A DNA stretch of 64,000 nucleotides, taken from positions 4,588,001 through 4,652,000 of the forward strand of contig OX442314.1 of NCBI GenBank assembly GCA_949358305.1, read 5' to 3'. The translations under genes and the position numbers were made by a program. This DNA comes from Strigamia acuminata. Its lineage: Eukaryota. Under the pieces are notes generated by a model. It made no database searches, was not told where the DNA came from, and saw nothing but the letters and a program-made list of their open reading frames with translations. Positions 1 to 64,000 of this stretch are shown one piece after another; position 1 is the stretch's first letter; each line of letters opens with the position of its first letter.

Positions 1-958
1 GTAACGTCTTCCATCGTGTTGCAAGATGGCAAACTTGGTGTAGACATGTAGGGCAATCTGAAACAAGCATAGTTTAATTAAACTGAACTCACAAATACAA
101 CTACGTTTCAAAAGTTTAGAAAGTAAATAACACCAAATAATTGACTTAAAAGCTAAGCAAAATAAATTTATACCATCAGATTTGAATAAAAGAATTATTT
201 TGCATTTAAAATAACCCAAAATTACATACATTTAGTTATCTAGTACAGTTACAAATTCAGATTTTCAAACATCACCTGTGCCAAAAGTTTAAAAACTTGA
301 AAAAATCATTTATAAGTTTAGAAAGTGCAACATAATTTGCATATTGTGATGTATTTCAAACACTCATGCGCAAACTGGGTATGTTATTGTCATTTACTAG
401 TTATTTGTGCCCGATATTTGCCAATAATGGGCAAAGCTCTACTCTAGTTGCAGTCAAAAAGGCACTATACAATTTGTAGTCCCATTTATCGAGACAGTTT
501 ACTGGTGTAGTGATCCGGAAAAGTAGACCCAAACACCAGAATTGCATTACAATGTACAGACATTGTAATCGATTGCCTAGGCAACTACCAAAAATTCAAA
601 ATTGTTTACTTGTGACGATTCTACTTTTAACTATTTAGTGAGATAGATCGGTTTAGACAAGACGTTGCTAGGCTTAGCAACAACCTAACCGAGATAAGCT
701 ACGGAATTCTGTGTGCTGCAAATAACTAATCAAGATAGAAATAACTTACGATTTTCTGAGTGTGACACAAAAACATATATATTTATTAAGCATAATAAAT
801 GTGATGGGGTTCTGAGCGCGTGTAAACGGGCGGCATCAACTGGTTGGAGATCCGGGCGAAGTCAGAGGAGTACGGCTGACTTTACGGCATCGTCACAAAC
901 GCTACGGAGACGTATTTGGCTCAGCGGCACGAATATCTAAATAATGTGAAGAGTCCTT
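1..958. repeat. Direct duplication of 22520-23477 (part of the last ENaC exon, intron, and the left part of a solo LTR)
   Basis: Same sequence at offset 22519 (identical 75-aa ORF at 713 and 23232). Identity ends at ...GAAGAGTCCTT (958 / 23477). Confidence 0.95.
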
Positions 959-3440
959 GCCGAGTTGGCTCGGTTGAAGAATCCTAGCGCCGCGAACTCA
1001 ATTGGATCCTCTGGCGCCAATCGTGCTCTCAGGAGTCGGTCGTGGAGCACTGATGGTGGGCTTAACACCCGGATGTGGTCCTCGAGCCACATAAACACCT
1101 GCCTCGACAACTTGTGGTTGTTGCTAAGCAGTGTTCGCGTATCCGGCGTCAAATAGAAGTGCGGATACAGGCGCATCAGAGTCTTGTATGCCGACTCTTT
1201 CTTCATCGCCTTGACCTTCGTCTCCGGCTTGGCTGGCGGCGGCGGCGGCGGTGGACGTGAGTCTTGCGTCGTGGCATCGTCGAAATGGCTCGGCGAGCCC
1301 AAGAAAACCAACGCGAGTGCGGAGGTTGACGAGGGTGTGACGCCTCGTCCCTGTGCTCGACCAACTCCGGTGAGCTTACGGGGTTCGACTGCCCATTGAA
1401 CTCCGGCTGGAGTTTGAGAACTTCCGGCGTTCTCCGGCCAAAACGAACATCCAGCGCCATCTTGGGCTGACTGGAAAACAGCTAGCGACGCGGCTGCTGT
1501 GGCGCTCGTAACTGGAAGCGGTGTTCTTCCGGCCATTTGCGCCGTGGCCTTCGCAAAGGACCACTCGGTTCGTAACCGAACGGCGGCCTCTTCTTCGGTC
1601 TCGCCGTTTGCTACGACTTGCTTAATGAGCTCGGCTAAGATCGTAGGCGGGTCGAGCCGGAGGTGGTACCACAGCTCGACTTTCTTCTCCGACAGGCCCA
1701 TCGGCGCGGTCCAAAGGTAAGTAATGGCCGCTAACGCCTGTCCTGGCAAAGGAAGAACACCAGGGTACAACACCCTAGTCATCCCCGGAATTAGCTGACG
1801 CTGAAAATCCATCAGGCGGGGATCATCAATGGTATTGATGTCGGAGAGTTCTAGCCTTTCAGCTAGTCTCTGCCAGTCCTTCTGCGACTCGGCGATCTGG
1901 GCGCTTTGGTATGCGTCCAGCTTCTGGAGCACTTCCTGCTGCGCTCTAATGGGTTGCTGCTCGTAGCAGGTCCATTGTGGTCCGAATGACTCACTGAAAA
2001 ATGGCCGGAGCTGCAGGTTGCTAACTCCAGCCGGCAAGCGGGAAACATATCCATGTTCGGGCAAGCGGCTAGCATGTCCAGGTACTGGCACGCTACAGTC
2101 GGGAGAGATATCACCGACGACACGCCGTATGGCGTATGGAGTAGCCGGGTTGTCCACTTTGAACGTGGAAACGGTTCGGCTACTTCGGGCGGACTGGATT
2201 GTGGAGTCCGATTCAAAGCTTAGCGAAGACGACGAGCCAAACGTCTCTGGTGTCCGTCCTCGTCGCGACTGCGGGCGTGGTGGCGGTGCTTCAGTCGAAT
2301 ATGGGCGCGATCGCCTCTGTCGCTCCTCTCGATAGCGGCTGGATTCTCGAAACATCGGGCGTGTTGCTTGATCCGGCGGAGGGAGTCTTCCCACCCTCAA
2401 ATCCTCGTCTTGCGGCGGAGGATTGATGGCCGCTGGGGCCGGGAGTTCATCTTCTCGATAGAAAGGGAGAGCGCATCGCGCTTGCTCCTCTGCCTCGTGT
2501 TCTTGAGCCAGTTGTCGATTTTCGTCGACGCGAAGCTGCGCTGCGGCGGCTCGGAGTGCTTTCGACGGGAAGAATCCCGGAAAATCATTGAAGCACCCGG
2601 CGAGCGCCAACTGGTGGAGCTCGGTTTGTGTGACGGGAAATTGCGGGTTCCCGTCACGAACGGACTTGCGGTACCGTTGCACGACTTCCCTCTGTGTCGT
2701 CTTGAGGTTTTTCCTCACTTGGTGGAGAGCACCGTAATTAATTCCGGTGCTCCGGAGCACTCTTCTGCGCTCGTGACGCTCTCGAGGCGTCACTGGCCAT
2801 TGGTTGTGCAGCAACTCGGCAGCTAGTGGTACTGGGGGGCTCTCGTCGAGCGTCCACTCGATTTCGTCGACTCCGTTGACGTGAAGGCGCTCGATGAACC
2901 GGCCTTTTGCTCCAAGACCTTGCAGGGCGGACTTCGAGAAGTCGTGGCGCAACTTCCACCACGTGTTGTTTGCCGTCTTCAGTCTTCTGATTTTTTCGGG
3001 CAACGCCGCCCGAAAAATCAGCGGGTGCTGAGTCGGCACGTGATCGGGAAGCGCGAATGGCGTTTCTCGATCCCTCTCGATCTATATTCGAAGAAAAATA
3101 AATAAATTAGTTTATTTAAAAATAAACAAATAATTTCTTATTTGAAATATTTTTTAAGCTTAGCGCTTGTGGCAGTGAGCCACTAAGGGATGTTGGTTGT
3201 CATGGCAACTCCCTTCGCACATGCTTGAAGCACGTGACTTTTATAGCCGCCATTTTTATTTTTTAGCGGCTTGTGTTTGAAGTCAGGAAAAGTGAAATTA
3301 CTCAATTTTTCTGACTGAAACACTAGGTAAAAATTATTTTAGTAATTTACCCTCTCTTGTAACGATAATTGGACATCGTTACCGGCTCCTTCCATCGGCA
3401 TTTCGTCATCCGCATGGAGGTTTACCGCGTCGTCTGCCAT
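937..3440 (-). CDS. ORF3 of element A, unknown function, predicted spliced (3440-3351 + 3081-937), C-terminus cut by the junction at 958
   Basis: The 700-aa ORF has no ATG start. Upstream mini-exon MADDAVNLHADDEMPMEGAGNDVQLSLQER ends at AGG|GTAAAT and joins in phase 0 at the acceptor ttcttcgaatatag|ATC. Homologous in blocks to element B ORF3. Confidence 0.8.
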
Positions 3441-3782
3441 TCGTTTTCTTTTTCGCGTCGAAAAAGAAATTGTTTCGGCTAGAAAGAATTAATAAATTAT
3501 ATTAAATATATTTATCGAATTTTTCTTTCAGAAAAATAACTTACACTTTGTAGATTCGCAAAAAACTGTCGTGTTATAACGCACTCGACGCATCCACTTT
3601 GGAAACTATTGAGAAAGTGGCTAAGTTCGTTGATTGGAGAAACGAACTTGTTTCGGTGACACCGAATGACGCCACAAATTATAACGCATTGTGAACGTTG
3701 TCGTTCGAGTGTGAACTACGAATGACGTCACGAGATTGCTCTCTCGGATCTTTTGGGTAAACCCAAAAGGTGAAAGTCAACA

Positions 3783-6700
3783 CTATGTCTTGACTCGCGG
3801 AACGCGAGATCTCAAGTTGTACTTTGACTTTCGCGAAGTACAATCCAACTTGTTTAGATTGTCATCAGCATCGTCTCCAATGTCAGATGAGTTATTTTCT
3901 TCATTGTTTGAAATTTTCTCTTTTTCTAAAAACATTTCCTTTTCTAGATTTTCATCAAGAGAAACATTTTCAAGTCGCTTGTTTATTTCATCGACTTCGT
4001 TATTTTTGAGTTTCGATTTTTTACTCGATTCCGTGTTTTCGACAGGAATTTTGGATAATTCAACATCATCCAAGGTATTAACAATATTTTTTGTTTTTTG
4101 ACCCACTTCCTCCCCTTCCAGCCAAATTTCTGGGTTGAAAACGGGAAAGTACGGCATTAATTCAGTGCCATGAACAGCTGGATAAATTTTATTATCACTC
4201 AGCCGTCGAAGTTGAAAGGCGCCTCCTTGTAACCTTTTGACAATTACATAAGGCCCATTCCTTTTCGGTGAAATGCCTGCTGCTATTCCTTTAGCTGCAT
4301 TTGAGAGAATATGAGACTCTCGCCAGACTAAATCATTTTGTCTGAAGTTGTCGAATTTCTTATCTGATTTTTCAGCTTCGACACGGCGTCTTAAATCTAA
4401 GACGTGAGACATCATATGCTGATACGTCTCTGCAATTATTGCTTCTAATTTCTGAACATATAAATGCGGATTTTTTGGATCAATGACCAAAATTCCTTCC
4501 GGAATTCTTGGATCCCAAGGAATTCTTAATTCTCGGAAAAAATTTAAGAAAGCAGGAGAATAATCTCTGCCTCTTGTTACAGTTGTTCTCAAACTGAATG
4601 CAAATTCGCGTAGATACTCATCCCATTGGTCGTGAATATCTAAATAAATCGAAACTAAATATTTAATATCTCGATTGGTTCTCTCCACAGGATTGCTTTG
4701 TGGATGATAAATCGATGTCGGTGTTCGCGACATGTCGAATTTTTTGCAAAATTCTTTATAGACCTGTGATCGAAATTGTGGTCCATTATCACTTATAATT
4801 TGTCTTGGAAATCCAAAAGTTATCGATAAGTGATAAATTGTGTTGGCAACCTTTATTGCCGTTGGATTACACATTGGAAATAATTCTGGCCAATGTGTAG
4901 CGACATCTACGATGACGCAAATGTGGGTATTGTTTTTTCTGGTTCTGGGTTTTGGGCCAGACAAATCCACACTGAGGCAGTCAAATGGTCCAAATGGTCC
5001 AATTTGAGCGCCTTCAATTTCGGTCTTCGATCTCGGCTTACATGCCTGACATCCTTGACAATGCTGAATAAAACGTGTAATATCACGTTTCATACCTTTC
5101 CAGGTATAAACTCTTCGAGTTCTGTACATTGTCCTCGCAATGCCTGGGTGGCCGGACAGTGGATGTCCGTGCATCAATCATATGATTTTATAAATCAATT
5201 TTCTTGGCACGACAACTTTAAGTGCTCTACCATCCTCTCCTAATTCATCTGTGGAGGTAGGATGATAATGGAGTAACATATCTTCTTCAATGAGATAAGT
5301 ACTCGCGTGTCTTTCAAAATTTCTTCTTTGAAGACGAGTTACTATGTAACTTGGATATTGCTTGTTTAACAAGTAATTGCGAATATGTTGGCAAAATTTG
5401 TCTGCTTTTTGCGCTGCAATAATGTCATCTCTCGTTGGAGGATCACATTCTAATTGCTTAGCAATTTTAGCTGCAAATGCTTTAATTAAAACATTTGTTG
5501 TTGGCAGCTCGAATTTTTTAGCCATCATAGCTCTTAATTCGACGTCAGGGGTTCCTGACGGATCATGCATATTAATACAAAAATTAATTAATGCTTGATC
5601 GTCTTCATTAACTATTATTGATTTGGGTAATTCGTTCAATTTTCCCATTTGCCAACTTCGGCAAGGAGATGGACAATATGATAATAAATCATCATTATCG
5701 CCATCGTCTTCTGGTTCATCAGGCGCGCTGACAGGTGCACGTGACAATGCGTCTGCTATTACATTCAGCGGACCTTTGACGTATTGTATTTCGAACGAAT
5801 ACGCCATCAGCTCCATTTGCCAACGAGCTAATCTGCCCGACGGGTCAGATAACGACATCAACCACTTAAGTGCTTGGTGATCCGTTTGTACAGTGAATGT
5901 AGTGTACTCTAAATATGGGCGAAATTTGCGCAATCCCCATACTACTGCGAGACATTCTAATTCTGTCACAGTATAATTCTTTTCAGCGGGTTGCAAGCTT
6001 CTGCTTGCATACACGCATGGCATTTCGACTTCTTGGCCATCCACAATTTTCTTTTGTGTAAGGGCTGCACCCAACCCTTGTCTACTGGCGTCAGTATGAA
6101 CAATAAATGGCATGTACAAGTCAGGCATCTTCATTGTTTCAGCATTCGTAAGCAAGTCTTTTATTGCGTCGAATGCTGCTTGATGATGCAGTTCCCAATC
6201 GAACTCCGCATCTTTCTTCAAGAGTGGCCTTAGTGGTTCTGCCACTGTGGCCAAATTCTTGATTAGGCGGTGAAAGAAATTCACCATGCCTAGAAATCTT
6301 TGTAATTCCTTAAGATTGGTAGGAGCCGGAAATTGCGTAATTGCAGCGACTTTTTTAGGGTCTACTGCAAGTCCTTCTACTCCTACTTTGTAGCCTAGAA
6401 AAATTAATTCCTTTCTACAGAGATGCGTCTTGCCAGGATGCGCATGTAAATTAGCTTCTGCCAATTTTTTAAACACTATATCTAAATGTTTAATGTGTTC
6501 TTCGAACGATTTGGATACAACAATTATGTCATCCAAATATGCCCATGCAAATTTTCTGTAAACGTCACCCAAAACTTTTTCCATCAATTCTTGGAAGGTA
6601 GTTGGTGCGTTTACTAATCCGAAAGGCATGACTAAAAACATTAGTCTTCCCATTGGGCTCCTGAAGGCAGTCTTCTCTCTGTCTTCAGGTCGCAATTCTA

Positions 6701-7388
6701 TCTGCCAATATCCCTTGGTCAGATCTATAGTACTGACCCACTCGAATTCTCCGATTTCTCGCAGAATTTCCTCAATTGTTGGCATTTGAGGTGGGTTGTA
6801 CTTAGTATGTGTATTGATGGGGCGAAAATCAATGCACAAGCGTGGGTCGTTTCCTGGTCGCATGACTAGGACTGGCCGCATTCCGTAATCGCCTTCAGCT
6901 TTGACGACTACGCCTTTGTCAATCATGTCTTGACAAAGTTGTCTGATTATTTCCCTTTTTTGAGGGTTTATGCTCTTAAAGGGGACACGGATGGGTTTCT
7001 CCGTGTCAAGCTCAATTTTGTGCTTAACCAGGTGTGTTTTACCTGGATCTTTAGAAATAATCCTTTTATGTTTGGATAACATCTTTTCTAATAATTTGGA
7101 TTGCTCCAAATTTAAGTTAGCTTCTTCGACTAACTTTTGGATGAAATTCTCTTCATCAATTTTGCTTTGAGTTACACTTGCAGCGTAAGCTTTTGCAAAA
7201 GTCACAAATGAGGAATCGGGTTCCTCTGTTTTCTCCAAATAACGTTCCAGCAGCGCTTGTGGAATGTAGGGTAAATCTGCATCCACAGGTTGCGTAAAAT
7301 TCCAAGACATCGTCTGTGGATTAGGTTGGATTTTTAATTAATTCATAAAATCGCAACCCAATAGTACCATTGGATACTTATTTGGTAT
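3783..7388 (-). pseudogene. pol: Pol of element A: RT, RNase H, integrase, with two premature stops
   Basis: RT 'IDLTKGYWQI..MPFGL..YLDD', RNase H 'TDAS..ELECLAV..TDH', integrase HHCC, 'SDNGPQF', 'VERTNR' and GPY motif. Confidence 0.95.
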
Positions 7389-9302
7389 TGTGACGGTGAC
7401 GACCACAACTCCCATTTAACAATGGTACCGGGAAGAGATCGCAATAAATAAACAGTGAATACAATACGAGATAAATACAAGACAGTTTATTGTTGGCAAA
7501 CAATATGGATGAGCTAAATTATACATAGGACTAATGCCGACATTTGGCAAGTTAAATCAGCTATTAAACTATACAAAGAATTGGCCAACTGGCCCTAGAA
7601 TAATATCACTACGGGTCTGGAATATGGGAGCGGTTTCCCCATCGCTCGACCTGATTATAGATGTCATCTTAAGCCGGATGGCTGTGTCCTGGAGTCCGAT
7701 ACGGCTTCGCTGGTTTCCTTGGTTCGCTGTGTAAACTATCGCACGTCGATAAATCGAATGATCTGAGCATTGCGGTTGACTTTGTCTGCACCGCCACAAC
7801 TTTGGGAGGATATTGGTGTAAGTAAATGTATTCATTTACTTATCAATATTCCACTTATGAATTATATTTAATTCATATCGTTGTGAATTCTTATTTAGAT
7901 ATTTCGGGAATAAGTTGTCGTCAACTTATCGGTTATATTGAGTTCAATATGAGATTAAGTCTTCTGACTTGATTTTGGTCCAACTGGTTGTCGAGTTTAA
8001 GTTTTTCTGTTATAAATAAAATGAAGATTAAGCTTCCCGTCGCAACACACAATTGCCATCGATTAGAATATACGCCTTGCCATGCAGAACGGTATCAAGC
8101 GTCCCCGGCGTCGCAGCACGGTCGTCCATCGAGTGGTTGACGGTACCACGTACACAGGGGTCGATAGCTCGCGGCTCCGCACAGCAGTTTTATCTCTCGC
8201 GGTACTAATAATAGACCGACTGCTTTGGCATCGAATACCATGAGAATCAGCTTGCCAAACACTTGGTGCTACTCGTGGTTACTGTAAAACAGACTGCTTT
8301 GGCACCATCAGGTGAAGGAACCGATTCTCAACAATACCGATGCTACTCGTGGTAACGGAATACGTTCATACCGAAAAAGACAACTTGGTCCTGTCCGGAG
8401 GATACTGAATTGCACAACGGCGGGTTCTCCTTCGGCGTCGCAACCGTAGACTGTAACATTTATGCAACATAATAATCCCAGCACTTCGACTTCAATTGCC
8501 GGCGGTGGCATGATTCTGTAGAATCATGCAACGGTTCTTTGCGAATAAATCAACAAAGAACCAAAAGGTTTTTTACGTGAACAACGAATCATATTTCTTA
8601 AGTAACAATACCAAACAGAAAATAATCAAACAGAGCTGCGGAATGGCCGATTGTTTGGGTTTATATAACCTGACTGGATTTAAGGATTAATCCAGTCATC
8701 CAATTGGAACATGGGTTCCACGAATCCCTCCAATCCCGTATCACCGGAAGTGGATACGGAGGAGCATTTATGCAAATTATGCTAATCCTTGTTACAACCG
8801 GAACTGGATACCCAGGACCGGAAATGGGTTCCACCAATCAGATTGATCGGTTGACCGATTGATCGCTAAACATTCTGTCCCGCAGAAATGGAAGTTACAT
8901 TGTATTTAACAATGTCAGATACTTAATATATATTTATATTAATATTTAACACAATTTATTCACTTGATTAAATATACGTTTATATTTAATCATGAGGTTT
9001 TCAAGTTCGTATTCGAATTTATCGCTAATTGCGATCGCGCCATCTAGTGGCAATATGGAGCATTGACAAATGCGGGTTTTAGCAGACGAATCTTCGTAAT
9101 TATGCCGTGATACTTTAGTATCATGTGGAAATTAGTGTTTATTCTTAATAAACGAACATCTTTGTATTTGAAACATCATAAATGACTTTATTCTAGACAT
9201 TTATCAGTTTTACACAGAATATTGTAAAAAATACCATCATATTGGCGCAACAGCGCTTTCTTGATAGAAAATAGGCATTTATAGCCATTGTAAACCGTCA
9301 TA
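7389..9302 (-). repeat. 3' LTR of element C
   Basis: Copy of 14904-16817 at offset 7515; the same small ORFs occur in both. Confidence 0.97.
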
Positions 9303-9897
9303 CATCCCCCTTAATAACACAACTATATAATATTTTATAGAGTTTTCGTTATTCTCCTAATTAGCATAAATGCTATTTTCGGACTTGATGTATCTTGGAG
9401 ATACCGTGACTTCCAATTTCGAATTTGAGTTTACATAAACTAACTTGAATTATCTAAGTTCTGATTTTCTGCCGAAATAATCTTTTCTAATAGCCTAAAT
9501 TCAAGTCCAGAATTTATTTCCAAGTCTTCTTTTTGAAGAAACTTTCGTCATACATAAAATCATCATTTGTGTTATCACAAAATATTTATTTCATATGCCT
9601 AGTCAGATGTATCGCTATAAATATACAATAAATAGCTTTTAGATGATAAGAGTTGACAATTTAAGAATCAAAATGTCCCCCTTAATTGTCATGACCGGAG
9701 TCACTTGGTATTCTTTGTACAATTGACTAATTTTAATTTAAACTAGTTGTCTTTTAATACTGTAATATTACTTTTCGAGAATTGTTAATTTTAACTTTAT
9801 ATTTTGTCCCCCTTTTCTTTAGAAGAGAGGTCATGATTTTTAGAAGAGGATTTTCTGTTTACACTATAATCGGGGAATCTTTGTGTATCATATCATG

Positions 9898-11379
9898 TTA
9901 ATCAACATGATTCTTTGCTAAATATTGAGCTCGCATATTTGCGAATTTCCGAGATCTCTCAGCCTGCTGTACTGATTTCTTTCGACGTTTTTCCTTTGGG
10001 CAGTTACATACAGTGTACTGACTTGGCAGTGTAAATGACCGTGACGACCCAACTTTTTGTTTTAGGTCATCTCTGGAAAACCATACATGAATGGGACCCT
10101 CATTGGAAAACCATATGTGGAAAGGACCCATATTTGGAATTGTGAAATCCCGCAACAAACGAGGGGATCTATATTTGACTCTAAGTCGTGGAACTGATGA
10201 TTGGAAACCTGGGTTTTCAGTCAGTTTTTGAACATGTTGGTTTGTACTTGAAGTTTCTTCATCACCAGCTGGACTTGGTGACCGAAAACGCTTTTTTGAA
10301 GTTCTTAATTCCTCTCGTTGAGATGAATTATTCTGGATATTGCAGGGTTGCTTTCCAGACGCAAATTGTTGTATCTCCGTCAGATTGACGACTGGGACGG
10401 GTTTTAGTCGTTGGTTACGGTATTGATTTCGAAATACGAATTGTTGCGCTTCGTTTATATTTTTAAATTCAGCTGAATTTAACTGGTATTGTTTACAATA
10501 CTGTTCGAATTGATACCGGATCTCCCGTGGGTTAGTCAAAAAACTTTCTTTTTTAGGTTTAAAATCATTCTCATTATCGTGTTGGTAATACTTTTTCAAG
10601 GGAAAAGTTTGCTTGACCTTTTTTCGATTTGAAATGGGCGTTAGGTAGAATTGTCTTGGCTGGGGACTCTTCTTGGTAGACAAATCATACGTCCGCAAAC
10701 ATGAGTTTGTGATCGGCGATCGGGCACGTTGTTGTACGTTATTTGACTGCAAATGTTTGTTTGGAGTCCGAATATCTTTCCTTTGCGTTGATATTGGTGG
10801 CCCAAAACTTTTGTTTACGGTTCCCAATTCTTTTGATAGCGGTAGGTTAATCGACAGATTAAGGCTAGCCACATATCGTTGTGCTTCAGCTGGATTAGCA
10901 TATCGAACTGAAATTAGCTGATCTCGATTGTAAACGAGTTTTAATTTGTTCTGAACAACCGACTGGTTAGTTAACGAACTCTCTGGACGAGAATTATTAG
11001 GTTTATAATTCTCTTCCCCCTTATCTACCGAATTAGGTGGTTTAAACTTTTCTAACTTAGATCCCCTACTGGATGTTTGAAACATAGTATGAGAATCTTG
11101 ATTCACTAAGTTTCGGCTGTATGTTTGTGGATTCCGTACTGGATCTTGATGTGAAGATTGAGATTGGGTACGATCTCGCCAGTTCCTAGCTTTTACATAG
11201 TCTGAAGCTTCGATTATATTTTTAAACTTGGTTTTATCCAGTCCATGACGATTACAATACAGAGTAAAATGATCGGGAATCTTTTCTGTTTGATCGCCAA
11301 GTGGTACAGAACTTAAATTTAAGTTTGTCTGCTTATTATTTCCTTTTGGATCGATCATATTCAATGGTTTTTGAGCCAT
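9898..11379 (-). CDS. Orphan basic protein of element C (about 493 aa from ATG 11379)
   Basis: The only long ORF in the 5.6-kb interior, in sense with the element. Has an internal ~37-aa repeat and a basic C-terminus; no gag/pol motif. Confidence 0.75.
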   Translation of the reverse strand: MAQKPLNMIDPKGNNKQTNLNLSSVPLGDQTEKIPDHFTLYCNRHGLDKTKFKNIIEASDYVKARNWRDRTQSQSSHQDPVRNPQTYSRNLVNQDSHTMFQTSSRGSKLEKFKPPNSVDKGEENYKPNNSRPESSLTNQSVVQNKLKLVYNRDQLISVRYANPAEAQRYVASLNLSINLPLSKELGTVNKSFGPPISTQRKDIRTPNKHLQSNNVQQRARSPITNSCLRTYDLSTKKSPQPRQFYLTPISNRKKVKQTFPLKKYYQHDNENDFKPKKESFLTNPREIRYQFEQYCKQYQLNSAEFKNINEAQQFVFRNQYRNQRLKPVPVVNLTEIQQFASGKQPCNIQNNSSQREELRTSKKRFRSPSPAGDEETSSTNQHVQKLTENPGFQSSVPRLRVKYRSPRLLRDFTIPNMGPFHIWFSNEGPIHVWFSRDDLKQKVGSSRSFTLPSQYTVCNCPKEKRRKKSVQQAERSRKFANMRAQYLAKNHVD

Positions 11380-14300
11380 AAAAAAATTCAAAATCTGACG
11401 ATTTTAATTCTTTAATTTATAAAGAAGACGAATATAATACACTTTTCAACAAGAAACACTTCTAAACTTTACTTTTGACAAAATAAAATTAAACTTCGCG
11501 TTTGTTTGACACGTGTTAGCTTTTGCAGGTTACACGGCACACAAAATTCGAATCGTGACTGAAATCGGGACGGCGTGGTCAAGATGACTCTGGAACACGT
11601 CTTCTGGTCTGGTCTGGATGCGAATGATCAGTATCTGATCTGGTCCTCCTTTAATAGCAGGGGGCTGGGGATCCCTAGATCTCCCAACTTCTGATTGGCG
11701 GATGTTAGTGTCGGCCAATGGTATAAAGGACGTTACATCTATTTAGTAGTTCTCTACTAAGTCCGTTCCCTTCGAGATTCAATTTTACCGATAAAATAAA
11801 ATTCCTTCGGGAAGACATTCGTAAAATATTGTATTTTTCAAATGAAAATAAAATAAACTTACTTCAATCTTCTTGAACTTTGGGATTTTTACCAATCCAA
11901 ATAATTAAATAACTTTTCTTCAAAAAATATTTTTCTTTTAATTATTCCGTTAGTGTGTGATATCGTTACAACCACAACTTTAATAAAGTTTTCTCAAACT
12001 CTCAATTTTTCTTATTCTTATTCAATTATCGTTCAAATAATCATTCCTTTGTAATTGAAATCTATTTTCGATTCCCAACATTGTGTATTCATTTCCAATA
12101 GGAAGAATAATTTGACCAAGTCTTTACTTTTTCGGGTTTAAATTCCATTTTTCGAGTGTGAAAAAATAAATTTTCACCATCCATCTCCCCCTTTTTTAAC
12201 AAATTTTTTTAACAAATAAAAATTCGTTAAAATTCTTTAAATTTGTTTTGCGAGAAAAATTATCTAATTCTCTAATCTTCCAAAAGAAAATATTCGAAAT
12301 TTTACTTTAAACGATAAAGTTATTGGTACAAATGTGTACTTGTTTTTCGGGAGAAAACTATTCGACAATCCTTTAGACTTTTGGGTAAAAATTATTCATC
12401 AAATCTTTCTTTTTTGATGACAATTGCTTTGATTTTTCGAAAGAAAATATCTAGCTAAATTCCACTTTTCCTGAGCGGACAATTGTTTTCACAATTAGTT
12501 ATTCCTTTGCGATATTTACGAAGGACGTGTCTTTGATTATTCGTTTTAATAATTTTCGTCCCCCTTATCTCTAATAACGAGATGTTTTTGCAGAGATCTT
12601 TTATCTTTTGAATGAAAGAATATTTAAATCTCAATTGTCGTAAATACCTTCATCTGCTGCAGCATTTCCTCAATTTGAACTTTTCAAATGAAAAGACAAA
12701 TCTGGAGAACTTTCACTGTCAAACTTCTATTCCTATCGCGCCAAAATTCGTAATTCACTGGTTTGGAATTCCGTATAACACGTGACACAATAACAGTATC
12801 GATGTCACAATTAAGCAGTTTACTACTCGGTCCGCGCGAGGACATGTAAATTACTTTTTTCCGATAAAAATAATTTTTCTTTGAAAAATATTTGAAATTG
12901 ATTTTTCACAACTACTTTTGAATGAAATAAAATGAAGTTATTCCAACTTTTCGTTAATTGCTCACACATAACATTCCCTTTACTGTGGGATTTGCATCGA
13001 AATTCCATTTTTAAAGAACCTTTCTTTTACTTATCGCAAATAAAACATATTCAATCGTTTTTCTGATTAAACTTTAACACGTAAATTACGAACGAAATAT
13101 ATGATGACATTCCATTAACCTTTAGGAAAATTGACTAAATTCTTAATTTTTAGAGAAAAATAATGTATCTAGAATCTTTCCTTTTCCGAATAAAATCTAT
13201 GTTCAAAATAGAAGATAAATCTTGTGCAATTCTTAGTTTTTTCGAATGGAAAAATACAACTTTTCATCAGCGGTGATTTATTTGATTTTTCCGAAAGAAA
13301 AATAATTACTTTGAAACTTATTTTCTTCGTTTAAATCAGCTATCTGATTTTAAAGCTTCAATCCAATCAAAAAATATTCGCTCCGTAAATATTTCATGTG
13401 GCAAAGTTCATAGCCACAAATGGATTTGTTATTCCGGTTTTAAGAAATCATGTGGGAAAATGTCCGATTAGATTACTAAAAATATTCGTTGTTTTTCAAA
13501 CAGCTAAATTTCATTTAGAAATTCTCAAAATTTGGGAGACCCAAATATCGTTGGAAACTTAAAACACTGTTAAATTTCCGAAAGGAAAGATTGAATGAAA
13601 TCCTTTTACTTTTCCGAGGGAAAGCGTTTATCGTGATTCGTAACTTTCAATGTAAAAAATACTATTCTACGTGGTCGGCAACTTCATTCGCCGCCATTTT
13701 ATATTTTCTTAATTTCCATTGTCCCGAAGGAAAAAATGTACTTTTTGTGAAAATAGTTAATTCCTTCAAATAAAGGTAATATTCATTTCGATTTGCAAAT
13801 CTTTTCTGCGAAATGGAGTGTGTTGTTTTTCTCCAACAACTAAATTATCTTTGGTACCGATGGCAGTGGAAAAATTAGTTCGCGACACTTAAATAAATCT
13901 CTACGAACCTTCTGTAACATTTCTCCGCTGTCTTTTATCTGTTGTCCGCCATAATTTCCAAGCATTCGTTCGCACCTTGCGTTGAAGGTTTGAGTAGCTT
14001 CCCTGCTGCGTTTGATACGGAGATCGACGCGTATTGCTATGGCGCGTGGTCGCTGGCTATCGGTGTCGACGTACAGTTACAAGAAACTTAATTTCTTGTA
14101 AATATTTCCAAATAGTTGCGGTGTTTTCTTCGTTTTAACTTTTCAGGTGGAAAGATAAATTCGTAAGAAGTCCGCCTTCTAAACTTGTATGTTTTTAGCT
14201 TTTCGAAATAAAACAAACTTCGAAAAAAATATCTGTATTCTTATTTCACTCGAAACTTTTTTTGATTTCTTATTTAAAATACTTCGTATTCCTTAAATTG

Positions 14301-14882
14301 TCGAACGAAAATAGTAAAGAGAGTTCACTAAACGTTTCCATTTCGTCAGTTTAACTTTTCACATGAAAATATAAACTGAAAATCTATTTGTCTGTTTTAA
14401 CTAAAATTTTTTAGTTAATATCGGATTCAAGATTCGCTTTTGCAATTCGATCGAATTAATTTGCAACCTATTTCAGTGATCGTGTGATAGGTCTATAACT
14501 TCCGAAATTCCTAGTTAAAGGACTGTTTTGGTGTTTCTCAAGAAAATAAACATGGTTTGAAACTTGTCTGTTTTTTAACTAAATCTTTTAGTTAAATATT
14601 TATCTCAAAATTCACTTTTACAATTCTATCGAATTTAATTGCAACCTAATCTCGGTGGGACCTCCACGTGTGAGATTAGGTGGTAGTCTTTGAAATCCCT
14701 AAAATCTTCAAACGAAAATAATGAAGGAAAATCTACTACGTATTTCTATTTCATCAGTTTAACTTCTTCACATGGAAATATAAACTGAAAATTTAATCTG
14801 TCTATTTTTAACTTAAATCTTTTAGTTAAATATTTATCTCCAATATTCACTGTTGCAATTCAATCGAATTTAATTGCAACCT

Positions 14883-14901
14883 AATCTCGGTGGGACCTCC
14901 A
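14883..14901 (-). promoter_or_regulatory. Primer binding site of element C, tRNA-Gln
   Basis: TGGAGGTCCCACCGAGATT, complementary to the tRNA-Gln 3' end (AATCTCGGTGGGACCT-CCA). Confidence 0.9.
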
Positions 14902-14903
14902 CG

Positions 14904-16817
14904 TGTGACGGTGACGACCACAACTCCCATTTAACAATGGTACCGGGAAGAGATCGCAATAAATAAACAGTGAATACAATACGAGATAAATACAAGACAG
15001 TTTATTGTTGGCAAACAATATGGATGAGCTAAATTATACATAGGACTAATGCCGACATTTGGCAAGTTAAATCAGCTATTAAACTATACAAAGAATTGGC
15101 CAACTGGCCCTAGAATAATATCACTACGGGTCTGGAATATGGGAGCGGTTTCCCCATCGCTCGACCTGATTATAGATGTCATCTTAAGCCGGATGGCTGT
15201 GTCCTGGAGTCCGATACGGCTTCGCTGGTTTCCTTGGTTCGCTGTGTAAACTATCGCACGTCGATAAATCGAATGATCTGAGCATTGCGGTTGACTTTGT
15301 CTGCACCGCCACAACTTTGGGAGGATATTGGTGTAAGTAAATGTATTCATTTACTTATCAATATTCCACTTATGAATTATATTTAATTCATATCGTTGTG
15401 AATTCTTATTTAGATATTTCGGGAATAAGTTGTCGTCAACTTATCGGTTATATTGAGTTCAATATGAGATTAAGTCTTCTGACTTGATTTTGGTCCAACT
15501 GGTTGTCGAGTTTAAGTTTTTCTGTTATAAATAAAATGAAGATTAAGCTTCCCGTCGCAACACACAATTGCCATCGATTAGAATATACGCCTTGCCATGC
15601 AGAACGGTATCAAGCGTCCCCGGCGTCGCAGCACGGTCGTCCATCGAGTGGTTGACGGTACCACGTACACAGGGGTCGATAGCTCGCGGCTCCGCACAGC
15701 AGTTTTATCTCTCGCGGTACTAATAATAGACCGACTGCTTTGGCATCGAATACCATGAGAATCAGCTTGCCAAACACTTGGTGCTACTCGTGGTTACTGT
15801 AAAACAGACTGCTTTGGCACCATCAGGTGAAGGAACCGATTCTCAACAATACCGATGCTACTCGTGGTAACGGAATACGTTCATACCGAAAAAGACAACT
15901 TGGTCCTGTCCGGAGGATACTGAATTGCACAACGGCGGGTTCTCCTTCGGCGTCGCAACCGTAGACTGTAACATTTATGCAACATAATAATCCCAGCACT
16001 TCGACTTCAATTGCCGGCGGTGGCATGATTCTGTAGAATCATGCAACGGTTCTTTGCGAATAAATCAACAAAGAACCAAAAGGTTTTTTACGTGAACAAC
16101 GAATCATATTTCTTAAGTAACAATACCAAACAGAAAATAATCAAACAGAGCTGCGGAATGGCCGATTGTTTGGGTTTATATAACCTGACTGGATTTAAGG
16201 ATTAATCCAGTCATCCAATTGGAACATGGGTTCCACGAATCCCTCCAATCCCGTATCACCGGAAGTGGATACGGAGGAGCATTTATGCAAATTATGCTAA
16301 TCCTTGTTACAACCGGAACTGGATACCCAGGACCGGAAATGGGTTCCACCAATCAGATTGATCGGTTGACCGATTGATCGCTAAACATTCTGTCCCGCAG
16401 AAATGGAAGTTACATTGTATTTAACAATGTCAGATACTTAATATATATTTATATTAATATTTAACACAATTTATTCACTTGATTAAATATACGTTTATAT
16501 TTAATCATGAGGTTTTCAAGTTCGTATTCGAATTTATCGCTAATTGCGATCGCGCCATCTAGTGGCAATATGGAGCATTGACAAATGCGGGTTTTAGCAG
16601 ACGAATCTTCGTAATTATGCCGTGATACTTTAGTATCATGTGGAAATTAGTGTTTATTCTTAATAAACGAACATCTTTGTATTTGAAACATCATAAATGA
16701 CTTTATTCTAGACATTTATCAGTTTTACACAGAATATTGTAAAAAATACCATCATATTGGCGCAACAGCGCTTTCTTGATAGAAAATAGGCATTTATAGC
16801 CATTGTAAACCGTCATA
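14904..16817 (-). repeat. 5' LTR of element C
   Basis: Sense termini TATGACGG...CCGTCACA, followed by CG and the PBS. Confidence 0.97.
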
Positions 16818-17470
16818 GTATTACGATGAACGGATGACGTAACGTGCCATGTGTCCATCGAAATGAAAGATGGATGGTTCCATCTGGAGTGACTTCTTCA
16901 CTTGCCGTCGTAACTCTGACACCAGGTCCGATAGGTTGTAGATATTTTTCTAGACCTAATTGATTAATAACTGAAGTGGCTAGGAAGCTCTTATTCGCTC
17001 CTGAGTCCAACATCCCAGTTATTACACCTTTTAACGTTTCTAACTTTAACGTCGGGAGGTCTTGGCTGTTTGGTATTCCAGCCAGTTTGCACTCAAACTT
17101 GCGCAAATTATGATGAGTTGTAATTGGAGGCTCCAAAGGCAATTCATCTAATAACTCATTGGTATCAAGAGTTGTAGCTGCAAATAACTTAATGCACTCC
17201 TCAATTCCAGGTGTCTCTGGAACTGAGCTTGGTCTATTATCTGTAATTTCGACTTTATCTTGAATGTTGGAAGTGTCTTCTTCAGTCGGAGTTTCGCCGA
17301 CAATCTCCTTTTTTAACTCAAGAGATTCTTTTTCTTTTAGTTCTGTTTGACGAATTAATTCATCAATAACTTCTCCAACATCTTCCATTATCTTCAGATT
17401 TTCATTCTCTGATTCCGATTTCGGAGGTGACGCAGCGTCCACTAGACCTGATGAATCTGCGTCTACAAGT
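16818..17470 (-). pseudogene. pol: Pol of element A, protease part (5' of the nested insertion)
   Basis: Aspartic protease motif MLDSGANKSF. The frame continues across the GTAT target duplication into 7388 (..PFIVI|PNKYPMVLLGCDF). Confidence 0.9.
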
Positions 17471-20400
17471 TTTTTCGAAACATGTCAGTTATGATCTTGA
17501 CTGCTTTTTCAAACTCAGCTGTTGACACTGGTTTGTCCTTTTTAGAGGAAGGGCAGTCTTTTTGCCAATGCCCTAATTTTTTGCATAAATTGCATGGATC
17601 AGTGGCAGGCGATTTCTTTTTTGTTGCTGCTGGTGAGGCAGAACGAGAACGAGCGTCAGACCGGCGCTCAGGCGACACCGCAGGTGACTTTGAATTCCTT
17701 TCGGTATTCACCTTTGATGCGTCAAATGAAACATTTTTTGGTTTCATTCTTGGCTTCCATTTGCCTGCAACGGGGTTATTTTTTGCTAATAACGCCGCTG
17801 CTTTGGCCAATAAAGCCAACGTCTCGTCTCCTGCTTCCTCCTCCTCTTCAGCTTCTTCAGCGTCAGACGGCGGAGTTTCAGCTCCAGTTATATTTGCATG
17901 TAACTTAGGGACTGAATGAGGATTTTTGACGTCCTTTTTGGAAGATTCTGTTTTCAAACTCTTCCCTTCCACCTCGTCTAGAAAGTCTTCGTAACTAGGT
18001 GGCTGCAACAATTTCAAACCATTAAAGGTTTCATTGTTTTGCTCAGCGAGTCTTTTCTCTCGCTTTAAGTACGCTGACCTTTCGGTATCTGTAAGGTAAG
18101 CTTTATACTTTTCGTCAATGCGCAATTGATTGACTTCCATGAACTCGTTTAACTCGGAGAATTTCCCCGGGTCGGGAGCGTCCGACATCATCAGAATATT
18201 TTTACTATATTCTGTGAGACCAGCTCTAAACTGATCATCTGCTGTTGCATCAGTGACAGCGTGTGGCATTCTGCCAAGCAGATTCTCTGCTCTTAGCATG
18301 TACGAATGTAAGCTTTCGCCTTTTCGTTGCTTAAGACATCGCCAGAGCGTCTTGATGTCTTCGCTCGATTCACCAAATTTAAACATAAATTGTTTAACGA
18401 AGTCATCCCACTTCGTGAAGTCTTTCCTGCGAAACCACTCCTTGACATCGCCAACCAGTATTCTTGGTACTAGATGGGCCAATGCACCTTCACAGCTAAA
18501 GCTATGAACTTTGCCTAGTTCGAATATTTCCAACAAGAGGTTTGACCCTGCTTGCCAACTTCCATTATAGGCATGTGGGATAACTCGATCCCATCTAATG
18601 AACTTTTCATCTGTTGTTTGATGAGTCCATTTATCAGAAGTAAATTCATTTATTTTTTGCAAAATAATTTTATCCCTTCTGTTTTTTCGCTGTTGTTGAG
18701 CATTTTGCCTCAACAACTGGTCAATCTCATCTTTCGTGTAGAAATCGGGTCTTTGAGTTCTACTACGTGTTCTATGACGAGATCGCCCTCTCACACTGGG
18801 GTGTGAGGAATCTGTATCTGACGCAGATTCATGATTCGGATTTGGCGGCGGATCAGGGTCCGGAGGATCGTCGCCATCTGGCGGACGACGGTCTCCATTT
18901 GGTGGTCCCCTTCCACCTCGATTGCCATTCGAATTGTGGTCACGTGAGTGGCCACCTCCATGTCCATCTGAACTGTCTCCACCTGGTGGGTCACCACCTA
19001 GTGGATTTCCACGGTATCTCGGCCCATCACGGATGTCGTTGTGACAATCGCGTTTCGGTGAGCCTTCTCGCGGATTATCGTGTGACCGTCCACGATCGTG
19101 TGGTTTCTCACGTTCTTTATTCTTCCTCTCTAGCAATCCAATTAATCGGTCACTATTGCTAAAGAATCGATCCGAATCTTGTGGAACTTTTGGGGAATGA
19201 TATTCGGTCGGGTCTGGTTGTCGCTTTCGCTTTTTGCGACTGTGATGACTATTACGGCTTCCACGACTACTGCGTGAGTTATCACTGTCAGTCCAGCTTG
19301 ATTGTCGACTGACTTTTGGTTTAGCTGATGTTAAATCAATCAACTCAGGTGATTTGGAAGCACCTTTTTGCAAAACTGGGGCTGGCTTTGCAAAATTATC
19401 TTCGCCGCAAACGTCTTGTACTTTTTGTACGACTACTGCAAAGTTCTCTTGTACCGTCAATAGATCTGCGCGAAGAATTTCGTTTTCACGAGCTTGCATA
19501 GCTAAGTCGGCACGTAATAACTGCTCTGCAGTGCTTTGACTTTTGGCGGCTTGACCAGCATCAATTACAGACTGCTGTCGAGCGAGAAATACTTCATTTT
19601 CTCGTTGTGCTAATCTCTTAGCTCTTGCTGCTTGCTCTGCAGCATAATTCTCGTAATTTCGAGAACATGAGGGGATTGCTTCCCTCGCTCGAACTGGGGC
19701 GGTTAGTTCGGCAGTCATTAAATTTGTGTTGGCTTCTCGCAAATTTGCGTTAGCCAATCTCAAATTTTCATTAGCAATTTCTAAATCTTTTTGTGCTTGA
19801 TTTAGTTGCTCGAGCCTTTGTTGTTGCTCTTCGTCAGTAATTAGCCAGGAAGCTTTTTCCTGCTCTAAATGTAACAACTTAACATGATCATTCGCACGTT
19901 GTTGTTTTAGTTTGGCATTTTGCTGCTGCATTTCTGCATGCATTCGCTCGAACTCTGCTTGTAAGCTTGTTCTGACGATTTCAACGTCTTTTTGGCTTTG
20001 TTTGCGAACCATAGCTTTGTGGATTTGTTCCACAGTCATTTCGCTAGTGACTTTTACTCCCTCGAGCCTAGCTTGCTCACGGAGCGCGTCCATCATGGTA
20101 ACACGCACGGGAGAATGAGAAACTTCCATATTGAAATTCTCAGAATCTTGATGTGCTGCACCTTGAACTGGTGATGAATTCAGCGAGTGCTCTGCACTTG
20201 ATGATTGAATTCGTAAATTCAAATCATCATTTTGCGACTTGGAACGGCCACTTCCAGTTGGATTATTTAAGTCCAACTGGCCGCTTGGCGGGGATGGCTG
20301 TTGTCGCTCCAACGCTTGCGTGAATTCATTCACGATTAACTGTGCCGAGTTACAGTTAGCTGTTTGATCCATGGCTTCAAACAGTTCTTGTGACTCAGTC

Positions 20401-20486
20401 ACTTCTTGATCCACGGCTGGTAGATCGATCGCCACTCGTCTCTTCGCCGGCCTTCCTCTCGGTCTCTTCTCTGAAGGAGTCGCCAT
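17463..20486 (-). CDS. gag: Gag of element A (1007 aa)
   Basis: Coiled-coil-like N-terminus, capsid-like 'VKEWF..WDDFVKQF..LKQRKGESLHSY', zinc knuckle CNLCKKLGHWQKDC, slippery heptamer AAAAAAC at 17475-17469. Confidence 0.92.
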   Translation of the reverse strand: MATPSEKRPRGRPAKRRVAIDLPAVDQEVTESQELFEAMDQTANCNSAQLIVNEFTQALERQQPSPPSGQLDLNNPTGSGRSKSQNDDLNLRIQSSSAEHSLNSSPVQGAAHQDSENFNMEVSHSPVRVTMMDALREQARLEGVKVTSEMTVEQIHKAMVRKQSQKDVEIVRTSLQAEFERMHAEMQQQNAKLKQQRANDHVKLLHLEQEKASWLITDEEQQQRLEQLNQAQKDLEIANENLRLANANLREANTNLMTAELTAPVRAREAIPSCSRNYENYAAEQAARAKRLAQRENEVFLARQQSVIDAGQAAKSQSTAEQLLRADLAMQARENEILRADLLTVQENFAVVVQKVQDVCGEDNFAKPAPVLQKGASKSPELIDLTSAKPKVSRQSSWTDSDNSRSSRGSRNSHHSRKKRKRQPDPTEYHSPKVPQDSDRFFSNSDRLIGLLERKNKEREKPHDRGRSHDNPREGSPKRDCHNDIRDGPRYRGNPLGGDPPGGDSSDGHGGGHSRDHNSNGNRGGRGPPNGDRRPPDGDDPPDPDPPPNPNHESASDTDSSHPSVRGRSRHRTRSRTQRPDFYTKDEIDQLLRQNAQQQRKNRRDKIILQKINEFTSDKWTHQTTDEKFIRWDRVIPHAYNGSWQAGSNLLLEIFELGKVHSFSCEGALAHLVPRILVGDVKEWFRRKDFTKWDDFVKQFMFKFGESSEDIKTLWRCLKQRKGESLHSYMLRAENLLGRMPHAVTDATADDQFRAGLTEYSKNILMMSDAPDPGKFSELNEFMEVNQLRIDEKYKAYLTDTERSAYLKREKRLAEQNNETFNGLKLLQPPSYEDFLDEVEGKSLKTESSKKDVKNPHSVPKLHANITGAETPPSDAEEAEEEEEAGDETLALLAKAAALLAKNNPVAGKWKPRMKPKNVSFDASKVNTERNSKSPAVSPERRSDARSRSASPAATKKKSPATDPCNLCKKLGHWQKDCPSSKKDKPVSTAEFEKAVKIITDMFRKNL

Positions 20487-20579
20487 TTTTCAATGAGGAT
20501 TTAGAAAGAATAGAGAAGAAAGATAAGCAAGATAAAAATGGCGGGTAAATTTTAAACTATCAAAATTTATACAATGTCT

Positions 20580-20597
20580 ATCCCGGACGGGCCCCCA
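20580..20597 (-). promoter_or_regulatory. Primer binding site of element A, tRNA-Pro
   Basis: TGGGGGCCCGTCCGGGAT, one mismatch from the canonical tRNA-Pro PBS TGGGGGCTCGTCCGGGAT. Confidence 0.9.
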
Positions 20598-20599
20598 CG

Positions 20600-21563
20600 T
20601 GCTGCGATCCGGGTTATTATCGCACTTATTTCTAATAAATAAGCACGAAACCGCAGGTGAATGCTACTTGAGACTTATATCGCGGCCTTAAATTATCTAG
20701 GGTTAAGTTTAAGGAAATAAAAAGACAGTTTATAGTATAAAAATCACAAATATATGTTTATTCGGTTTAATACAATAAAATATGATGAAAATGACTAGTT
20801 AAAATAATACAATGGCGACAAGTCGCTGAATAATGGAGTAGGAAACAAAGGAAGGGCTTGCAACGACTGTTGCAAGCTACAAAGCGTCAGAAATGGCGCT
20901 TAAACAACACAATGTTGTTGAGCGAAGGCAAATGTCTTCGTTTACTGAACTCACGAACGATGGTCGAAGACGATGGTTCTCGTGGGCTCCTTCTACGGCT
21001 CGTGCGACGGCTCGGCGGCGGTGGTTGACGGCTGTAGGCGTCCGGCTCTCGTACGATGGCGGTGGCTGTCGTTCGCGCGGCAGCGACGGCGATGGTTCAC
21101 GATCGTCGGGAAACTTCTCGGTTACGATTGCTGGAATTAGCTTCGGCTAATTCAAGCAGGATAGCTGGCTTTGTAATTCGTTACAAAGCAAGCTGGTGAA
21201 ACTTGATGGTTACACGGTCCACTGTCAATACGTATTGTCGGAGCAGATATTGCAGTGATGTTGTGGGTTGTGTATTTTTGTCAAGAGTCCCGATTTGAGC
21301 CAAGGCGCGAGCCCAGAACGCTTCAATATTGCGCAGAAAACCTGCGCACTTAGCTCAAATGGGTGCAACTAGTGGTTATTACACCATATTGCACCATAAC
21401 GGCTAATAACCGTCTTCACCCCGGACAACCTGGGGTGATATGTGCCTAGAGAGGATTTCTCCCCTCGGTCACATGATCTGACTTGGCGTGTGCCACAGTC
21501 AAATTAATTAGAAGACAATTAATTTTATCTTCTAAGTTGGTGAAATATTTTGAGATCACCACA
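20600..21563 (-). repeat. 5' LTR of element A (about 964 bp)
   Basis: Minus strand starts TGTGGTGATC (element B LTR starts TGTGGTGATT) and ends ..GCAGCA, then CG and the PBS. Host sequence homologous to 53353 onward resumes at 21564. No second LTR is available to confirm the ends. Confidence 0.75.
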
Positions 21564-21773
21564 ACATGATTGATCTAGGTATAATGGTAGCTGAACATGG
21601 TAATATGGTAAGTGCATTTTACTCTGCATGCTAATGGAAAAGGTAGTAATGGGTTGTAATTTGCATGAAGACTTGCAAGATAAATTTGTGAGTAAGTAAC
21701 TTGTCAGTTAGTCAATAATTGGTGCAGAAAGCCAGAAACATTTGGATCGATCTTATGCATTCCTACATTTGAC

Positions 21774-22198
21774 CAGAGATCAGCATTGTCGTAAAAATTC
21801 TACCCGTTACCCGCCCGTTACCCGCCCCCCCCTAAAAATTTCCTACCCATACCCTACCTTACCCTACCCTAACCGTACCCGTATATTTACCCTACCCTAC
21901 CCATACCCATACCCGATCGCAATCACGTCGAGTGTTTTAACTGTTTTTGCTTTTGCGAATGAAGCATAGATCGCAAAAACATTAAATCGTCCAACTTGGA
22001 CGAGTCTAGTCGATTTCGCTTCTTGGTCAGAGTATTGCCGCTAACACTTTTATAGTACAAAGTACGATGTTAGCACCACGTTGCGAACGTATAAAAAACG
22101 TACCCGAGGCGTAACCGTTAGCCTCGGGAGAACTGTACCCGTTACCCGCCCGTACCCGTAGGGTACGGGCGGGTACGGGTACCCGATGCTGATCTCTG
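21774..22198. mobile_element. hAT-type MITE in the 3' UTR of ENaC copy 1
   Basis: TIR CAGAGATCAGCAT / ATGCTGATCTCTG, 8-bp TSD CATTTGAC, internal TACCC repeats. Absent from the paralogous site near 53550. Confidence 0.92.
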
Positions 22199-22209
22199 CA
22201 TTTGACAAA

Positions 22210-25200
22210 TTAACCACCCAGTTTGAGGCGAAACCAATTGTAAATTTTTAAAATATAAATGTGCAAAGAAAGTATTGACATTCCCAATGCTAATCCGACA
22301 ATGCTGCCGACATCACTTAACAAGCGAGATATTGGATAATTTAGTTCGTCTATTGTAGTCTTGTCGAAACTATCAGCTGACTTAAGTATTATAAATGTGT
22401 TTTTATTGAATTTAGTTTCATGCTCGATAATTCGGTTATAATTCTTTTTGCAGGGTTGTTTACATTTGCAAGTTTTTTTATTGGAGTTGTAATTGTGAAA
22501 ATACTTGGAACGGGCACTAGTAACGTCTTCCATCGTGTTGCAAGATGGCAAACTTGGTGTAGACATGTAGGGCAATCTGAAACAAGCATAGTTTAATTAA
22601 ACTGAACTCACAAATACAACTACGTTTCAAAAGTTTAGAAAGTAAATAACACCAAATAATTGACTTAAAAGCTAAGCAAAATAAATTTATACCATCAGAT
22701 TTGAATAAAAGAATTATTTTGCATTTAAAATAACCCAAAATTACATACATTTAGTTATCTAGTACAGTTACAAATTCAGATTTTCAAACATCACCTGTGC
22801 CAAAAGTTTAAAAACTTGAAAAAATCATTTATAAGTTTAGAAAGTGCAACATAATTTGCATATTGTGATGTATTTCAAACACTCATGCGCAAACTGGGTA
22901 TGTTATTGTCATTTACTAGTTATTTGTGCCCGATATTTGCCAATAATGGGCAAAGCTCTACTCTAGTTGCAGTCAAAAAGGCACTATACAATTTGTAGTC
23001 CCATTTATCGAGACAGTTTACTGGTGTAGTGATCCGGAAAAGTAGACCCAAACACCAGAATTGCATTACAATGTACAGACATTGTAATCGATTGCCTAGG
23101 CAACTACCAAAAATTCAAAATTGTTTACTTGTGACGATTCTACTTTTAACTATTTAGTGAGATAGATCGGTTTAGACAAGACGTTGCTAGGCTTAGCAAC
23201 AACCTAACCGAGATAAGCTACGGAATTCTGTGTGCTGCAAATAACTAATCAAGATAGAAATAACTTACGATTTTCTGAGTGTGACACAAAAACATATATA
23301 TTTATTAAGCATAATAAATGTGATGGGGTTCTGAGCGCGTGTAAACGGGCGGCATCAACTGGTTGGAGATCCGGGCGAAGTCAGAGGAGTACGGCTGACT
23401 TTACGGCATCGTCACAAACGCTACGGAGACGTATTTGGCTCAGCGGCACGAATATCTAAATAATGTGAAGAGTCCTTTGCATTCGTAGGAATATTCTTTA
23501 GAATATTCCAATATCAAATAATTATAGATCGATTAGTGGAATATAACAATTTATTGTTATATGTTTATTATTTGGGCGGGGACAGTCACGACAGTCGACA
23601 GGACCGTCGCGAGAGTTGTTGAGACTCCATCCGCCAGCATGCCTTACGACGACAAGATCTCGTGATCAGGCGCCGAGTATTTGTTTGTAAACGACAAGTC
23701 ACTATCGGTGGTACCAACCACCGGGTAAACATTTCTATGGACTTGCCAATACAGGATTACCAACACCCGAGTAGTTTGTTTAACACGGTATTTTATATAC
23801 CGTTCACGGGCTACCAACCCGGAGTGTACGATGGGGGGGGGGGGGGGACCGTCACGACGGTCGAGAGAACCATCGTGGGAGGATTTGACTCCTCCATCCG
23901 CCAGCATGCCTTACGATGACGGGATCCTTTTGATCAAGCACCGGGTAAATATTAATCAGCAGTCGCTGTTGGATTACCATGATCCAGGTAATTATTTAAT
24001 GCAATATCTTGTAGATATTACTCACGGGCTACCAACCCGGCGAGTCGCCTGTGCATTGGCCCTTTACCGACCTTTAACGTACGGAAGGACCAGCCACGGA
24101 ACATTGGGGACCTGAGAGGACAATTACAACAACCATCCTACAGCAGACTGAGGCCAGTTAGCTGAGGGACCCACTTCCATTTAGCAAGGTCTTACTGTAT
24201 AAGACCGTTATATTAAGCCACCGTACGGACTCTAACTGCTCCTTAGAGCAGCAAGCTAACGTTACGGGGCCATTTCATGTTATTAACATGTCTATTACCG
24301 GAGTTAGCCTTCCCGAAATAGCCCTACAACAACAATAACAATATAGTAATAAATACTAATTGTGGAGAGCTGAGGAGGCCTGATGTGTCGATAGAGAAAG
24401 TGAGATCAAACGATAACAACAATTCAACTACAGACAATATAGACATATTCAGTTATCAAGCCAAGGGGGTACTGGTTGGAAAAACAGTGCTTATACAGGG
24501 TGTATCAGAATTCATGTTACACAGAAATAAGGGGTATAGAGGGGGACCAGGAGATCACATTTCCACTAATCAAAAATTCCAAAAAAAAATTCCCACATGG
24601 TTACAACCCCAAAAACAATGGATGATTTCAAATATCACGTCACGCATATCGCCCACATTTTCCAAGTTAAAGCGCAATTATCAAATAAAAAGATACAAAC
24701 CTATCATTTTAATGTTAAAGAATCATAAAAAAAAAACCAAAAATCTGGAAAAACTAAAATAAATCATTTATGTAAAAGATTAATTTCCTTAGATTATTTA
24801 CCAAGTTATGCATTTGAACATGTAGAGCATTTCTTGTAATAAACTTCTGCTGTTGGCTACCGATTGTGTCTTTTTATTTGAGAATTACGCTTTAACCTGG
24901 CAAATGTGGGCGATACGCGTGACGCGCGATATTTGAAATCTTCCATTGTTTTTGGGTTGTAACAAAAGGGGAAATTTTTTTTGGAATTTTTGATTAGTGG
25001 AAACGTGATCTCCTGGTCCCTCTCTATACCCCCTATTTCTGTGTAACATGAATTCTGATACACCCTGTATAGTTCTGGAGAACTACTAGATTGGCGACAG
25101 CCAATCAGTGCACGAATCGACGGATTCGTAGGTCATTAGTCCGGACCTAAAAGAAGACTGGGTCAAGGAGAGTCCGTGTGACTCCTCCCCTTAAGGTAAG

Positions 25201-28200
25201 TAATGGTTATTGATTCGGTAGAATCAATATTTCAAGTAATAATACTTAATAGTGTTAAATAAAATAATGTATATTTTATTCGGCCTTCTAAATAATGTCT
25301 TTTTATTTAAACTCTGAATTTATCAAAGTTTGAACTGCACGCGTTTAATTAAACAGCGCCACCTAGTGTGAACATTGAATAATACGAGTTTACAATCGTC
25401 ACATACTCTACAGACATAGTAACCAATAAACATAACAAACATGAGTTTGACATTTTTATATGCGTAAAACTTCATTTCAATGATGGAAATAACATTTTTC
25501 AATAAGAAAAATCAAAATAACATTTTTCAATAAGAAAAATCAAAATAACATTTTTCAATAAGAAAAATCAAAATAACATTTTTCAATAAGAAAAATCAAA
25601 ATAACATTTTTCAATAAGAAAAATCAAAATAACATTTTTCAATAAGAAAAATCAAAATAACATTTTTCAATAAGAAAAATCAAAATAACATTTTTCAATA
25701 AGAAAAATCAAAATAACATTTTTCAATAAGAAAAATCAAAATAACATTTTTCAATAAGAAAAATCAAAATAACATTTTTCAATAAGAAAAATCAAAATAA
25801 CATTTTTCAATAAGAAAAATCAAAATAACATTAACTAAACTAGTTATAAACAAGCACAACAATAAATAAAAATTAAAACTAATTCTCCTAGTAGTAGTAT
25901 ACAGTCTGGAGTTAGTAGTAAACTGGCTCGACCAATGGAACTACAGATTGTAAAGTGCTTTTTTGACTGCAACTAGAGTATAAATAATTATTTCATGATG
26001 AGAAGGTGAGAGTTCTGGAGTTTCAACGTGTCTAACAAGAATTAAAGATGACAACGCCATCTTAAGACCAAGAAAACGCTCGGGAAAACCAAACATAACG
26101 ACAAAGCGAGATGTGACTGCCCCGAAAAAAACAATTCATGCCAATCGTTTTTCATCTCATAACTACTCTGGCTCGAAAATGGTCTACTTCTATTAAAAGA
26201 AAGGTTTTCAGAACCACAGTTTGGCAACGGATTGTGCAGCTAGGCTACAGGCCAAGGGGACCCAAAACAAAACCTGTCCTCAACAAGAGGCAGCGAAAAT
26301 GCTGAGTTGATTGGGCTAAAAAACATCGTCAATGGGGCCCAGAAGATTGAGAAAAGATTGTATGGAGCAATAAATCCATGTACTTAATTTGGGGACAATG
26401 TTTACCGCAGAAAAGGTGAAGAATTTCGCCCAGACTGCATTTAAACGGGTGTTAAATTCCCAACCAAAGTTACGGTCTGGGGATGCATGTCTACACATGT
26501 AGTTGTACAGATGTGCATCATCAACAGTCGCGTAGATCCAGAGGTGTACATGGTTGTGATGGAGACCTTTTGGAGTCAGATCATTGAGGGATTGTAAGAA
26601 GACAACAATTTTCTGTTCCAGCAGGATAATTGATTGACTGATTGATGAAATCAAGACTGTTTGGTCTCGCATCTCACAGAATGACAGTGCAGAACTAGGC
26701 ATTGCGAGGCATTGCAATTGCAATGCCTCGCAGATTGAAGGCAGTCATACTATCCAGAGGCCATCCAACAAAATACTAAACAATATTATACTGTATGTAA
26801 TGTTTTATTTTCAAGTCGAAATAACTTAAAAGAATTATGTTGCACTTTCTAAACTTATGAAATGAATTTTTAAAGTTTCCAAACTTTTAGCACAACTGAT
26901 ATTTTGAAAATCTGGATTTGTAACTACCATACTACCTTGAATAAACGCCAGGTTTAAATAGATGCCAAGACTCGTTTAAATGCCGGGGGTTGGCTGCATT
27001 TATTGCACAGCACGCTGCCCCAAATCAAACTGACTGGGGGGGGGTGTCGGGTGGGAAAAATTAAACGAGTCTTGGTTCTCAAAACTACATAACTAAATAC
27101 TAGTATATGTAATTTAAGGTTATTTTAAATACAAGATAATTGTTTTATTCAAATGTGATGGTATAATTTGCAGAAAAACTGCATCTTTAGAGGATGTGAC
27201 GCCATTTTGAGTTGCAGATCTGCAGTGTACATGCAAGTCTGAACCAGGCTTTAGAGGTGGTATTTTATAATAACAGTATTGATGGAAATAAGGAATTACT
27301 ACTAGATTACACTCAAATATTATCAGCATTTGCTTGAAAAACTACAACAATACCTGCAATTGATCTTGTGAAATAAATTGCTTTGCATGCAAGCAGTTTG
27401 ACACATGAAATAAGCAGTTTTATTTTGCTCACATGGGTTGAGTTTTGTATTTCTTCGAATGGTCTATTTGATAACATAATCATGGATTAATTTTTTTATT
27501 TTGTAGGTTTAATACGCAATGCATCCTGAGTGGTCAGTACACAGCACCGTCCGGACAAGCTTGGTGGGCACAACTAGACAAATGTTTTATGATTCTGAAG
27601 ATAAACCCGCAATTGACCAGAAAAATGTGGAAACTTTTTCTACTGCTCAATCTAATCCAGACATGTGACATTTGTCAAGACTAAAAATTTATATATGCTG
27701 GCCTAACTTTTCATTCTCAGACTCGGACAACTGTCTAGGGGCCGTCCCGTGACCACAGAGTACGCTGTACAGTCGTGGACAAAAAAAAACTTTCCTTCAG
27801 TTTATCTATCATTATTTGCCCAGTTTTTCTTTTAATACTAATGTTAGGGCAAGACGTGAGACCGCGCGTTAAGATTGATGTCATTGAATCTCAATGTATT
27901 TTTAAGCCACCTGGTAGATAAACTGAAGGGAAGTTTTATTGTCCACGACTGTACATAGACGGTGCAATTAAATTTTAAATCATATTTTTCATTTTAAGTA
28001 GGATTGAGCCATTAAATTTGTTTGTTTTGACAAATAGCAAAAATTTTGAATACATCTGAATGTTACCTTAGATACACGAAGAGAAAATACAGTCATAGAG
28101 CGATAGGAAATAAACATGGGTGCTAAAATATTGACTTCATCTTCTGAGTTATTTAGAAAAAACTGAAAATTTTTGTAATTGGATTTAGAAAGAATTTGGT

Positions 28201-31200
28201 TAAATTATTATACAATCAGAGTTTGAAAGCATACGCTAGATGTATGTAATAACTTCACTCATCGTTTCTTGACCAATGGAAAGTGCCGAAGCAGACGACT
28301 CGTGATATTATCTTACCTACTTGTAATACCGATTTCGCATCAGAAAATTTGGGCTAGTTTAACATTTAGATTTACCATCATACACATGGCGTGAGCCCAA
28401 TGGGTGATGTGGTTGGTCACATCGGACAACCACTCTGCTGTACTTACCCATACGACCCATGTAGCCACTCATGGTTCTGCAGCAATCATCTCGATCTGTC
28501 ACTGAGCGTCACAGTGGTGAGTGGTGAAAGGAGCAGAGTCGGCAGTTGTCTCTGCCATCGTTTGGACCGTGGCAGCTCACCCTGGCACGTCTTCACTCTC
28601 GGCTACCTCAGCAACTTCTCTCTCTCACCACACCACTCTGCTCTTACCTCCACTGCTAGGTCGGTCCAATCCTCCAAGAGGGGGACGGCTTGGGGCCACC
28701 AGGAGGTGTGTGGAATGACGTAGGCCACTAGGGTGACCAAACGGTCACATCTTTTTCTAAAATAAGTGTATTTTGCTATTACCCATAAATGTTGTTCACA
28801 AACTTCTGGAGGAACAAGGTTTATAAGAGCAATTATAACATCTGCTGTAACATGGTTTGTTTTTTCTAAAAATAAAAATAATTATATGCATGGAATTCCA
28901 TTAGTAATCTGGGCTCCAATACGGAACAATTGAAACTCTTTATAACAAATCGCAAAAGTTCCGAGAATTCGATTTGTTTTAACGAGAGTTCATTAAAACG
29001 AATTAGCTAAAAAAAAAATTAATTTCATCATAAATGACATTATTAATTCAGAAATTCATGTTTATGTTATCCCAATTCTTAAAAATTGTTGAAATTGTAA
29101 AACAGGACAAATTAAATTCAACTGCTACAATTGATGGCTTCCTGTGTTAAAACTAGTGAGTTGTTAGGAAGAAAATTGTGTCGTTGTGAAGCAAACCCCC
29201 AAAGGGGTATCTTATCAAATTGAAGTGTTATTCATTTATTTCATTTTAATCCTATTTTATAATTAATATTTGTGTATTTCACTAGATTTATCTTCAGTTT
29301 GAGTTATTTGCTAAAGATATTGTGTTTGTGGGTGATTTTGGATTTAGTATATTTTAATGATATAATTCATTTATTGGTCGATTTGGTGATTTTGGGTTGG
29401 GTTTGATTTGATTGTGTGTTTAGTAAAAGTTTGAATTTCTTTGTGATCGCCTTAGGACTAGTTTGTTAATGGGAAGTTCTGCTCCCTCAGACCTTGAACT
29501 GGTTTTTTTGTTATCTGTGATGTCACCCATGTAAGGTGTCACTCCCTGTAGAAACTAGGTAATAACAGTTGGTAGTCTTCACTCTGTCAGCCTGTGTGCA
29601 TCGTGTCCGTTCTCCTACAACAAGTACAACACGCAGTTTAAAACCATCATTGCAAGAACTTTGGAAAGTACACTTGATCCTCGTTATATTAAGACGAGAA
29701 TTTAATATCTTGCCATTGTCAATGACAAAAAAAATATTTAACTTGTCCTGCCCCAAAATTTTAATTCGTTTGCAAGCCATTTTAAACCCAAAAAAAATTA
29801 ATTTTTTCTAAATGTTATAAATGTGAGCATGGATGTTGCGCGTTATGTCATCAGTTGTGAAAATTCATTATAACAAGGGCTTGTGGGTATGATAGTGTAC
29901 ATAAAAACTTGTTTGTTTTAACGAATAATTCGTTATGTTGAAATTCGTTATATCGAAAATATTAAACATGGTGTTCTATGGATGGCAAACCAAATCATTT
30001 TTAACAATTTGTTATATCGCGATTCGTTATAAAGTGGTTCGACTGTACTTGCAAGACCAATCAGGTAAGAAGGAGATGATTAATTAGTAAGATCATTAAT
30101 AAACAAAACTAAAATGAGATTAGTTCAATGCCTCTAATGATATTTCTGGCGGCAATTCTCAGCCCAAGTAGCAGGGAAGTCAATAAATTTGTCTGGGTTG
30201 CATATCTGTTTGTAACAAGCACTCCCGTCATTTTTCAATTTACACAATAAATATGCCAACCAATAGGAGTTTGTTATAAGTTTTTGTAAACAAAGTATAG
30301 TCATATTCTGTTGAACTGATAGCGTTTCCGTGTGAATTACCTGTGTTAACTTGTGAACAATAACCAAATGGAAGTGGGACGAGGCACGTTGCTATGTTTA
30401 AAAATGTTGCGTATCCAAAATAATGCTGTAAATAATAAATATATATTTTATACACTTTGTAAGTTATTTAAATCTGTATACCTTGCTGAACCAGTCCTTA
30501 ACACTCATTGTTCGATGGATATTTAGGGTCTTCCAAATATCTTCTAATGACAATTCATTGTTGACCAATTCCCACGATGATATGTTATTGCAAGTTTTGT
30601 TTTTCTGTTGGAGTAACTGCATTCTGGCTTGTTCCATCTCATCACTGCGATTTTCACCACAGAGTGTGACGGATGGGAACTCCATATAGCGCCGTTGATC
30701 TATGGTAATGATTTTTGATATAGGTTCTTTCAGATAGTAGTTTAAACGACTTTGCAACAAGTATAGAGTGAATCCTGCACTAATTACAACCAGCAGCAAC
30801 TTAAACTTTCTGAAAACTCCGTTTGTTTTGATCTTCTCTTCACTCTCTGTGACTTCTTTCTTGGATTTCTCATAGAGTCGTTGAATCTTATCAAGGTTGG
30901 TAGTTTTGCGCATAGTTGTCACAACAAAATATAAATACCATGTGATTTCAGGTAGTGAGAGTAACGATAGACCGAGAAATAGTCCCAAATTGCCGCCTAA
31001 ATCAGATAGTAAAGCAATAACGTCATAAGTGAACCGCTCTTGATAAATGGTGATTTTATCATTGGTTAGTGCTAAAGTAAAAGACATTATTTTTTCATCG
31101 TCTGCTTGGCCGGAGTCTGTGTAGGGTGTAACAGACAGATGCTGACATGGAGGTCGACAATCACAAGTAGTAATTGGGTCTGTGGTGTCAATTAATTTAT

Positions 31201-32681
31201 TGACTATGCCGTATTGATCGTGTATAGCATCTGAACATTTACAAAGTGGTAAGTTCATCTTCAGAAAAGGAAATCTTAAGAAAAAAAAACAATTTAATGA
31301 AATTAGGATGGTTTTGTTCAGTGGCTTCGATTTAGAGCAAAAATGCAGTACTTATAAGTTGTTTGATTTAACAAAAAAATTTAGCATTATTTGTAAGTAA
31401 ATTAAACATATTTGTCATAAAATGTCATATCTTGGGTCAGTTAGGAAGAAATTGCTTTTACCTGCATGTTAGATTGTTTTCTAATCTTTTGAACAAGCAC
31501 TTTTGATAGCAATCTCTGTATTCATTTTCACTGGAGCACGGGCGTTTTGATGAATTGAGAAACATGTACTGAAATATAAATGAGACTTAGAATAATTGTT
31601 TCATTTTAATCGAGTTTAATGTTACTTTGTCATAACTCAAATTTATTTTCACTGTTGTACCACTAGCTCTACTTATATGGAAGTAAATTTTTCCAAAATT
31701 ATATACTGATAGCCTAATCTATAAGTGAAAAAAAGAAAAGAAATTTTGTTTCTCTTGTTGCTATGGGATTGTAATTGTTTTTATATTACCACGAACGTAT
31801 TTCCTGGGCAGATGTCTTGATAAAACTTTTCAAAATTCACTGTTAGTAGTTTTCCAACAAACGATTTACTAGAATTCTTATCTAAACAGAGTGGAAAGAA
31901 GATTATTTTACTTTTAGGCATAGTACGTTTCGTACTCAATGCAATTCCACGATAGCGTATAACGAATGTTACAGTAAAATTAACAGTGATTTTATTTGCA
32001 TATTAAGTAAATTGAGTCATGTAGTGAAGCGAACACAGCAAGGCAGATAATTAATCACTTACCAAATCGAAATGCTGAGCACATTCCAAATGGGCTGTCC
32101 ATTTCCTTCTGGACAAAGCTTTGGTTTGAATATCCCTGCAGAGGTGTAAACGATTAGATTTTAATCTTTATGATAATTTTTTATTTTTGCTTTTCTTTTA
32201 CTTTCATTTTGATGCTGACTATTTCTGGTGTCAAATTAGTTGCTTTCCAAACTTCGTCCATTTTGTTGGTTGGGTTTGCCATGAGAGTTTTCATCATGTT
32301 TGTGCAATGAAATGGATTAGTCCGAGTTGATTTATCTAAGTCACTACTCTTATTCCAAAGCCTGGCCACTTCTTTTGTATTCGTACTGCAGATCGCGATG
32401 TATGGTAAAACGATGTCATCCGATCTACTCGATACATCAACAGCCGTAGGATAACTCAAGTAATCCATTACTCTCTCGTATGTCTGATAAGTGAGCATGC
32501 ATGTGCAAAATAATAACAAAAGAAGCCATAAAACGTGAATCGTGCTCCAACGTCGTTTTCTGTTAATGAAGTCATTTAAACCAGTTAAACCGCAGCTCGG
32601 TTTGTTCTCATCTTCTCTCATTAATTGATGAATTGTCACACGTAATTTCCTCATTCTTCTTGAAATATAGTTATTTTGCAT
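22210..32681 (-). CDS. DEG/ENaC (pickpocket/ASIC-like) channel gene, copy 1, two subunits in tandem; 11 exons, about 792 aa
   Basis: Hand-spliced GT-AG exons: 32681-32202, 32135-32063, 31881-31790, 31718-31626, 31568-31462, 31274-30482, 30425-30341, 28865-28783, 28162-28067, 27463-27354, 22576-22210. Total 2379 nt, phases compatible, no internal stop. Each family motif occurs twice: TM1 + 'YLSYPT..LPYIAIC' / 'YLKEPI..FPSVTLC'; 'PFGMCSAF' / 'PFGYCSQV'; 'CDCRPPC' / 'CKCKQPC'; TM2 'LLSDLGGNLGLFLGLSLLS' / 'LLSDVGSIVGLALGMSILS'. Confidence 0.9.
23130..25403. mobile_element. Solo LTR (about 1.7 kb plus an internal MITE)
   Basis: Termini TGTGACGATT...AATCGTCACA with 4-bp TSD TACT (23126-23129, 25404-25407). 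Ends resemble the element C LTR. Confidence 0.8.
24496..25067. mobile_element. Tc1/mariner-type MITE
   Basis: Long TIR CAGGGTGTATCAGAATTCATGTTACACAG..., flanked by TA on both sides. Confidence 0.9.
25488..25832. repeat. 28-bp minisatellite, about 12 copies
   Basis: Unit AACATTTTTCAATAAGAAAAATCAAAAT, no spacers. Confidence 0.97.
27769..27952. mobile_element. Small TA-flanked MITE (paralogous copy at about 55673-55860)
   Basis: TIR CAGTCGTGGACAA / TTGTCCACGACTG. Confidence 0.8.
28922..30045. mobile_element. Old pogo/Tigger-like MITE in intron 7 (paralogous copy at about 56524-57043)
   Basis: Degenerate TIR ..GAAACTCTTTATAACAAATCGC / GATTCGTTATAAAGTGGTTCGACTG-TA, with repeated TTCGTTAT subterminal motifs. 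Confidence 0.55.
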
Positions 32682-32987
32682 TGTAAATTATAAATTCATT
32701 ACGCAGAAAAAATATTGTGTGGTGTTGGGCTGAGTTGCTAGCTGTAATTTCTGCTCTTAGACACTTGCTGAGTTCAAGGTGAACTGACAACTCGTGTGTA
32801 TACACACATAGTTTCCTGGCAACATGTTGGTTGGGTGTAGATCATTAAAGTTTCAGATATAAAAGCTGCAATAAATAATTAATGTTTAGTTTATTGCAGT
32901 TTCAAACCCATAAAACCTTGTATTTGGGCGGGCTTTCTTACCAAGGAAGGAACTCATAAAATTTGTGTTTTATGTTGTTCTTATAGC

Positions 32988-33597
32988 GATGGACTAAACG
33001 TCTGGTGTCAGGTGTCAGGCGTCTGATTCTCTTTTTTTACTAAAACTAAATGTCAGGTGTCAGGCCCCTGACTATCCTGGACTGTCAGGCGTCAGGCTTC
33101 AGGTGTCAGGTCCCTGACTATTCCGTACTGTCAGGTGTCGAGTGCTAACGCCTGACGCTGACGCCTGACAATCCAGGATAGTCAGGGACCTGACACCTGA
33201 CACCCGACGTTTAGTCCCAGGTCGGATCACTTCATCGAATCCTGTTTCATCAAATTCTCATTTTTTCTCATTTTTTGAAATGTGGGAAAACAGGGGTCGT
33301 TTCATCGAATTTTAAATTACGCTCGGTATGTTTCAACAAATTTTCGGCCATCATCGGGGATATTATTCACGTGGCTACGTGGTTAAGTTAGGTTGTGTTA
33401 GGTTGTGCTATGTTGTGTTAGGTTAGGTTAGGTTAGGTTAGATTAGGTTAGGTTAGGTCAGGTCAGGTCAGGTTTTTGGTTTTTCTGTTTGTGTATTTCG
33501 GTTTTTCTTTAATGTACCGTTTCATCAAATTTTTTGAAATGAATGGTACGTTTCATCGAAAGATTCGATGAAGTGACCCGACTTCGTTTAGTCCATC
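32988..33597. mobile_element. Composite of two MITEs; the inner one (about 33220-33583) holds a (TTAGG)n-like tract
   Basis: Outer inverted ends GATGGACTAAACG / CGTTTAGTCCATC. Inner TIR GTCGGATCACTTCATCGAAT / ATTCGATGAAGTGACCCGAC. GGTTA repeats at 33381-33473. Confidence 0.7.
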
Positions 33598-34371
33598 CCG
33601 TTCTTATAATTTCTTTTCTTTCCATGCATGAAAACTTACTGCTGAGGTATTTGTTGGTAATTCTAGTCGAGAGGACTGCTGTTTCTCAAAAAGTCGACAA
33701 TATTCCTAGTCAAAAATTTTGTTTAGGTTAATCGCACAACAAATGAGTATAGAGGATTGAGTGGTTAATTTATGATGTTGATACATGTGGACATAAACTT
33801 GTGAATTTTGAATCCTGTATGCAAAAGAGATATTTTGTGCTTTAGAATTGAGTTGGTAGCTGTAGTTTCCGCTGTTAGACTCTTGCTAAGTTCAAAGTGA
33901 ACTGACAACACGTGTGTATTCATACATAGTATCCCGGTCTTGTTCTTAACGTGAGAAATGCGTCCCTCCCTTGTAGTAAATCCCCATACTGCTTGGGTAA
34001 GACCATATCCAGTCACAAACATTCCAAATATAATGGGATGGGAAACCTTTATTAAGGGAATAGACATAAGGGGAGAACAACAGTTTTCTTGGGACGGTTT
34101 TTGAGTTGGGGACTAAGTCATTGTTGGGAGTATAATGAGTCAAAGGTGAAGGGTTATTAATTTGTTGCCATTTAAGTTATGGAGTATAAAGTATCTAGAA
34201 GGTTAAGTGAACTCAATCTGCCCAGAAAAACCATTAACTCCAATTGCTCATCTTACCCACCATGCAAATTACAGTACATCTGAAATTGCAACTGACAGTC
34301 CTGATAACTTATTCATATTATAAAAAGAGGGTGCTGATTAGAGCACTTGATAGGTTGATATGGTAACCTGA

Positions 34372-34795
34372 TCAAATTTGACTCAATTTTGCTCAAATTT
34401 GTCTCAATTTTGCTCAAATATGTCTCAATTTTGCTCAAATTTGTCTCAATTTTGCTCAAATTTGTCTCAATTTTGCTCAAATTTTTCAAAATTTCCTCAA
34501 TTTTTTCTAAATTTCCTCAAATTTTTCTAAATTTCCTCAAATTTTTCTAAATTTCCTCAAATTTTTCTAAATTTCCTCAAATTTTTCTAAATTTCCTCAA
34601 ATTTTTCTAAATTTCCTCAAATTTTTCGAAATTTCCTCAAATTTTTCTAAATTTCCTCAAATTTTTCTAAATTTCCTCAAATTTTTCTAAATTTCCTCAA
34701 ATTTTTCTAAATTTCCTCAAATTATTCTAAATTTCCTCAAATTATTCTAAATATTCCTCAAATTATGCTAAATTTTCTTAAGTTTCCTTAAATTT
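34372..34795. repeat. About 20-bp minisatellite with a gradient of unit variants
   Basis: TTTGTCTCAATTTTGCTCAAA units grade into ATTTTTCTAAATTTCCTCAA units. Confidence 0.95.
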
Positions 34796-36762
34796 GTCTC
34801 AACAGTATCTTGCAATCCAAACCTTACAGTTGCGAACTGACAACTATCCCACTTGGTTAATAATTTTAATTATTTGCAATGTACAAAAATGTGCGTACTA
34901 TGCCTGAAATTATGCACACTCGTCATTTAAAAATGATCGAAATTTGCAATAGGGTCCAATTAATCACTTAACGTAGATATGACATCCCAAACGTAGCATA
35001 CACGTTCGAAAACGTACAATTTTAGCATCAAAAACAGTTTTTCTTTGCATCAAATTCTATTTTTGGGCCGAGAAGCCAATTAAACGCCTGTCTCAATGAT
35101 CGCCTTGGGGGTCGAGTGTTTAAAAAGATTAAACGTTTGGGCGTTTATTCGGAGCTATTTACACTATTTTTGCTACATTTGAGTTCACAGGTTGACACCA
35201 GTTACACCTTTTAACATCATGTTAAGTGTAACAAGTATTGATAATTGTGTATCATACACCTCTCATTTCTAGCAATTTATATTGAAATTTTATCATTCAC
35301 AACATTTAAAAATATAAATTTACCACCCTTTTATCAAAAATAAACTTTAAATTTGTCTTCATTCGTGTAATTGGATTATTAAAATTGGTTTATATTGCTC
35401 GTATTCTGTCAATCAATTTTTCCTTTTGTCGCCTACATATTTAATCTCGATACTGTGTCAGTCGGGGTCGAGGGAAAAAGAAATAATTCATTTTTATCCC
35501 TCTAAATTCTAATTCCATTGGTTTACAGAGATCTTTGGTATTCGTCCACCAAACTTAATTCGTACACCAATAATAATGTACTTACCGCGAACAGGGAAAG
35601 TGTAGTAGCAATATAAATTTCTTGACGATTAAATAAAAATAAGTCACAATTCACAGCGCGGCGAAGCAACCGCTGATGTGCTTTTCCGCCGCCATTGTCC
35701 TCTGACCTCGTTTTCGTCAATCATCGTCCCGCAAAAATGGAGACTTTCGTTGACCTTTTTCTTTGCTCTTTTTATCAGAAAATAATAACAAAAATAATGA
35801 GAAAAATTGTTTTAACCAAAAAATTTGCTTTGATTCGGTTGGTGACTCGAGAAACGCGGAAACCGAGTCGTTGACTTTGTTTACTCGCCACTAGATGGCA
35901 GTCGCGAAACCTAAAAATTTAGCCAAGACAACTCAACTGCAAAAGGTTTGTAGCCGGTCACTGGCAACAGACATCTACATGGCCTAGCTCAACCCCACCC
36001 TGCCAGAAAGAGTTGATGGTTTTGAAATAATGATCCCACTATCATCAACCAAGATTCAAGAACAGGAGATTCTGGCTGATTTTATACATGGAACCAAGTG
36101 GGTATATCATCTAATTTTCTACGTTGTCTTTTATTACAACTCTTTTTTTTCCACATACACACTATACAAATCAATTTATTTTATTTTGTTTCGCCATTTC
36201 GGAAAGGATGGTCTATTTAAGGAAGCTTCAATTAATCCAGTCACGCATTTTTGTGGATTTTTGAACGTCTCTCACAAATGTATGTACAAAACATGAAGAA
36301 AACGTGATACAGTAGAAACGGAAGTTTTTGGTTCTGAATGCAAGAACCAAGAAAGATTTACACTTCACAAATGAGAATTTGGAGTTAACTGATGTATTTT
36401 ATTAGCGAAAGAATTAAAAGGTTGCCTAGGAAATGCTAGGCAACCTAACAATGTACATAAATAGAGTACTATTTAGATCTCAGATTATTTAGTAACAATA
36501 TGTAAAATGGTGGTTAAGATAAACAACAAAAACATGATAAAGACATGATAGAAACCTGACATAAACGTGATAGAACCATGACCAAGATGTGATCGAAATG
36601 TGATCAAATGTGACTAAAACTTGACTTTTTTGGATAAAATCCAATTCAATCAATTGGAACTTAACCTCATAGCCTGTTCACACCAAAATTTTGGATCTCG
36701 TCCTCATCTTCAGTGAAAAGCTATTTTTTTTAATTCACGCTTTGAAAGTGCGCATTGAAGAT

Positions 36763-37393
36763 TGTGGTGATTCGGCATCACCTGAAGAAGTAATTAGCGG
36801 TGATTATTGTGTTACTAATACTCGCCACTAGAGCGCGCTAGAAATACCGACTAGACTGACTAGTCTCGTGTTTCTGCGAACCTGCATAATCGGAAGGATT
36901 TGCATATGACGTCATTTCCGGTTAGTATATAACGCCGATACTTGACCGGAAACGACACTACAGTTACCACATTTCAGCAAGAGCACCATTTACCTCACCT
37001 TTCAGGCCGTTTCACGGATTGATCGAGGACCGGTGCCCGCTGACCATCTCAACTGTACAACAGCCACATTTATTTAGCGTAGCCAATCTACGCTAGAATA
37101 AATATTCGAACGATATTCGTTTAATTCGCACGAGAAAGCGAATTCTCGCGTGTTCATAATAACACGTGGAAATACCCTAGACAACAAACATAGACCACGC
37201 GTAGGACTAAACAATTGGATCCGCCATTGTTTAGCGGCAACTCGTATTCGCAGCCGAATCCGAGGACCAACACAGAAAACATCTTGACTTATATTTGTAT
37301 TAGTAAGCGTGTTTTAATAAAGCAGTATTTGAAATATATTGTATTCCCGAGTGTATTATTTATTATCTTTAACCACAAAGTCGAATCACGACA
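36763..37393 (+). repeat. 5' LTR of element B
   Basis: Repeat of 47922-48552. Contains ATTTGCAT, TGACGTCA, TTTCCGG and TATATAA at 36898-36932. Confidence 0.97.
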
Positions 37394-37395
37394 CG

Positions 37396-37413
37396 TGGGG
37401 GCCTGTCCGGGAT
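37396..37413 (+). promoter_or_regulatory. Primer binding site of element B, tRNA-Pro-like
   Basis: TGGGGGCCTGTCCGGGAT, 2 nt after the LTR end. Confidence 0.88.
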
Positions 37414-37485
37414 AGATTTGCTAACCTTAAGACAATACTTTAAATAATAACCGGGATCTTTCGATCGATCATTATATCGTAAGAA

Positions 37486-40332
37486 ATGACAAAAACTACC
37501 GCAGAAGATAGAAAAAGGCGTAACGACGAAAAGGATAGAAAAGAAGCCGAAGAAATCGAACGCCAAAAAGCGGAAGAAGCGAACCACGTGGAACCAGAAG
37601 TCGAGACTAACTCGACTAAAGTTTCAACGGAATCATCAAGTGAAAGCCTTCCCCTTGCAAGACAACTTCCGTTTACGGGAGGCGAATTCGAAGGATCAGG
37701 AAGCTCTCACGAAGAAAACGGACTAAATAAATCGTTCGAAAACCCTCGATTCGGATTGAAAAGCCCAAGACCTGTCGAAAAGGATCCCAGTGAAATGGAT
37801 CTAATGACTCTTCTAAATAAAGCGGCAAACACAAGTGCCGCAATGATCAACGAGGCTGCCCGCGCAGACCAAGCAAGAACAGTCGCGTTAGAGAAGAAGA
37901 AAAACGAATTGATGGAAGATTTAGCCAGAGAGCATCGCGAGAAATTAGCTGCCATGGAACAGAGCTTGGCACAAGAACACCAAGCTAAACAAATGGCACT
38001 GGAGCGCGAGCTGGCTCGAGAATTGCTCGCGAAGCAGAAAATAATCGAACGAGAAATGGCAAAGGACTGCCAGATCCGGCCGCCAAGCAACGGGTTAAGC
38101 CAGCATTCGGAGCCAAACTCCGTACAGAGCTCCCCAGAACGGTCTCACACAGCTAAGGAGCTGGTAGCCAAAGCAATAGAAGTAACTCGGGTAGCTTGCG
38201 CACACGGCATCGAGATCGACCAGGACAAGGATCCCTACGCAGAGCTAAGCCGAGTAATCGACCTAGTAAATCAGAGGACTGAAAAACGATCGGCAGATAA
38301 CACGGCCAGACGCGGAGAGAAACGACGTCGGGTCGGAGCAGATCGACAACAGTCCGAGACAGGCGGCGAAGCAACGTCAGACAGCGAAAGTATCGACTCT
38401 CAAGCATCTCACGGCAGTATCCGAGTCAACGGACTAGATAGCATCTTGAACGAATCGGACGAAGTCAAAGGAGAACTGTACGAGGCGTTTATACAAGATA
38501 GGAGGAATAATCAGGGCGCGCAATCATGGGCAATAAAAAACTCATTCGCAATGAAAACTGGCCAAACCAGTAATAACAACCCAGGCGACCCTAACGCAGA
38601 ACTAATCAGATGTATAAATCAGAAGAATCAAATACGCAACGAAGTAGGTCAAAATAAACTGGCCATGCCGACGCTCGAGGAGATTAACGCAGTTAAAAAT
38701 CACCTCGAAAAGAAACACGCCGCCGAAGCGTATGCTGGGAGAGATTCCTACGTTTTTATCAAAAAAACGAACGAAGGCCTCACGGGGACCCGACTGGACG
38801 ATCTGATACCGCCCGGAACAAAGTTGAGCCAAACCTCCGCTCCAGAGAAAGCGAACCCAGATAACTCAACCATAGCGCAAGACCTCACGAATAACCCGAA
38901 CACCGCGGGATCATCAGGGAAAACGTCGTTCCAACACAATCAGTTCGGACTGACGGGCAACGGTACGCATTACCCAAGCCTCCCTTCCGACAATCCACGA
39001 TCATCACCGCTGCTTAGTGAGACTGACTCGCTAAGCAACCAACTACGGACGATGAGAGACGAACTCCTTCAGGCCATGGACCAAAAGCTTCAACAAAGCC
39101 GTGGCCAAGAGACCGAGGAGGACGATCGAAGCGAAGGATTGTTGAAACGTTACTCCGCAGACCGATGGCTGTATTCTCGCAAGGATAACAACATCAAGTG
39201 GACGACCCTGAGACTAATTAAGTTCGACGGATCCTGGAACGCCGGCAACTTGTTTTTGGACGAAGTCGCCCTGACGATTAATCGCTTAGGAGCGGAACCC
39301 GACGAAATGGTTGCACGCGGAATACCAGAAATGCTGATCAACCGGGCCCGAAACTGGTACGCTGATGTCCAACCCCGAAACTGGGAAGATTTCGTCATAA
39401 AGTTCCACAATCAATATGGCGAGACGAGCCAAGAAATCCAGAAAAGAGTAAGCTCTATGAAGCAAGCTCCCGGGGAAACTCTGAGGGAATACGTACAACG
39501 AGCCGACAGCCTGTTCCGTGAAATGGACAAACCATTTGACCAACACGCTCAGAAAGCTCTCTTCGAACAAGGACTAAACGAAACCGCAACCAAAGTCCTA
39601 CGAGAAATGAACGCTCCTAAGGGGGATAATTTCAAAGCCATCCTAGCTTTCGTCGAGAAGAAACACACCGAAGTAAATGCTCGGTATAACGAAAATCTGA
39701 CAAAAGAAGAGCGAGCTCTAGGAGTGGCCCGACAGCAACGAATACAGGAGCGCAGCATAGACTCCACTAAGCTGCTCCAATCGCGAAATTATCTAAACGG
39801 AAGTATAGAGCCACTCCCCTCAAAGAAAAACCAACAAGCTTCTAACCCTTTACCACCTCCGAGTAAGGCCTATCGCACGCAAACTAACGCCGCCGAGGAA
39901 AAGTCGGAAGACGAAGTAAGCGAAGACTCTGAGCAATTCTCGGAAAGCGATGAGGCTGACGAAGGTATCAACGATGTGGTACACGCAAACATGGGGAAGG
40001 AACTGGCGCCCAGCTACCGACCTCAGATGAAGTCCAGAAAATCGGAACACCACAACCCGAAAACAGAGGCGACTTCCGAGAAGAAGGACTACCCCAAAAA
40101 ACCTTTTGAGCGGGAGGGAAAGAAGAAAAGCCCTTGTAATTTCTGTAACGAAGACGGCCACTGGCGTCAGGCCTGCCCAAAACTGGCAAAGAAAAAAGCC
40201 GACGACAAGGCCGCAGAGCGTGAGGAGCTAGTGAAATTGCTCGCGAAGGAACAAGACAAAATCTTGAAGGAACTCACCGCCAAACTCGACAGTATGACAA
40301 AAAACTGGAACTCGCGGGCGGAACAAAAGTGA
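37486..40332 (+). CDS. gag: Gag of element B (948 aa)
   Basis: Capsid-like 'ARNWY..WEDFVIKF..MKQAPGETLREY', zinc knuckle CNFCNEDGHWRQAC. Homologous to Gag A. Confidence 0.93.
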   Translation: MTKTTAEDRKRRNDEKDRKEAEEIERQKAEEANHVEPEVETNSTKVSTESSSESLPLARQLPFTGGEFEGSGSSHEENGLNKSFENPRFGLKSPRPVEKDPSEMDLMTLLNKAANTSAAMINEAARADQARTVALEKKKNELMEDLAREHREKLAAMEQSLAQEHQAKQMALERELARELLAKQKIIEREMAKDCQIRPPSNGLSQHSEPNSVQSSPERSHTAKELVAKAIEVTRVACAHGIEIDQDKDPYAELSRVIDLVNQRTEKRSADNTARRGEKRRRVGADRQQSETGGEATSDSESIDSQASHGSIRVNGLDSILNESDEVKGELYEAFIQDRRNNQGAQSWAIKNSFAMKTGQTSNNNPGDPNAELIRCINQKNQIRNEVGQNKLAMPTLEEINAVKNHLEKKHAAEAYAGRDSYVFIKKTNEGLTGTRLDDLIPPGTKLSQTSAPEKANPDNSTIAQDLTNNPNTAGSSGKTSFQHNQFGLTGNGTHYPSLPSDNPRSSPLLSETDSLSNQLRTMRDELLQAMDQKLQQSRGQETEEDDRSEGLLKRYSADRWLYSRKDNNIKWTTLRLIKFDGSWNAGNLFLDEVALTINRLGAEPDEMVARGIPEMLINRARNWYADVQPRNWEDFVIKFHNQYGETSQEIQKRVSSMKQAPGETLREYVQRADSLFREMDKPFDQHAQKALFEQGLNETATKVLREMNAPKGDNFKAILAFVEKKHTEVNARYNENLTKEERALGVARQQRIQERSIDSTKLLQSRNYLNGSIEPLPSKKNQQASNPLPPPSKAYRTQTNAAEEKSEDEVSEDSEQFSESDEADEGINDVVHANMGKELAPSYRPQMKSRKSEHHNPKTEATSEKKDYPKKPFEREGKKKSPCNFCNEDGHWRQACPKLAKKKADDKAAEREELVKLLAKEQDKILKELTAKLDSMTKNWNSRAEQK

Positions 40333-43300
40333 TTCCACATCCGCTCGCGATAACTTCGAAAACGATGGACCTTACTCTGGTGGAAAAACAAATTAAAGAA
40401 ATGGAAAAATTGTTGGAATTCTTCGAGGAAGCTGCCAACGAGGAAGTCACAACTCCAACCAAAAAACGGAAATTCGAAATTAGAGACGAAGACGGTATAG
40501 CCAACGCTTTCATGACTTTGCCGCTTGACCAAGGGGCCAATCCTCTTAAAAAGCGAATACTTCGTTGCAACCTATCAACAGAAGCGAAGAGCGTACTGGC
40601 TAAAATACCAGTCTCTTTCGGCAAAAAGGTGTTAATGGGACTACTCGACTCGGGAGCGGATCAGTCGTTTATCTCCACCGACTTATTCGAATCACTCGAA
40701 GAAAAAATACAGAAAAAATTACGGGGAATGAACGAGAACATTCGAGTTCTTACAGCAGCGGGAGAAGTTAGAGCAGTGGGGACGTTATCAACCGATTTTG
40801 TATGGGAAGGAGGCACGATTAAGCATTTCTTCATCGTGTTACCAACCCGAGACACAATCCTGCTGATAGGAATGGATTTGATGGAACGGATGAACATCCA
40901 GCCCAACCCAGTCACACGTTCGTGGAATTACATCGACAACCACGAGGACCCACGACTACCCATAATACCTCCGGAACTCCTAGACAAAGCTAAGGACGAC
41001 GAGGAATGGGGAGGAGGCGAAATTAAGAAGTTCATCCAAGACTATAATTTTAAGTCGTTTAATACTATCCTCCAAGAGGAGAATTTAATACATAATCTGG
41101 CCATGGACGCCAATCTTGGAGAAGAACAAACGAAACTCCTCGAGGAAATGCTCAAGAAGCACTCGAAGAACTTAAATAAAGATCCAGGAAAGACTAGTTA
41201 CGTAATGCACGAGATCGAATTGGTTACGGGAAAACCGGTGCGAGTACCTTTTAAAACTATGAATCCCCAAAAGAGACATATCGTAAGAACGATGTGCAAC
41301 GAGTTGCTCGAAAAAGGGATCGTGTCGCACGCCATCGGAGAATATGGAATGAGGATTGTCCTCGTCATGCGACCAGGCTCCGAACCGCGCCTCTGCATCG
41401 ATTATAGACCTTTAAACGCCATAACCGTCATCGACCCCATCCAAATGCCGTCAATAGAAGCGATTCTACGGGAGCTCGCCCCATTTAACTGGGTCACGAC
41501 CATGGACTTGTCCAAGGGTTACTGGCAGGTTGAATTGCGGGAAGAGGATAAAGAGAAAACAGCTTTTTGGGCACCACAGGGTCGACTGATGTTTAATGTA
41601 ATGCCCTTCGGGTTAGTAAACGCACCCGCCACCTTTCAAAAACTAATAGAAAAAGTTCTCGGCGATGCCTTACACAAATACGCATGGGCTTACCTCGATG
41701 ATATAGTCATAGTCTCCCAAACTTTTGAAGACCACCTGATACACGTGAATGACGTCATGGAGCGACTCACAAAAGCCGGTCTAAACATTCATCCAGGGAA
41801 AAGTAAATTTTGCCGCAAAGAATTGGCATTCCTGGGTTACACAGTCGGAACAGGTGGCCTATCCATCGACCCGAAAAAGACCCAGGCGATTAGCCAGTTC
41901 CCCGCCCCGGAAGATGTAAAAGGAGTCCAACGTTTCATGGGCATGGTGAATTTCTTCAATCGATTGCTCCCAAATTTGGCAGACGTCGCGGCACCCATCA
42001 CAGATCTGTTACGCAACGATAAAGATTTCGAGTGGACTGACCACTGCGAAACATCGTTTAACAAGATAAAACAAATGCTGATCGATGTAAAACGAATTCC
42101 CCTACCAGATCTTAATCGAGAATTCACTCTTCACACCGACGCCAGTCGAATTGGCCTAGGTGCTGCGTTGCTTCAAAAGCATGACATCGACGGAGTAGTG
42201 TTAGAGGTCCCGACGATGTTCATCAGCCGGAAATTACAAGCAGCCGAAAAGAATTATAATGCGACAGAGTTAGAATGTCTAGCCGTCGTCTGGGCAATCC
42301 GAAAATTCAGACCATACCTGGAATTTACCAAGTTCAACGTACAAACTGACCACGAAGCACTAAAGTGGTTAATGGCGTTGAAGGAACCGTCCGGAAGAAT
42401 GGCTCGCTGGCAGCTAGAATTAATGGCTTGTGACTTAATCATTGAATACCGACCCGGAAAATTCAACGTCGTGGCAGACGCCCTCTCACGAGCCCCAGCT
42501 TCAGACCCCGAAGACGAGACCGACTGCGGAGAGGACGACTCACGCCTCTTCTACTGTCCGAACCCCGTCCGAAAATGGGAATTTAAAAAGCTAAACGAAT
42601 TACCCAAGGAGAAACTCGAGTCAGGAGACCAAAATTATTACAATTATTGGCTCCGAGCATACCAGTCTGTCAAGGACGCTCACCCAAATTACGAGCTAAC
42701 GATAGAACCTCGAATCTCCGACAAGTACGTTCGAGCATTCGTCGCCCACGTAAGCAAGGGGACGAATAGTAAGCCGCCCACCAGGGACGAATTAATAGCC
42801 GCCCAGATGACAGACGACTTCTGTAAAACTTATCGAAACTTCATCACAGATAAAAAATTTCCCGACGAGAATTTCGACGAAATCCAACGCGAAGAATTCG
42901 AAAGAGAAGCCTCCACGTACTTAATCGAGGATGGACTTCTACTAAAACACCACCCGAATTTCCGCGATGATCTGACGGAGACGGGAACTTCGATGAAAGT
43001 CGTTATACCCAGGAGTCTGCTGACAAGGTTTCTGTGGATGGTCCACGGACACCCGCTCGCCGGACATTCTGGAGTGGCCAGAACGATCTACCGAGCAAAT
43101 CAACTTTATTTCTGGCCAAAAATGACCCGAGATATCGTTCGTTTTATTCATCACTGCCCCAGATGCCAAGCGTGCAAGCCGAGGACGCCCAAGAGCTACG
43201 AGAGAATCTCACTTGGCCCTTTCGCACCCTTCGATTGCTGGAGCGTGGATTTAATGGGCCCAAAGCCCACGTCATCCAATAAAAACAAATATATATTAGT

Positions 43301-44411
43301 AATCATGGATGTCGCGACTGGATGGCCCGAACTCTTTCCAATGGAGAGACCAACTAAGCAAAAAATCATTCGATGTTTGTACGAAGTGGCGCTTCATTTT
43401 GGATTCCCTCGAAAATTAATCTCCGATAATGGACCACAATTCGCGTCAAATTTGTACAAAGACTTCTGTAAAAAATTCGACATCGAGACATCATATACAT
43501 CAACCTATAATCCACGGGCCAATCCCGTCGAAAGGTTAAATCGCGATATAAAATATGCACTAGCAATTTTCACCGATGTTCACTCCAGCTGGGACGAATA
43601 TCTTCGTGAAATTGCCTTCAGCATCCGCACAACGATCTCAAGGAACCGCAAATTTTCTCCCGCGTTTCTAAACTTCGCTCGGGAACTCAGAGTACCCTGG
43701 GACCCACGAATACCGGAGGAAATACTGGAAATTGATCCTGAGAAGCCTCATATTTATGTCGACAGACTGGAGCAAATAATTTCGGCCACTTATCAGCACA
43801 TGATGTCACACATATTCGACATGAGAGATCGTATTAGCATTGCTGGAAAGGATCGGCCCTTCTGCAATTTTAAAGTCAATGACCTCGTCTGGAAAGACAC
43901 ACATATTCAGTCCAGCGCCGATAAGGGGATCCACGCAGGCTTAGCAGACAAACGCGACGGCCCGTACGTCATACTCGAAGCCCACGGCGGAAACGCTTTC
44001 AAGCTAAAAAGATTGGCAGATAACGTTAATTTTAGATCGATCCACGCCCGAGAATTAACTCCATACTTACCTGAGTTTCCTCAAGAGGCTTGGACGGAAT
44101 ATCAGACGAAACCAGCGCAAAATCCAATTATTCGCGACATGTTTTTAGATGAACAAACTGGCCCAACCAATTTAGTTCAAGATGAGTCACACGAAGCGGC
44201 CGACGCCCCGGATGAGATTTCGGAGAGGGAGGAAATAGTCGAAGAATCTCCTAAAAAAGGAAAGCAATCAAACAAAAATAAGACTACAAGAATCCTCAAA
44301 CCTGATAAAATATACGGTATGCGTCGACACAAGCCAAACCCGTTCATAAAAGACGGGAAACTCGTCGGAAAACAAAAAGCGACTCCGGCCATTGTCTCAA
44401 ACAATCGATAA
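40299..44411 (+). CDS. pol: Pol of element B (PR-RT-RH-IN), entered by -1 frameshift at AAAAAAC 40299-40305
   Basis: LLDSGADQSF, YLDD, TDAS, HHCC, SDNGPQF, GPY motif; uninterrupted 1360-aa ORF. Confidence 0.97.
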   Translation, partial: KKLELAGGTKVIPHPLAITSKTMDLTLVEKQIKEMEKLLEFFEEAANEEVTTPTKKRKFEIRDEDGIANAFMTLPLDQGANPLKKRILRCNLSTEAKSVLAKIPVSFGKKVLMGLLDSGADQSFISTDLFESLEEKIQKKLRGMNENIRVLTAAGEVRAVGTLSTDFVWEGGTIKHFFIVLPTRDTILLIGMDLMERMNIQPNPVTRSWNYIDNHEDPRLPIIPPELLDKAKDDEEWGGGEIKKFIQDYNFKSFNTILQEENLIHNLAMDANLGEEQTKLLEEMLKKHSKNLNKDPGKTSYVMHEIELVTGKPVRVPFKTMNPQKRHIVRTMCNELLEKGIVSHAIGEYGMRIVLVMRPGSEPRLCIDYRPLNAITVIDPIQMPSIEAILRELAPFNWVTTMDLSKGYWQVELREEDKEKTAFWAPQGRLMFNVMPFGLVNAPATFQKLIEKVLGDALHKYAWAYLDDIVIVSQTFEDHLIHVNDVMERLTKAGLNIHPGKSKFCRKELAFLGYTVGTGGLSIDPKKTQAISQFPAPEDVKGVQRFMGMVNFFNRLLPNLADVAAPITDLLRNDKDFEWTDHCETSFNKIKQMLIDVKRIPLPDLNREFTLHTDASRIGLGAALLQKHDIDGVVLEVPTMFISRKLQAAEKNYNATELECLAVVWAIRKFRPYLEFTKFNVQTDHEALKWLMALKEPSGRMARWQLELMACDLIIEYRPGKFNVVADALSRAPASDPEDETDCGEDDSRLFYCPNPVRKWEFKKLNELPKEKLESGDQNYYNYWLRAYQSVKDAHPNYELTIEPRISDKYVRAFVAHVSKGTNSKPPTRDELIAAQMTDDFCKTYRNFITDKKFPDENFDEIQREEFEREASTYLIEDGLLLKHHPNFRDDLTETGTSMKVVIPRSLLTRFLWMVHGHPLAGHSGVARTIYRANQLYFWPKMTRDIVRFIHHCPRCQACKPRTPKSYERISLGPFAPFDCWSVDLMGPKPTSSNKNKYILVIMDVATGWPELFPMERPTKQKIIRCLYEVALHFGFPRKLISDNGPQFASNLYKDFCKKFDIETSYTSTYNPRANPVERLNRDIKYALAIFTDVHSSWDEYLREIAFSIRTTISRNRKFSPAFLNFARELRVPWDPRIPEEILEIDPEKPHIYVDRLEQIISATYQHMMSHIFDMRDRISIAGKDRPFCNFKVNDLVWKDTHIQSSADKGIHAGLADKRDGPYVILEAHGGNAFKLKRLADNVNFRSIHARELTPYLPEFPQEAWTEYQTKPAQNPIIRDMFLDEQTGPTNLVQDESHEAADAPDEISEREEIVEESPKKGKQSNKNKTTRILKPDKIYGMRRHKPNPFIKDGKLVGKQKATPAIVSNNR

Positions 44412-44596
44412 AAACAACCACAGGGGGGACACCTGTTACGTCCCACAATGCGTCTTAATTGGCCAAACCAATCAAAGATGACATGAGACTAATAGTTAAC
44501 CTCTAACCCGACCCACATTTATCACTGTCATCTCCGACTAAGCGACGATCACCTCGAGGCAGCCGTAAATCAAAGTATCAAATTAATTTCCGAAAA

Positions 44597-47500
44597 ATGA
44601 AAAGAAATGATTGGAAGAAAGAAATTGAACGGGCCGTAAACAACGCTTCCGAGGATGACGATGAAGATCAAGTGGATTTGTTACAAATCATTGTAAACAA
44701 CGAAGAGGGAAATTGGGACGAACCCAATGAACCCGATGTCCAACCCGACGTAAGTAAAAAAAAAAAAAAAAAAATAGAAAAAATTCAAGTATCGATAATC
44801 AAAAATACGAAATAAGTTCGTGGACTGACCACAAACGAAAAAATAATTTAACTTTAAGTGACAAATTATCAAAATTAATCAAATACCGAAAGAAAAATTA
44901 ACTTCAAAACACGTGGTCGAAAAGCACATGGCCGACCATGACGCCATCTTGTGTTAGACGAAAGAATCTCTACAAAAATATGACAAATTAATCAACGATC
45001 CTAATATATTTATTAATATTCTAATATTTAGGACGGATATCGCACTACGTGGGGGCAAATCGACCCGAAAAGAGTTTCCGCAGGCAGCTTATGGCGCGAA
45101 GTAATCCCCATACTGTTCCGACAAGCGCTCGAAGAAGCGGTCGACTTTGAACCATGGAAAATTCGCCTTTTATTGTCCCGTGCGATCAGCCGCTACTGGT
45201 CCAGCCAGCAAACGTTGATCCACTACATGCCGCGCCAATATCAAGCAGCTTTACGGGCAGTTATCTCGAGAAATATGGACCCGCCAGCGCCAATCCCGAA
45301 TCCACTAATCCGAGCCGCCTTTCCTGACGACCAGCGAGGATGGGACGTTTACGAACAATGGCGCGACGCCGAAACAGATGAAGAAAAACACCAGATCCAT
45401 ATGGCATATTACGAAGAAGTAAGGCGGACCGCACATGACGAGGTTTTCAATTATCTACAGCCGGACGGTTACTCGACCGAGGAAATCAGGTTTTGGCTCC
45501 TTCAGATCCGCGAAGACCGGCCCGACCGCCCAGATTGGAGACCGAGACACGGTTTCATCACCTCGCAACGAGCAATGCATCAATTGCATTTTTTGGGCTT
45601 CTTTGGTCGCAAACGCCAGAAAGCCGAGAAACGTCTCTCCAACGAGCACGACGAAGCAGGCTGCTCAGCGAAGAAACAATGCCTGGACAAGCCAAGCACT
45701 TCCAGCAGCGCGCAGAATAAGAAACCCGCGACAGAGAAACGCCTGGCCAAACCAAGCGCTCTCTCTCGCCTGGGAAAGACGGAGGCCCCACAAACATCGC
45801 GATTTCAATCCAGGGACGCCCCGTCAACCAGCCGAAGAAGAGAAAATGTGCGCGAACGCCCCGACCGTCGAGAGGATCAACGCAGACGCGATAGGAACCA
45901 AGAAAATTGGGACGATTATCGTAGAAATTACTTCCGACGGCGGGAAGAAAACAAGGAATCCTGGAATAGACATCGAGAGGAGTTCCTACGCGAACGTGAT
46001 GAGAAAGCCCGACGTGAACGAGAGAACCTCCGGTTACAGGACGAACGAAGAAGGAGAGGATCGGAGAGTCGCGCACGTTCATGGAAAGCGTATCGCGAAG
46101 AGGAATTACGACAGCGAGATAGGAGACGCTGTGAAGTCATCAAATCGATTTGGGACAGTCCCGAACCGATGAAGATTGACGACGAAGTGATTATCGACGA
46201 GGTCCCCGAGCAGAAGAAGATGTATACTCAGGCGGATCTCCTCGCGGTGGTTATGAAATACCAACAAATGCAGCCGAAACCAGTCTACCGCCCGACCCCC
46301 TCGACCGCCTCGAGTCTAGAGACGGCGCCAAGTGCTTTCATCAAGCCGGAACTCTCACAGACGAGAAGCGTAACATCCAGCGTCAGCCTCCCAAGCGCCT
46401 TTCGCAAGAAAGTGATAATCGGCGCACCGACACTGAGTTCTGAAGAACAACTCAGACATCGAGAAGCTCGCTTTGGACCGACCAAAGTCGAACCTCTCCC
46501 AACTATCCCCGAAGCCTCAACTTCAACGAGAACTCCAATCGTTTGGGACAAGCCCGAACCGGAAAAATCAAGACGTCTGGTCAGATCTGTGCCTCAGCCA
46601 ACGACATCCACGGGACCCAATCCGATGTTGCCAGCCCCAGCAGTCATCCAAGCCTCGACTCCAATCAACCCTTCGGAGGTAACGTTGCAACAGTTTCTGG
46701 AGGTAACGACCGTGGAGCAAGCTAGAGCGCTTTTGTGCGAGATGGACTCCTACCAACAAAACGTGATCCAAAACGTCATCACGAACCTTCAGCGGATCTC
46801 AATTGAATATACGCAGAACAAAAATCGGGATCATCCAAATTGGAATACGAGGATCGTGGTTGCCATTACCGACTTGATGTCGATTTTGCTGGCCGCCGCC
46901 ACCTTCCGAAACGCACGTGTTGCTGTAGCAGCCTGGATCGTGGTGGCCCACGAGGGTTTCCAAGTTCCGCCGGCTCTCGTAGACAGCTGGACACGTCTGG
47001 TGCCCTCTGCGGCAGTAATTCGAGCCCAAATGGTGGCCCAGGACCCGGATCCAGAGGCCTCCTACCAGAACGTTCGAGCGATAATTCAACGCTCGCTCCC
47101 GTCACCTTCGGCGGCCACGCCAACCGCAGAGGCTCCGGTTCCCAGGGATCCGACGCCTCCTCCTCCGCCTCCGCCGAGGGAGAAGGGACCCTCCGAGCCA
47201 CTGGCCGAACCAGTCCCGCTCAAGAAGAAGGAACCCAAGAAAAAGATGCTCCTCCCAAAGTCGAGCAAGAAGGTTCCAAAGACGACAGAGCCTCAAATCG
47301 CCGCCAGACTCAGGATGTACTTCCCAGGGTTGTCCTTTACGAAGGACACGGAGGCAAAACTACTCCAGTCTCCAGATCGTGGCTATTCTCTTTACGTCTG
47401 GATGAAGGACGCTATCGAAGCCGGAGCCGGAGGCGAGCGCTTCATCCAACATCAACGACTACTCCGAGCCCATCGCGCACCAACCAGCATCGCCGAGGCC

Positions 47501-47722
47501 CAAAGAATCCACCACACCAATCAAGGTATGTCGGCCTTCCTGCCACCAATTTGGGCCCACGAACGAACGGGAAATCCGCTGGAAGCGCCGGGACACCTAC
47601 GTTTCTACTTGAATGAGAGCGAAGACCCCTCGGACTACTCTTCAAGACTGACCACATCTCCCAACCTGGACGAACCAAGTTCGGAAGATAAGCCGAGTTA
47701 TGCCGATAACTTGAAGAAATAA
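44597..47722 (+). CDS. ORF3 of element B, unknown function, predicted spliced (44597-44749 + 45032-47722, about 947 aa)
   Basis: Acidic 51-codon exon ends GAC|GTAAGT. Acceptor ttctaatatttag|GAC opens a stop-free frame that runs into the 849-aa ORF. Confidence 0.85.
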
Positions 47723-47921
47723 GTAATTAGAAATCGTGACGAGAAGACTGTCTTCTCCAAACTAGGAAATTATTATTATTTGTTTGCGTATCAATTATTT
47801 AAGAATGTAAAATATTTTATGCACCATTCATCATCATTTAAATAAAAAGATTATTTTATGATTAGATATTGTTCCTCCTTTTATTTAAGGGACCCCGATG
47901 ATTTATTCTCGGGGAGGGACG

Positions 47922-48552
47922 TGTGGTGATTCGGCATCACCTGAAGAAGTAATTAGCGGTGATTATTGTGTTACTAATACTCGCCACTAGAGCGCGCTAG
48001 AAATACCGACTAGACTGACTAGTCTCGTGTTTCTGCGAACCTGCATAATCGGAAGGATTTGCATATGACGTCATTTCCGGTTAGTATATAACGCCGATAC
48101 TTGACCGGAAACGACACTACAGTTACCACATTTCAGCAAGAGCACCATTTACCTCACCTTTCAGGCCGTTTCACGGATTGATCGAGGACCGGTGCCCGCT
48201 GACCATCTCAACTGTACAACAGCCACATTTATTTAGCGTAGCCAATCTACGCTAGAATAAATATTCGAACGATATTCGTTTAATTCGCACGAGAAAGCGA
48301 ATTCTCGCGTGTTCATAATAACACGTGGAAATACCCTAGACAACAAACATAGACCACGCGTAGGACTAAACAATTGGATCCGCCATTGTTTAGCGGCAAC
48401 TCGTATTCGCAGCCGAATCCGAGGACCAACACAGGAAACATCTTGACTTATATTTGTATTAGTAAGCGTGTTTTAATAAAGCAGTATTTGAAATATATTG
48501 TATTCCCGAGTGTATTATTTATTATCTTTAACCACAAAGTCGAATCACGACA
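47922..48552 (+). repeat. 3' LTR of element B
   Basis: Offset 11159 from the 5' LTR, preceded by the PPT. Confidence 0.97.
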
Positions 48553-49070
48553 AGATTACTGTGTGATATGTTATGTATTTATCACGCCAGATGGCGTTAC
48601 TGTATTATAGTTTAAATGTACTATTAAAAGAAGGCACTAGTTGTTGTTTTTGAACTGTCATGGCACCTTCACTCATTTTATCAGCCTCCACAATTTAGAC
48701 AACTAATAACACATGGTGGCAGCGGTAAACACACTGGAAATTGGTTGGAAAGATCAACTGGGTGGAGTTACGTCAATAAAGACGGTAGGCAATTGAAAAA
48801 TTGGATATTTGGGACCGAAAACGACGTGCGATCGTGAGCAACAGAGGCGACGTTGATGCGCGAGCTCAAGCACACCGATTTTACGCCGAGTATTCTTCGA
48901 GATTCAACAATATTCGACTATTTTCGACAATTTTCGATTATTTTCATCTGTTGGACCCGGCAAATGTGCCTTTTGATTGAAGAAGACAAGGAATTGTAGC
49001 TTTACTCATCATTGAGCCCATACAGGAGGACCAAGAGGAGGAGAAGGAAGAGAAAAACATTCCACCAGTC

Positions 49071-49934
49071 ATGGCAAAAGTGGAGCACAGCATTTGCAAA
49101 CCACCGGATGAATTTGATTTCAAGAATGCAGCAGATTGGCCAAGATGGATTGCCAGATTTGAGTTATTTCGCTCCATGATGGATTTGGACACCCAGCCAG
49201 GCAAAAAGCAAGTGGCTTCACTCCTTTACCACATGGGAGATACAGCAAATGACATTTATGCTTCATTCAAATTGGCGGATCCGGACAAGCACGATTATGC
49301 AAAAGTGAAAGCAGCTTTTGAGGCGAAATTTGTTACGACAACAAACGTGATTTATGAGCGAGCCATGTTCTACAACCGCCAGCAAAAGGACGGTGAAACA
49401 ATGGACGAGTACATCACGGCATTGCATACGGCGGCCAAACACTGCAATTTTGATGCATTGTATGACGAGTTTATCCGCGATAAGATTGTGAATGGCATTC
49501 GGGACAAGGCGATGGCAAAGAAGCTTCAACTTCAAAGCAACTTGACATTGGCGAAGGCTATCGAGATGACGAAACAATCCGAGCAAGTCAATTCGCAGTC
49601 GAAAACATTGCTGGAAGCGACATCGACCAATAAGTCTGTGGATCGAGTTGACTCCAAGAAGGTTCAACGATCCAACTTCTGGAAAAAGAAGACTGAACGG
49701 CCAGATGACAGCGGAAAATCGAGCAAATCGGACGGCGGTCCCAAGACACAGCCGAGGAATGCATCGAAAAACTCAAGTAGTTGTGGCAGATGTGGCAGCG
49801 GATTCCATCCAATGAAGGATTGCCCAGCAGCAAAGTTGACATGCCACAAATGCAATCGCAAAGGGCATTATGCGAGAGTATGCCAAGGCGCAGCAGTTCA
49901 AGGGGTCGGCGAAGCAACGGACTCTTACATTTAA
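49071..49934 (+). CDS. gag: Gag of element D
   Basis: 'WPRWIARFE..FYNRQQKDGETMDEY..IRDKIVNGI' and Cys/His knuckles CGRCG..H..C / CHKCNRKGHYARVC. Confidence 0.9.
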   Translation: MAKVEHSICKPPDEFDFKNAADWPRWIARFELFRSMMDLDTQPGKKQVASLLYHMGDTANDIYASFKLADPDKHDYAKVKAAFEAKFVTTTNVIYERAMFYNRQQKDGETMDEYITALHTAAKHCNFDALYDEFIRDKIVNGIRDKAMAKKLQLQSNLTLAKAIEMTKQSEQVNSQSKTLLEATSTNKSVDRVDSKKVQRSNFWKKKTERPDDSGKSSKSDGGPKTQPRNASKNSSSCGRCGSGFHPMKDCPAAKLTCHKCNRKGHYARVCQGAAVQGVGEATDSYI

Positions 49935-50411
49935 TCAGTCAACGGAGTAGCCAGTCGACAGGGGAGATGGCATGTGTCGGTTGAGATCAGGAACGCAAGA
50001 ATTACATTCAAGGCAGATTCCGGCGCCGAAACAACATGTATTCCCGAAGAAGTCTACAAGGACTATTTTTCCGATAGAAAATTACGGAAACCCGAGCTGA
50101 ACTTGCATAATGCAACCAAAGGAAAAATGGAAACATTAGGAATGTTATAGGAGAAAATCGAGTACCGAGGACGGTCGAAATTAACAGCAATCTACGTTGT
50201 TCGAGGTTTAATGCAGCCATTACTGGATGGCGACACCTGCGAAGAGTTGAACATCATCAGACGTTGCGGGGTTGATGCGGTAAAAACGGAGAAGACACCA
50301 AAGATGTCATTCGATCCGAAGACGGCTTACCCGAAGCTATTCAGCGGGTTGGGACGCGTCGAAATACCGTACAAAATTTGACTGAAACCTGATGCAAGTC
50401 CATATGCGTTA

Positions 50412-53090
50412 ATGACACCTCGAAGAGTTCCGATTCCTCTGCTAAACGAGATAAAAGCAAACCTCGACAAGATGGTATTATTGGGAGTTATCGAACGGGT
50501 AGAAGAACCAACAGATTGGTGTTCTGGGCTGGTTTTGGCACCGAAGCCCGACGGATCAATTCGTATGTGCGTGGATTATGTGAGGCTTAATCGCTACGTG
50601 ATGCGAGAAACACATCCGATGCCCGTTACTGAGAACGTGTTGGGTCAACTAGGGAAAGCAAAGTATTTTTCAAAGCTCGACGCCAATCATGGCTTTTGGC
50701 AGTGTCAGTTGGATGCCGAATCACGGCTGTTGACAACATTCATCACTCCATTTGGCCGATACATGTTCAAGAGGCTTCCTTTCGGCATAAATGCAGCGCC
50801 TGAATTCTTTCAGAAGAGGATGAGTGAAATTCTCGAAGGATTGGAAGGCAAGCAAGTCAACGTTGATGACATATTGGTTTATGGCGACACCATCGAGGAA
50901 CATGATAGACGTTTACGTGTGGTTCTCCAACGCTTGCTAGAAGCGGGAATAACGTTGAACGTAGCGAAATGCGAGTTCGGGAAAACCAAGATAAAATTCC
51001 TGGGACACATCATCGATCAAGCCGGAGTTCATGTCGATGATGACCGGATAGTAGCCATTAGAAAAATGGGCAAACCCGAAAATGTGTCGGAATTAAGAAG
51101 TCTACTTGGTTCAGTCAATTACCTAGGTAGATTCATCCCGAATTTGGCAACAAAAGCACACCCGTTAAATGAACTATTGGGCGGCAAGAATGAATTCCGA
51201 TGGGGGACGCAGCAAGAAGCGGCGTTTGACGCCATTAAAGAGGAATTATCAAAGGCCCCAACATTAGCGTGGTTCGATCCTACGAGAGAGACAGTGATCA
51301 CAGCGGATGCGTCTTCGTACGGAGTCGGTGCAGTGCTTAAACAAAAGCAAGAAGACGGCAAATTCAGGCCGATTGCCTACGCGAGTAAGACCTTAACGAA
51401 ATGTCAGAAGAATTGGGCACAGATAGAAAAAGAGGGATATGCTCTCGTATGGGCATGTGAGAGGTTCAAGAACTTCATCATTGGGATTCCCGTCTGTCTG
51501 GAAACTGACCACAAGCCGTTGGTACCCATCTTAATGACGAAGGAACTCGACGAGATCACTCCAAAATTGCAACGGATGCGACTTCGACTACAGCGGTACT
51601 GCTACACTGTCAAGCACATTCCAGGCAAAGAGTTAGGCGCGGCTGATGTTTTGTCAAGGCGTCCATTGCCAGACACTGAAGAAGATGGCGACATTGAGCA
51701 ACGACTCAAGGGTTGCGTGACAGCTTATGTGCAGCTGATTACCAAGCATCTTCAAGCAACTGACCAACGCTTGGGTGAAATCATTGATGTCCAGAACAGG
51801 GATCCGATTTGCATCAAGCTTTGGCAGTTCAGTCAACATGGATGGCCAGCCAAAGATTGGTTACCACAAGGGTTAGGAGACTTTTGGCAATACCAAGATG
51901 AGATAACCATAGAAGAAGGACTACTCATGAAAGGGTCAAGGATTGTGATCCCAGCGGAATTACGAGAATTCATACTGGACAAGATCCACACGGGACACTT
52001 AGGAATCACGAAATGTCGAGCCAGGGCAAGGTCTGCGGTTTGGTGGCCAGGGATTTCGAGGGACGTTGAAAAACGCATTTCCACATGCACAGAGTGTATC
52101 AAGGAATCCTCAAATCCTCACGAACCACTCATGCCAGCGGAATTCCCGAAACGGCCATGGCAAAAAGTTGGCATGGATCTTTTCTATTTGGATCGTCAGT
52201 GGTATTTGCTCGTTGAAGATTACTACTCGCGATATCCAGAAGTCAAGACGCTGACATCGCTCAAGGAAAGCGAAGTGATTTTATTCCTAAAATCGATATT
52301 TTCGCGACATGGGACACCAGAAGAAGTGGTCAGCGATAATGGAACGCAATTTGGAACTCTATTGAAATCAGAGTTTTCCATATTTGCGGCGGACTGGAAA
52401 TTTATCCACACGACATCGAGTCCGAAATATCCTCAGACCAATGGGTTCGCAGAGGCCGGGGTCAAAGTCATCAAACGGATTTTGAAGAAATCTAGCGATG
52501 CTTTTAAAGCACTTCAAAGTTATCGTGCGACTCCACTGGCAAACGGATTCTCACCCGCGGAGCTGCTGATGGGGCGGAAAATAAGGACCGAAGTTCCGAC
52601 CACCGCAACCCAATTGATGCCTAAGACTCCAGATGCGAAACTTCTTCAGGGGAAGGAGGAGAAGAGAATAGCAGATCAAAAGAGGAATTTCGATAAGCGA
52701 CATCGAGCGAAGGATTTACCAGACCTGCAACCAGGCGAGAAGGTTTGGATCATCGATTTGAGGCGATCGGGCGTCATCGAGAAGAAGGCGGGACGACCGC
52801 GCTCATACATTGTTAACCCCGATAAGCGAACGGTGCAACGCAATCGATTCCACCTCATCCCACTGAAGGACGATTCGGACAAGCCGGACGACATCGATCC
52901 AGGGGACAGCCAAGCAAATGAGTCCAGTGAGGTCGAGGAACCACCAATTGAACAACAGGCACCAGAGACGGCCGAGATTCCGGTTCCAGTTCGACAATCA
53001 CCAGAGACGATGCGAACATCTCCAAGACCAATGGTTACGAGGAGCGGAAGAGCGGTCAACAAGCCAAGTCGGCTCATTGAAGAATGCTAA
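50412..53090 (+). CDS. pol: Pol (RT-RH-IN) of element D
   Basis: 'KLDANHGFWQ', 'LPFGI', 'NVDD', 'ADAS', 'HTGHLGITKC', 'SDNGTQF'. Confidence 0.93.
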   Translation: MTPRRVPIPLLNEIKANLDKMVLLGVIERVEEPTDWCSGLVLAPKPDGSIRMCVDYVRLNRYVMRETHPMPVTENVLGQLGKAKYFSKLDANHGFWQCQLDAESRLLTTFITPFGRYMFKRLPFGINAAPEFFQKRMSEILEGLEGKQVNVDDILVYGDTIEEHDRRLRVVLQRLLEAGITLNVAKCEFGKTKIKFLGHIIDQAGVHVDDDRIVAIRKMGKPENVSELRSLLGSVNYLGRFIPNLATKAHPLNELLGGKNEFRWGTQQEAAFDAIKEELSKAPTLAWFDPTRETVITADASSYGVGAVLKQKQEDGKFRPIAYASKTLTKCQKNWAQIEKEGYALVWACERFKNFIIGIPVCLETDHKPLVPILMTKELDEITPKLQRMRLRLQRYCYTVKHIPGKELGAADVLSRRPLPDTEEDGDIEQRLKGCVTAYVQLITKHLQATDQRLGEIIDVQNRDPICIKLWQFSQHGWPAKDWLPQGLGDFWQYQDEITIEEGLLMKGSRIVIPAELREFILDKIHTGHLGITKCRARARSAVWWPGISRDVEKRISTCTECIKESSNPHEPLMPAEFPKRPWQKVGMDLFYLDRQWYLLVEDYYSRYPEVKTLTSLKESEVILFLKSIFSRHGTPEEVVSDNGTQFGTLLKSEFSIFAADWKFIHTTSSPKYPQTNGFAEAGVKVIKRILKKSSDAFKALQSYRATPLANGFSPAELLMGRKIRTEVPTTATQLMPKTPDAKLLQGKEEKRIADQKRNFDKRHRAKDLPDLQPGEKVWIIDLRRSGVIEKKAGRPRSYIVNPDKRTVQRNRFHLIPLKDDSDKPDDIDPGDSQANESSEVEEPPIEQQAPETAEIPVPVRQSPETMRTSPRPMVTRSGRAVNKPSRLIEEC

Positions 53091-54105
53091 GAAGACTTTT
53101 CATTTTATTCGTTTGTTTCGTTCCAATTATTACTTTGTAACTGGGAGGGGATGTGTGATATGTTATGTATTTATCACGCCAGATGGCGTTACTGTATTAT
53201 AGTTTAAGTGTACTATTAAAAGAGGGGACTAGTTGTTGTTTTTAAACTGTCATGGCACCTTCACTCATTTTATCAGCCTCCACAATTTAGACAACTAATA
53301 ACACAATTACATTTTTACAATAACTTACCTACGCACCTACCATTATAACAGCACATGATCGATCTAGGTGCATTGGTGGCTGAACACGGTAATATATGGT
53401 AAGGGGATTTTACTTTGCATGCTAATGGAGAAGGTAGTAATGGCTTGTAATTTGCATGTAGACTTGCAAGATAAATTTGTGGGTAAGTAACTTGTCACTT
53501 TAGTCAATAATTGGTGCAGAAACATTTGGATTGATCTTATGCAGTTCTAGATTGGACAAATTGGCCACCCAGTTTGAGGCAAAACCAATTATAAATGTTT
53601 AAAAGATAAATGTGCAAAGAAAGTATTGACATTCCCAATGCTAATCCGACAATGCTGCCGACATCGCATAACAAGCGAGATATTGGATAATTTAGATCGT
53701 CTATTATAGTCTCCTCAAAACTGTTAGCTGGCCGAAGCTTTATAAATGTGTACATATTATTTTTGAATTTACTTTCATGCTCGATAGTTTGGTAATAAGT
53801 AATTTTGCAGGGTTGTTTACAGTTGAAAAGTTTTTTGATTGGAATTGTAATTGCGAAAATACTGGGAATGGGCACTAGTAATGTCTTCCAACTTGTTGCA
53901 AGGTGGCAAACTTGGTGATGACATGTACGGCAATCTGAAACAAGCATAGTTAAATTAAACTGAATTCACAAAAACTAAGTGCCTGCAAAAAGTTGAGTTT
54001 TCGGTGTTAGTTTGGTTTTGCGGTGTCACTACCTTAAATGGAGCGGTTGATGACTTGCTACTTGCAAGTTAACGTAATGGTTGGTACAAACTTCCGTATA
54101 CGCTT

Positions 54106-54312
54106 GGCCAGCAGAATCTGTATTTTTAACTCCAGCTACCAGATGGCGCAAAAACTCGTTGTTTTTTTGACGTCACAGGATCCAACCCACTGGATCCAAA
54201 CTTTTGCCAGACACAATGGAGGAGTAGAATTTGTTTTTCGTGAGTCACAAAAAATCAACGAGTTTTTGCGCCATCTGGTGGTTAGAGTTGAAAATACAAA
54301 TTCTGCTGGCCA
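54106..54312. mobile_element. Palindromic MITE-like element
   Basis: About 70-bp arms TGGCCAGCAGAAT..CCAGATGGCGCAAAAACTCGTTG and their reverse complement. Confidence 0.7.
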
Positions 54313-57136
54313 AGCTTGAGCAGGTAAGGGACGTTTTTCATGTCCAAGACTGTACATCAATAGCCATTTTTTTTGCTAACCAATCTCACAATATTTGAAT
54401 TGTTTGATGTTGTGAGCTGTGATTGGCTACTGGAAAATTCGCACAGAATAATAGAAAATATTTCTATTTTCAAAATCTAAAGAAAAACCGCATCATCACA
54501 GGAAGTGACGTTATTCTGAGCTCGGAATCTGCAGCGTACACGCTGTGACCGCTTGGCCACTCACGGTGGCCTGCGTCACTACCACGCACCACCTTGCGGC
54601 CCCAAGGTCGTCGTCTCTTGTGAGTGGACTGACCCAATACGGGGAGGAGGGAGCTAAGTGGTGTGGTGAGGGAGAGATGTGAGAGAGAGGAGCAGGACCA
54701 CCGATGGGACAAGACGTGTCCGAGGCCTGGCGTCCGCAAGGGCAACCCTGCCCTGTGCGCTCGATGATCTCCTCACCATTCACCACGTCAAAGCTCAGTA
54801 GTATGTCGTTCTCCATACTGCAGCCTCCATGAGTGCCTGCGTGGGTTGTACAGGTGAGTACGACATGAATGTTATATTGAATCGACAACGTCATCCATGG
54901 GGCTCACGCCCTGTGTGTTACGGGTTGGTTGCCGGTGCAGTATGCCTAACTGGCACCCCTGCAACGGGTGACGGGATTCTCAAACCCCTAGACAACAGTA
55001 TTAAGGGCCAACAACCAGCAATATGGAGTCTCTTGTCATTTCACGTGAGTATCCGTCCCACACCAGAATAAGTAGTCGCCGGGTTTCCTTGGCAACGACC
55101 ATACCAGCCACAACGCAAGTGTGAACCAGGCTTTAGAGGTGGTATTTTGTAACAGCATTGATGGAAGGAAGGAATGACTACTAGATTACACTCAAATGTT
55201 AAATATTATCAGCATTTGATAGAAGAACCACAACAATACCTGCAATTGATCCTGTGAAATAAATTGTTCTGCGTGCAGGCAGTTTGACACATGAAATAAG
55301 CAGTTTTGTTTTGCTCACATGGGTTGAGTTTTGTATTTCTTCGAATGGTCTGTTTAATAACATAATCATGGTTTAATTTTTTAATTTTGTTCGTTTCAAA
55401 TGCAATGCATCCTGTGTGGTCAGCAATGTCCGGACAAGCTTGGTGGGGCATTACTAGACAAACGTCTTATTATTCTGACTATTAGTCCGCACATGACCAG
55501 AAAAATGTGGAAACTTTTTTTGACTGTTTTATTTCTATCTAGTCAAGTTATGTGACATTTGTCAAGACTAGAGAGTTACGCTGACCTAACTTGTCATTTT
55601 CCTAACCGGACAAAAATTCTAGGGGCTGTCTTGTAACTATATAGAGTACTGTACACAGAGGACGTACACTGTACAGTCGTGGACAAAAAACTTCTCTTCA
55701 GTTCAGCTGTTTAAAGTGTATCTATCATTATTTGTTTATCTTTTAACACAGATGTTAGGGCAAGTCGAGAGATCGGATCAAGATTGATGTCATTGAATCT
55801 CAATGTATTTTTATGCCACCTGGTAGATAAACTGAAGGGAAGTTTTTTTGTTCACAACTTTGAATGCACCCGAATGTTACCTTAGATATACGAAGAGCAA
55901 ATACAGTCAAAGAGCCATAGGACATAAACATGGGTGCTAAAATATTGACTTCATCTTCTGGGTTATTCAGAAAAAACTGAAAATGTTTGTAATTGGATTT
56001 AGAAAGATTTTGGTTAAATTATTATACTAGTACAATCAGTTTGAAAGCTTAAGCTAGATGTACAGTACAAGATAACATCACTCATCGATTCTTGCCTAAT
56101 TGGAAGTGCCGAAACAGTCGACGAATGATATTGTCTTACCTACTTGTAATACCGCTTTTGCACCAAAAAACTTTTGGCTAGTCTAACAATTAGATTTACC
56201 TTAAGTCCTTTAATGGAATGCGGGTGTTCTAATTATAAAATTCAGATTTTCCCGTATATTAATTGAGATCCGCACACATTTTTCTTTACTTGATATTAAC
56301 TATTTTATCTAAAATAAGTTTATTTTGATATTACCCATAGATGTTGTTCACATACTTCTGGGGGAAAAAGTTTTATGAGAGCAATTGTAACATCTGCTGT
56401 TACATGGTTCGTTTTTTCTATAAAAAAAAAAATAATTTTATTCATGGTATATACCTTAAACTATACTGTATTGGAGCCCAGATTACTATGGAATATATTT
56501 CATTAGTGATCTGGGCTCCAAGACAGTAAAGTCGAAACTCTTTATAACAAATCGCAAGGGACCCGAAAAATCAATTCGTTATAACGAAAGTTCGTTAAAA
56601 CAAATTAGCTGAAAAAAAAATTACATTTCATCATAAACAACATTATATATTCATAAATTCATGTTAGCTTTATCCCAATTCTTAAAAATTGTTGAAATTG
56701 TAAAACGGGACAAATTAAACTCAACTGCCACAATTGATGGCTTCTTGTCCTGAATCAAAATTTCCTTTCATTTGCCAGCCATTTTAAAACAGAAAATTTA
56801 TTATTTTTTCTAATGTTCTAAACATAGGCATAGGATTTTGTGACTCGTGATCAGATTTGAAAATTCTTTATAACAAGGCGTTGTGAGTATTGCAGTGTAC
56901 GTAAAACCTTGTTTGTTATAACGAATAATTCGTTATATTGAAATTCGATTCAATATATTAAGAATTTTTAACATGGTCATTTTTAACGATTCGTTAAACC
57001 GATAATTCGTTATATCGTGATTCGTTACAAAGAGTTTCGACTGTACTTCCAAGAGCCTAAAAGGTAAGAAAGAGATGATTAATTAATTATATCATTGATA
57101 ATCAGAACTAAAAGGTGATTGATTAGTTCAATGTCT

Positions 57137-57676
57137 TGTGACTGGATATGGTCTTACCCGCACAGTATATGAATTTACTACACGGGTGGGACGCATACAT
57201 CACGTAAAGACGATACAGAGACCCCAGATTGTTGGGTTTTGGCCTTTAATCGTTGTCTAGGGGTTTAGGTCTCTCGTCTCACTGTATGGAGTGCTGTTAG
57301 GCACACTACACTGGCAACCGTCCCATCGCACACAGGACGTGAGTCCCATGGGCGACGTGGTCGGTTACGTCGGACGAACATGCTGCCGCACTTTTCTCTT
57401 ACAGCCCATGTGGCCACTCACGGAGGCTGTGGCAGGCACATCTTCTTGCCACTGAGCGTCACAGTGGTGAATGGTGAGAGTGGCAGAGTCAGCAATTGTC
57501 TCTGCTGTGGTTAGGATCGTGGCAGCTCATCCTCGGCTCTCCCAGCAACGTCTCTCTCTTACCACACCACTTTCTCCTCCCCTGCTAAGCCAGTCCACTC
57601 CGTGAGGGGGACGGCTTGGGGCCACTAGGCGGTGTGTGGAGTGACGCCAGTCACCTAGGGTGGCCAAGCGGTCACA
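57137..57676. mobile_element. 540-bp solo-LTR-like insertion; related copies at about 28380-28749, 33930-34017 and 54544-55070
   Basis: TGTGAC...GTCACA ends with 4-bp TSD GTCT. The paralogous site near 30130 is empty. Confidence 0.8.
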
Positions 57677-60600
57677 GTCTCTAATGTTTATTCTGGCGGC
57701 AGTTCTCAGCATATGTTGTAGGGATGTCAATAAATTTGTCTGGGTTGCATATCTGTTTTTCACAAGCACAACAGTCATTTTTAAATTTACCCAATAAATA
57801 TGCCAACCAATAGGAGTTTGTTGTAAGTTTTTGTAAACGAAGTATTATCATATTCTGTTGAACTGATAACGTATCCATGTAAATTACCTGTGTTAACTTG
57901 TGAACAATAACCAAATGGAAGTAGGACAAGACTCGTTGCTATGTTTAGTATTGTTGTGTATCCATAATAATGCTGTAAATATATATTTTATACACTTTGT
58001 ATTGTAAGTTTTTTAAATTTGTATACCTTGCTCAACCCGTCTTTAACACTCATTATTCGATGGATATTTAGGGTCTTCCAAATATCTTCTTACGACAATT
58101 TATTGTTGACCAATTGCCATGGCAATATGTTATTGCAAGTTTTCTTTGTCTGTTTGAGTATCTGCAACCTGGCTAGTTCCATCTCATCACTGCGATTTTC
58201 ACCACAGAGTGTGACGGTTGGAAACTCCATGTAGCGCCGTTGATCTATGGTAATGATTTTTGATATGGGTTCTTCAAGGTAGTAGTTTAAACGAATGTGC
58301 AACAAGTATAGAGTGAATCCTGCACTAATTAAAACGAACATGAATTTAAACTTTCTTAAAACTCCGTTAGTTTTGATTTTCTCTTCACTCTCAGTGACTT
58401 CTTTTTTGGATTTTTCATAAAGTTGTCGAATATCCTCAAGGTTGGTAGTTTTGCGCGTAGTTGTTACAACGAAATACAAATACCATGTGATTTCAGGTAA
58501 TGAAAGTAACGATAAGCCGAGAAATAGTCCCAAATTGCCGCCTAAATCAGATAGTAAAGCAATAATGTCGTAAGTGAACCGCTCTTGATACATGTTGACT
58601 TTCTCATTGGTTAGTGCTAAAGTGAAAGACATTATTTTTTTATCATCTGCTTTGCCGGAGTCTGTGTAGGGTGTAAAAGCCATTTGATGGCACGGAGGTC
58701 GACAATCACAAGTAGTAATTGGGTCTGTGGTGTCAATTAATTTATTGACTATGCCATACTGATGGTTTACAGCAGCTGACCATTCACAAAGTGGTAAGTT
58801 CATCTTCAGAAAAGGAAATCTTAAAAAAAAAAATTAATAAAATTAGTTTGGTTTGTTCAGTGGATTTGATTTGAGCAAAAATGCAGTGCTTAAGTTTGTT
58901 TGATTTACCAAAAATCATTAGCATCACTTGTTAGTAAATTAAACAAATTGATCATAAAATGTCATTTCTTGGGTTAAGTAGGAAGAAATTGCTTTTACCT
59001 GCAGGTTAGATTGTTTTCTAATCTTTTGAACAAGCACTTTTGGTAGCAACCTCTGTATTCATTTTCACTTGAGCACGGGCGTTTTGATGAATTGAGAAAC
59101 ACGTACTGAAATATAAAGATGACTTAGAATAGTTGTTTCATTTTAATTGAGTTTAAATTTTACTTTGTCGTAACTCAAATTGATTTTCACTGCTGTACCA
59201 CTGGCTTTATTTATGTAAAAGTAAATTTTTCCAAAATTATATACTGATAGCCTAATCTATAAGTTAGAAAAAGAAAAAAAATTTTGTTTATCTTGTTGCT
59301 ATTTGATTGTAATTGTTTTTATATTACCCTGAACGTAACTATTGGGCAGACGTCTTCATAAAACTTTTCAAAATTCACTGTTAGTAGTTTTCCAACAAAA
59401 GATTTACTAGAATTCTTATCTGAACACAGTGAAAAGAAGATTAATTTAGTTTTAGGCATAATAAGTTTTGTACTCAATACAATTTCAGATAGCGGATATC
59501 GAATGGACAATACGGTCATCATTACAGTAAAATGACAGCGCCAAGCTTTAACAATATTAAGTTCATTGGGTCATGCTGTTAAGCGAACACAGCAAGGCAA
59601 TTAATTAATCACTTACGAAATCGAAATGCTGAGCACATTCCAAATGTGCTGTCCATTTCCTCCCGGACAAAGCTTTTGTTTGAATATCCCTTTAGAAGTG
59701 TAAATGATTAGATTTTATTCTTTATGAAAATTTTTGATTTTTGCTTTTCTTTTACTTTCATTTTGATGCTCACTATTTCAGGTGTCAAATTAGTTGCTTT
59801 CCAAACTTCGTTCATTTTGTAGGTTGGGCTTGCCATCAGAGTTTTCATCATGTTTATGCAATGTAATGGATGAATTCGACCTGATTTATCTAATTCACTA
59901 CTCTTATTCCAAAGCCTGGCCATTTCTTTTGTATTCGTACTGCAGATTGCAACGTATGGTAAAACGATGTCATCTGATCTACTCGATACATCAACAGCCG
60001 TAGGATAACTTAAGTAATACATTACTCTGTTGTATGTCTGATAAGTGAGAATGCATGTGCAAAATAATAACAAAAGAAGCCATAAAGCGTGAATCTTGCT
60101 CCAACGTCGTTTCTTGTTAATGAAATCATTTAAACCAGTTAAACCGCAGATCGGTTTGTTCGCATCTTCTCTCATTAATTGATGAACTGTCAGACGTAGT
60201 TTTCTGTTCATTTTCATTCCTTAGGTTATTCGCACAACAAATGAGTATATGGATTGAGTGGTTAATAATTACATTTATGATGTTGACAAATGTGAATATC
60301 AACTTGTGAGTTTTGAAACCTGTACGCAGAAGAGATATTGTGCGTTTTTGAATTGAGTTGGTTGTTTCTGCTGTCGACTTTTGCTGAGTTCAAGGTGAAC
60401 TGACAACACGTGTGTATTCATACATAGTTTCCCAGCAACATACTGGTTGATTATAGATAAGTATAGTTCTCTATTCGCTGCGTGCTAATCAGGCATTTCA
60501 GGAGTTAATTGGATAAAAATGAGTTGAATTATTGATGTTGTGACACGGAAAACCAAGAAATACTGATATTGACTGTTGGAACTTTGTGCAGTACAGTAAA

Positions 60601-61016
60601 TGTCCAATAAGCGTTTTCAAAATATTTTAATCCGTTATTTTAAGATTTATCTTGAGATTTAACTCGTTTAAAATATCTATTAAAAAAAATACCCTATTTT
60701 CCCGGTTAAGAGTCGCCCTCGAATTGTAGCCGCCCTCGAATAATAAAAATAAATAATAAAAAAACACTATTAATAATAACACTAATAATAGTTACAATAA
60801 GTTGAATATATCTGCCATATATGACTTTTTTGTGTGGGGACTGTCTCGACGTTTTCGCGGATACAGTTGTCGCGTACTACTTGGTATAGGTTTAAGTAGC
60901 TAACATGTGATACTTTACCTGTGATCTACTTTATGCAAATACCCAAATAAATACTAAATGTATGTAAATGAACAAAAGGTTTTATTCAATAGGCTTGAAG
61001 GCCTTAAAATACACTC

Positions 61017-62046
61017 ACAAGGGGAGAGCACCAATAAGCTATCACAGATTGTTGTAATATTAAACAAGAAGGATTGTTATATCATGCTGAATGAGACCCT
61101 AAAATAATTTCATTCCATAAACAGCCAACAATGCAAACAATGAGCTGAAAGTTGGCACTATTTTGTCTGTGTATACATCAAATCTGAGCAATCAGGCCTA
61201 GTGTATGAATACTGTAAACAACAGTTGCTAGGTAAAAAATAGTTCCAAGATCCAAGTTCAATTTTATCATTTGAGATTCAATGATGTCATTTCCTCTTTT
61301 GATATCACATGACATATGACATCAGAACTTTGTTCAACAACATGACTGTCTTCATGAAGACAATAATAGTTTGTAGTGGTGGTCCAGTGGTTCAGGTAAT
61401 GGACTAGGAATCTTTCCACACAGGTTCAAATCCTGCTGTCTGTGAAAATTTTTTACTTTAATTTTTTAATTTTTTTTAGCAGTAATTTTAATGTTTGTAA
61501 TTTTATGTTTGTTAAAAAATTAAAATTAATTAATTAAAAGTTTTCTAAAAACAAACATAAAATTACAAACATTAAAATTACTGCTAAAAAAAATTAAAAA
61601 ATTAAAGTAAAAACTTTTCACAGACAGCAGGATTTGAACCTGTGTGGAAAGATTCCTAGTCCATTACCTGAACCACTGGACCACCACTACAAACTATTAT
61701 TGTCTTCATGAAGACAGTCATGTTGTTGAACAAAGTTCTGATGTCATATGTCATGTGATATCAAAAGAGGAAATGACATCATTGAATCTCAAATGATAAA
61801 ATTGAACTTGGATCTTGGAACTATTTTTTACCTAGCAACTGTTGTTTACAGTATTCATACACTAGGCCTGATTGCTCAGATTTGATGTATACACAGACAA
61901 AATAGTGCCAACTTTCAGCTCATTGTTTGCATTGTTGGCTGTTTATGGAATGAAATTATTTTAGGGTCTCATTCAACATGATATAACAATCCTTCTTGTT
62001 TAATATTACAACAATCTGTGATAGCTTATTGGTGCTCTCCCCTTGT
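61017..62046. repeat. About 1-kb near-perfect palindrome (foldback element) with a tRNA-like core in each arm
   Basis: Arms about 61017-61513 and 61550-62046 around an AT-rich spacer. A-box-like TGGTCCAGTGG and B-box GGTTCAAATCC at 61379-61433, mirrored at about 61630-61684. Confidence 0.93.
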
Positions 62047-62158
62047 CAGTTATATTCTAAAGTCGACTTGGTCAGAGTTGAACAAAGTGATGTGTTCTTT
62101 GGTCTCGATGAATTGTTATAAAAGTTGTGATAAGTGGAAGTCGGTCAAGAAGCAGCCA

Positions 62159-64000
62159 TGTTATACGGTAAAATTAACATAAGTGATTTATTAATCGAAA
62201 GTAATACAGGGGGCGCTGCGGAAAGCAGACGCGTCATGAAATATGCATAAACAAAATGGAGTTCGGACACTCCAGTATCCCCTTAATTGAAGACAACCAG
62301 GGAATCAATTACAAAGGCAAACTAAAAACATTTAAGGTTAAACAATGAAATCAAAATGTAACAAAAGATTAATAAAAGGTTTACAACAATAAAAACGAAT
62401 CAATTCAATTATCACAATTTCACGGAAAACCATAGAATTTAGTTTTGTTCTTGACTCGAGTTGAAGGAGGCCTACAAGTGACCCGCGGAGGCAATTGCTG
62501 AGCAGGTTGAGGAACACGAGGCATCGGTGGCGGAGAAGGCGGCAACGGTGGCAGCGCAGGGAGCAACGGCGCAGGCAAAAGTGGTGGCGGCGGGGTTGCA
62601 GGCGCGTCAGGCAAGTTCTGGTTAGGCGCGGGCATTACCAGCTGAGTTTGAGGTTGAGGCAGGACGACAGGCGGAACCAAACATGCAGTTTGTGGCATTA
62701 CGAATGGGCCCGAGCTGCATTCATCCCCTTCAATTGGGAGAGGTGGTCCAATTGTCGCACGCTTCCGCAACTGGTCAATGTGACGAGACCACAACACTCC
62801 GGACGCAATTTCGATAACGTACGTGGTCGAAGAAACCTTCTCCTTCACGACTCCCGGAATCCACTTTTCAGTATGTCTATAATCCCGGGCGAAAACGGCG
62901 TCTCCGACTTCGAAACTCCTCGCTGTTTCCAGCAGGACTGCTGGTGGTAGTAGGCGAGGATTTAGGAGATGCAGGCGAGTTTGCATTGTCCGGTGATAGA
63001 ATTCCTCGGCCGGGGTTCGTTTAGTCGTTGCATGTGTCGTCGTTCTATACGAAAAAAGAAATTGTCGAAGTGAGTCAGCAAGGGAAAAGCGCAAATCGAT
63101 GAATTTTTCCATTTGTCGTTTGAATGTGCCGACAAAGCCTTCCACTGCGCCGTTCGTAGCGGGGTGGTACGGCGAAGAGAAGGTGTGACGGATGCCATTT
63201 TCTTCCAGAAAGTCTTTAAATTCACTCGACGTAAACTGGGGTCCATTATCCGAATGGACGTGAATTGGCAAGCCGTGTTGGCAAAACCAATCTTCTAAAA
63301 CAGCAATAGTCGCGGCTGCCGTGGTCGACGTCATCGTACGCACTTCACACCATTTGGACTTCGCATCAACTCCCAGCAAGAACATTTTGCCGAAGAATGG
63401 GCCGGCAAAATCAATGTGTAGGCGGCCCCAAACCTCGTTAGGAATTGGCCATCGGATAGTGTTCGTACGAGGCGGATCGGGCAGCGCTCGTTGGCAGGCA
63501 TCGCAGCTTCTCACAGTCCGTTCAATGTCAACGTCAATGGCTGGCCACCAGACTGTTGACCGTGCCAAAGATTTGGTCCTCACGATGCCAAAGTGGCCTG
63601 CGTGCAACTCGAGGGGAGGATCGACGCACGCAAGTCCGCAGGAACAACTAATCTGTCGTGGAGAAAAAGAAATTCGTTATAAATCGAAAAAGCATCTCGG
63701 TGCTTGTAAAAATCCCGCAGTTCCGGTGCCTTCGTTGGCCATCCATTGCGCACACAGAGAAGCACCTGTTGTAAAAGAGGGTCCGCTGCGTACGCGGATT
63801 GCAAGGCAGGTTTTGAGGCAGGAAAATCTGAAACTGAGACCGAAAATAAAGCGTTAATGTCAAAATCACAGTCTTTCGAAGTGTCGACGACAGGTTGCGG
63901 GTTGCGAGATAGGCCGTCCGCGATCGCGTTGTCCACAGCAGGCAGATGCTCGATTTGGTAGTCATAAGCGGACAGGAAAATTGCCCACCTGTGCAATCGA
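62159..64000 (-). mobile_element. 3' part of Mag-like Ty3/Gypsy element E (RNase H end, integrase, putative 111-bp LTR 62159-62269)
   Basis: 'RWAIFLSAYDYQI', 'HAGHFGIVRTK', 'HIDFAGP', 'SDNGPQF'. Frameshift near 63610. The LTR is inferred only from TG..CA ends and a purine tract. Confidence 0.88.

What the first reader, a model, noticed from the sequence alone, without database searches (positions are those of the whole stretch)
30482..31274. Natural head-to-tail fusion of two DEG/ENaC subunits in one polypeptide
Seen: TM2 of repeat 1, a ~35-aa charged linker, and TM1 plus FPSVTLC of repeat 2 all lie in one stop-free exon, so this is not a gene-prediction merge. The paralogue has the same fusion. 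Known: DEG/ENaC channels are trimers of 2-TM subunits. Inference: a 4-TM concatemer cannot form a simple homotrimer; it may take one free partner (2+1), cross-link channels, or be cleaved. The ectodomains are also compact.
Basis: partly seen in the sequence, partly recalled or inferred. Interest (0 to 1): 0.85.

Follow-up and report, generated by a model that had tools for sequence, protein, structure and literature searches.

The report
Two channel subunits in one protein
This gene, likely from a centipede, joins two complete sodium-channel subunits head to tail in one reading frame, although such channels are built from three subunits, so the double protein would likely take one separate subunit to complete a pore; two- and three-subunit fusions of this kind also turn up in other centipede and shrimp sequences.

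Summary
The fusion is real. Exon 31274-30482 (minus strand) reads TM2 of one DEG/ENaC subunit, a basic linker of about 40 residues, then TM1 and FPSVTLC of a second, without a stop. It belongs to an 11-exon, all GT-AG, stop-free 786-aa model with four hydrophobic segments. The two halves are 19% identical yet share all five intron positions and phases: two whole genes fused last exon to first exon. The linker is under purifying selection (dN/dS 0.23, few sites). The junction recurs in 34 of 150 homologues, 20 of them Strigamia maritima gene models, and trees reject a fresh self-duplication in each gene, so the fusion is old and has expanded. Three-repeat chains, a whole trimer's worth, occur in decapods and in a second Strigamia family. 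One correction: the paralogue has the junction but is broken in this assembly (in-frame stop, frameshift). Half 1 keeps a canonical pore helix; half 2 has drifted. Most likely both halves share one pore with a third, separate subunit (0.45); the main rival is trimers of like halves, as discussed for UT-A1 (0.25). Expression and assembly are untested. Nine literature searches found no natural DEG/ENaC concatemer.

The parts
32220..32681 (-). Gene A exon 1: start codon, N-terminal helix, TM1 of repeat 1 (aa 46-64), start of ectodomain 1
   Evidence: ORF and Pfam ASC hit; GT donor; tblastn to S. maritima T1JEH2
32063..32135 (-). Gene A exon 2 (FGxC motif of repeat 1)
   Evidence: GT-AG, phase 0 to 1; tblastn
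31790..31881 (-). Gene A exon 3
31626..31718 (-). Gene A exon 4
31462..31568 (-). Gene A exon 5 (cysteine-rich thumb of repeat 1)
   Evidence: aligns with exon 10 and homologues
30482..31274 (-). Gene A exon 6, the fusion exon: end of ectodomain 1, TM2 of repeat 1, linker, TM1 and FPSVTLC of repeat 2
   Evidence: 54% identical over 99% of its length to T1JEH2 with no gap in the linker
30812..30925 (-). Basic linker between TM2 of repeat 1 and TM1 of repeat 2, predicted cytoplasmic (about aa 393-430)
   Evidence: net charge +5, and net positive in 22 of 22 family linkers; dN/dS 0.23 against paralogue B
30341..30425 (-). Gene A exon 7 (FGxC motif of repeat 2; counterpart of exon 2)
28783..28865 (-). 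Gene A exon 8 (counterpart of exon 3)
28067..28162 (-). Gene A exon 9 (counterpart of exon 4)
27354..27463 (-). Gene A exon 10 (thumb of repeat 2; counterpart of exon 5)
22210..22576 (-). Gene A exon 11: TM2 of repeat 2 (aa 750-774) and stop codon
   Evidence: Pfam ASC hit
53540..60217 (-). Paralogue B: same 11 exons, 89% identical DNA over exons 1-7; broken in this assembly by an in-frame TAA at 58092-58090 and a 1-nt frameshift in exon 11

Best explanation
Gene A carries two complete, different DEG/ENaC subunits in one spliced reading frame and is predicted to make a four-helix membrane protein whose halves likely sit side by side in one trimeric cation channel, with the third place likely filled by a separate single subunit. 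Shown: the 786-aa stop-free model, the single-exon junction, four hydrophobic segments, identical intron patterns in both halves, selection on the linker, and the family. Inferred origin: two neighbouring, already diverged channel genes fused when the last exon of the first ran into the first exon of the second. The stop codon, spacer and part of the second N-terminus were lost, and the fused gene then multiplied. Inferred working: the basic linker stays in the cytoplasm and ties TM2 of half 1 to TM1 of half 2 as neighbours. Two of the three pore positions and their order are thus fixed, and a free subunit supplies the third. Half 1 gives a canonical pore helix and half 2 a drifted one, so the pore would be asymmetric. 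A sensory role (acid, heat, chemicals) is a guess from the nearest characterised relatives.
For: Model: 11 exons, 10 of 10 introns GT-AG, no internal stop, hydrophobic segments at aa 46-64, 361-379, 433-453, 750-774. Five of five introns of half 2 match half 1 in phase (0,1,0,0,2) and within 3 alignment columns, at 19% identity; 0 of 200,000 random placements matched 4 or more. dN/dS against B: 0.39 over exons 1-10, 0.23 in the linker (7 silent, 7 replacement), 0.36 in half 2. Junction in 34 of 150 listed homologues, 20 named as S. maritima; linkers 38-65 aa and net positive in 22 of 22. AU test rejects self-duplication in each gene (p 0.003 and 0.002) and does not reject one clade per half (p 0.29). 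For sharing one pore: no chain among the 150 has more than three repeats, and full three-repeat chains with linkers of similar length exist. An AlphaFold2 model of the homologue T1JD34 reached pTM 0.64 over both halves, with best fold matches BRTNaC1 and PDPNaC1. Engineered ASIC concatemers form working trimers (passages of PMC10329638, PMC4899722, PMC5449180). S. maritima has single-subunit gene models in the same part of the tree, such as T1IGW0.
Against: Half 2's pore helix has drifted: glycine at 3' in 1 of 8 against 23 of 23 in half 1, GxS in 5 of 8 against 22 of 23, an acidic residue at 18' in 1 of 8 against 17 of 23. That also fits a half that does not line the main pore. The linker has pLDDT under 50 in the model (residues 396-422), and AlphaFold may pack any two subunits of this family as neighbours. 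Engineered concatemers kept the subunits' own ends plus a 7- or 19-residue linker, so they do not show that about 40 residues suffice. Half 2 was not one clade in the fast tree, and half 1 had no support once P0044 was left free. The S. maritima and Halocaridina proteins are automatic gene models whose exons I could not see, and many are truncated. No partner subunit is identified. Paralogue B is broken.
Confidence: 0.45

Rival explanations
1. Like halves assemble with like: three chains give a half-1 trimer with a canonical pore, while the half-2 domains form a second, tethered trimer or hang outside as an accessory. No free subunit is needed.
For: Half 1 alone keeps the canonical TM2 signature across the family and half 2 does not. 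In the natural tandem urea transporter UT-A1, only a trimer of the N-terminal half was resolved (passage of PMC13279936). The two halves are only 19% identical.
Against: A linker of about 40 residues makes two three-fold trimers side by side hard to build (geometric inference, not computed). Half 2 is as constrained as half 1 (dN/dS 0.36 against 0.45) and keeps both TMs and the cysteine frame. Repeat number stops at three in the 150 hits, which fits sharing one trimer.
Confidence: 0.25
2. Both halves share a pore, but the third place is taken by one half of another double chain, so three chains build two linked channels or longer strings.
For: It needs no other gene, and the family is large enough to supply many partners. 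It is compatible with the AlphaFold2 packing of both halves.
Against: The bridging chain would have to place its halves in different trimers with the same short linker. Single-subunit relatives exist that could fill the place more simply.
Confidence: 0.12
3. The fusion is a delivery device only: the linker is cut, or shorter transcripts are made, and ordinary single subunits assemble.
For: The linker is basic and poorly ordered in the model. Broken paralogue B would encode a whole half 1 before its stop.
Against: No conserved cleavage motif: RxxR in 5 of 22 linkers. No GTRAG donor in exon 6 and no AATAAA after TM2. The one linker methionine of A is threonine in B. Half 2's linker lacks the pre-TM1 segment that half 1 has.
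Confidence: 0.1
4. Gene A is a silent or non-conducting relic, as B appears to be.
For: B is broken in this assembly, one contig in run X2 has a 2-nt deletion in exon 6, overall dN/dS is a relaxed 0.39, and the locus sits among retrotransposons.
Against: A has an intact 786-codon frame and 10 of 10 canonical introns and is about 50% identical to T1JEH2 across both halves.
Confidence: 0.08

Closest known systems
BRTNaC1 (Scolopendra subspinipes mutilans, PDB 8YMR; PMC9974506) and PDPNaC1 (PDB 9JF7; PMC12714832)
   Same: Best Foldseek matches to the model of a family member and among the top sequence hits. Compact subunits of 431 and 421 aa. PDPNaC1 also lacks a canonical HG motif (passage).
   Different: Single two-TM subunits; PDPNaC1 is a homotrimer (abstract). 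About 20-22% identity, so gating by heat or protons cannot be carried over.
ASIC, ENaC, FaNaC, pickpocket (Pfam ASC, PF00858)
   Same: Each half has TM1, FPxxTxC, FGxC, a cysteine-rich thumb and a GxS-bearing TM2.
   Different: Two subunits in one chain; no HG motif; half 2 lacks G3' and E18'; ectodomains about 295 aa.
Engineered ASIC concatemers (PMC10329638, PMC4899722, PMC5449180)
   Same: Subunits joined TM2 to TM1 through the cytoplasm assemble and conduct (passages).
   Different: Laboratory constructs of three subunits; here a natural chain of two unlike subunits with a shorter junction.
UT-A1 urea transporter (SLC14A2)
   Same: A natural tandem of two units of a trimer-forming family, with the same counting problem; its quaternary structure is described as uncharacterised (passage of PMC13279936).
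   Different: Unrelated fold. Each UT unit has its own pore (recalled), whereas a DEG/ENaC pore needs three subunits.
Nav/Cav, TPC and K2P channels (recalled, no call)
   Same: Natural fusions of channel subunits that fix stoichiometry and allow an asymmetric pore.
   Different: Their repeat number (4 or 2) divides the tetramer evenly; two does not divide three.
Uncharacterised Strigamia maritima proteins T1JEH2, T1JGJ4, T1JEG4, T1IYF0, T1JD34, T1ITL7
   Same: Same junction; the first four are about 50% identical to gene A.
   Different: Automatic gene models named only 'uncharacterized'; no paper found that describes their architecture.

Membership tests
DEG/ENaC (Pfam ASC) | Pfam ASC match above the curated cut-off | tested here: met
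   Exons 1, 6 and 11 score 48.5, 79.6 and 26.2 bits against a cut-off of 23.6
DEG/ENaC (Pfam ASC) | Two TM helices around a cysteine-rich ectodomain, per subunit | tested here: met
   Met by each half: 16 and 13 cysteines, two hydrophobic segments each
DEG/ENaC (Pfam ASC) | One subunit (two TMs) per polypeptide | tested here: not met
   Four hydrophobic segments and two repeats in one frame; this is the variant feature
DEG/ENaC (Pfam ASC) | GxS motif in TM2 | tested here: met
   GLS in half 1 and GMS in half 2 of gene A; 22 of 23 and 5 of 8 across the family
DEG/ENaC (Pfam ASC) | Pre-TM1 HG motif | tested here: not met
   Absent before both TM1s. Not universal: absent in PDPNaC1 and present in 43% of insect PPKs
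DEG/ENaC (Pfam ASC) | ASIC-like fold | tested here: met
   On the homologue T1JD34, not on gene A itself: Foldseek E 8.5e-18 to 8YMR, TM by target 0.65-0.71 for the top three
DEG/ENaC (Pfam ASC) | Trimeric assembly | tested here: inconclusive
   Needs experiment; the prediction jobs are listed under Tried and rejected
DEG/ENaC (Pfam ASC) | Cation conduction, amiloride block | not testable with these tools
   Needs electrophysiology
BRTNaC1/PDPNaC1-type centipede sensory channels | Heat or proton gating, antennal expression | not testable with these tools
   Only fold and about 20% identity link them; orthology was not tested

The most novel reading that the evidence does not exclude
Arthropods have repeatedly hard-wired DEG/ENaC stoichiometry by gene fusion, as four-repeat sodium and calcium channels did for tetramers. 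Centipedes have an expanded family of two-subunit chains that leave one swappable slot for a third subunit, giving a combinatorial sensory-receptor code. A second centipede family and decapod crustaceans have three-subunit chains that are whole channels from one gene.
Probability: 0.45. Interest if true: 0.9.

Novelty: new variant of a known kind. Interest (0 to 1): 0.8.

Why it matters
DEG/ENaC channels are described as trimers of separate two-helix subunits, and laboratories fuse subunits artificially to learn how stoichiometry and order shape gating and selectivity. Natural two- and three-subunit chains would give that experiment ready-made, with halves that have diverged in the pore helix. 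A two-unit chain in a three-unit channel poses a sharp, directly testable assembly question, shared with UT-A1. It offers a trimeric parallel to the fusions behind Nav/Cav channels. It also warns annotators that long multi-ASC gene models in arthropods are not all merge errors.

Tried and rejected
No whole genome is held for this window, so copy number and possible partner genes in this species could not be surveyed. Sequencing runs: no RNA holder listed. The runs laid (X1, X2, X3, X6) cover introns, and none of the joints shown matches a modelled intron (25 further joints were not shown), so they say nothing on expression; their depth was not used as a copy number. B's stop: every contig laid over 58091 (3, 3 and 7 contigs in X1, X2, X3) reads the open codon, but these differ from B at many nearby sites and no B-identical contig was seen there, so the stop is neither confirmed nor refuted. 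Complex prediction, T1JD34 residues 68-750 with T1IGW0 residues 95-411: no verdict, score 0.23 against a mark of 0.34, alignments not used; not counted either way. AlphaFold2 of the three-repeat P0079, residues 45-1244: pTM 0.43, mean pLDDT 58, inconclusive. A word-based search with the family alignment returned only its first member. The near-length search added no new protein spanning the junction (4 hits). JGI metagenomes: 160 pattern matches, 0 confirmed; the alignment was too divergent to scan. ESM Atlas gave only ordinary ASC clusters. A full IQ-TREE bootstrap timed out, leaving a tree without supports; one search returned nothing. VIA-align was busy twice. Earlier scan notes held nothing on this architecture. 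Rejected: a gene-prediction merge at this locus (junction inside one exon); a recent self-duplication (19% identity, AU test); a third repeat of gene A in the window (no further ASC-like segment apart from the duplicate at 1-98); 'compact ectodomain' as a special trait. Supplements of the papers were not read and could mention long gene models.
Full report
Observation. The minus-strand frame 31351-30464 is open for 295 codons. The exon inside it, 31274-30482, lies between an AG acceptor and a GT donor. Pfam ASC matches it in two stretches. Against solved structures, its first part aligns to TM2 of ASIC5 and its second part to TM1 and the FPxVTxC motif. The order TM2, linker, TM1 inside one exon is therefore in the DNA. 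A 40-codon stretch of this composition is stop-free 5% of the time, 1.8% with the frame matched, so one locus alone would be only suggestive; the evidence below settles it.

Gene model. Using tblastn of a homologue and splice signals, I built an 11-exon model from 32681 to 22210. All 10 introns are GT-AG, the frame has 786 codons without an internal stop, and hydrophobic segments lie at aa 46-64, 361-379, 433-453 and 750-774. The ectodomains are about 294 and 298 aa. The halves are 19% identical, but the five introns of half 2 match the five of half 1 in phase (0,1,0,0,2) and within three alignment columns; 0 of 200,000 random placements matched four or more. So each half descends from a whole six-exon gene, and exon 6 is the last exon of the first gene joined to the first exon of the second. 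No further ASC-like segment lies in the window apart from paralogue B and the duplicate at 1-98. The model is computational; no transcript was examined.

The paralogue. B (60217-53540) has the same exons and 89% DNA identity over exons 1-7. It still serves as a control. dN/dS between A and B is 0.39 over exons 1-10, 0.23 in the linker (7 silent and 7 replacement changes, a small sample), 0.45 in half 1, 0.36 in half 2 and 0.34 beyond B's stop. The linker has thus been kept as protein, and B's lesions are recent or are assembly errors.

Relatives. The fusion exon is 54% identical over 99% of its length to Strigamia maritima T1JEH2, without a gap in the linker. The whole model is about 50% identical to it, so the organism is likely a geophilomorph centipede or close kin (inference). 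A search of 1.84 billion representatives gave 381 hits, of which the best 150 were listed; 34 of the 150 have a TM2-to-TM1 junction. I looked up 29 of the 34: 20 are S. maritima, 2 Halocaridina, 1 each Polypedilum, Helobdella and Notodromas, and 4 are unnamed Logan or ENA records, one of them clustering with a Penaeus protein. Five were not looked up. Four of the 20 S. maritima proteins form a separate multi-repeat family; the other 16 are of gene A's type (15 placed by tree, 1 by alignment). In 22 of 22 linkers of A's type, gene A included, the length is 38-65 aa and the net charge positive, as expected for a cytoplasmic loop. These are automatic gene models, many truncated, and I could not see their exons. 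One ENA ORF spans just the region of exon 6.

Trees. On 128 repeats, FastTree put halves 1 in one clade (0.85-0.90) and halves 2 in another (0.86). On 52 of the 128, a fast IQ-TREE run kept halves 1 together with P0044 (95) but split halves 2; an unfinished longer run recovered both clades. The AU test rejects trees in which each gene duplicated itself (p 0.003 for A's subfamily, 0.002 for all) and does not reject one clade per half (p 0.29; the best tree, which has both clades, p 0.81). Half 1 had no branch support on the constrained tree once P0044 was left free. The reading is one old fusion of two different subunits followed by expansion, with moderate support for a single origin.

Three-repeat chains. 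Four of the 150 hits read N-C-N-C-N-C, a fifth was shown by a longer profile and Pfam, and two S. maritima models hold parts of three repeats. None has more than three. P0079 and two cluster mates lie as unbroken 1,268-aa ORFs on contigs of 4,447-4,553 bases, and P0145 on one of 4,664, which suggests mRNA (inferred; the run type is not given). A ceiling at three is what one expects if repeats of a chain share one trimer.

Asymmetry. Numbering from the TM2 aspartate as in ASIC (numbering recalled), halves 1 keep glycine at 3' in 23 of 23, GxS in 22 of 23 and an acidic 18' in 17 of 23; halves 2 do so in 1, 5 and 1 of 8. Each E18' adds to selectivity in ASIC1a concatemers (passages of PMC5449180). 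Neither half has the HG motif; PDPNaC1 lacks it too and is less selective (passage of PMC12714832).

Structure. The spliced protein could not be folded, so I folded the complete homologue T1JD34 (791 aa, 25% identical to A, 22-row alignment): mean pLDDT 70, pTM 0.64, two repeats of the same element order, linker under 50. Its best PDB matches are BRTNaC1 and PDPNaC1, then ASIC1. A pTM above about 0.5 for two equal domains suggests a preferred packing (my inference), but the predictor may pack any two such subunits.

Mechanism. Most likely (0.45) both halves are neighbours in one pore and a free subunit fills the third place. Engineered ASIC concatemers joined the same way work (passages of PMC10329638 and PMC4899722), and S. 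maritima has single-subunit models nearby in the tree, such as T1IGW0. The main rival (0.25) is trimers of like halves, favoured by the drift of half 2 and by UT-A1, where only the N-terminal half's trimer was resolved (passage of PMC13279936). Linked channels (0.12), cleavage or short transcripts (0.10) and a silent gene (0.08) follow. Against cleavage or short transcripts: RxxR in only 5 of 22 linkers, no GTRAG in exon 6, no AATAAA after TM2, and the linker methionine is not kept in B. A sensory role is a guess from BRTNaC1 (parts 1-2 of 5 read) and PDPNaC1 (abstract and passages).

Novelty. Nine full-text searches of the held library listed no paper describing a natural multi-subunit DEG/ENaC chain; I judged most by title and abstract. 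Term look-ups found no mention of fusion in the insect PPK survey (passages; it notes 8% of PPKs with three to five predicted TMs, without comment on repeats in what I saw) or the mite survey (passages), none in the ENaC passages of the decapod survey, and no ENaC term in the main text of the S. maritima genome paper. The library lacks most subscription papers, matching is literal, and supplements were not read. The parallel with Nav/Cav, TPC and K2P channels is recalled.

Verdict. New variant of a known kind, interest 0.8.

Noticed in passing
P0079, P0152, P0153, P0145, P0041, P0134: Three-repeat DEG/ENaC chains of 1,244-1,289 aa. Two are Halocaridina rubra gene models; four lie as unbroken ORFs on Logan contigs of 4.4-4.7 kb, which suggests transcripts (inferred). 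Repeats 1 and 2 each form a clade, and repeat 3 does with weaker support, so this is an old triple fusion: a candidate single-chain channel.
   Followed up: partly
P0037, P0154-P0158; similar P0050, P0054, P0073, P0085, P0114: Penaeus vannamei XP_069977668 and five Logan contigs encode a chain with three TM2-like segments and a shortened middle repeat.
   Followed up: partly
P0002, P0006, P0007, P0008 (S. maritima T1IL99, T1IU28, T1IZL2, T1ITG7): A second multi-repeat family in S. maritima with closely related repeats, up to three per chain; a separate clade from gene A's halves.
   Followed up: partly
P0021, P0048, P0139: Multi-repeat models in Polypedilum vanderplanki (three repeats), Helobdella robusta and Notodromas monacha; single gene models that may be merge errors.
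   Followed up: no
P0026 (ENA contig of 1,154 bases): A 241-aa ORF 30% identical to exon 6 that starts and ends where exon 6 does, suggesting the same junction-in-one-exon layout in a distant family member.
   Followed up: partly
window 1-958 and 22520-23477: Exact 958-base duplicate that includes the 5' part of gene A's last exon, flanking a 21.5-kb block rich in retrotransposon ORFs; a further copy of the gene end to the left of the window, or an assembly duplication.
   Followed up: no
window 36763-48552: LTR retrotransposon between the two paralogues: 631-base LTRs 99.8% identical, gag, pol in PR-RT-RH-IN order, and an extra 896-aa ORF (45032-47719) with no Pfam match.
   Followed up: partly
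window 7389-9302 and 14904-16817: Exact 1,914-base direct repeat around a 501-aa ORF (9901-11403, minus) with no Pfam match.
   Followed up: no
window 33375-33470 and 34372-34795: Short TTAGG-like repeat tract and an A/T-rich minisatellite upstream of gene A.
   Followed up: no

Follow-up and report, generated by a model that had tools for sequence, protein, structure and literature searches.

A third gene without Env features in a distinct Ty3/gypsy lineage of Strigamia acuminata

How LTR retrotransposons export intron-containing genomic RNA, and what their orphan third ORFs do, are largely open questions. Third ORFs that do not encode Env are a known kind of gene. In Cer1 of Caenorhabditis elegans, the env slot holds a non-Env ORF that is part of a spliced mRNA, and its product, CERV, is a nuclear protein needed for export of the genomic RNA (gRNA). 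CERV is 517 aa long, has first exons in common with gag, and combines a Cys-loop M domain with a G-protein-like domain (PMC10309623). It was the only export accessory protein of gypsy elements that our literature search returned. The non-Env ORF3s of the bdelloid elements Juno and Vesta encode DEDDy exonucleases, GDSL esterases, and transmembrane (TM) or coiled-coil proteins (PMC5408684), and the extra ORFs of plant Retand elements encode antisense TRP28 proteins (PMC11963269). The Env of errantiviruses, of F type or HSV/gB type, has an ectodomain with conserved Cys bridges that is flanked by a signal peptide and a TM segment (PMC13524379). Osvaldo-like elements use a tRNA-Lys primer-binding site (PBS) and carry 1-2 ORFs, their LTRs measure 997-2055 bp, and elements of the lineage are large (10-12 kb) with a mostly 4-bp target-site duplication (PMC3286476).

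Two sister elements and their lineage

We analyzed a stretch of 64,000 nucleotides of S. acuminata DNA, hereafter the window, which hosts two related elements, A and B (Table 1). Element B, spanning 36763-48552, is an intact, recently inserted and multi-copy Ty3/gypsy element. It carries TG...CA LTRs, a target-site duplication, a PBS and a polypurine tract (PPT), and its gag is followed by a pol in the order PR-RT-RH-IN. We take the PBS, which has a near-identical counterpart in element A, to be tRNA-Pro-like. The empty insertion site of element B was seen in both runs, as a joint 36757-48552 that omits 11794 nucleotides, corresponding to element B plus 4.

Element A is a sister lineage of element B, with a broken pol and a cut ORF3. 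Within the window it shows a 5' LTR and a PBS, and the 3' LTR is absent from the window. Its pol is interrupted by a further element, C, inserted at 7389-16817, and by in-frame stops at 7338-7340 and 5178-5180. ORF3-A is cut at the breakpoint 958/959, where the DNA turns into a 100% copy of 22520-23477, and its last residues and stop codon therefore derive from flanking DNA. We also considered the two copies of this segment as the LTRs of element A and rejected them, as they have no TG start or PPT and the real LTR lies elsewhere.

Table 1. Coordinates of the features of elements A and B in the window
Feature	Position	Strand	Description
Element B target-site duplication	36759..36762	+	4 bp; second copy at 48553-48556
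Element B 5' LTR	36763..37393	+	631 bp, TG...CA; 1 difference from 3' LTR
Element B PBS	37396..37413	+	near-identical counterpart in element A
Element B gag	37486..40332	+	948 aa; Retrotrans_gag domain and CCHC knuckle
Element B pol	40224..44411	+	PR-RT-RH-IN; intact; overlaps gag in a different frame
Shared non-coding 17-mer, element B	44444..44460	+	directly after pol stop; 15/17 identical to A
ORF3-B predicted exon 1	44597..44749	+	51 codons, acidic, without signal peptide
ORF3-B predicted phase-0 intron	44750..45031	+	282 nt, 27% GC, GTAAGT ... CTAAT ... TAG
ORF3-B exon 2	45032..47722	+	896 codons; purifying selection
Arg/Glu-rich segment of ORF3-B	45824..46141	+	aa 265-370, 34% Arg
C-terminal helical domain common to A and B	47309..47536	+	follows poly-Pro and Lys-rich linker
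Element B PPT	47911..47919	+	
Element B 3' LTR	47922..48552	+	paired with 5' LTR
Element A 5' LTR	20600..21497	-	about 898 bp; one copy within the window
Element A PBS	20597-20580	-	
Element A gag	17463..20486	-	homologous to element B gag (z 35, 0/200 shuffles)
Element A pol	3783..17484	-	broken
Shared 17-mer, element A copy	3677..3693	-	after pol stop
ORF3-A predicted leader intron	3479..3544	-	66 nt, in 5' leader
ORF3-A predicted exon 1	3351..3440	-	30 codons, acidic
ORF3-A predicted phase-0 intron	3082..3350	-	269 nt, 31% GC, GTAAAT ... CTAAT ... TAG
ORF3-A exon 2	959..3081	-	707 open codons to breakpoint
Duplicated segment	1..958		100% copy of 22520-23477; breakpoint cuts ORF3-A

The RT-RNaseH regions of the two elements are 62% identical, and the nearest other sequence among the listed hits is 46% identical. 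In a FastTree tree that took in 116 of 120 listed hits, after four with short RT-RNaseH coverage were left out, A and B grouped together (support 100, stem 0.44); none of the 119 rows of the tree is a named reference element. A literature search outside subscription journals, Repbase, GyDB and supplements returned no description of the lineage or of its ORF3 protein. The preliminary description had proposed a possibly undescribed complex group. This is plausible, although non-Env ORF3s as such have already been described in CERV, the bdelloid ORF3s and the plant extra ORFs. The data support a distinct Ty3/gypsy lineage with a selected, non-Env accessory protein.

Layout, homology and selection of the third gene

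In both sister elements ORF3 stands after pol, in the env slot. Its open frame comprises 896 codons in element B (45032-47722, + strand) and 714 codons in element A (3081-937, - strand), and the longest ORFs in 1000 base shuffles reached 255 and 266 codons, respectively. The interval 44597-47722 had initially been read as one ORF. It divides instead into a predicted 51-codon exon, an intron with in-frame stops and the 896-codon exon, for a total of about 950 aa. The sole GTAAGT on the 11.8-kb sense strand of element B coincides with the exact end of the upstream ATG frame. In both elements the predicted intron is in phase 0, ends in CTAAT...AG and is AT-rich (27% GC in B and 31% in A, compared with 54% and 58% in exon 2), and exon 2 has no Met before codon 66 in ORF3-B and codon 243 in ORF3-A. 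The sequence thus predicts a short first exon that belongs to ORF3 itself, followed by a phase-0 intron, and hence a separate spliced mRNA. GTRAG donors occur also upstream of gag and within gag, a candidate donor for splicing off the LTR leader lies at 37479, and the own ATG exon is a prediction. None of the five joints listed for DNA contigs fits the ORF3 intron, which is no evidence either way.

The non-coding 17-mer that both elements carry after the pol stop may serve the ORF3 transcription unit as a cis element: its 10-mer core is present only twice in the window, and 35 of 2000 shuffles were as good. We rejected as evidence the intron motifs that we take to be E-box, YY1-like and X-box-like, with 21 CACGTG and nine YY1-like sites in the window.

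The two ORF3 proteins had been described as sharing colinear conserved blocks. Their order holds: the five quoted blocks and the poly-Pro run follow one another in the same way in both proteins, at aa 19, 148, 383, 610, 635 and 680 of ORF3-A and at aa 25, 175, 566, 709, 760 and 807 of ORF3-B exon 2. A significant alignment also exists, confined to the C-terminal 75 aa or so (z about 7), and the other quoted blocks are weak when taken alone. The C-terminal domain of ORF3-A scored 67 against the whole ORF3-B (z 7.4, 0/1000 shuffles), a value reached by none of 161 unrelated pol protein pieces (maximum 44). The local score over the whole length had a z of 6.0 (0/200 shuffles and 1/200 window shuffles), and BLASTP between the whole proteins returned E=0.010. 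The N-terminal region was marginal (z 2.2, 36/1000 shuffles), and the region of EVLQKLDAYQ/ALLCEMDSYQ was not significant (z 0.6, 252/1000 shuffles). When nine 77-aa windows of ORF3-A were compared, only the poly-Pro and C-terminal windows gave 0/300 shuffles. The case for homology between ORF3-A and ORF3-B comes from one domain of about 75 aa together with the shared gene structure, and does not extend to all four blocks.

The low BLASTP significance and the weak or non-significant N-terminal and middle blocks are what speaks for unrelated ORF3s captured in the same slot, or sharing one small domain, rather than for a fixed gene of the lineage. So do the z-score of 35 for gag as opposed to 6 for ORF3, a GC3 of 0.62 in ORF3-A as opposed to 0.36-0.37 in gag and pol of element A, and the failure to find a third family member with ORF3-B or with a two-sequence C-terminal profile. 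However, the C-terminal domain is significant at the same place in both proteins against all 161 real-protein controls, six blocks are colinear, and both genes have the same layout of exon 1 and phase-0 intron as well as the common 17-mer. We consider this reading very unlikely.

That ORF3 is a selected protein, as previously claimed, is borne out by purifying selection among the copies of element B. In exon 2, 30 of the 37 listed variants are synonymous, compared with 32% expected under the same mutation spectrum (P-value 1e-9), and pN/pS is about 0.11; the ORF3-B protein is therefore under selection. These values refer to element B and to the best-supported 40 of 333 rows, from two runs of one study. 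Selection on ORF3-B is about as strong as on gag and pol of the same element. In the shifted frames over exon 2, 5/37 and 0/37 variants are synonymous, and we rejected the overlapping ORFs at 45423-46172 and 46807-47616 as selected genes. Four of the 12 listed indels lie in exon 2 and form two compensating pairs, the single listed indel in exon 1 is 3 nt long, and indels of 1, 2, 5 and 7 nt occur in non-coding parts.

The ORF3 protein family appears to be new, judging from sequence and profile searches. Two large protein searches used ORF3-B, rather than the whole ORF3-A, as the query: a word-indexed search gave 7993 candidates, none at E<=0.001, and HMMER over 1.84 billion representative proteins gave 0 matches. 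The two-sequence C-terminal profile, compared with longer proteins, gave 1283 candidates and none at E<=10. Pfam searches with both whole ORF3s and six sub-domains returned no family, apart from TetR_C_41 at E 0.053; NCBIfam returned no family and the PDB sequence search a best E of 0.56. No relative was found in the ESM Atlas (with ORF3-B aa 540-896 and the whole ORF3-A), in viral contigs, or in viral contigs searched for relatives with flanking DNA. Metagenome contigs contained three distant loci at 29-30% identity, none with an ORF over 200 aa.

Protein properties and possible functions

The ORF3 protein is predicted to be soluble, helical and partly disordered. Both proteins have a pI of 9.4-9.6 and about 10% Arg, with a predicted Arg-rich segment near aa 240-280 (12 Arg within aa 241-280 of ORF3-A); the Arg-rich segments of the two proteins gave no significant alignment with each other. 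In ORF3-B, a single long charged helix of about 95 residues (aa 279-374, block pLDDT about 81-94) is predicted, and no other long stretch of the model reaches high confidence. Instead of binding RNA, this mixed Arg/Glu helix may act as a spacer or form a single alpha-helix. The two single-sequence AlphaFold models contain helices only. Foldseek against viral structures and PDB gave no match at E<=0.001, with models so poor (mean pLDDT 45.9 each) that no fold is excluded. VIA-align returned generic helical bundles (best Z 7.7, rmsd 3.1, 91 aligned) that barely cover the C-terminal domain. An NLS-like pattern was not found in ORF3-A, and NES-like patterns, of which B has 10 and A has 4, are so common as to be non-specific.

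The position in the env slot, the predicted splicing, as for env, and R-x-[KR]-R patterns (two in B, one in A) would fit an Env or fusogen that has decayed or become unrecognisable, or an unused passenger host gene. However, these patterns sit inside Arg-rich tracts, the N-terminal exons are acidic and without signal peptide, and a Kyte-Doolittle scan showed no C-terminal anchor in ORF3-B or in the retained part of ORF3-A, whose true C-terminus is missing. Each protein has one N-glycosylation sequon, Cys residues are scarce and scattered (four in 896 aa of B and five in 707 aa of A, exon 2), and there is no Pfam match and, with the poor models, no viral fold match at E<=0.001. The pN/pS value argues against a passenger gene. 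This explanation is largely refuted and, in our judgment, highly improbable. The non-Env character proposed earlier thus stands, with one correction: hydrophobic features are not entirely missing, since ORF3-B has an internal hydrophobic 19-mer (aa 608-626, Kyte-Doolittle 1.84).

We tentatively favor, at somewhat less than even confidence, a nuclear RNA-binding regulator that exports the unspliced genomic RNA, like CERV of Cer1. This function is suggested by the position of ORF3, its predicted splicing and the Arg-rich segment. To be passed on, the ORF3 intron would have to stay in the genomic RNA of the element, so that strong splice sites would sit on a transcript whose export must take place in unspliced form. 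The spliced ORF3 mRNA would leave the nucleus by normal export, and its product would re-enter the nucleus and bind the element RNA, possibly at the structured LTR as one candidate. Once bound, it could license the export of unspliced genomic RNA, as do Rev and CERV. Consistent with this reading are the missing TM anchor, the Arg-rich and basic composition, and the strong folding of the LTRs: positions 36913-37212 of the element B 5' LTR fold at z -5.9, far better than shuffles (0/200), and in the element A LTR the z-scores of 120-nt windows one to three range from -3.5 to -4.3. Folding at z <= -3 occurs in 12 of 98 windows along element B, so structure is not specific to the LTRs, and Rfam and ARAGORN searches returned no match. 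Against the reading, neither sequence nor fold searches tied ORF3 to CERV, to Rev or to an RNA-binding family, a CERV-like Cys cluster is absent, and conservation is found in the C-terminal domain.

That the compact helical C-terminal domain is the best-conserved part would suit a nuclear factor that binds DNA or chromatin and acts as a trans-activator or against silencing, in which this domain would bind LTR or internal DNA, recruit host machinery and keep the family transcribed. A basic protein with an acidic N-terminal exon and disordered Ser/Pro tracts would fit this role, as would the 17-mer common to both elements, and the TRP28 proteins of Retand have been proposed as DNA binders (PMC11963269). 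However, we found no match to a DNA-binding family and no CtBP or LxCxE motif, a PxVxL-like motif occurs in A only, and the export of a genomic RNA with strong splice sites would be left unexplained. We regard this role as rather doubtful.

The large disordered regions rich in Arg, Glu, Ser and Pro, the long charged helix and the one hydrophobic helix of ORF3-B could also belong to a cytoplasmic scaffold or suppressor. Such a protein would condense with element RNA or Gag, shield it from piRNA/siRNA silencing, or carry particles within germline cells or from one to the next, with no fusogen involved. GW/WG motifs are rare (two in B, none in A), late-domain motifs are absent and ORF3-A offers no counterpart of the hydrophobic helix (Kyte-Doolittle maximum 1.11). 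We judge this role unlikely.

Whichever function applies, ORF3 represents an apparently new protein family in an intact, recently inserted and multi-copy element, and its predicted, separately spliced mRNA could be knocked down without affecting gag or pol. Should ORF3 prove to export RNA, regulation of the Rev type would have arisen repeatedly among retrotransposons; an anti-silencing factor would be equally notable for an animal LTR element. It is possible, though we hold this broader view with still more reserve than the export function, that an undescribed invertebrate Ty3/gypsy lineage became 'complex' by placing in the env slot an intron-bearing regulator with its own transcription unit. 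Its family of RNA-export proteins of about 950 aa would be new, and would have independently invented the solution of Rev and CERV with a different fold.

Comparison with known systems

The size class and the 4-bp target-site duplication of element B resemble those of Osvaldo. The LTRs of 631 and about 898 bp and the three genes are different, as is the PBS, which is presumably tRNA-Pro-like and not tRNA-Lys. With errantiviruses the elements share the gag-pol-ORF3 layout and their nature as multi-copy invertebrate Ty3/gypsy elements, and neither signal peptide, TM anchor, Cys bridges nor homology to errantivirus Env was found in ORF3 (Pfam for both proteins, HMMER for ORF3-B). Unlike the bdelloid and Retand ORFs, ORF3 is in sense orientation, with a predicted intron and no enzyme or Pfam match; exonuclease or SGNH esterase domains of the bdelloid type were not found in Pfam or NCBIfam.

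Rev of HIV-1 is a small protein. Like Rev, the ORF3 protein would be made from a spliced mRNA, contain an Arg-rich helix and have to deal with the export of a genomic RNA that carries an intron, but the two are not homologous, and here the export signal and RNA target are only candidates. The comparison with CERV draws on its published description, and the searches gave no sequence link to it. ORF3 differs from CERV in having its own predicted first exon after pol, in the length of ORF3-B (about 950 aa versus 517 aa), in its four to five scattered Cys in place of a Cys-rich C4 loop, and in its all-helical prediction with an Arg-rich segment, drawn from models of low confidence.

Structure and selection of ORF3

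ORF3, the long third gene in the env slot after pol, occurs in element B, a Ty3/gypsy LTR element, and in its sister element A (ORF3-B and ORF3-A). The preliminary description had taken 44597..47722 as a single reading frame; the sequence instead predicts an exon-intron-exon layout. Exon 1 of ORF3-B starts at the ATG at 44597 and has 51 acidic codons, ending at the sole GTAAGT on the B sense strand. A 282-nt putative intron (27% GC) with in-frame stops and the 3' end CTAAT...TAG follows, and a frame of 896 codons starts directly after this TAG. ORF3-A has the same predicted layout, with 30 acidic codons and a 269-nt phase-0 intron with CTAAT...TAG; the first Met of its exon 2 is codon 243, and an additional 66-nt intron is predicted in its leader. 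We thus predict ORF3 splicing in A and B. Splicing from the LTR leader or gag may occur instead, other GTRAG sites being present in B. A 17-mer just 3' of the pol stop is common to A and B (15/17 bases; 35/2000 shuffles), which lends modest support to a putative conserved cis element. The ORF3 introns contain, at 3196-3256 on the reverse strand and at 44910-44950, motifs that we take to be E-box and YY1-like, and that of ORF3-A a palindrome that we take to be RFX X-box-like; such motifs are too frequent in the window and were rejected as evidence.

Contigs of two runs were placed on 44420-47900. The 40 best-supported variants out of 333 rows (exon 2 of ORF3-B, 37; intron, 3) represent common variants of family B in one study. 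Among the 37 exon-2 variants, 30 are synonymous and none creates a stop, whereas an identical mutation spectrum alone would give 32% synonymous (P = 1e-9; pN/pS about 0.11). Shifted frames of exon 2 give 5 and 0 synonymous of the 37; among the gag and pol rows listed, 3/4 and 7/10 are synonymous. Among the 12 indels listed (23 in all), exon 2 holds four, which offset one another in two pairs, exon 1 holds a single 3-nt indel, and other lengths are confined to non-coding parts. A contig of low depth jumps over 70 nt of exon 2. Summed depth, which is not a copy number, suggests that family B has many copies. For family B, the comparison among copies thus bears out the selection proposed at the outset.

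The view that ORF3 is not Env-like also held. F- and gB-type Env carry a signal peptide, a TM domain and conserved Cys bridges, according to the accessible part of PMC13524379. By hydropathy and Cys count, ORF3-B and the preserved part of ORF3-A show no sign of the signal peptide, TM anchor and Cys bridges of errantivirus Env: the N-termini are acidic, Cys number 4-5 and sequons one per protein, and hydrophobicity peaks at 1.11 in ORF3-A and, in an internal window, at 1.84 in ORF3-B. Sequence searches returned no confident match to an Env or accessory family: ORF3 has none in Pfam, NCBIfam, PDB sequences or the ESM Atlas, and ORF3-B none by word-indexed search or HMMER over 1.84 billion representatives. 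Single-sequence structure models are poor (mean pLDDT 45.9), except for one long Arg/Glu helix (aa 279-374 of ORF3-B), and fold searches with them gave no informative match. A decayed Env or a passenger, despite the env slot, is highly improbable; with great confidence, we regard ORF3-B as a genuine accessory gene that is under selection and does not encode Env.

Descent of the two proteins and of their lineage

Both proteins show, in the same order, all conserved blocks first reported in the two ORF3s and the poly-Pro run; significance is restricted to the last ~75 aa. BLASTP between the proteins gives only E=0.010. The C-terminal score of 67 is reached by 0/1000 shuffles of whole B (z 7.4) and 0/161 fragments cut from unrelated pol proteins (highest score 44), whereas the N-terminal region is marginal (36/1000 shuffles) and the middle block not significant (252/1000). 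Segment order is the same in both: helical, Arg-rich, Ser/Pro-rich, helical, poly-Pro/Lys, helical. Because the C-terminal signal, slot, exon layout and segment order agree, common descent is very probable, and two unrelated captures, with which the non-significant middle block would fit, are improbable. ORF3 diverges far faster than pol.

RT-RNaseH identity between A and B is 62%, and 46% to the best other protein. In a FastTree tree of 119 rows, comprising A, B, element D (a neighbouring gypsy element) and 116 of the 120 listed hits, A and B are sisters (support 100, stem 0.44) adjoining P0005, far from D; some clusters in the surrounding 17-row clade have tick (Rhipicephalus) members, which would suit an arthropod host. 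The distinct gypsy lineage first proposed is upheld as a long-stemmed pair, placed relative to database hits, none a named reference element.

Elements and repeats of the locus

Nested LTR elements occupy the window.

Coordinates of elements, gene pieces and repeats in the window
Feature	Coordinates	Strand	Remarks
Element B	36763-48552	+	complete
Element A 5' LTR	21497-20600	-
958-bp repeat	1-958 and 22520-23477		100% identical; edge cuts ORF3-A
Element C	7389-16817	-	nested in protease region of A
Element D	48560-53305	+	short-LTR gypsy element; LTR 154 bp, 97%
ASC (amiloride-sensitive sodium channel) gene piece	30464-31351		Pfam
ASC gene piece	58090-58833		Pfam
ASC gene piece	22210-22596	-	by eye; 87% DNA match to 53551-53975
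Near-perfect palindrome	61004-62060		1 kb, 97%; adjoins integrase ORF 62420-63676
Tandem array	25403-25934		unit 28 nt
Tandem array	34369-34828		unit 10/20 nt

Element B has 631-bp LTRs with 1 base different, a 4-bp target-site duplication, PBS and PPT, a gag of 948 aa and an intact pol (PR-RT-RH-IN). In both public runs, which belong to one study, contigs join its flanks and skip exactly the element plus 4 bp; an empty site is therefore present, which makes the insertion young or polymorphic. Its PBS, which we take to be tRNA-Pro-like, is nearly identical to that of A, and the gags are homologous (z 35). In A, element C and two in-frame stops interrupt pol, and no 3' LTR lies within the window. 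The cut in ORF3-A at 958/959 is most simply a recent tandem-duplication breakpoint; an assembly artefact is the alternative. GC3 of ORF3-A (959-3081) is 0.62 vs 0.36-0.37 in its own gag/pol (within 3783-20486), a gap that is small in B (0.57 vs 0.50-0.52).

Element C is a non-autonomous LTR element whose sole cargo is an accessory-like gene. It has identical 1914-bp LTRs, a 4-bp target-site duplication, a repeated leader at its presumably tRNA-Gln-like PBS, and no gag or pol. Its single ORF of at least 120 codons (11403-9898) is 501 codons long, contains an internal repeat of ~25 aa and has CCAAT/TATA-like motifs 5' of it; this orphan is unrelated to ORF3 and matches nothing in Pfam or NCBIfam. 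A 2-nt spacer separates 5' LTR and PBS in A (20599-20598), B (37394-37395) and C (14903-14902). Element D lies only 7 bp from the 3' LTR of B, its insertion flanked by a target-site duplication of 5 bp. The ASC pieces sit in duplicated blocks (identity 77-89%), and the host locus resembles a cluster of channel genes into which LTR elements have inserted.

Candidate role and comparison with known elements

For an intron in a retroelement to survive, the packaged RNA would have to be unspliced, and the element would therefore have to export RNA with strong splice sites. Genomic RNA carrying the predicted sites would then leave the nucleus unspliced, and ORF3 could regulate this export as Rev does, or CERV, the non-Env product of the Caenorhabditis elegans Ty3/gypsy element Cer1. 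We favour this reading tentatively, from the splice-site problem, the Cer1 case, the basic protein (pI 9.4-9.6, with an Arg-rich segment around aa 240-280 in each ORF3) and the structured LTR: the first ~480 nt of the B LTR (36763-37240) and ~360 nt of the A LTR (21497-21140) fold far more stably than shuffles (z down to -5.9), with no Rfam match for the B LTR. Against it, no homology to export proteins was found, and the Arg-rich parts of ORF3-A and ORF3-B do not align. It is weakened further by simple retroviruses, in which RNA elements suffice for the export of unspliced RNA (accessible part of PMC10309623). ORF3-A also has no NLS-like pattern. A chromatin trans-activator or anti-silencing factor, which a basic protein would also fit, is somewhat less probable than the export role, and a cytoplasmic scaffold or suppressor slightly less probable again.

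The nearest worked-out case is Cer1, whose non-Env ORF lies in the env slot and belongs to a spliced mRNA; its product, CERV, is a nuclear protein that genomic RNA export requires (same part of PMC10309623). By analogy, ORF3 may act like CERV, from which it differs in having a predicted first exon of its own and in lacking the Cys loop; no similarity between the two was detected. As far as the available parts of the sources go, ORF3 is neither of the bdelloid kind (DEDDy/GDSL; PMC5408684) nor, like the Retand ORF, an antisense TRP28 (PMC11963269), and the LTR length and PBS described for Osvaldo (PMC3286476) do not fit A and B. Searches of the open-access literature, Repbase and GyDB aside, turned up neither this lineage nor its ORF3 protein. 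Non-Env third ORFs are already known as a kind, most with no known function according to the accessible part of PMC10309623; what appears new here is an orphan protein family carried by a long-branch gypsy lineage.

Follow-up and report, generated by a model that had tools for sequence, protein, structure and literature searches.

Sense introns placed in LTR retrotransposons are lost on transposition, a behaviour that underlies a classic reporter (PMC12786077). Plant Ogre elements are described as carrying an intron of about 274 bp between their GAG-PROT and RT regions (PMC6317226, PMC12786077), and the Cer1 element of C. elegans has after pol a non-Env ORF, CERV, whose 517-aa product is reported to be needed for export of the genome RNA (PMC10309623). 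A study cited in PMC11963269 refers in its title to an accessory gene of the maize element Grande with a promoter of its own.

Here we describe two elements, A and B, from Strigamia acuminata, in each of which pol is followed by a third open reading frame (ORF3). Considering all the evidence, we lean slightly towards a reading in which ORF3 is a non-envelope gene with a likely intron, which would be expressed from its own short mRNA and internal promoter, while the genome RNA would stay unspliced.

Two sister elements in the Strigamia acuminata window

The window, by which we mean the whole stretch of DNA analysed, comprises 64,000 nt of contig OX442314.1 (positions 4,588,001-4,652,000, forward strand). 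It is animal DNA, with DEG/ENaC channel genes that contain short AT-rich introns. The host genes include a pair of DEG/ENaC (ASC) paralogues with about 89% identity, at 30050-32720 and 57600-60300 (minus strand), each apparently with two channel-like halves, and related fragments occur near 22200-22600 and 53550-53975. The window also holds two long, near-perfect palindromes (61004-62060 and 24492-25071; 501-nt arms, 99%; the smaller one nested), which are probably foldback or MITE-type elements, and, at its end, the integrase ORF of another LTR element (62420-63676, minus strand).

Element B spans 36763-48552 on the plus strand (11,790 nt), and paired LTRs, a primer-binding site, a polypurine tract and a 4-bp target duplication, AGAT, identify it as an LTR element (Table 1). 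Its gag comes first and is followed by a pol in the order PR-RT-RH-IN; the same order is found in the pieces of A, and both are Ty3/gypsy elements (Metaviridae) and not env-carrying ones. The gag ORFs are long in both (about 950 codons in B, about 1010 in A), with extended, low-complexity N-terminal halves. The empty B insertion site is present as a joint in contigs of runs X1 and X2 of one study; these contigs, which thus behave as DNA, were our source of variation among copies. Their coverage is far deeper on B than on its flanks, which suggests that B exists in many copies, coverage being no copy number. An unrelated third gypsy element, C (48560-53305, plus strand), is inserted just after B; its 154-bp repeats are 97% alike, it is without a third ORF, and it served as a control.

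Element A lies on the minus strand. A nested element (7389-16817, minus strand) divides the 3' part of its pol from the part that encodes the protease; this insertion has identical 1914-bp LTRs, a 4-bp target duplication and a doubled primer-site region. No gag or pol match was found in this nested element, which holds one basic ORF of 501 codons (9898-11403) that lacks a Pfam match and contains two similar stretches of about 35 residues; immediately upstream of this ORF there are promoter-like words and what may be a short UTR intron. The nested element may be a non-autonomous one with an accessory gene only. A duplicated stretch truncates A at its other end, near position 958, and supplies the last 22 or so nt of its ORF3; no A 3' LTR lies within the window. 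The stretch (window 1-958) is 100% identical to 22520-23477 and includes host-like DNA. We rejected this 958-bp repeat as an LTR of A, as it begins within ORF3 and has neither polypurine tract nor TG, and regard it instead as the outcome of a segmental duplication, of a rearrangement or of an assembly join.

Between the two elements, RT-RNaseH is 62% identical and integrase 52%. A FastTree tree joins them as a long-branch pair (support 1.0), separate from their 120 best database relatives, among which there were no named reference elements, and two spot-checked top database matches are 45-46% identical to B over RT-RH. Rather than being two copies, A and B are separate families within a single gypsy lineage that is poorly sampled.

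Table 1. Positions of the parts of elements B and A, numbered along the window.
Element	Feature	Position	Strand	Description or basis
B	5' LTR	36763-37393	+	631 bp, TG...CA; 1 difference from 3' LTR
B	Primer-binding site	37396-37413	+	17/18 nt identical to that of A (20597-20580)
B	gag	37486-40332	+	Retrotrans_gag (Pfam); weak zinc knuckle
B	pol (PR-RT-RH-IN)	40224-44411	+	Pfam; -1 frame, overlaps gag
B	pol-ORF3 spacer, candidate internal promoter and 5' UTR	44412-44596	+	Promoter putative
B	ORF3 exon 1, acidic ATG mini-exon	44597-44749	+	153 nt, 51 codons, 33% D/E
B	Predicted intron, phase 0	44750-45031	+	282 nt, GC 0.27, GTAAGT...CTAAT..TTTAG, in-frame stops
B	ORF3 exon 2	45032-47722	+	896 codons
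B	Polypurine tract	47911-47919	+	Sequence
B	3' LTR	47922-48552	+	LTR pair comparison
A	Primer-binding site	20597-20580	-	Sequence
A	gag	17463-20486	-	zf-CCHC, ORF
A	pol, 3' part	3783-7388	-	RT-RH and IN in two ORFs, in-frame stop between
A	pol-ORF3 spacer, candidate internal promoter	3545-3782	-	TGACGTCA palindrome at 3723-3730; promoter putative
A	Candidate 5'-UTR intron	3479-3544	-	66 nt, GTAAGT...CTAG
A	ORF3 exon 1, acidic ATG mini-exon	3440-3351	-	30 codons, 27% D/E
A	Predicted intron, phase 0	3350-3082	-	269 nt, GC 0.31, GTAAAT...CTAAT...ATAG
A	ORF3 exon 2	3081-937	-	714 codons, first Met is codon 243

A predicted intron at the start of ORF3

In both elements an acidic ATG mini-exon is separated from a long second exon by an AT-rich stretch, and the mini-exon and intron borders proposed for A and B in an earlier note, together with their phase and, in B, the donor and acceptor motifs, were all upheld by our analysis (Table 1). 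Each stretch has U2-type features, namely a GT donor, a branch-like CTAAT, a host-type AG acceptor and a frame that is restored on removal, the joined ORF3 frames reaching 947 codons in B and at least 744 in A. On the 11,790-nt sense strand of B the word GTAAGT has a single occurrence, at 44750; A likewise has one in its 11.2 kb, at 3544, and GTAA(A/G)T is found only twice in A, at 3544 and 3350, which are its two proposed donors.

Splice sites were scored with a matrix trained on 12 hand-annotated host introns of 54-197 nt (six positions in each of the two DEG/ENaC paralogues), which had been annotated in one channel gene, with 589 codons open across the six, and then mapped onto its paralogue. 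The training set is small and the matrix partly scores AT content, with leave-one-out scores of -6.5 to 15.9 and with 9-11 bits also assigned to positions 5471, 4342 and 20192, which fall within gag and pol. On this scale the predicted acceptor of B ranks first of 801 AG and its donor second of 414 GT, while in the 3' part of A the donor at 3350 ranks first of 288 and the acceptors at 3479 and 3082 rank first and third of 439. The best acceptor score in control element C, among 331 AG, is 3.6. The top-ranked donor of B lies 4 nt downstream of the predicted one, at 44754, and opens a frame of just 91 codons, against 947 for 44750. A run of about 19 A (44756-44774) right after B's donor creates this competing site, and X1 contigs break there, at 44744-44786.

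Change points in GC content, sought in windows centred on the predicted borders, fell no more than 1 nt from three borders (both acceptors and the donor of B); for the donor of A the distance was 20 nt. A hand-made acceptor filter, which is not independent evidence since it was written after the sites were known, gave two matches in A, both of them predicted sites, and two in B, one of them predicted. As for the additional 66-nt intron that had been suggested for the 5' UTR of A, its acceptor (3479) is the best in that part of the element, but its donor (3544) ranks just 24th of 288, the second rank being held by a GT 2 nt upstream (3546); 66 nt is also the length of one host intron pair. From these features we consider it very probable that the AT-rich stretches of ORF3 are spliced out as spliceosomal introns.

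Comparison of the two ORF3s bears on where the protein begins. BLASTP finds a weak C-terminal match alone (E 0.01), and the alignment is colinear. In four tests of 300 shuffles each, none did better than the C-terminal block, and the whole pair was not bettered by any of 100 in two tests. For the N-terminal region, global alignments were bettered by 0/300 (full) and 1/300 (local) shuffles, the local alignment alone not being significant (10/300 and 12/300). By this comparison the predicted ORF3 proteins are distant homologues, about 25% alike. The earliest block that they share begins with exon 2 codon 26 in B and codon 20 in A, such that the introns can be said to occupy the same place, as had been claimed, to within about six codons, but not exactly. 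Ahead of its first Met, exon 2 has 65 open codons in B (Met at codon 66) and 242 in A, and pol ends 620 nt (B) and 700 nt (A) upstream of exon 2. The shared block precedes any in-frame Met, and the start must thus come from upstream. The ATG exon begins 185 nt (B) and 342 nt (A) downstream of the pol stop, and additional non-coding exons may lie further upstream; the two mini-exon peptides have no detectable likeness (764 of 1000 shuffles score equally) and have acidity in common.

Variation among copies of B points to a gene that is maintained. Among the 40 variants listed, of 822 in X1 and X2, synonymous changes make up eight of the nine in ORF3 (expectation 0.33, P about 0.001), nine of 11 in pol and three of four in gag; these variants show that the predicted ORF3 of B is under purifying selection. 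Of 56 indels, 12 were listed, and the sole one in predicted coding sequence is an in-frame 3-nt deletion at 44600, within the mini-exon; the remaining 11 are 1-2 nt long and lie in LTRs or UTRs. The earlier note had called for a search for intron-less copies; none was seen among the 15 of 30 X1/X2 joints listed. As no listed joint removes the intron, an abundant intron-less form of B is unlikely, and rare ones may exist.

The ORF3 protein

Exon 2 of B encodes an Arg/Glu-rich predicted helix at about 257-384, within which about 277-374 is the sole part with pLDDT above 70, along with Pro/Ser/Thr-rich linkers, Lys-rich patches and the conserved C-terminal block (about 750-835). No Pfam domain was found in ORF3, and no credible sequence relatives were found among 7993 and 1782 candidates or in Atlas; six further matches were rejected, all of them repeat proteins matching in 4-6 short stretches. 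In searches for related loci, viral contigs gave a single match (27% over 84 residues) and metagenome contigs none. The AlphaFold models are of low confidence (pLDDT 40 and 54), and a fold search with them gave no hit at E <0.001, the best (Z 6.6) being designed helical bundles.

The N-terminal exon is acidic and non-hydrophobic, the two ORF3s contain four and five Cys, and a mid-protein hydrophobic stretch in B (KD19 1.84 at 608) is unmatched in A (1.11). We rejected the reading of ORF3 as an Env, as there is no signal peptide, cysteine-rich ectodomain or C-terminal anchor, the C-terminus of A being cut. Such a make-up would suit a soluble, probably nuclear, nucleic-acid-binding protein. Because of its Arg-rich helix and basic patches, the absent Env features and an analogy with Cer1 CERV only, we propose, with weak commitment, that it might be a regulator that binds RNA in the nucleus and allows the unspliced genome to evade splicing or to be exported.

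Where the ORF3 mRNA begins

The intron had been taken as a sign of a subgenomic mRNA, possibly spliced several times as in complex retroviruses. The sequence gives good support to a predicted spliced, subgenomic ORF3 mRNA alongside a packaged genome that stays unspliced, but not to multiple splicing of the retroviral kind. Given splicing, it is moderately probable that the mRNA would start in the pol-ORF3 spacer rather than in the LTR. The spacer of B offers no good acceptor before the mini-exon (best score -0.7 at 44542; 2.6 at 44148, inside pol) and no 5'-UTR intron, while the short upstream intron of A would place an upstream exon inside the spacer. With no strong spacer acceptor in B and a spacer exon implied in A, an internal promoter fits at least as well as a donor in the LTR.

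The TGACGTCA palindrome of A's spacer is also present in B's LTR and occurs five times in the window, and a 10-mer shared by the two spacers and found nowhere else is marginal (90 of 2000 shuffles equal it). Each intron has a GC-rich core in which CACGTG, which we take to be an E-box, lies 10-30 nt from a presumably YY1-like word (the window has 21 and 20 sites of this sort), a pairing that was chosen after the fact; the cores of A and B have no significant words in common (114 to 426 of 1000).

An alternative close to the earlier note's model keeps the intron and has the ORF3 mRNA start in the 5' LTR and be spliced two or three times, a leader donor being joined to an acceptor before the mini-exon and the local intron being removed thereafter, as in insect env and Cer1 cerv, which provide precedents (PMC12992720, PMC10309623). 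B does have GTAAG sites in its LTR (37303) and directly before the gag ATG (37479), but these rank 27th and 41st of 414 and face a spacer without a strong acceptor. In A the strong acceptor at 3479 could accept an LTR donor directly; however, the leader and gag of A contain no GTAAG site, though four GTGAG, and the local donor 66 nt before 3479 is more easily explained by a spacer exon. An LTR start is rather unlikely in our estimation.

Why the intron persists

For the reading that we prefer, a short ORF3 mRNA from the spacer beside an unspliced genome RNA, the cause of intron survival is the weakest step. Most natural exceptions to intron loss are safe, splicing there removing gag-pol. Removal of the A/B intron would spare gag, pol, the primer site and the polypurine tract, so an intron-less daughter should replicate, and retention in two old sister families makes likely a poor splicing of the long RNA, selection inside the intron, or both; we favour both.

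We envisage that splicing would join the mini-exon to the long exon 2 on a separate short mRNA, and that no splicing would take place on the full-length genome RNA, which would transmit the intron. The mini-exon would be a cap-proximal first exon on the short RNA only, and would be recognised there alone. Recognition across an intron fades near 200-250 nt, and both predicted introns exceed in length all 12 host introns. The GC-rich intron core may in addition hold promoter-downstream elements, such that loss of the core would also cost ORF3 expression. First-exon definition fails to explain the 66-nt intron of A, since an intron of host minimal size should be spliced on any RNA. That candidate intron hints at a wider suppression of splicing on the genome RNA, and it is here that a CERV-like role of ORF3 could enter.

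An alternative is that the intron is spliced but kept mainly as a structured RNA for export or packaging of the genome, with spliced genomes as dead ends. The A intron is indeed predicted to fold into a row of hairpins (z -7.8, 0/200 shuffles), with its donor buried in a local hairpin (GT pairing 0.95), and four longer host introns are unremarkable (z +0.3 to -1.3, no better than shuffles). The B intron, however, has z -0.8 (34/200 shuffles as good) and a mostly unpaired donor, other windows in A also reach z -5 to -7, and Rfam gave no match. Folding that is strong in A and not in B does not support a conserved RNA element, and we hold this explanation to be quite improbable.

The weakest alternative, and to us a highly improbable one, is that the AT-rich stretches are spacers or promoters, ORF3 starting inside exon 2 (at the first Met or a non-AUG codon) and the GT and AG being there by chance: the junctions are predicted from sequence alone, the TAG of an acceptor is an in-frame stop at which the ORF starts by construction, and the matrix prefers AT-rich DNA, but donors, acceptors, CTAAT, phase 0 and an acidic ATG exon would have to coincide twice, with GC steps at three of the four borders, and the conserved Met-less stretch of A would be left to explain.

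Spliced ORF3 mRNA from an internal start thus remains our preferred reading. Its furthest extension would be an undescribed gypsy lineage with a complete host-style gene after pol (promoter, UTR intron, coding mini-exon and first intron), which has kept dispensable introns through deep divergence because the orphan protein blocks splicing of the element's genome RNA or exports it. We think this extension unlikely; if true, ordinary introns and a new protein family would together make up a feedback loop.

Comparison with known systems

Retained introns and spliced non-env ORF3s are both known, from Ogre (PMC6317226) and Cer1 CERV (PMC10309623), which reduces the surprise of finding them here. 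The prediction for A and B resembles Ogre in that a dedicated intron is kept in an LTR retrotransposon, the Ogre intron being described as spliced in a subset of transcripts only (PMC6317226, PMC12786077). CERV is made from a five-exon mRNA that takes its start and first exons from the gag region (PMC10309623), whereas in A and B both the ATG exon and the predicted intron, which is non-coding and host-like, are situated entirely downstream of pol, with predicted proteins of 947 and at least 744 aa.

The env of insect errantiviruses is likewise an ORF after pol whose start is supplied through splicing by a short upstream exon; there, however, that exon lies before or in gag and the intron is gag-pol itself, while the ATG exon of A and B follows pol, and errantiviruses make an F-type Env that has a signal peptide, cysteines and a transmembrane anchor, unlike the ORF3s described here (PMC12992720). 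Oikopleura Tor3b/4b share with A and B a pol-ORF3 spacer and an internal promoter, shown there and putative here, but no sign of splicing is reported for the 5' RACE products of their env, which encodes a membrane glycoprotein (PMC4402516). The Vesta and Juno elements of bdelloid rotifers are, like A and B, gypsy-like elements of an invertebrate with captured non-envelope ORF3s; those ORF3s have recognisable domains (GDSL, DEDDy, TM), unlike ours, and the word 'intron' is absent from the main text of that paper (PMC5408684).

We found no report of a coding ATG mini-exon and intron wholly after pol in the literature searched, in which subscription papers were mostly not included. Removing the A/B intron would cost no known replication part, yet both families keep it. 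If splicing is confirmed, these elements would offer a natural test of how a retroelement distinguishes genome RNA from mRNA, and would indicate a new family of accessory proteins maintained by purifying selection. Annotation by ORF alone miscalls such genes, as in A, where the first Met lies 242 codons in. To judge from their predicted gene structures, A and B likely work through alternative splicing of the Cer1 and Ogre type combined with a likely internal promoter of the Tor type. The parts are each known singly, namely a spliced third ORF (insect env, Cer1 CERV), a retained intron of about 274 bp (Ogre) and an internal ORF3 promoter (Tor); their combination was not found in the literature searched.
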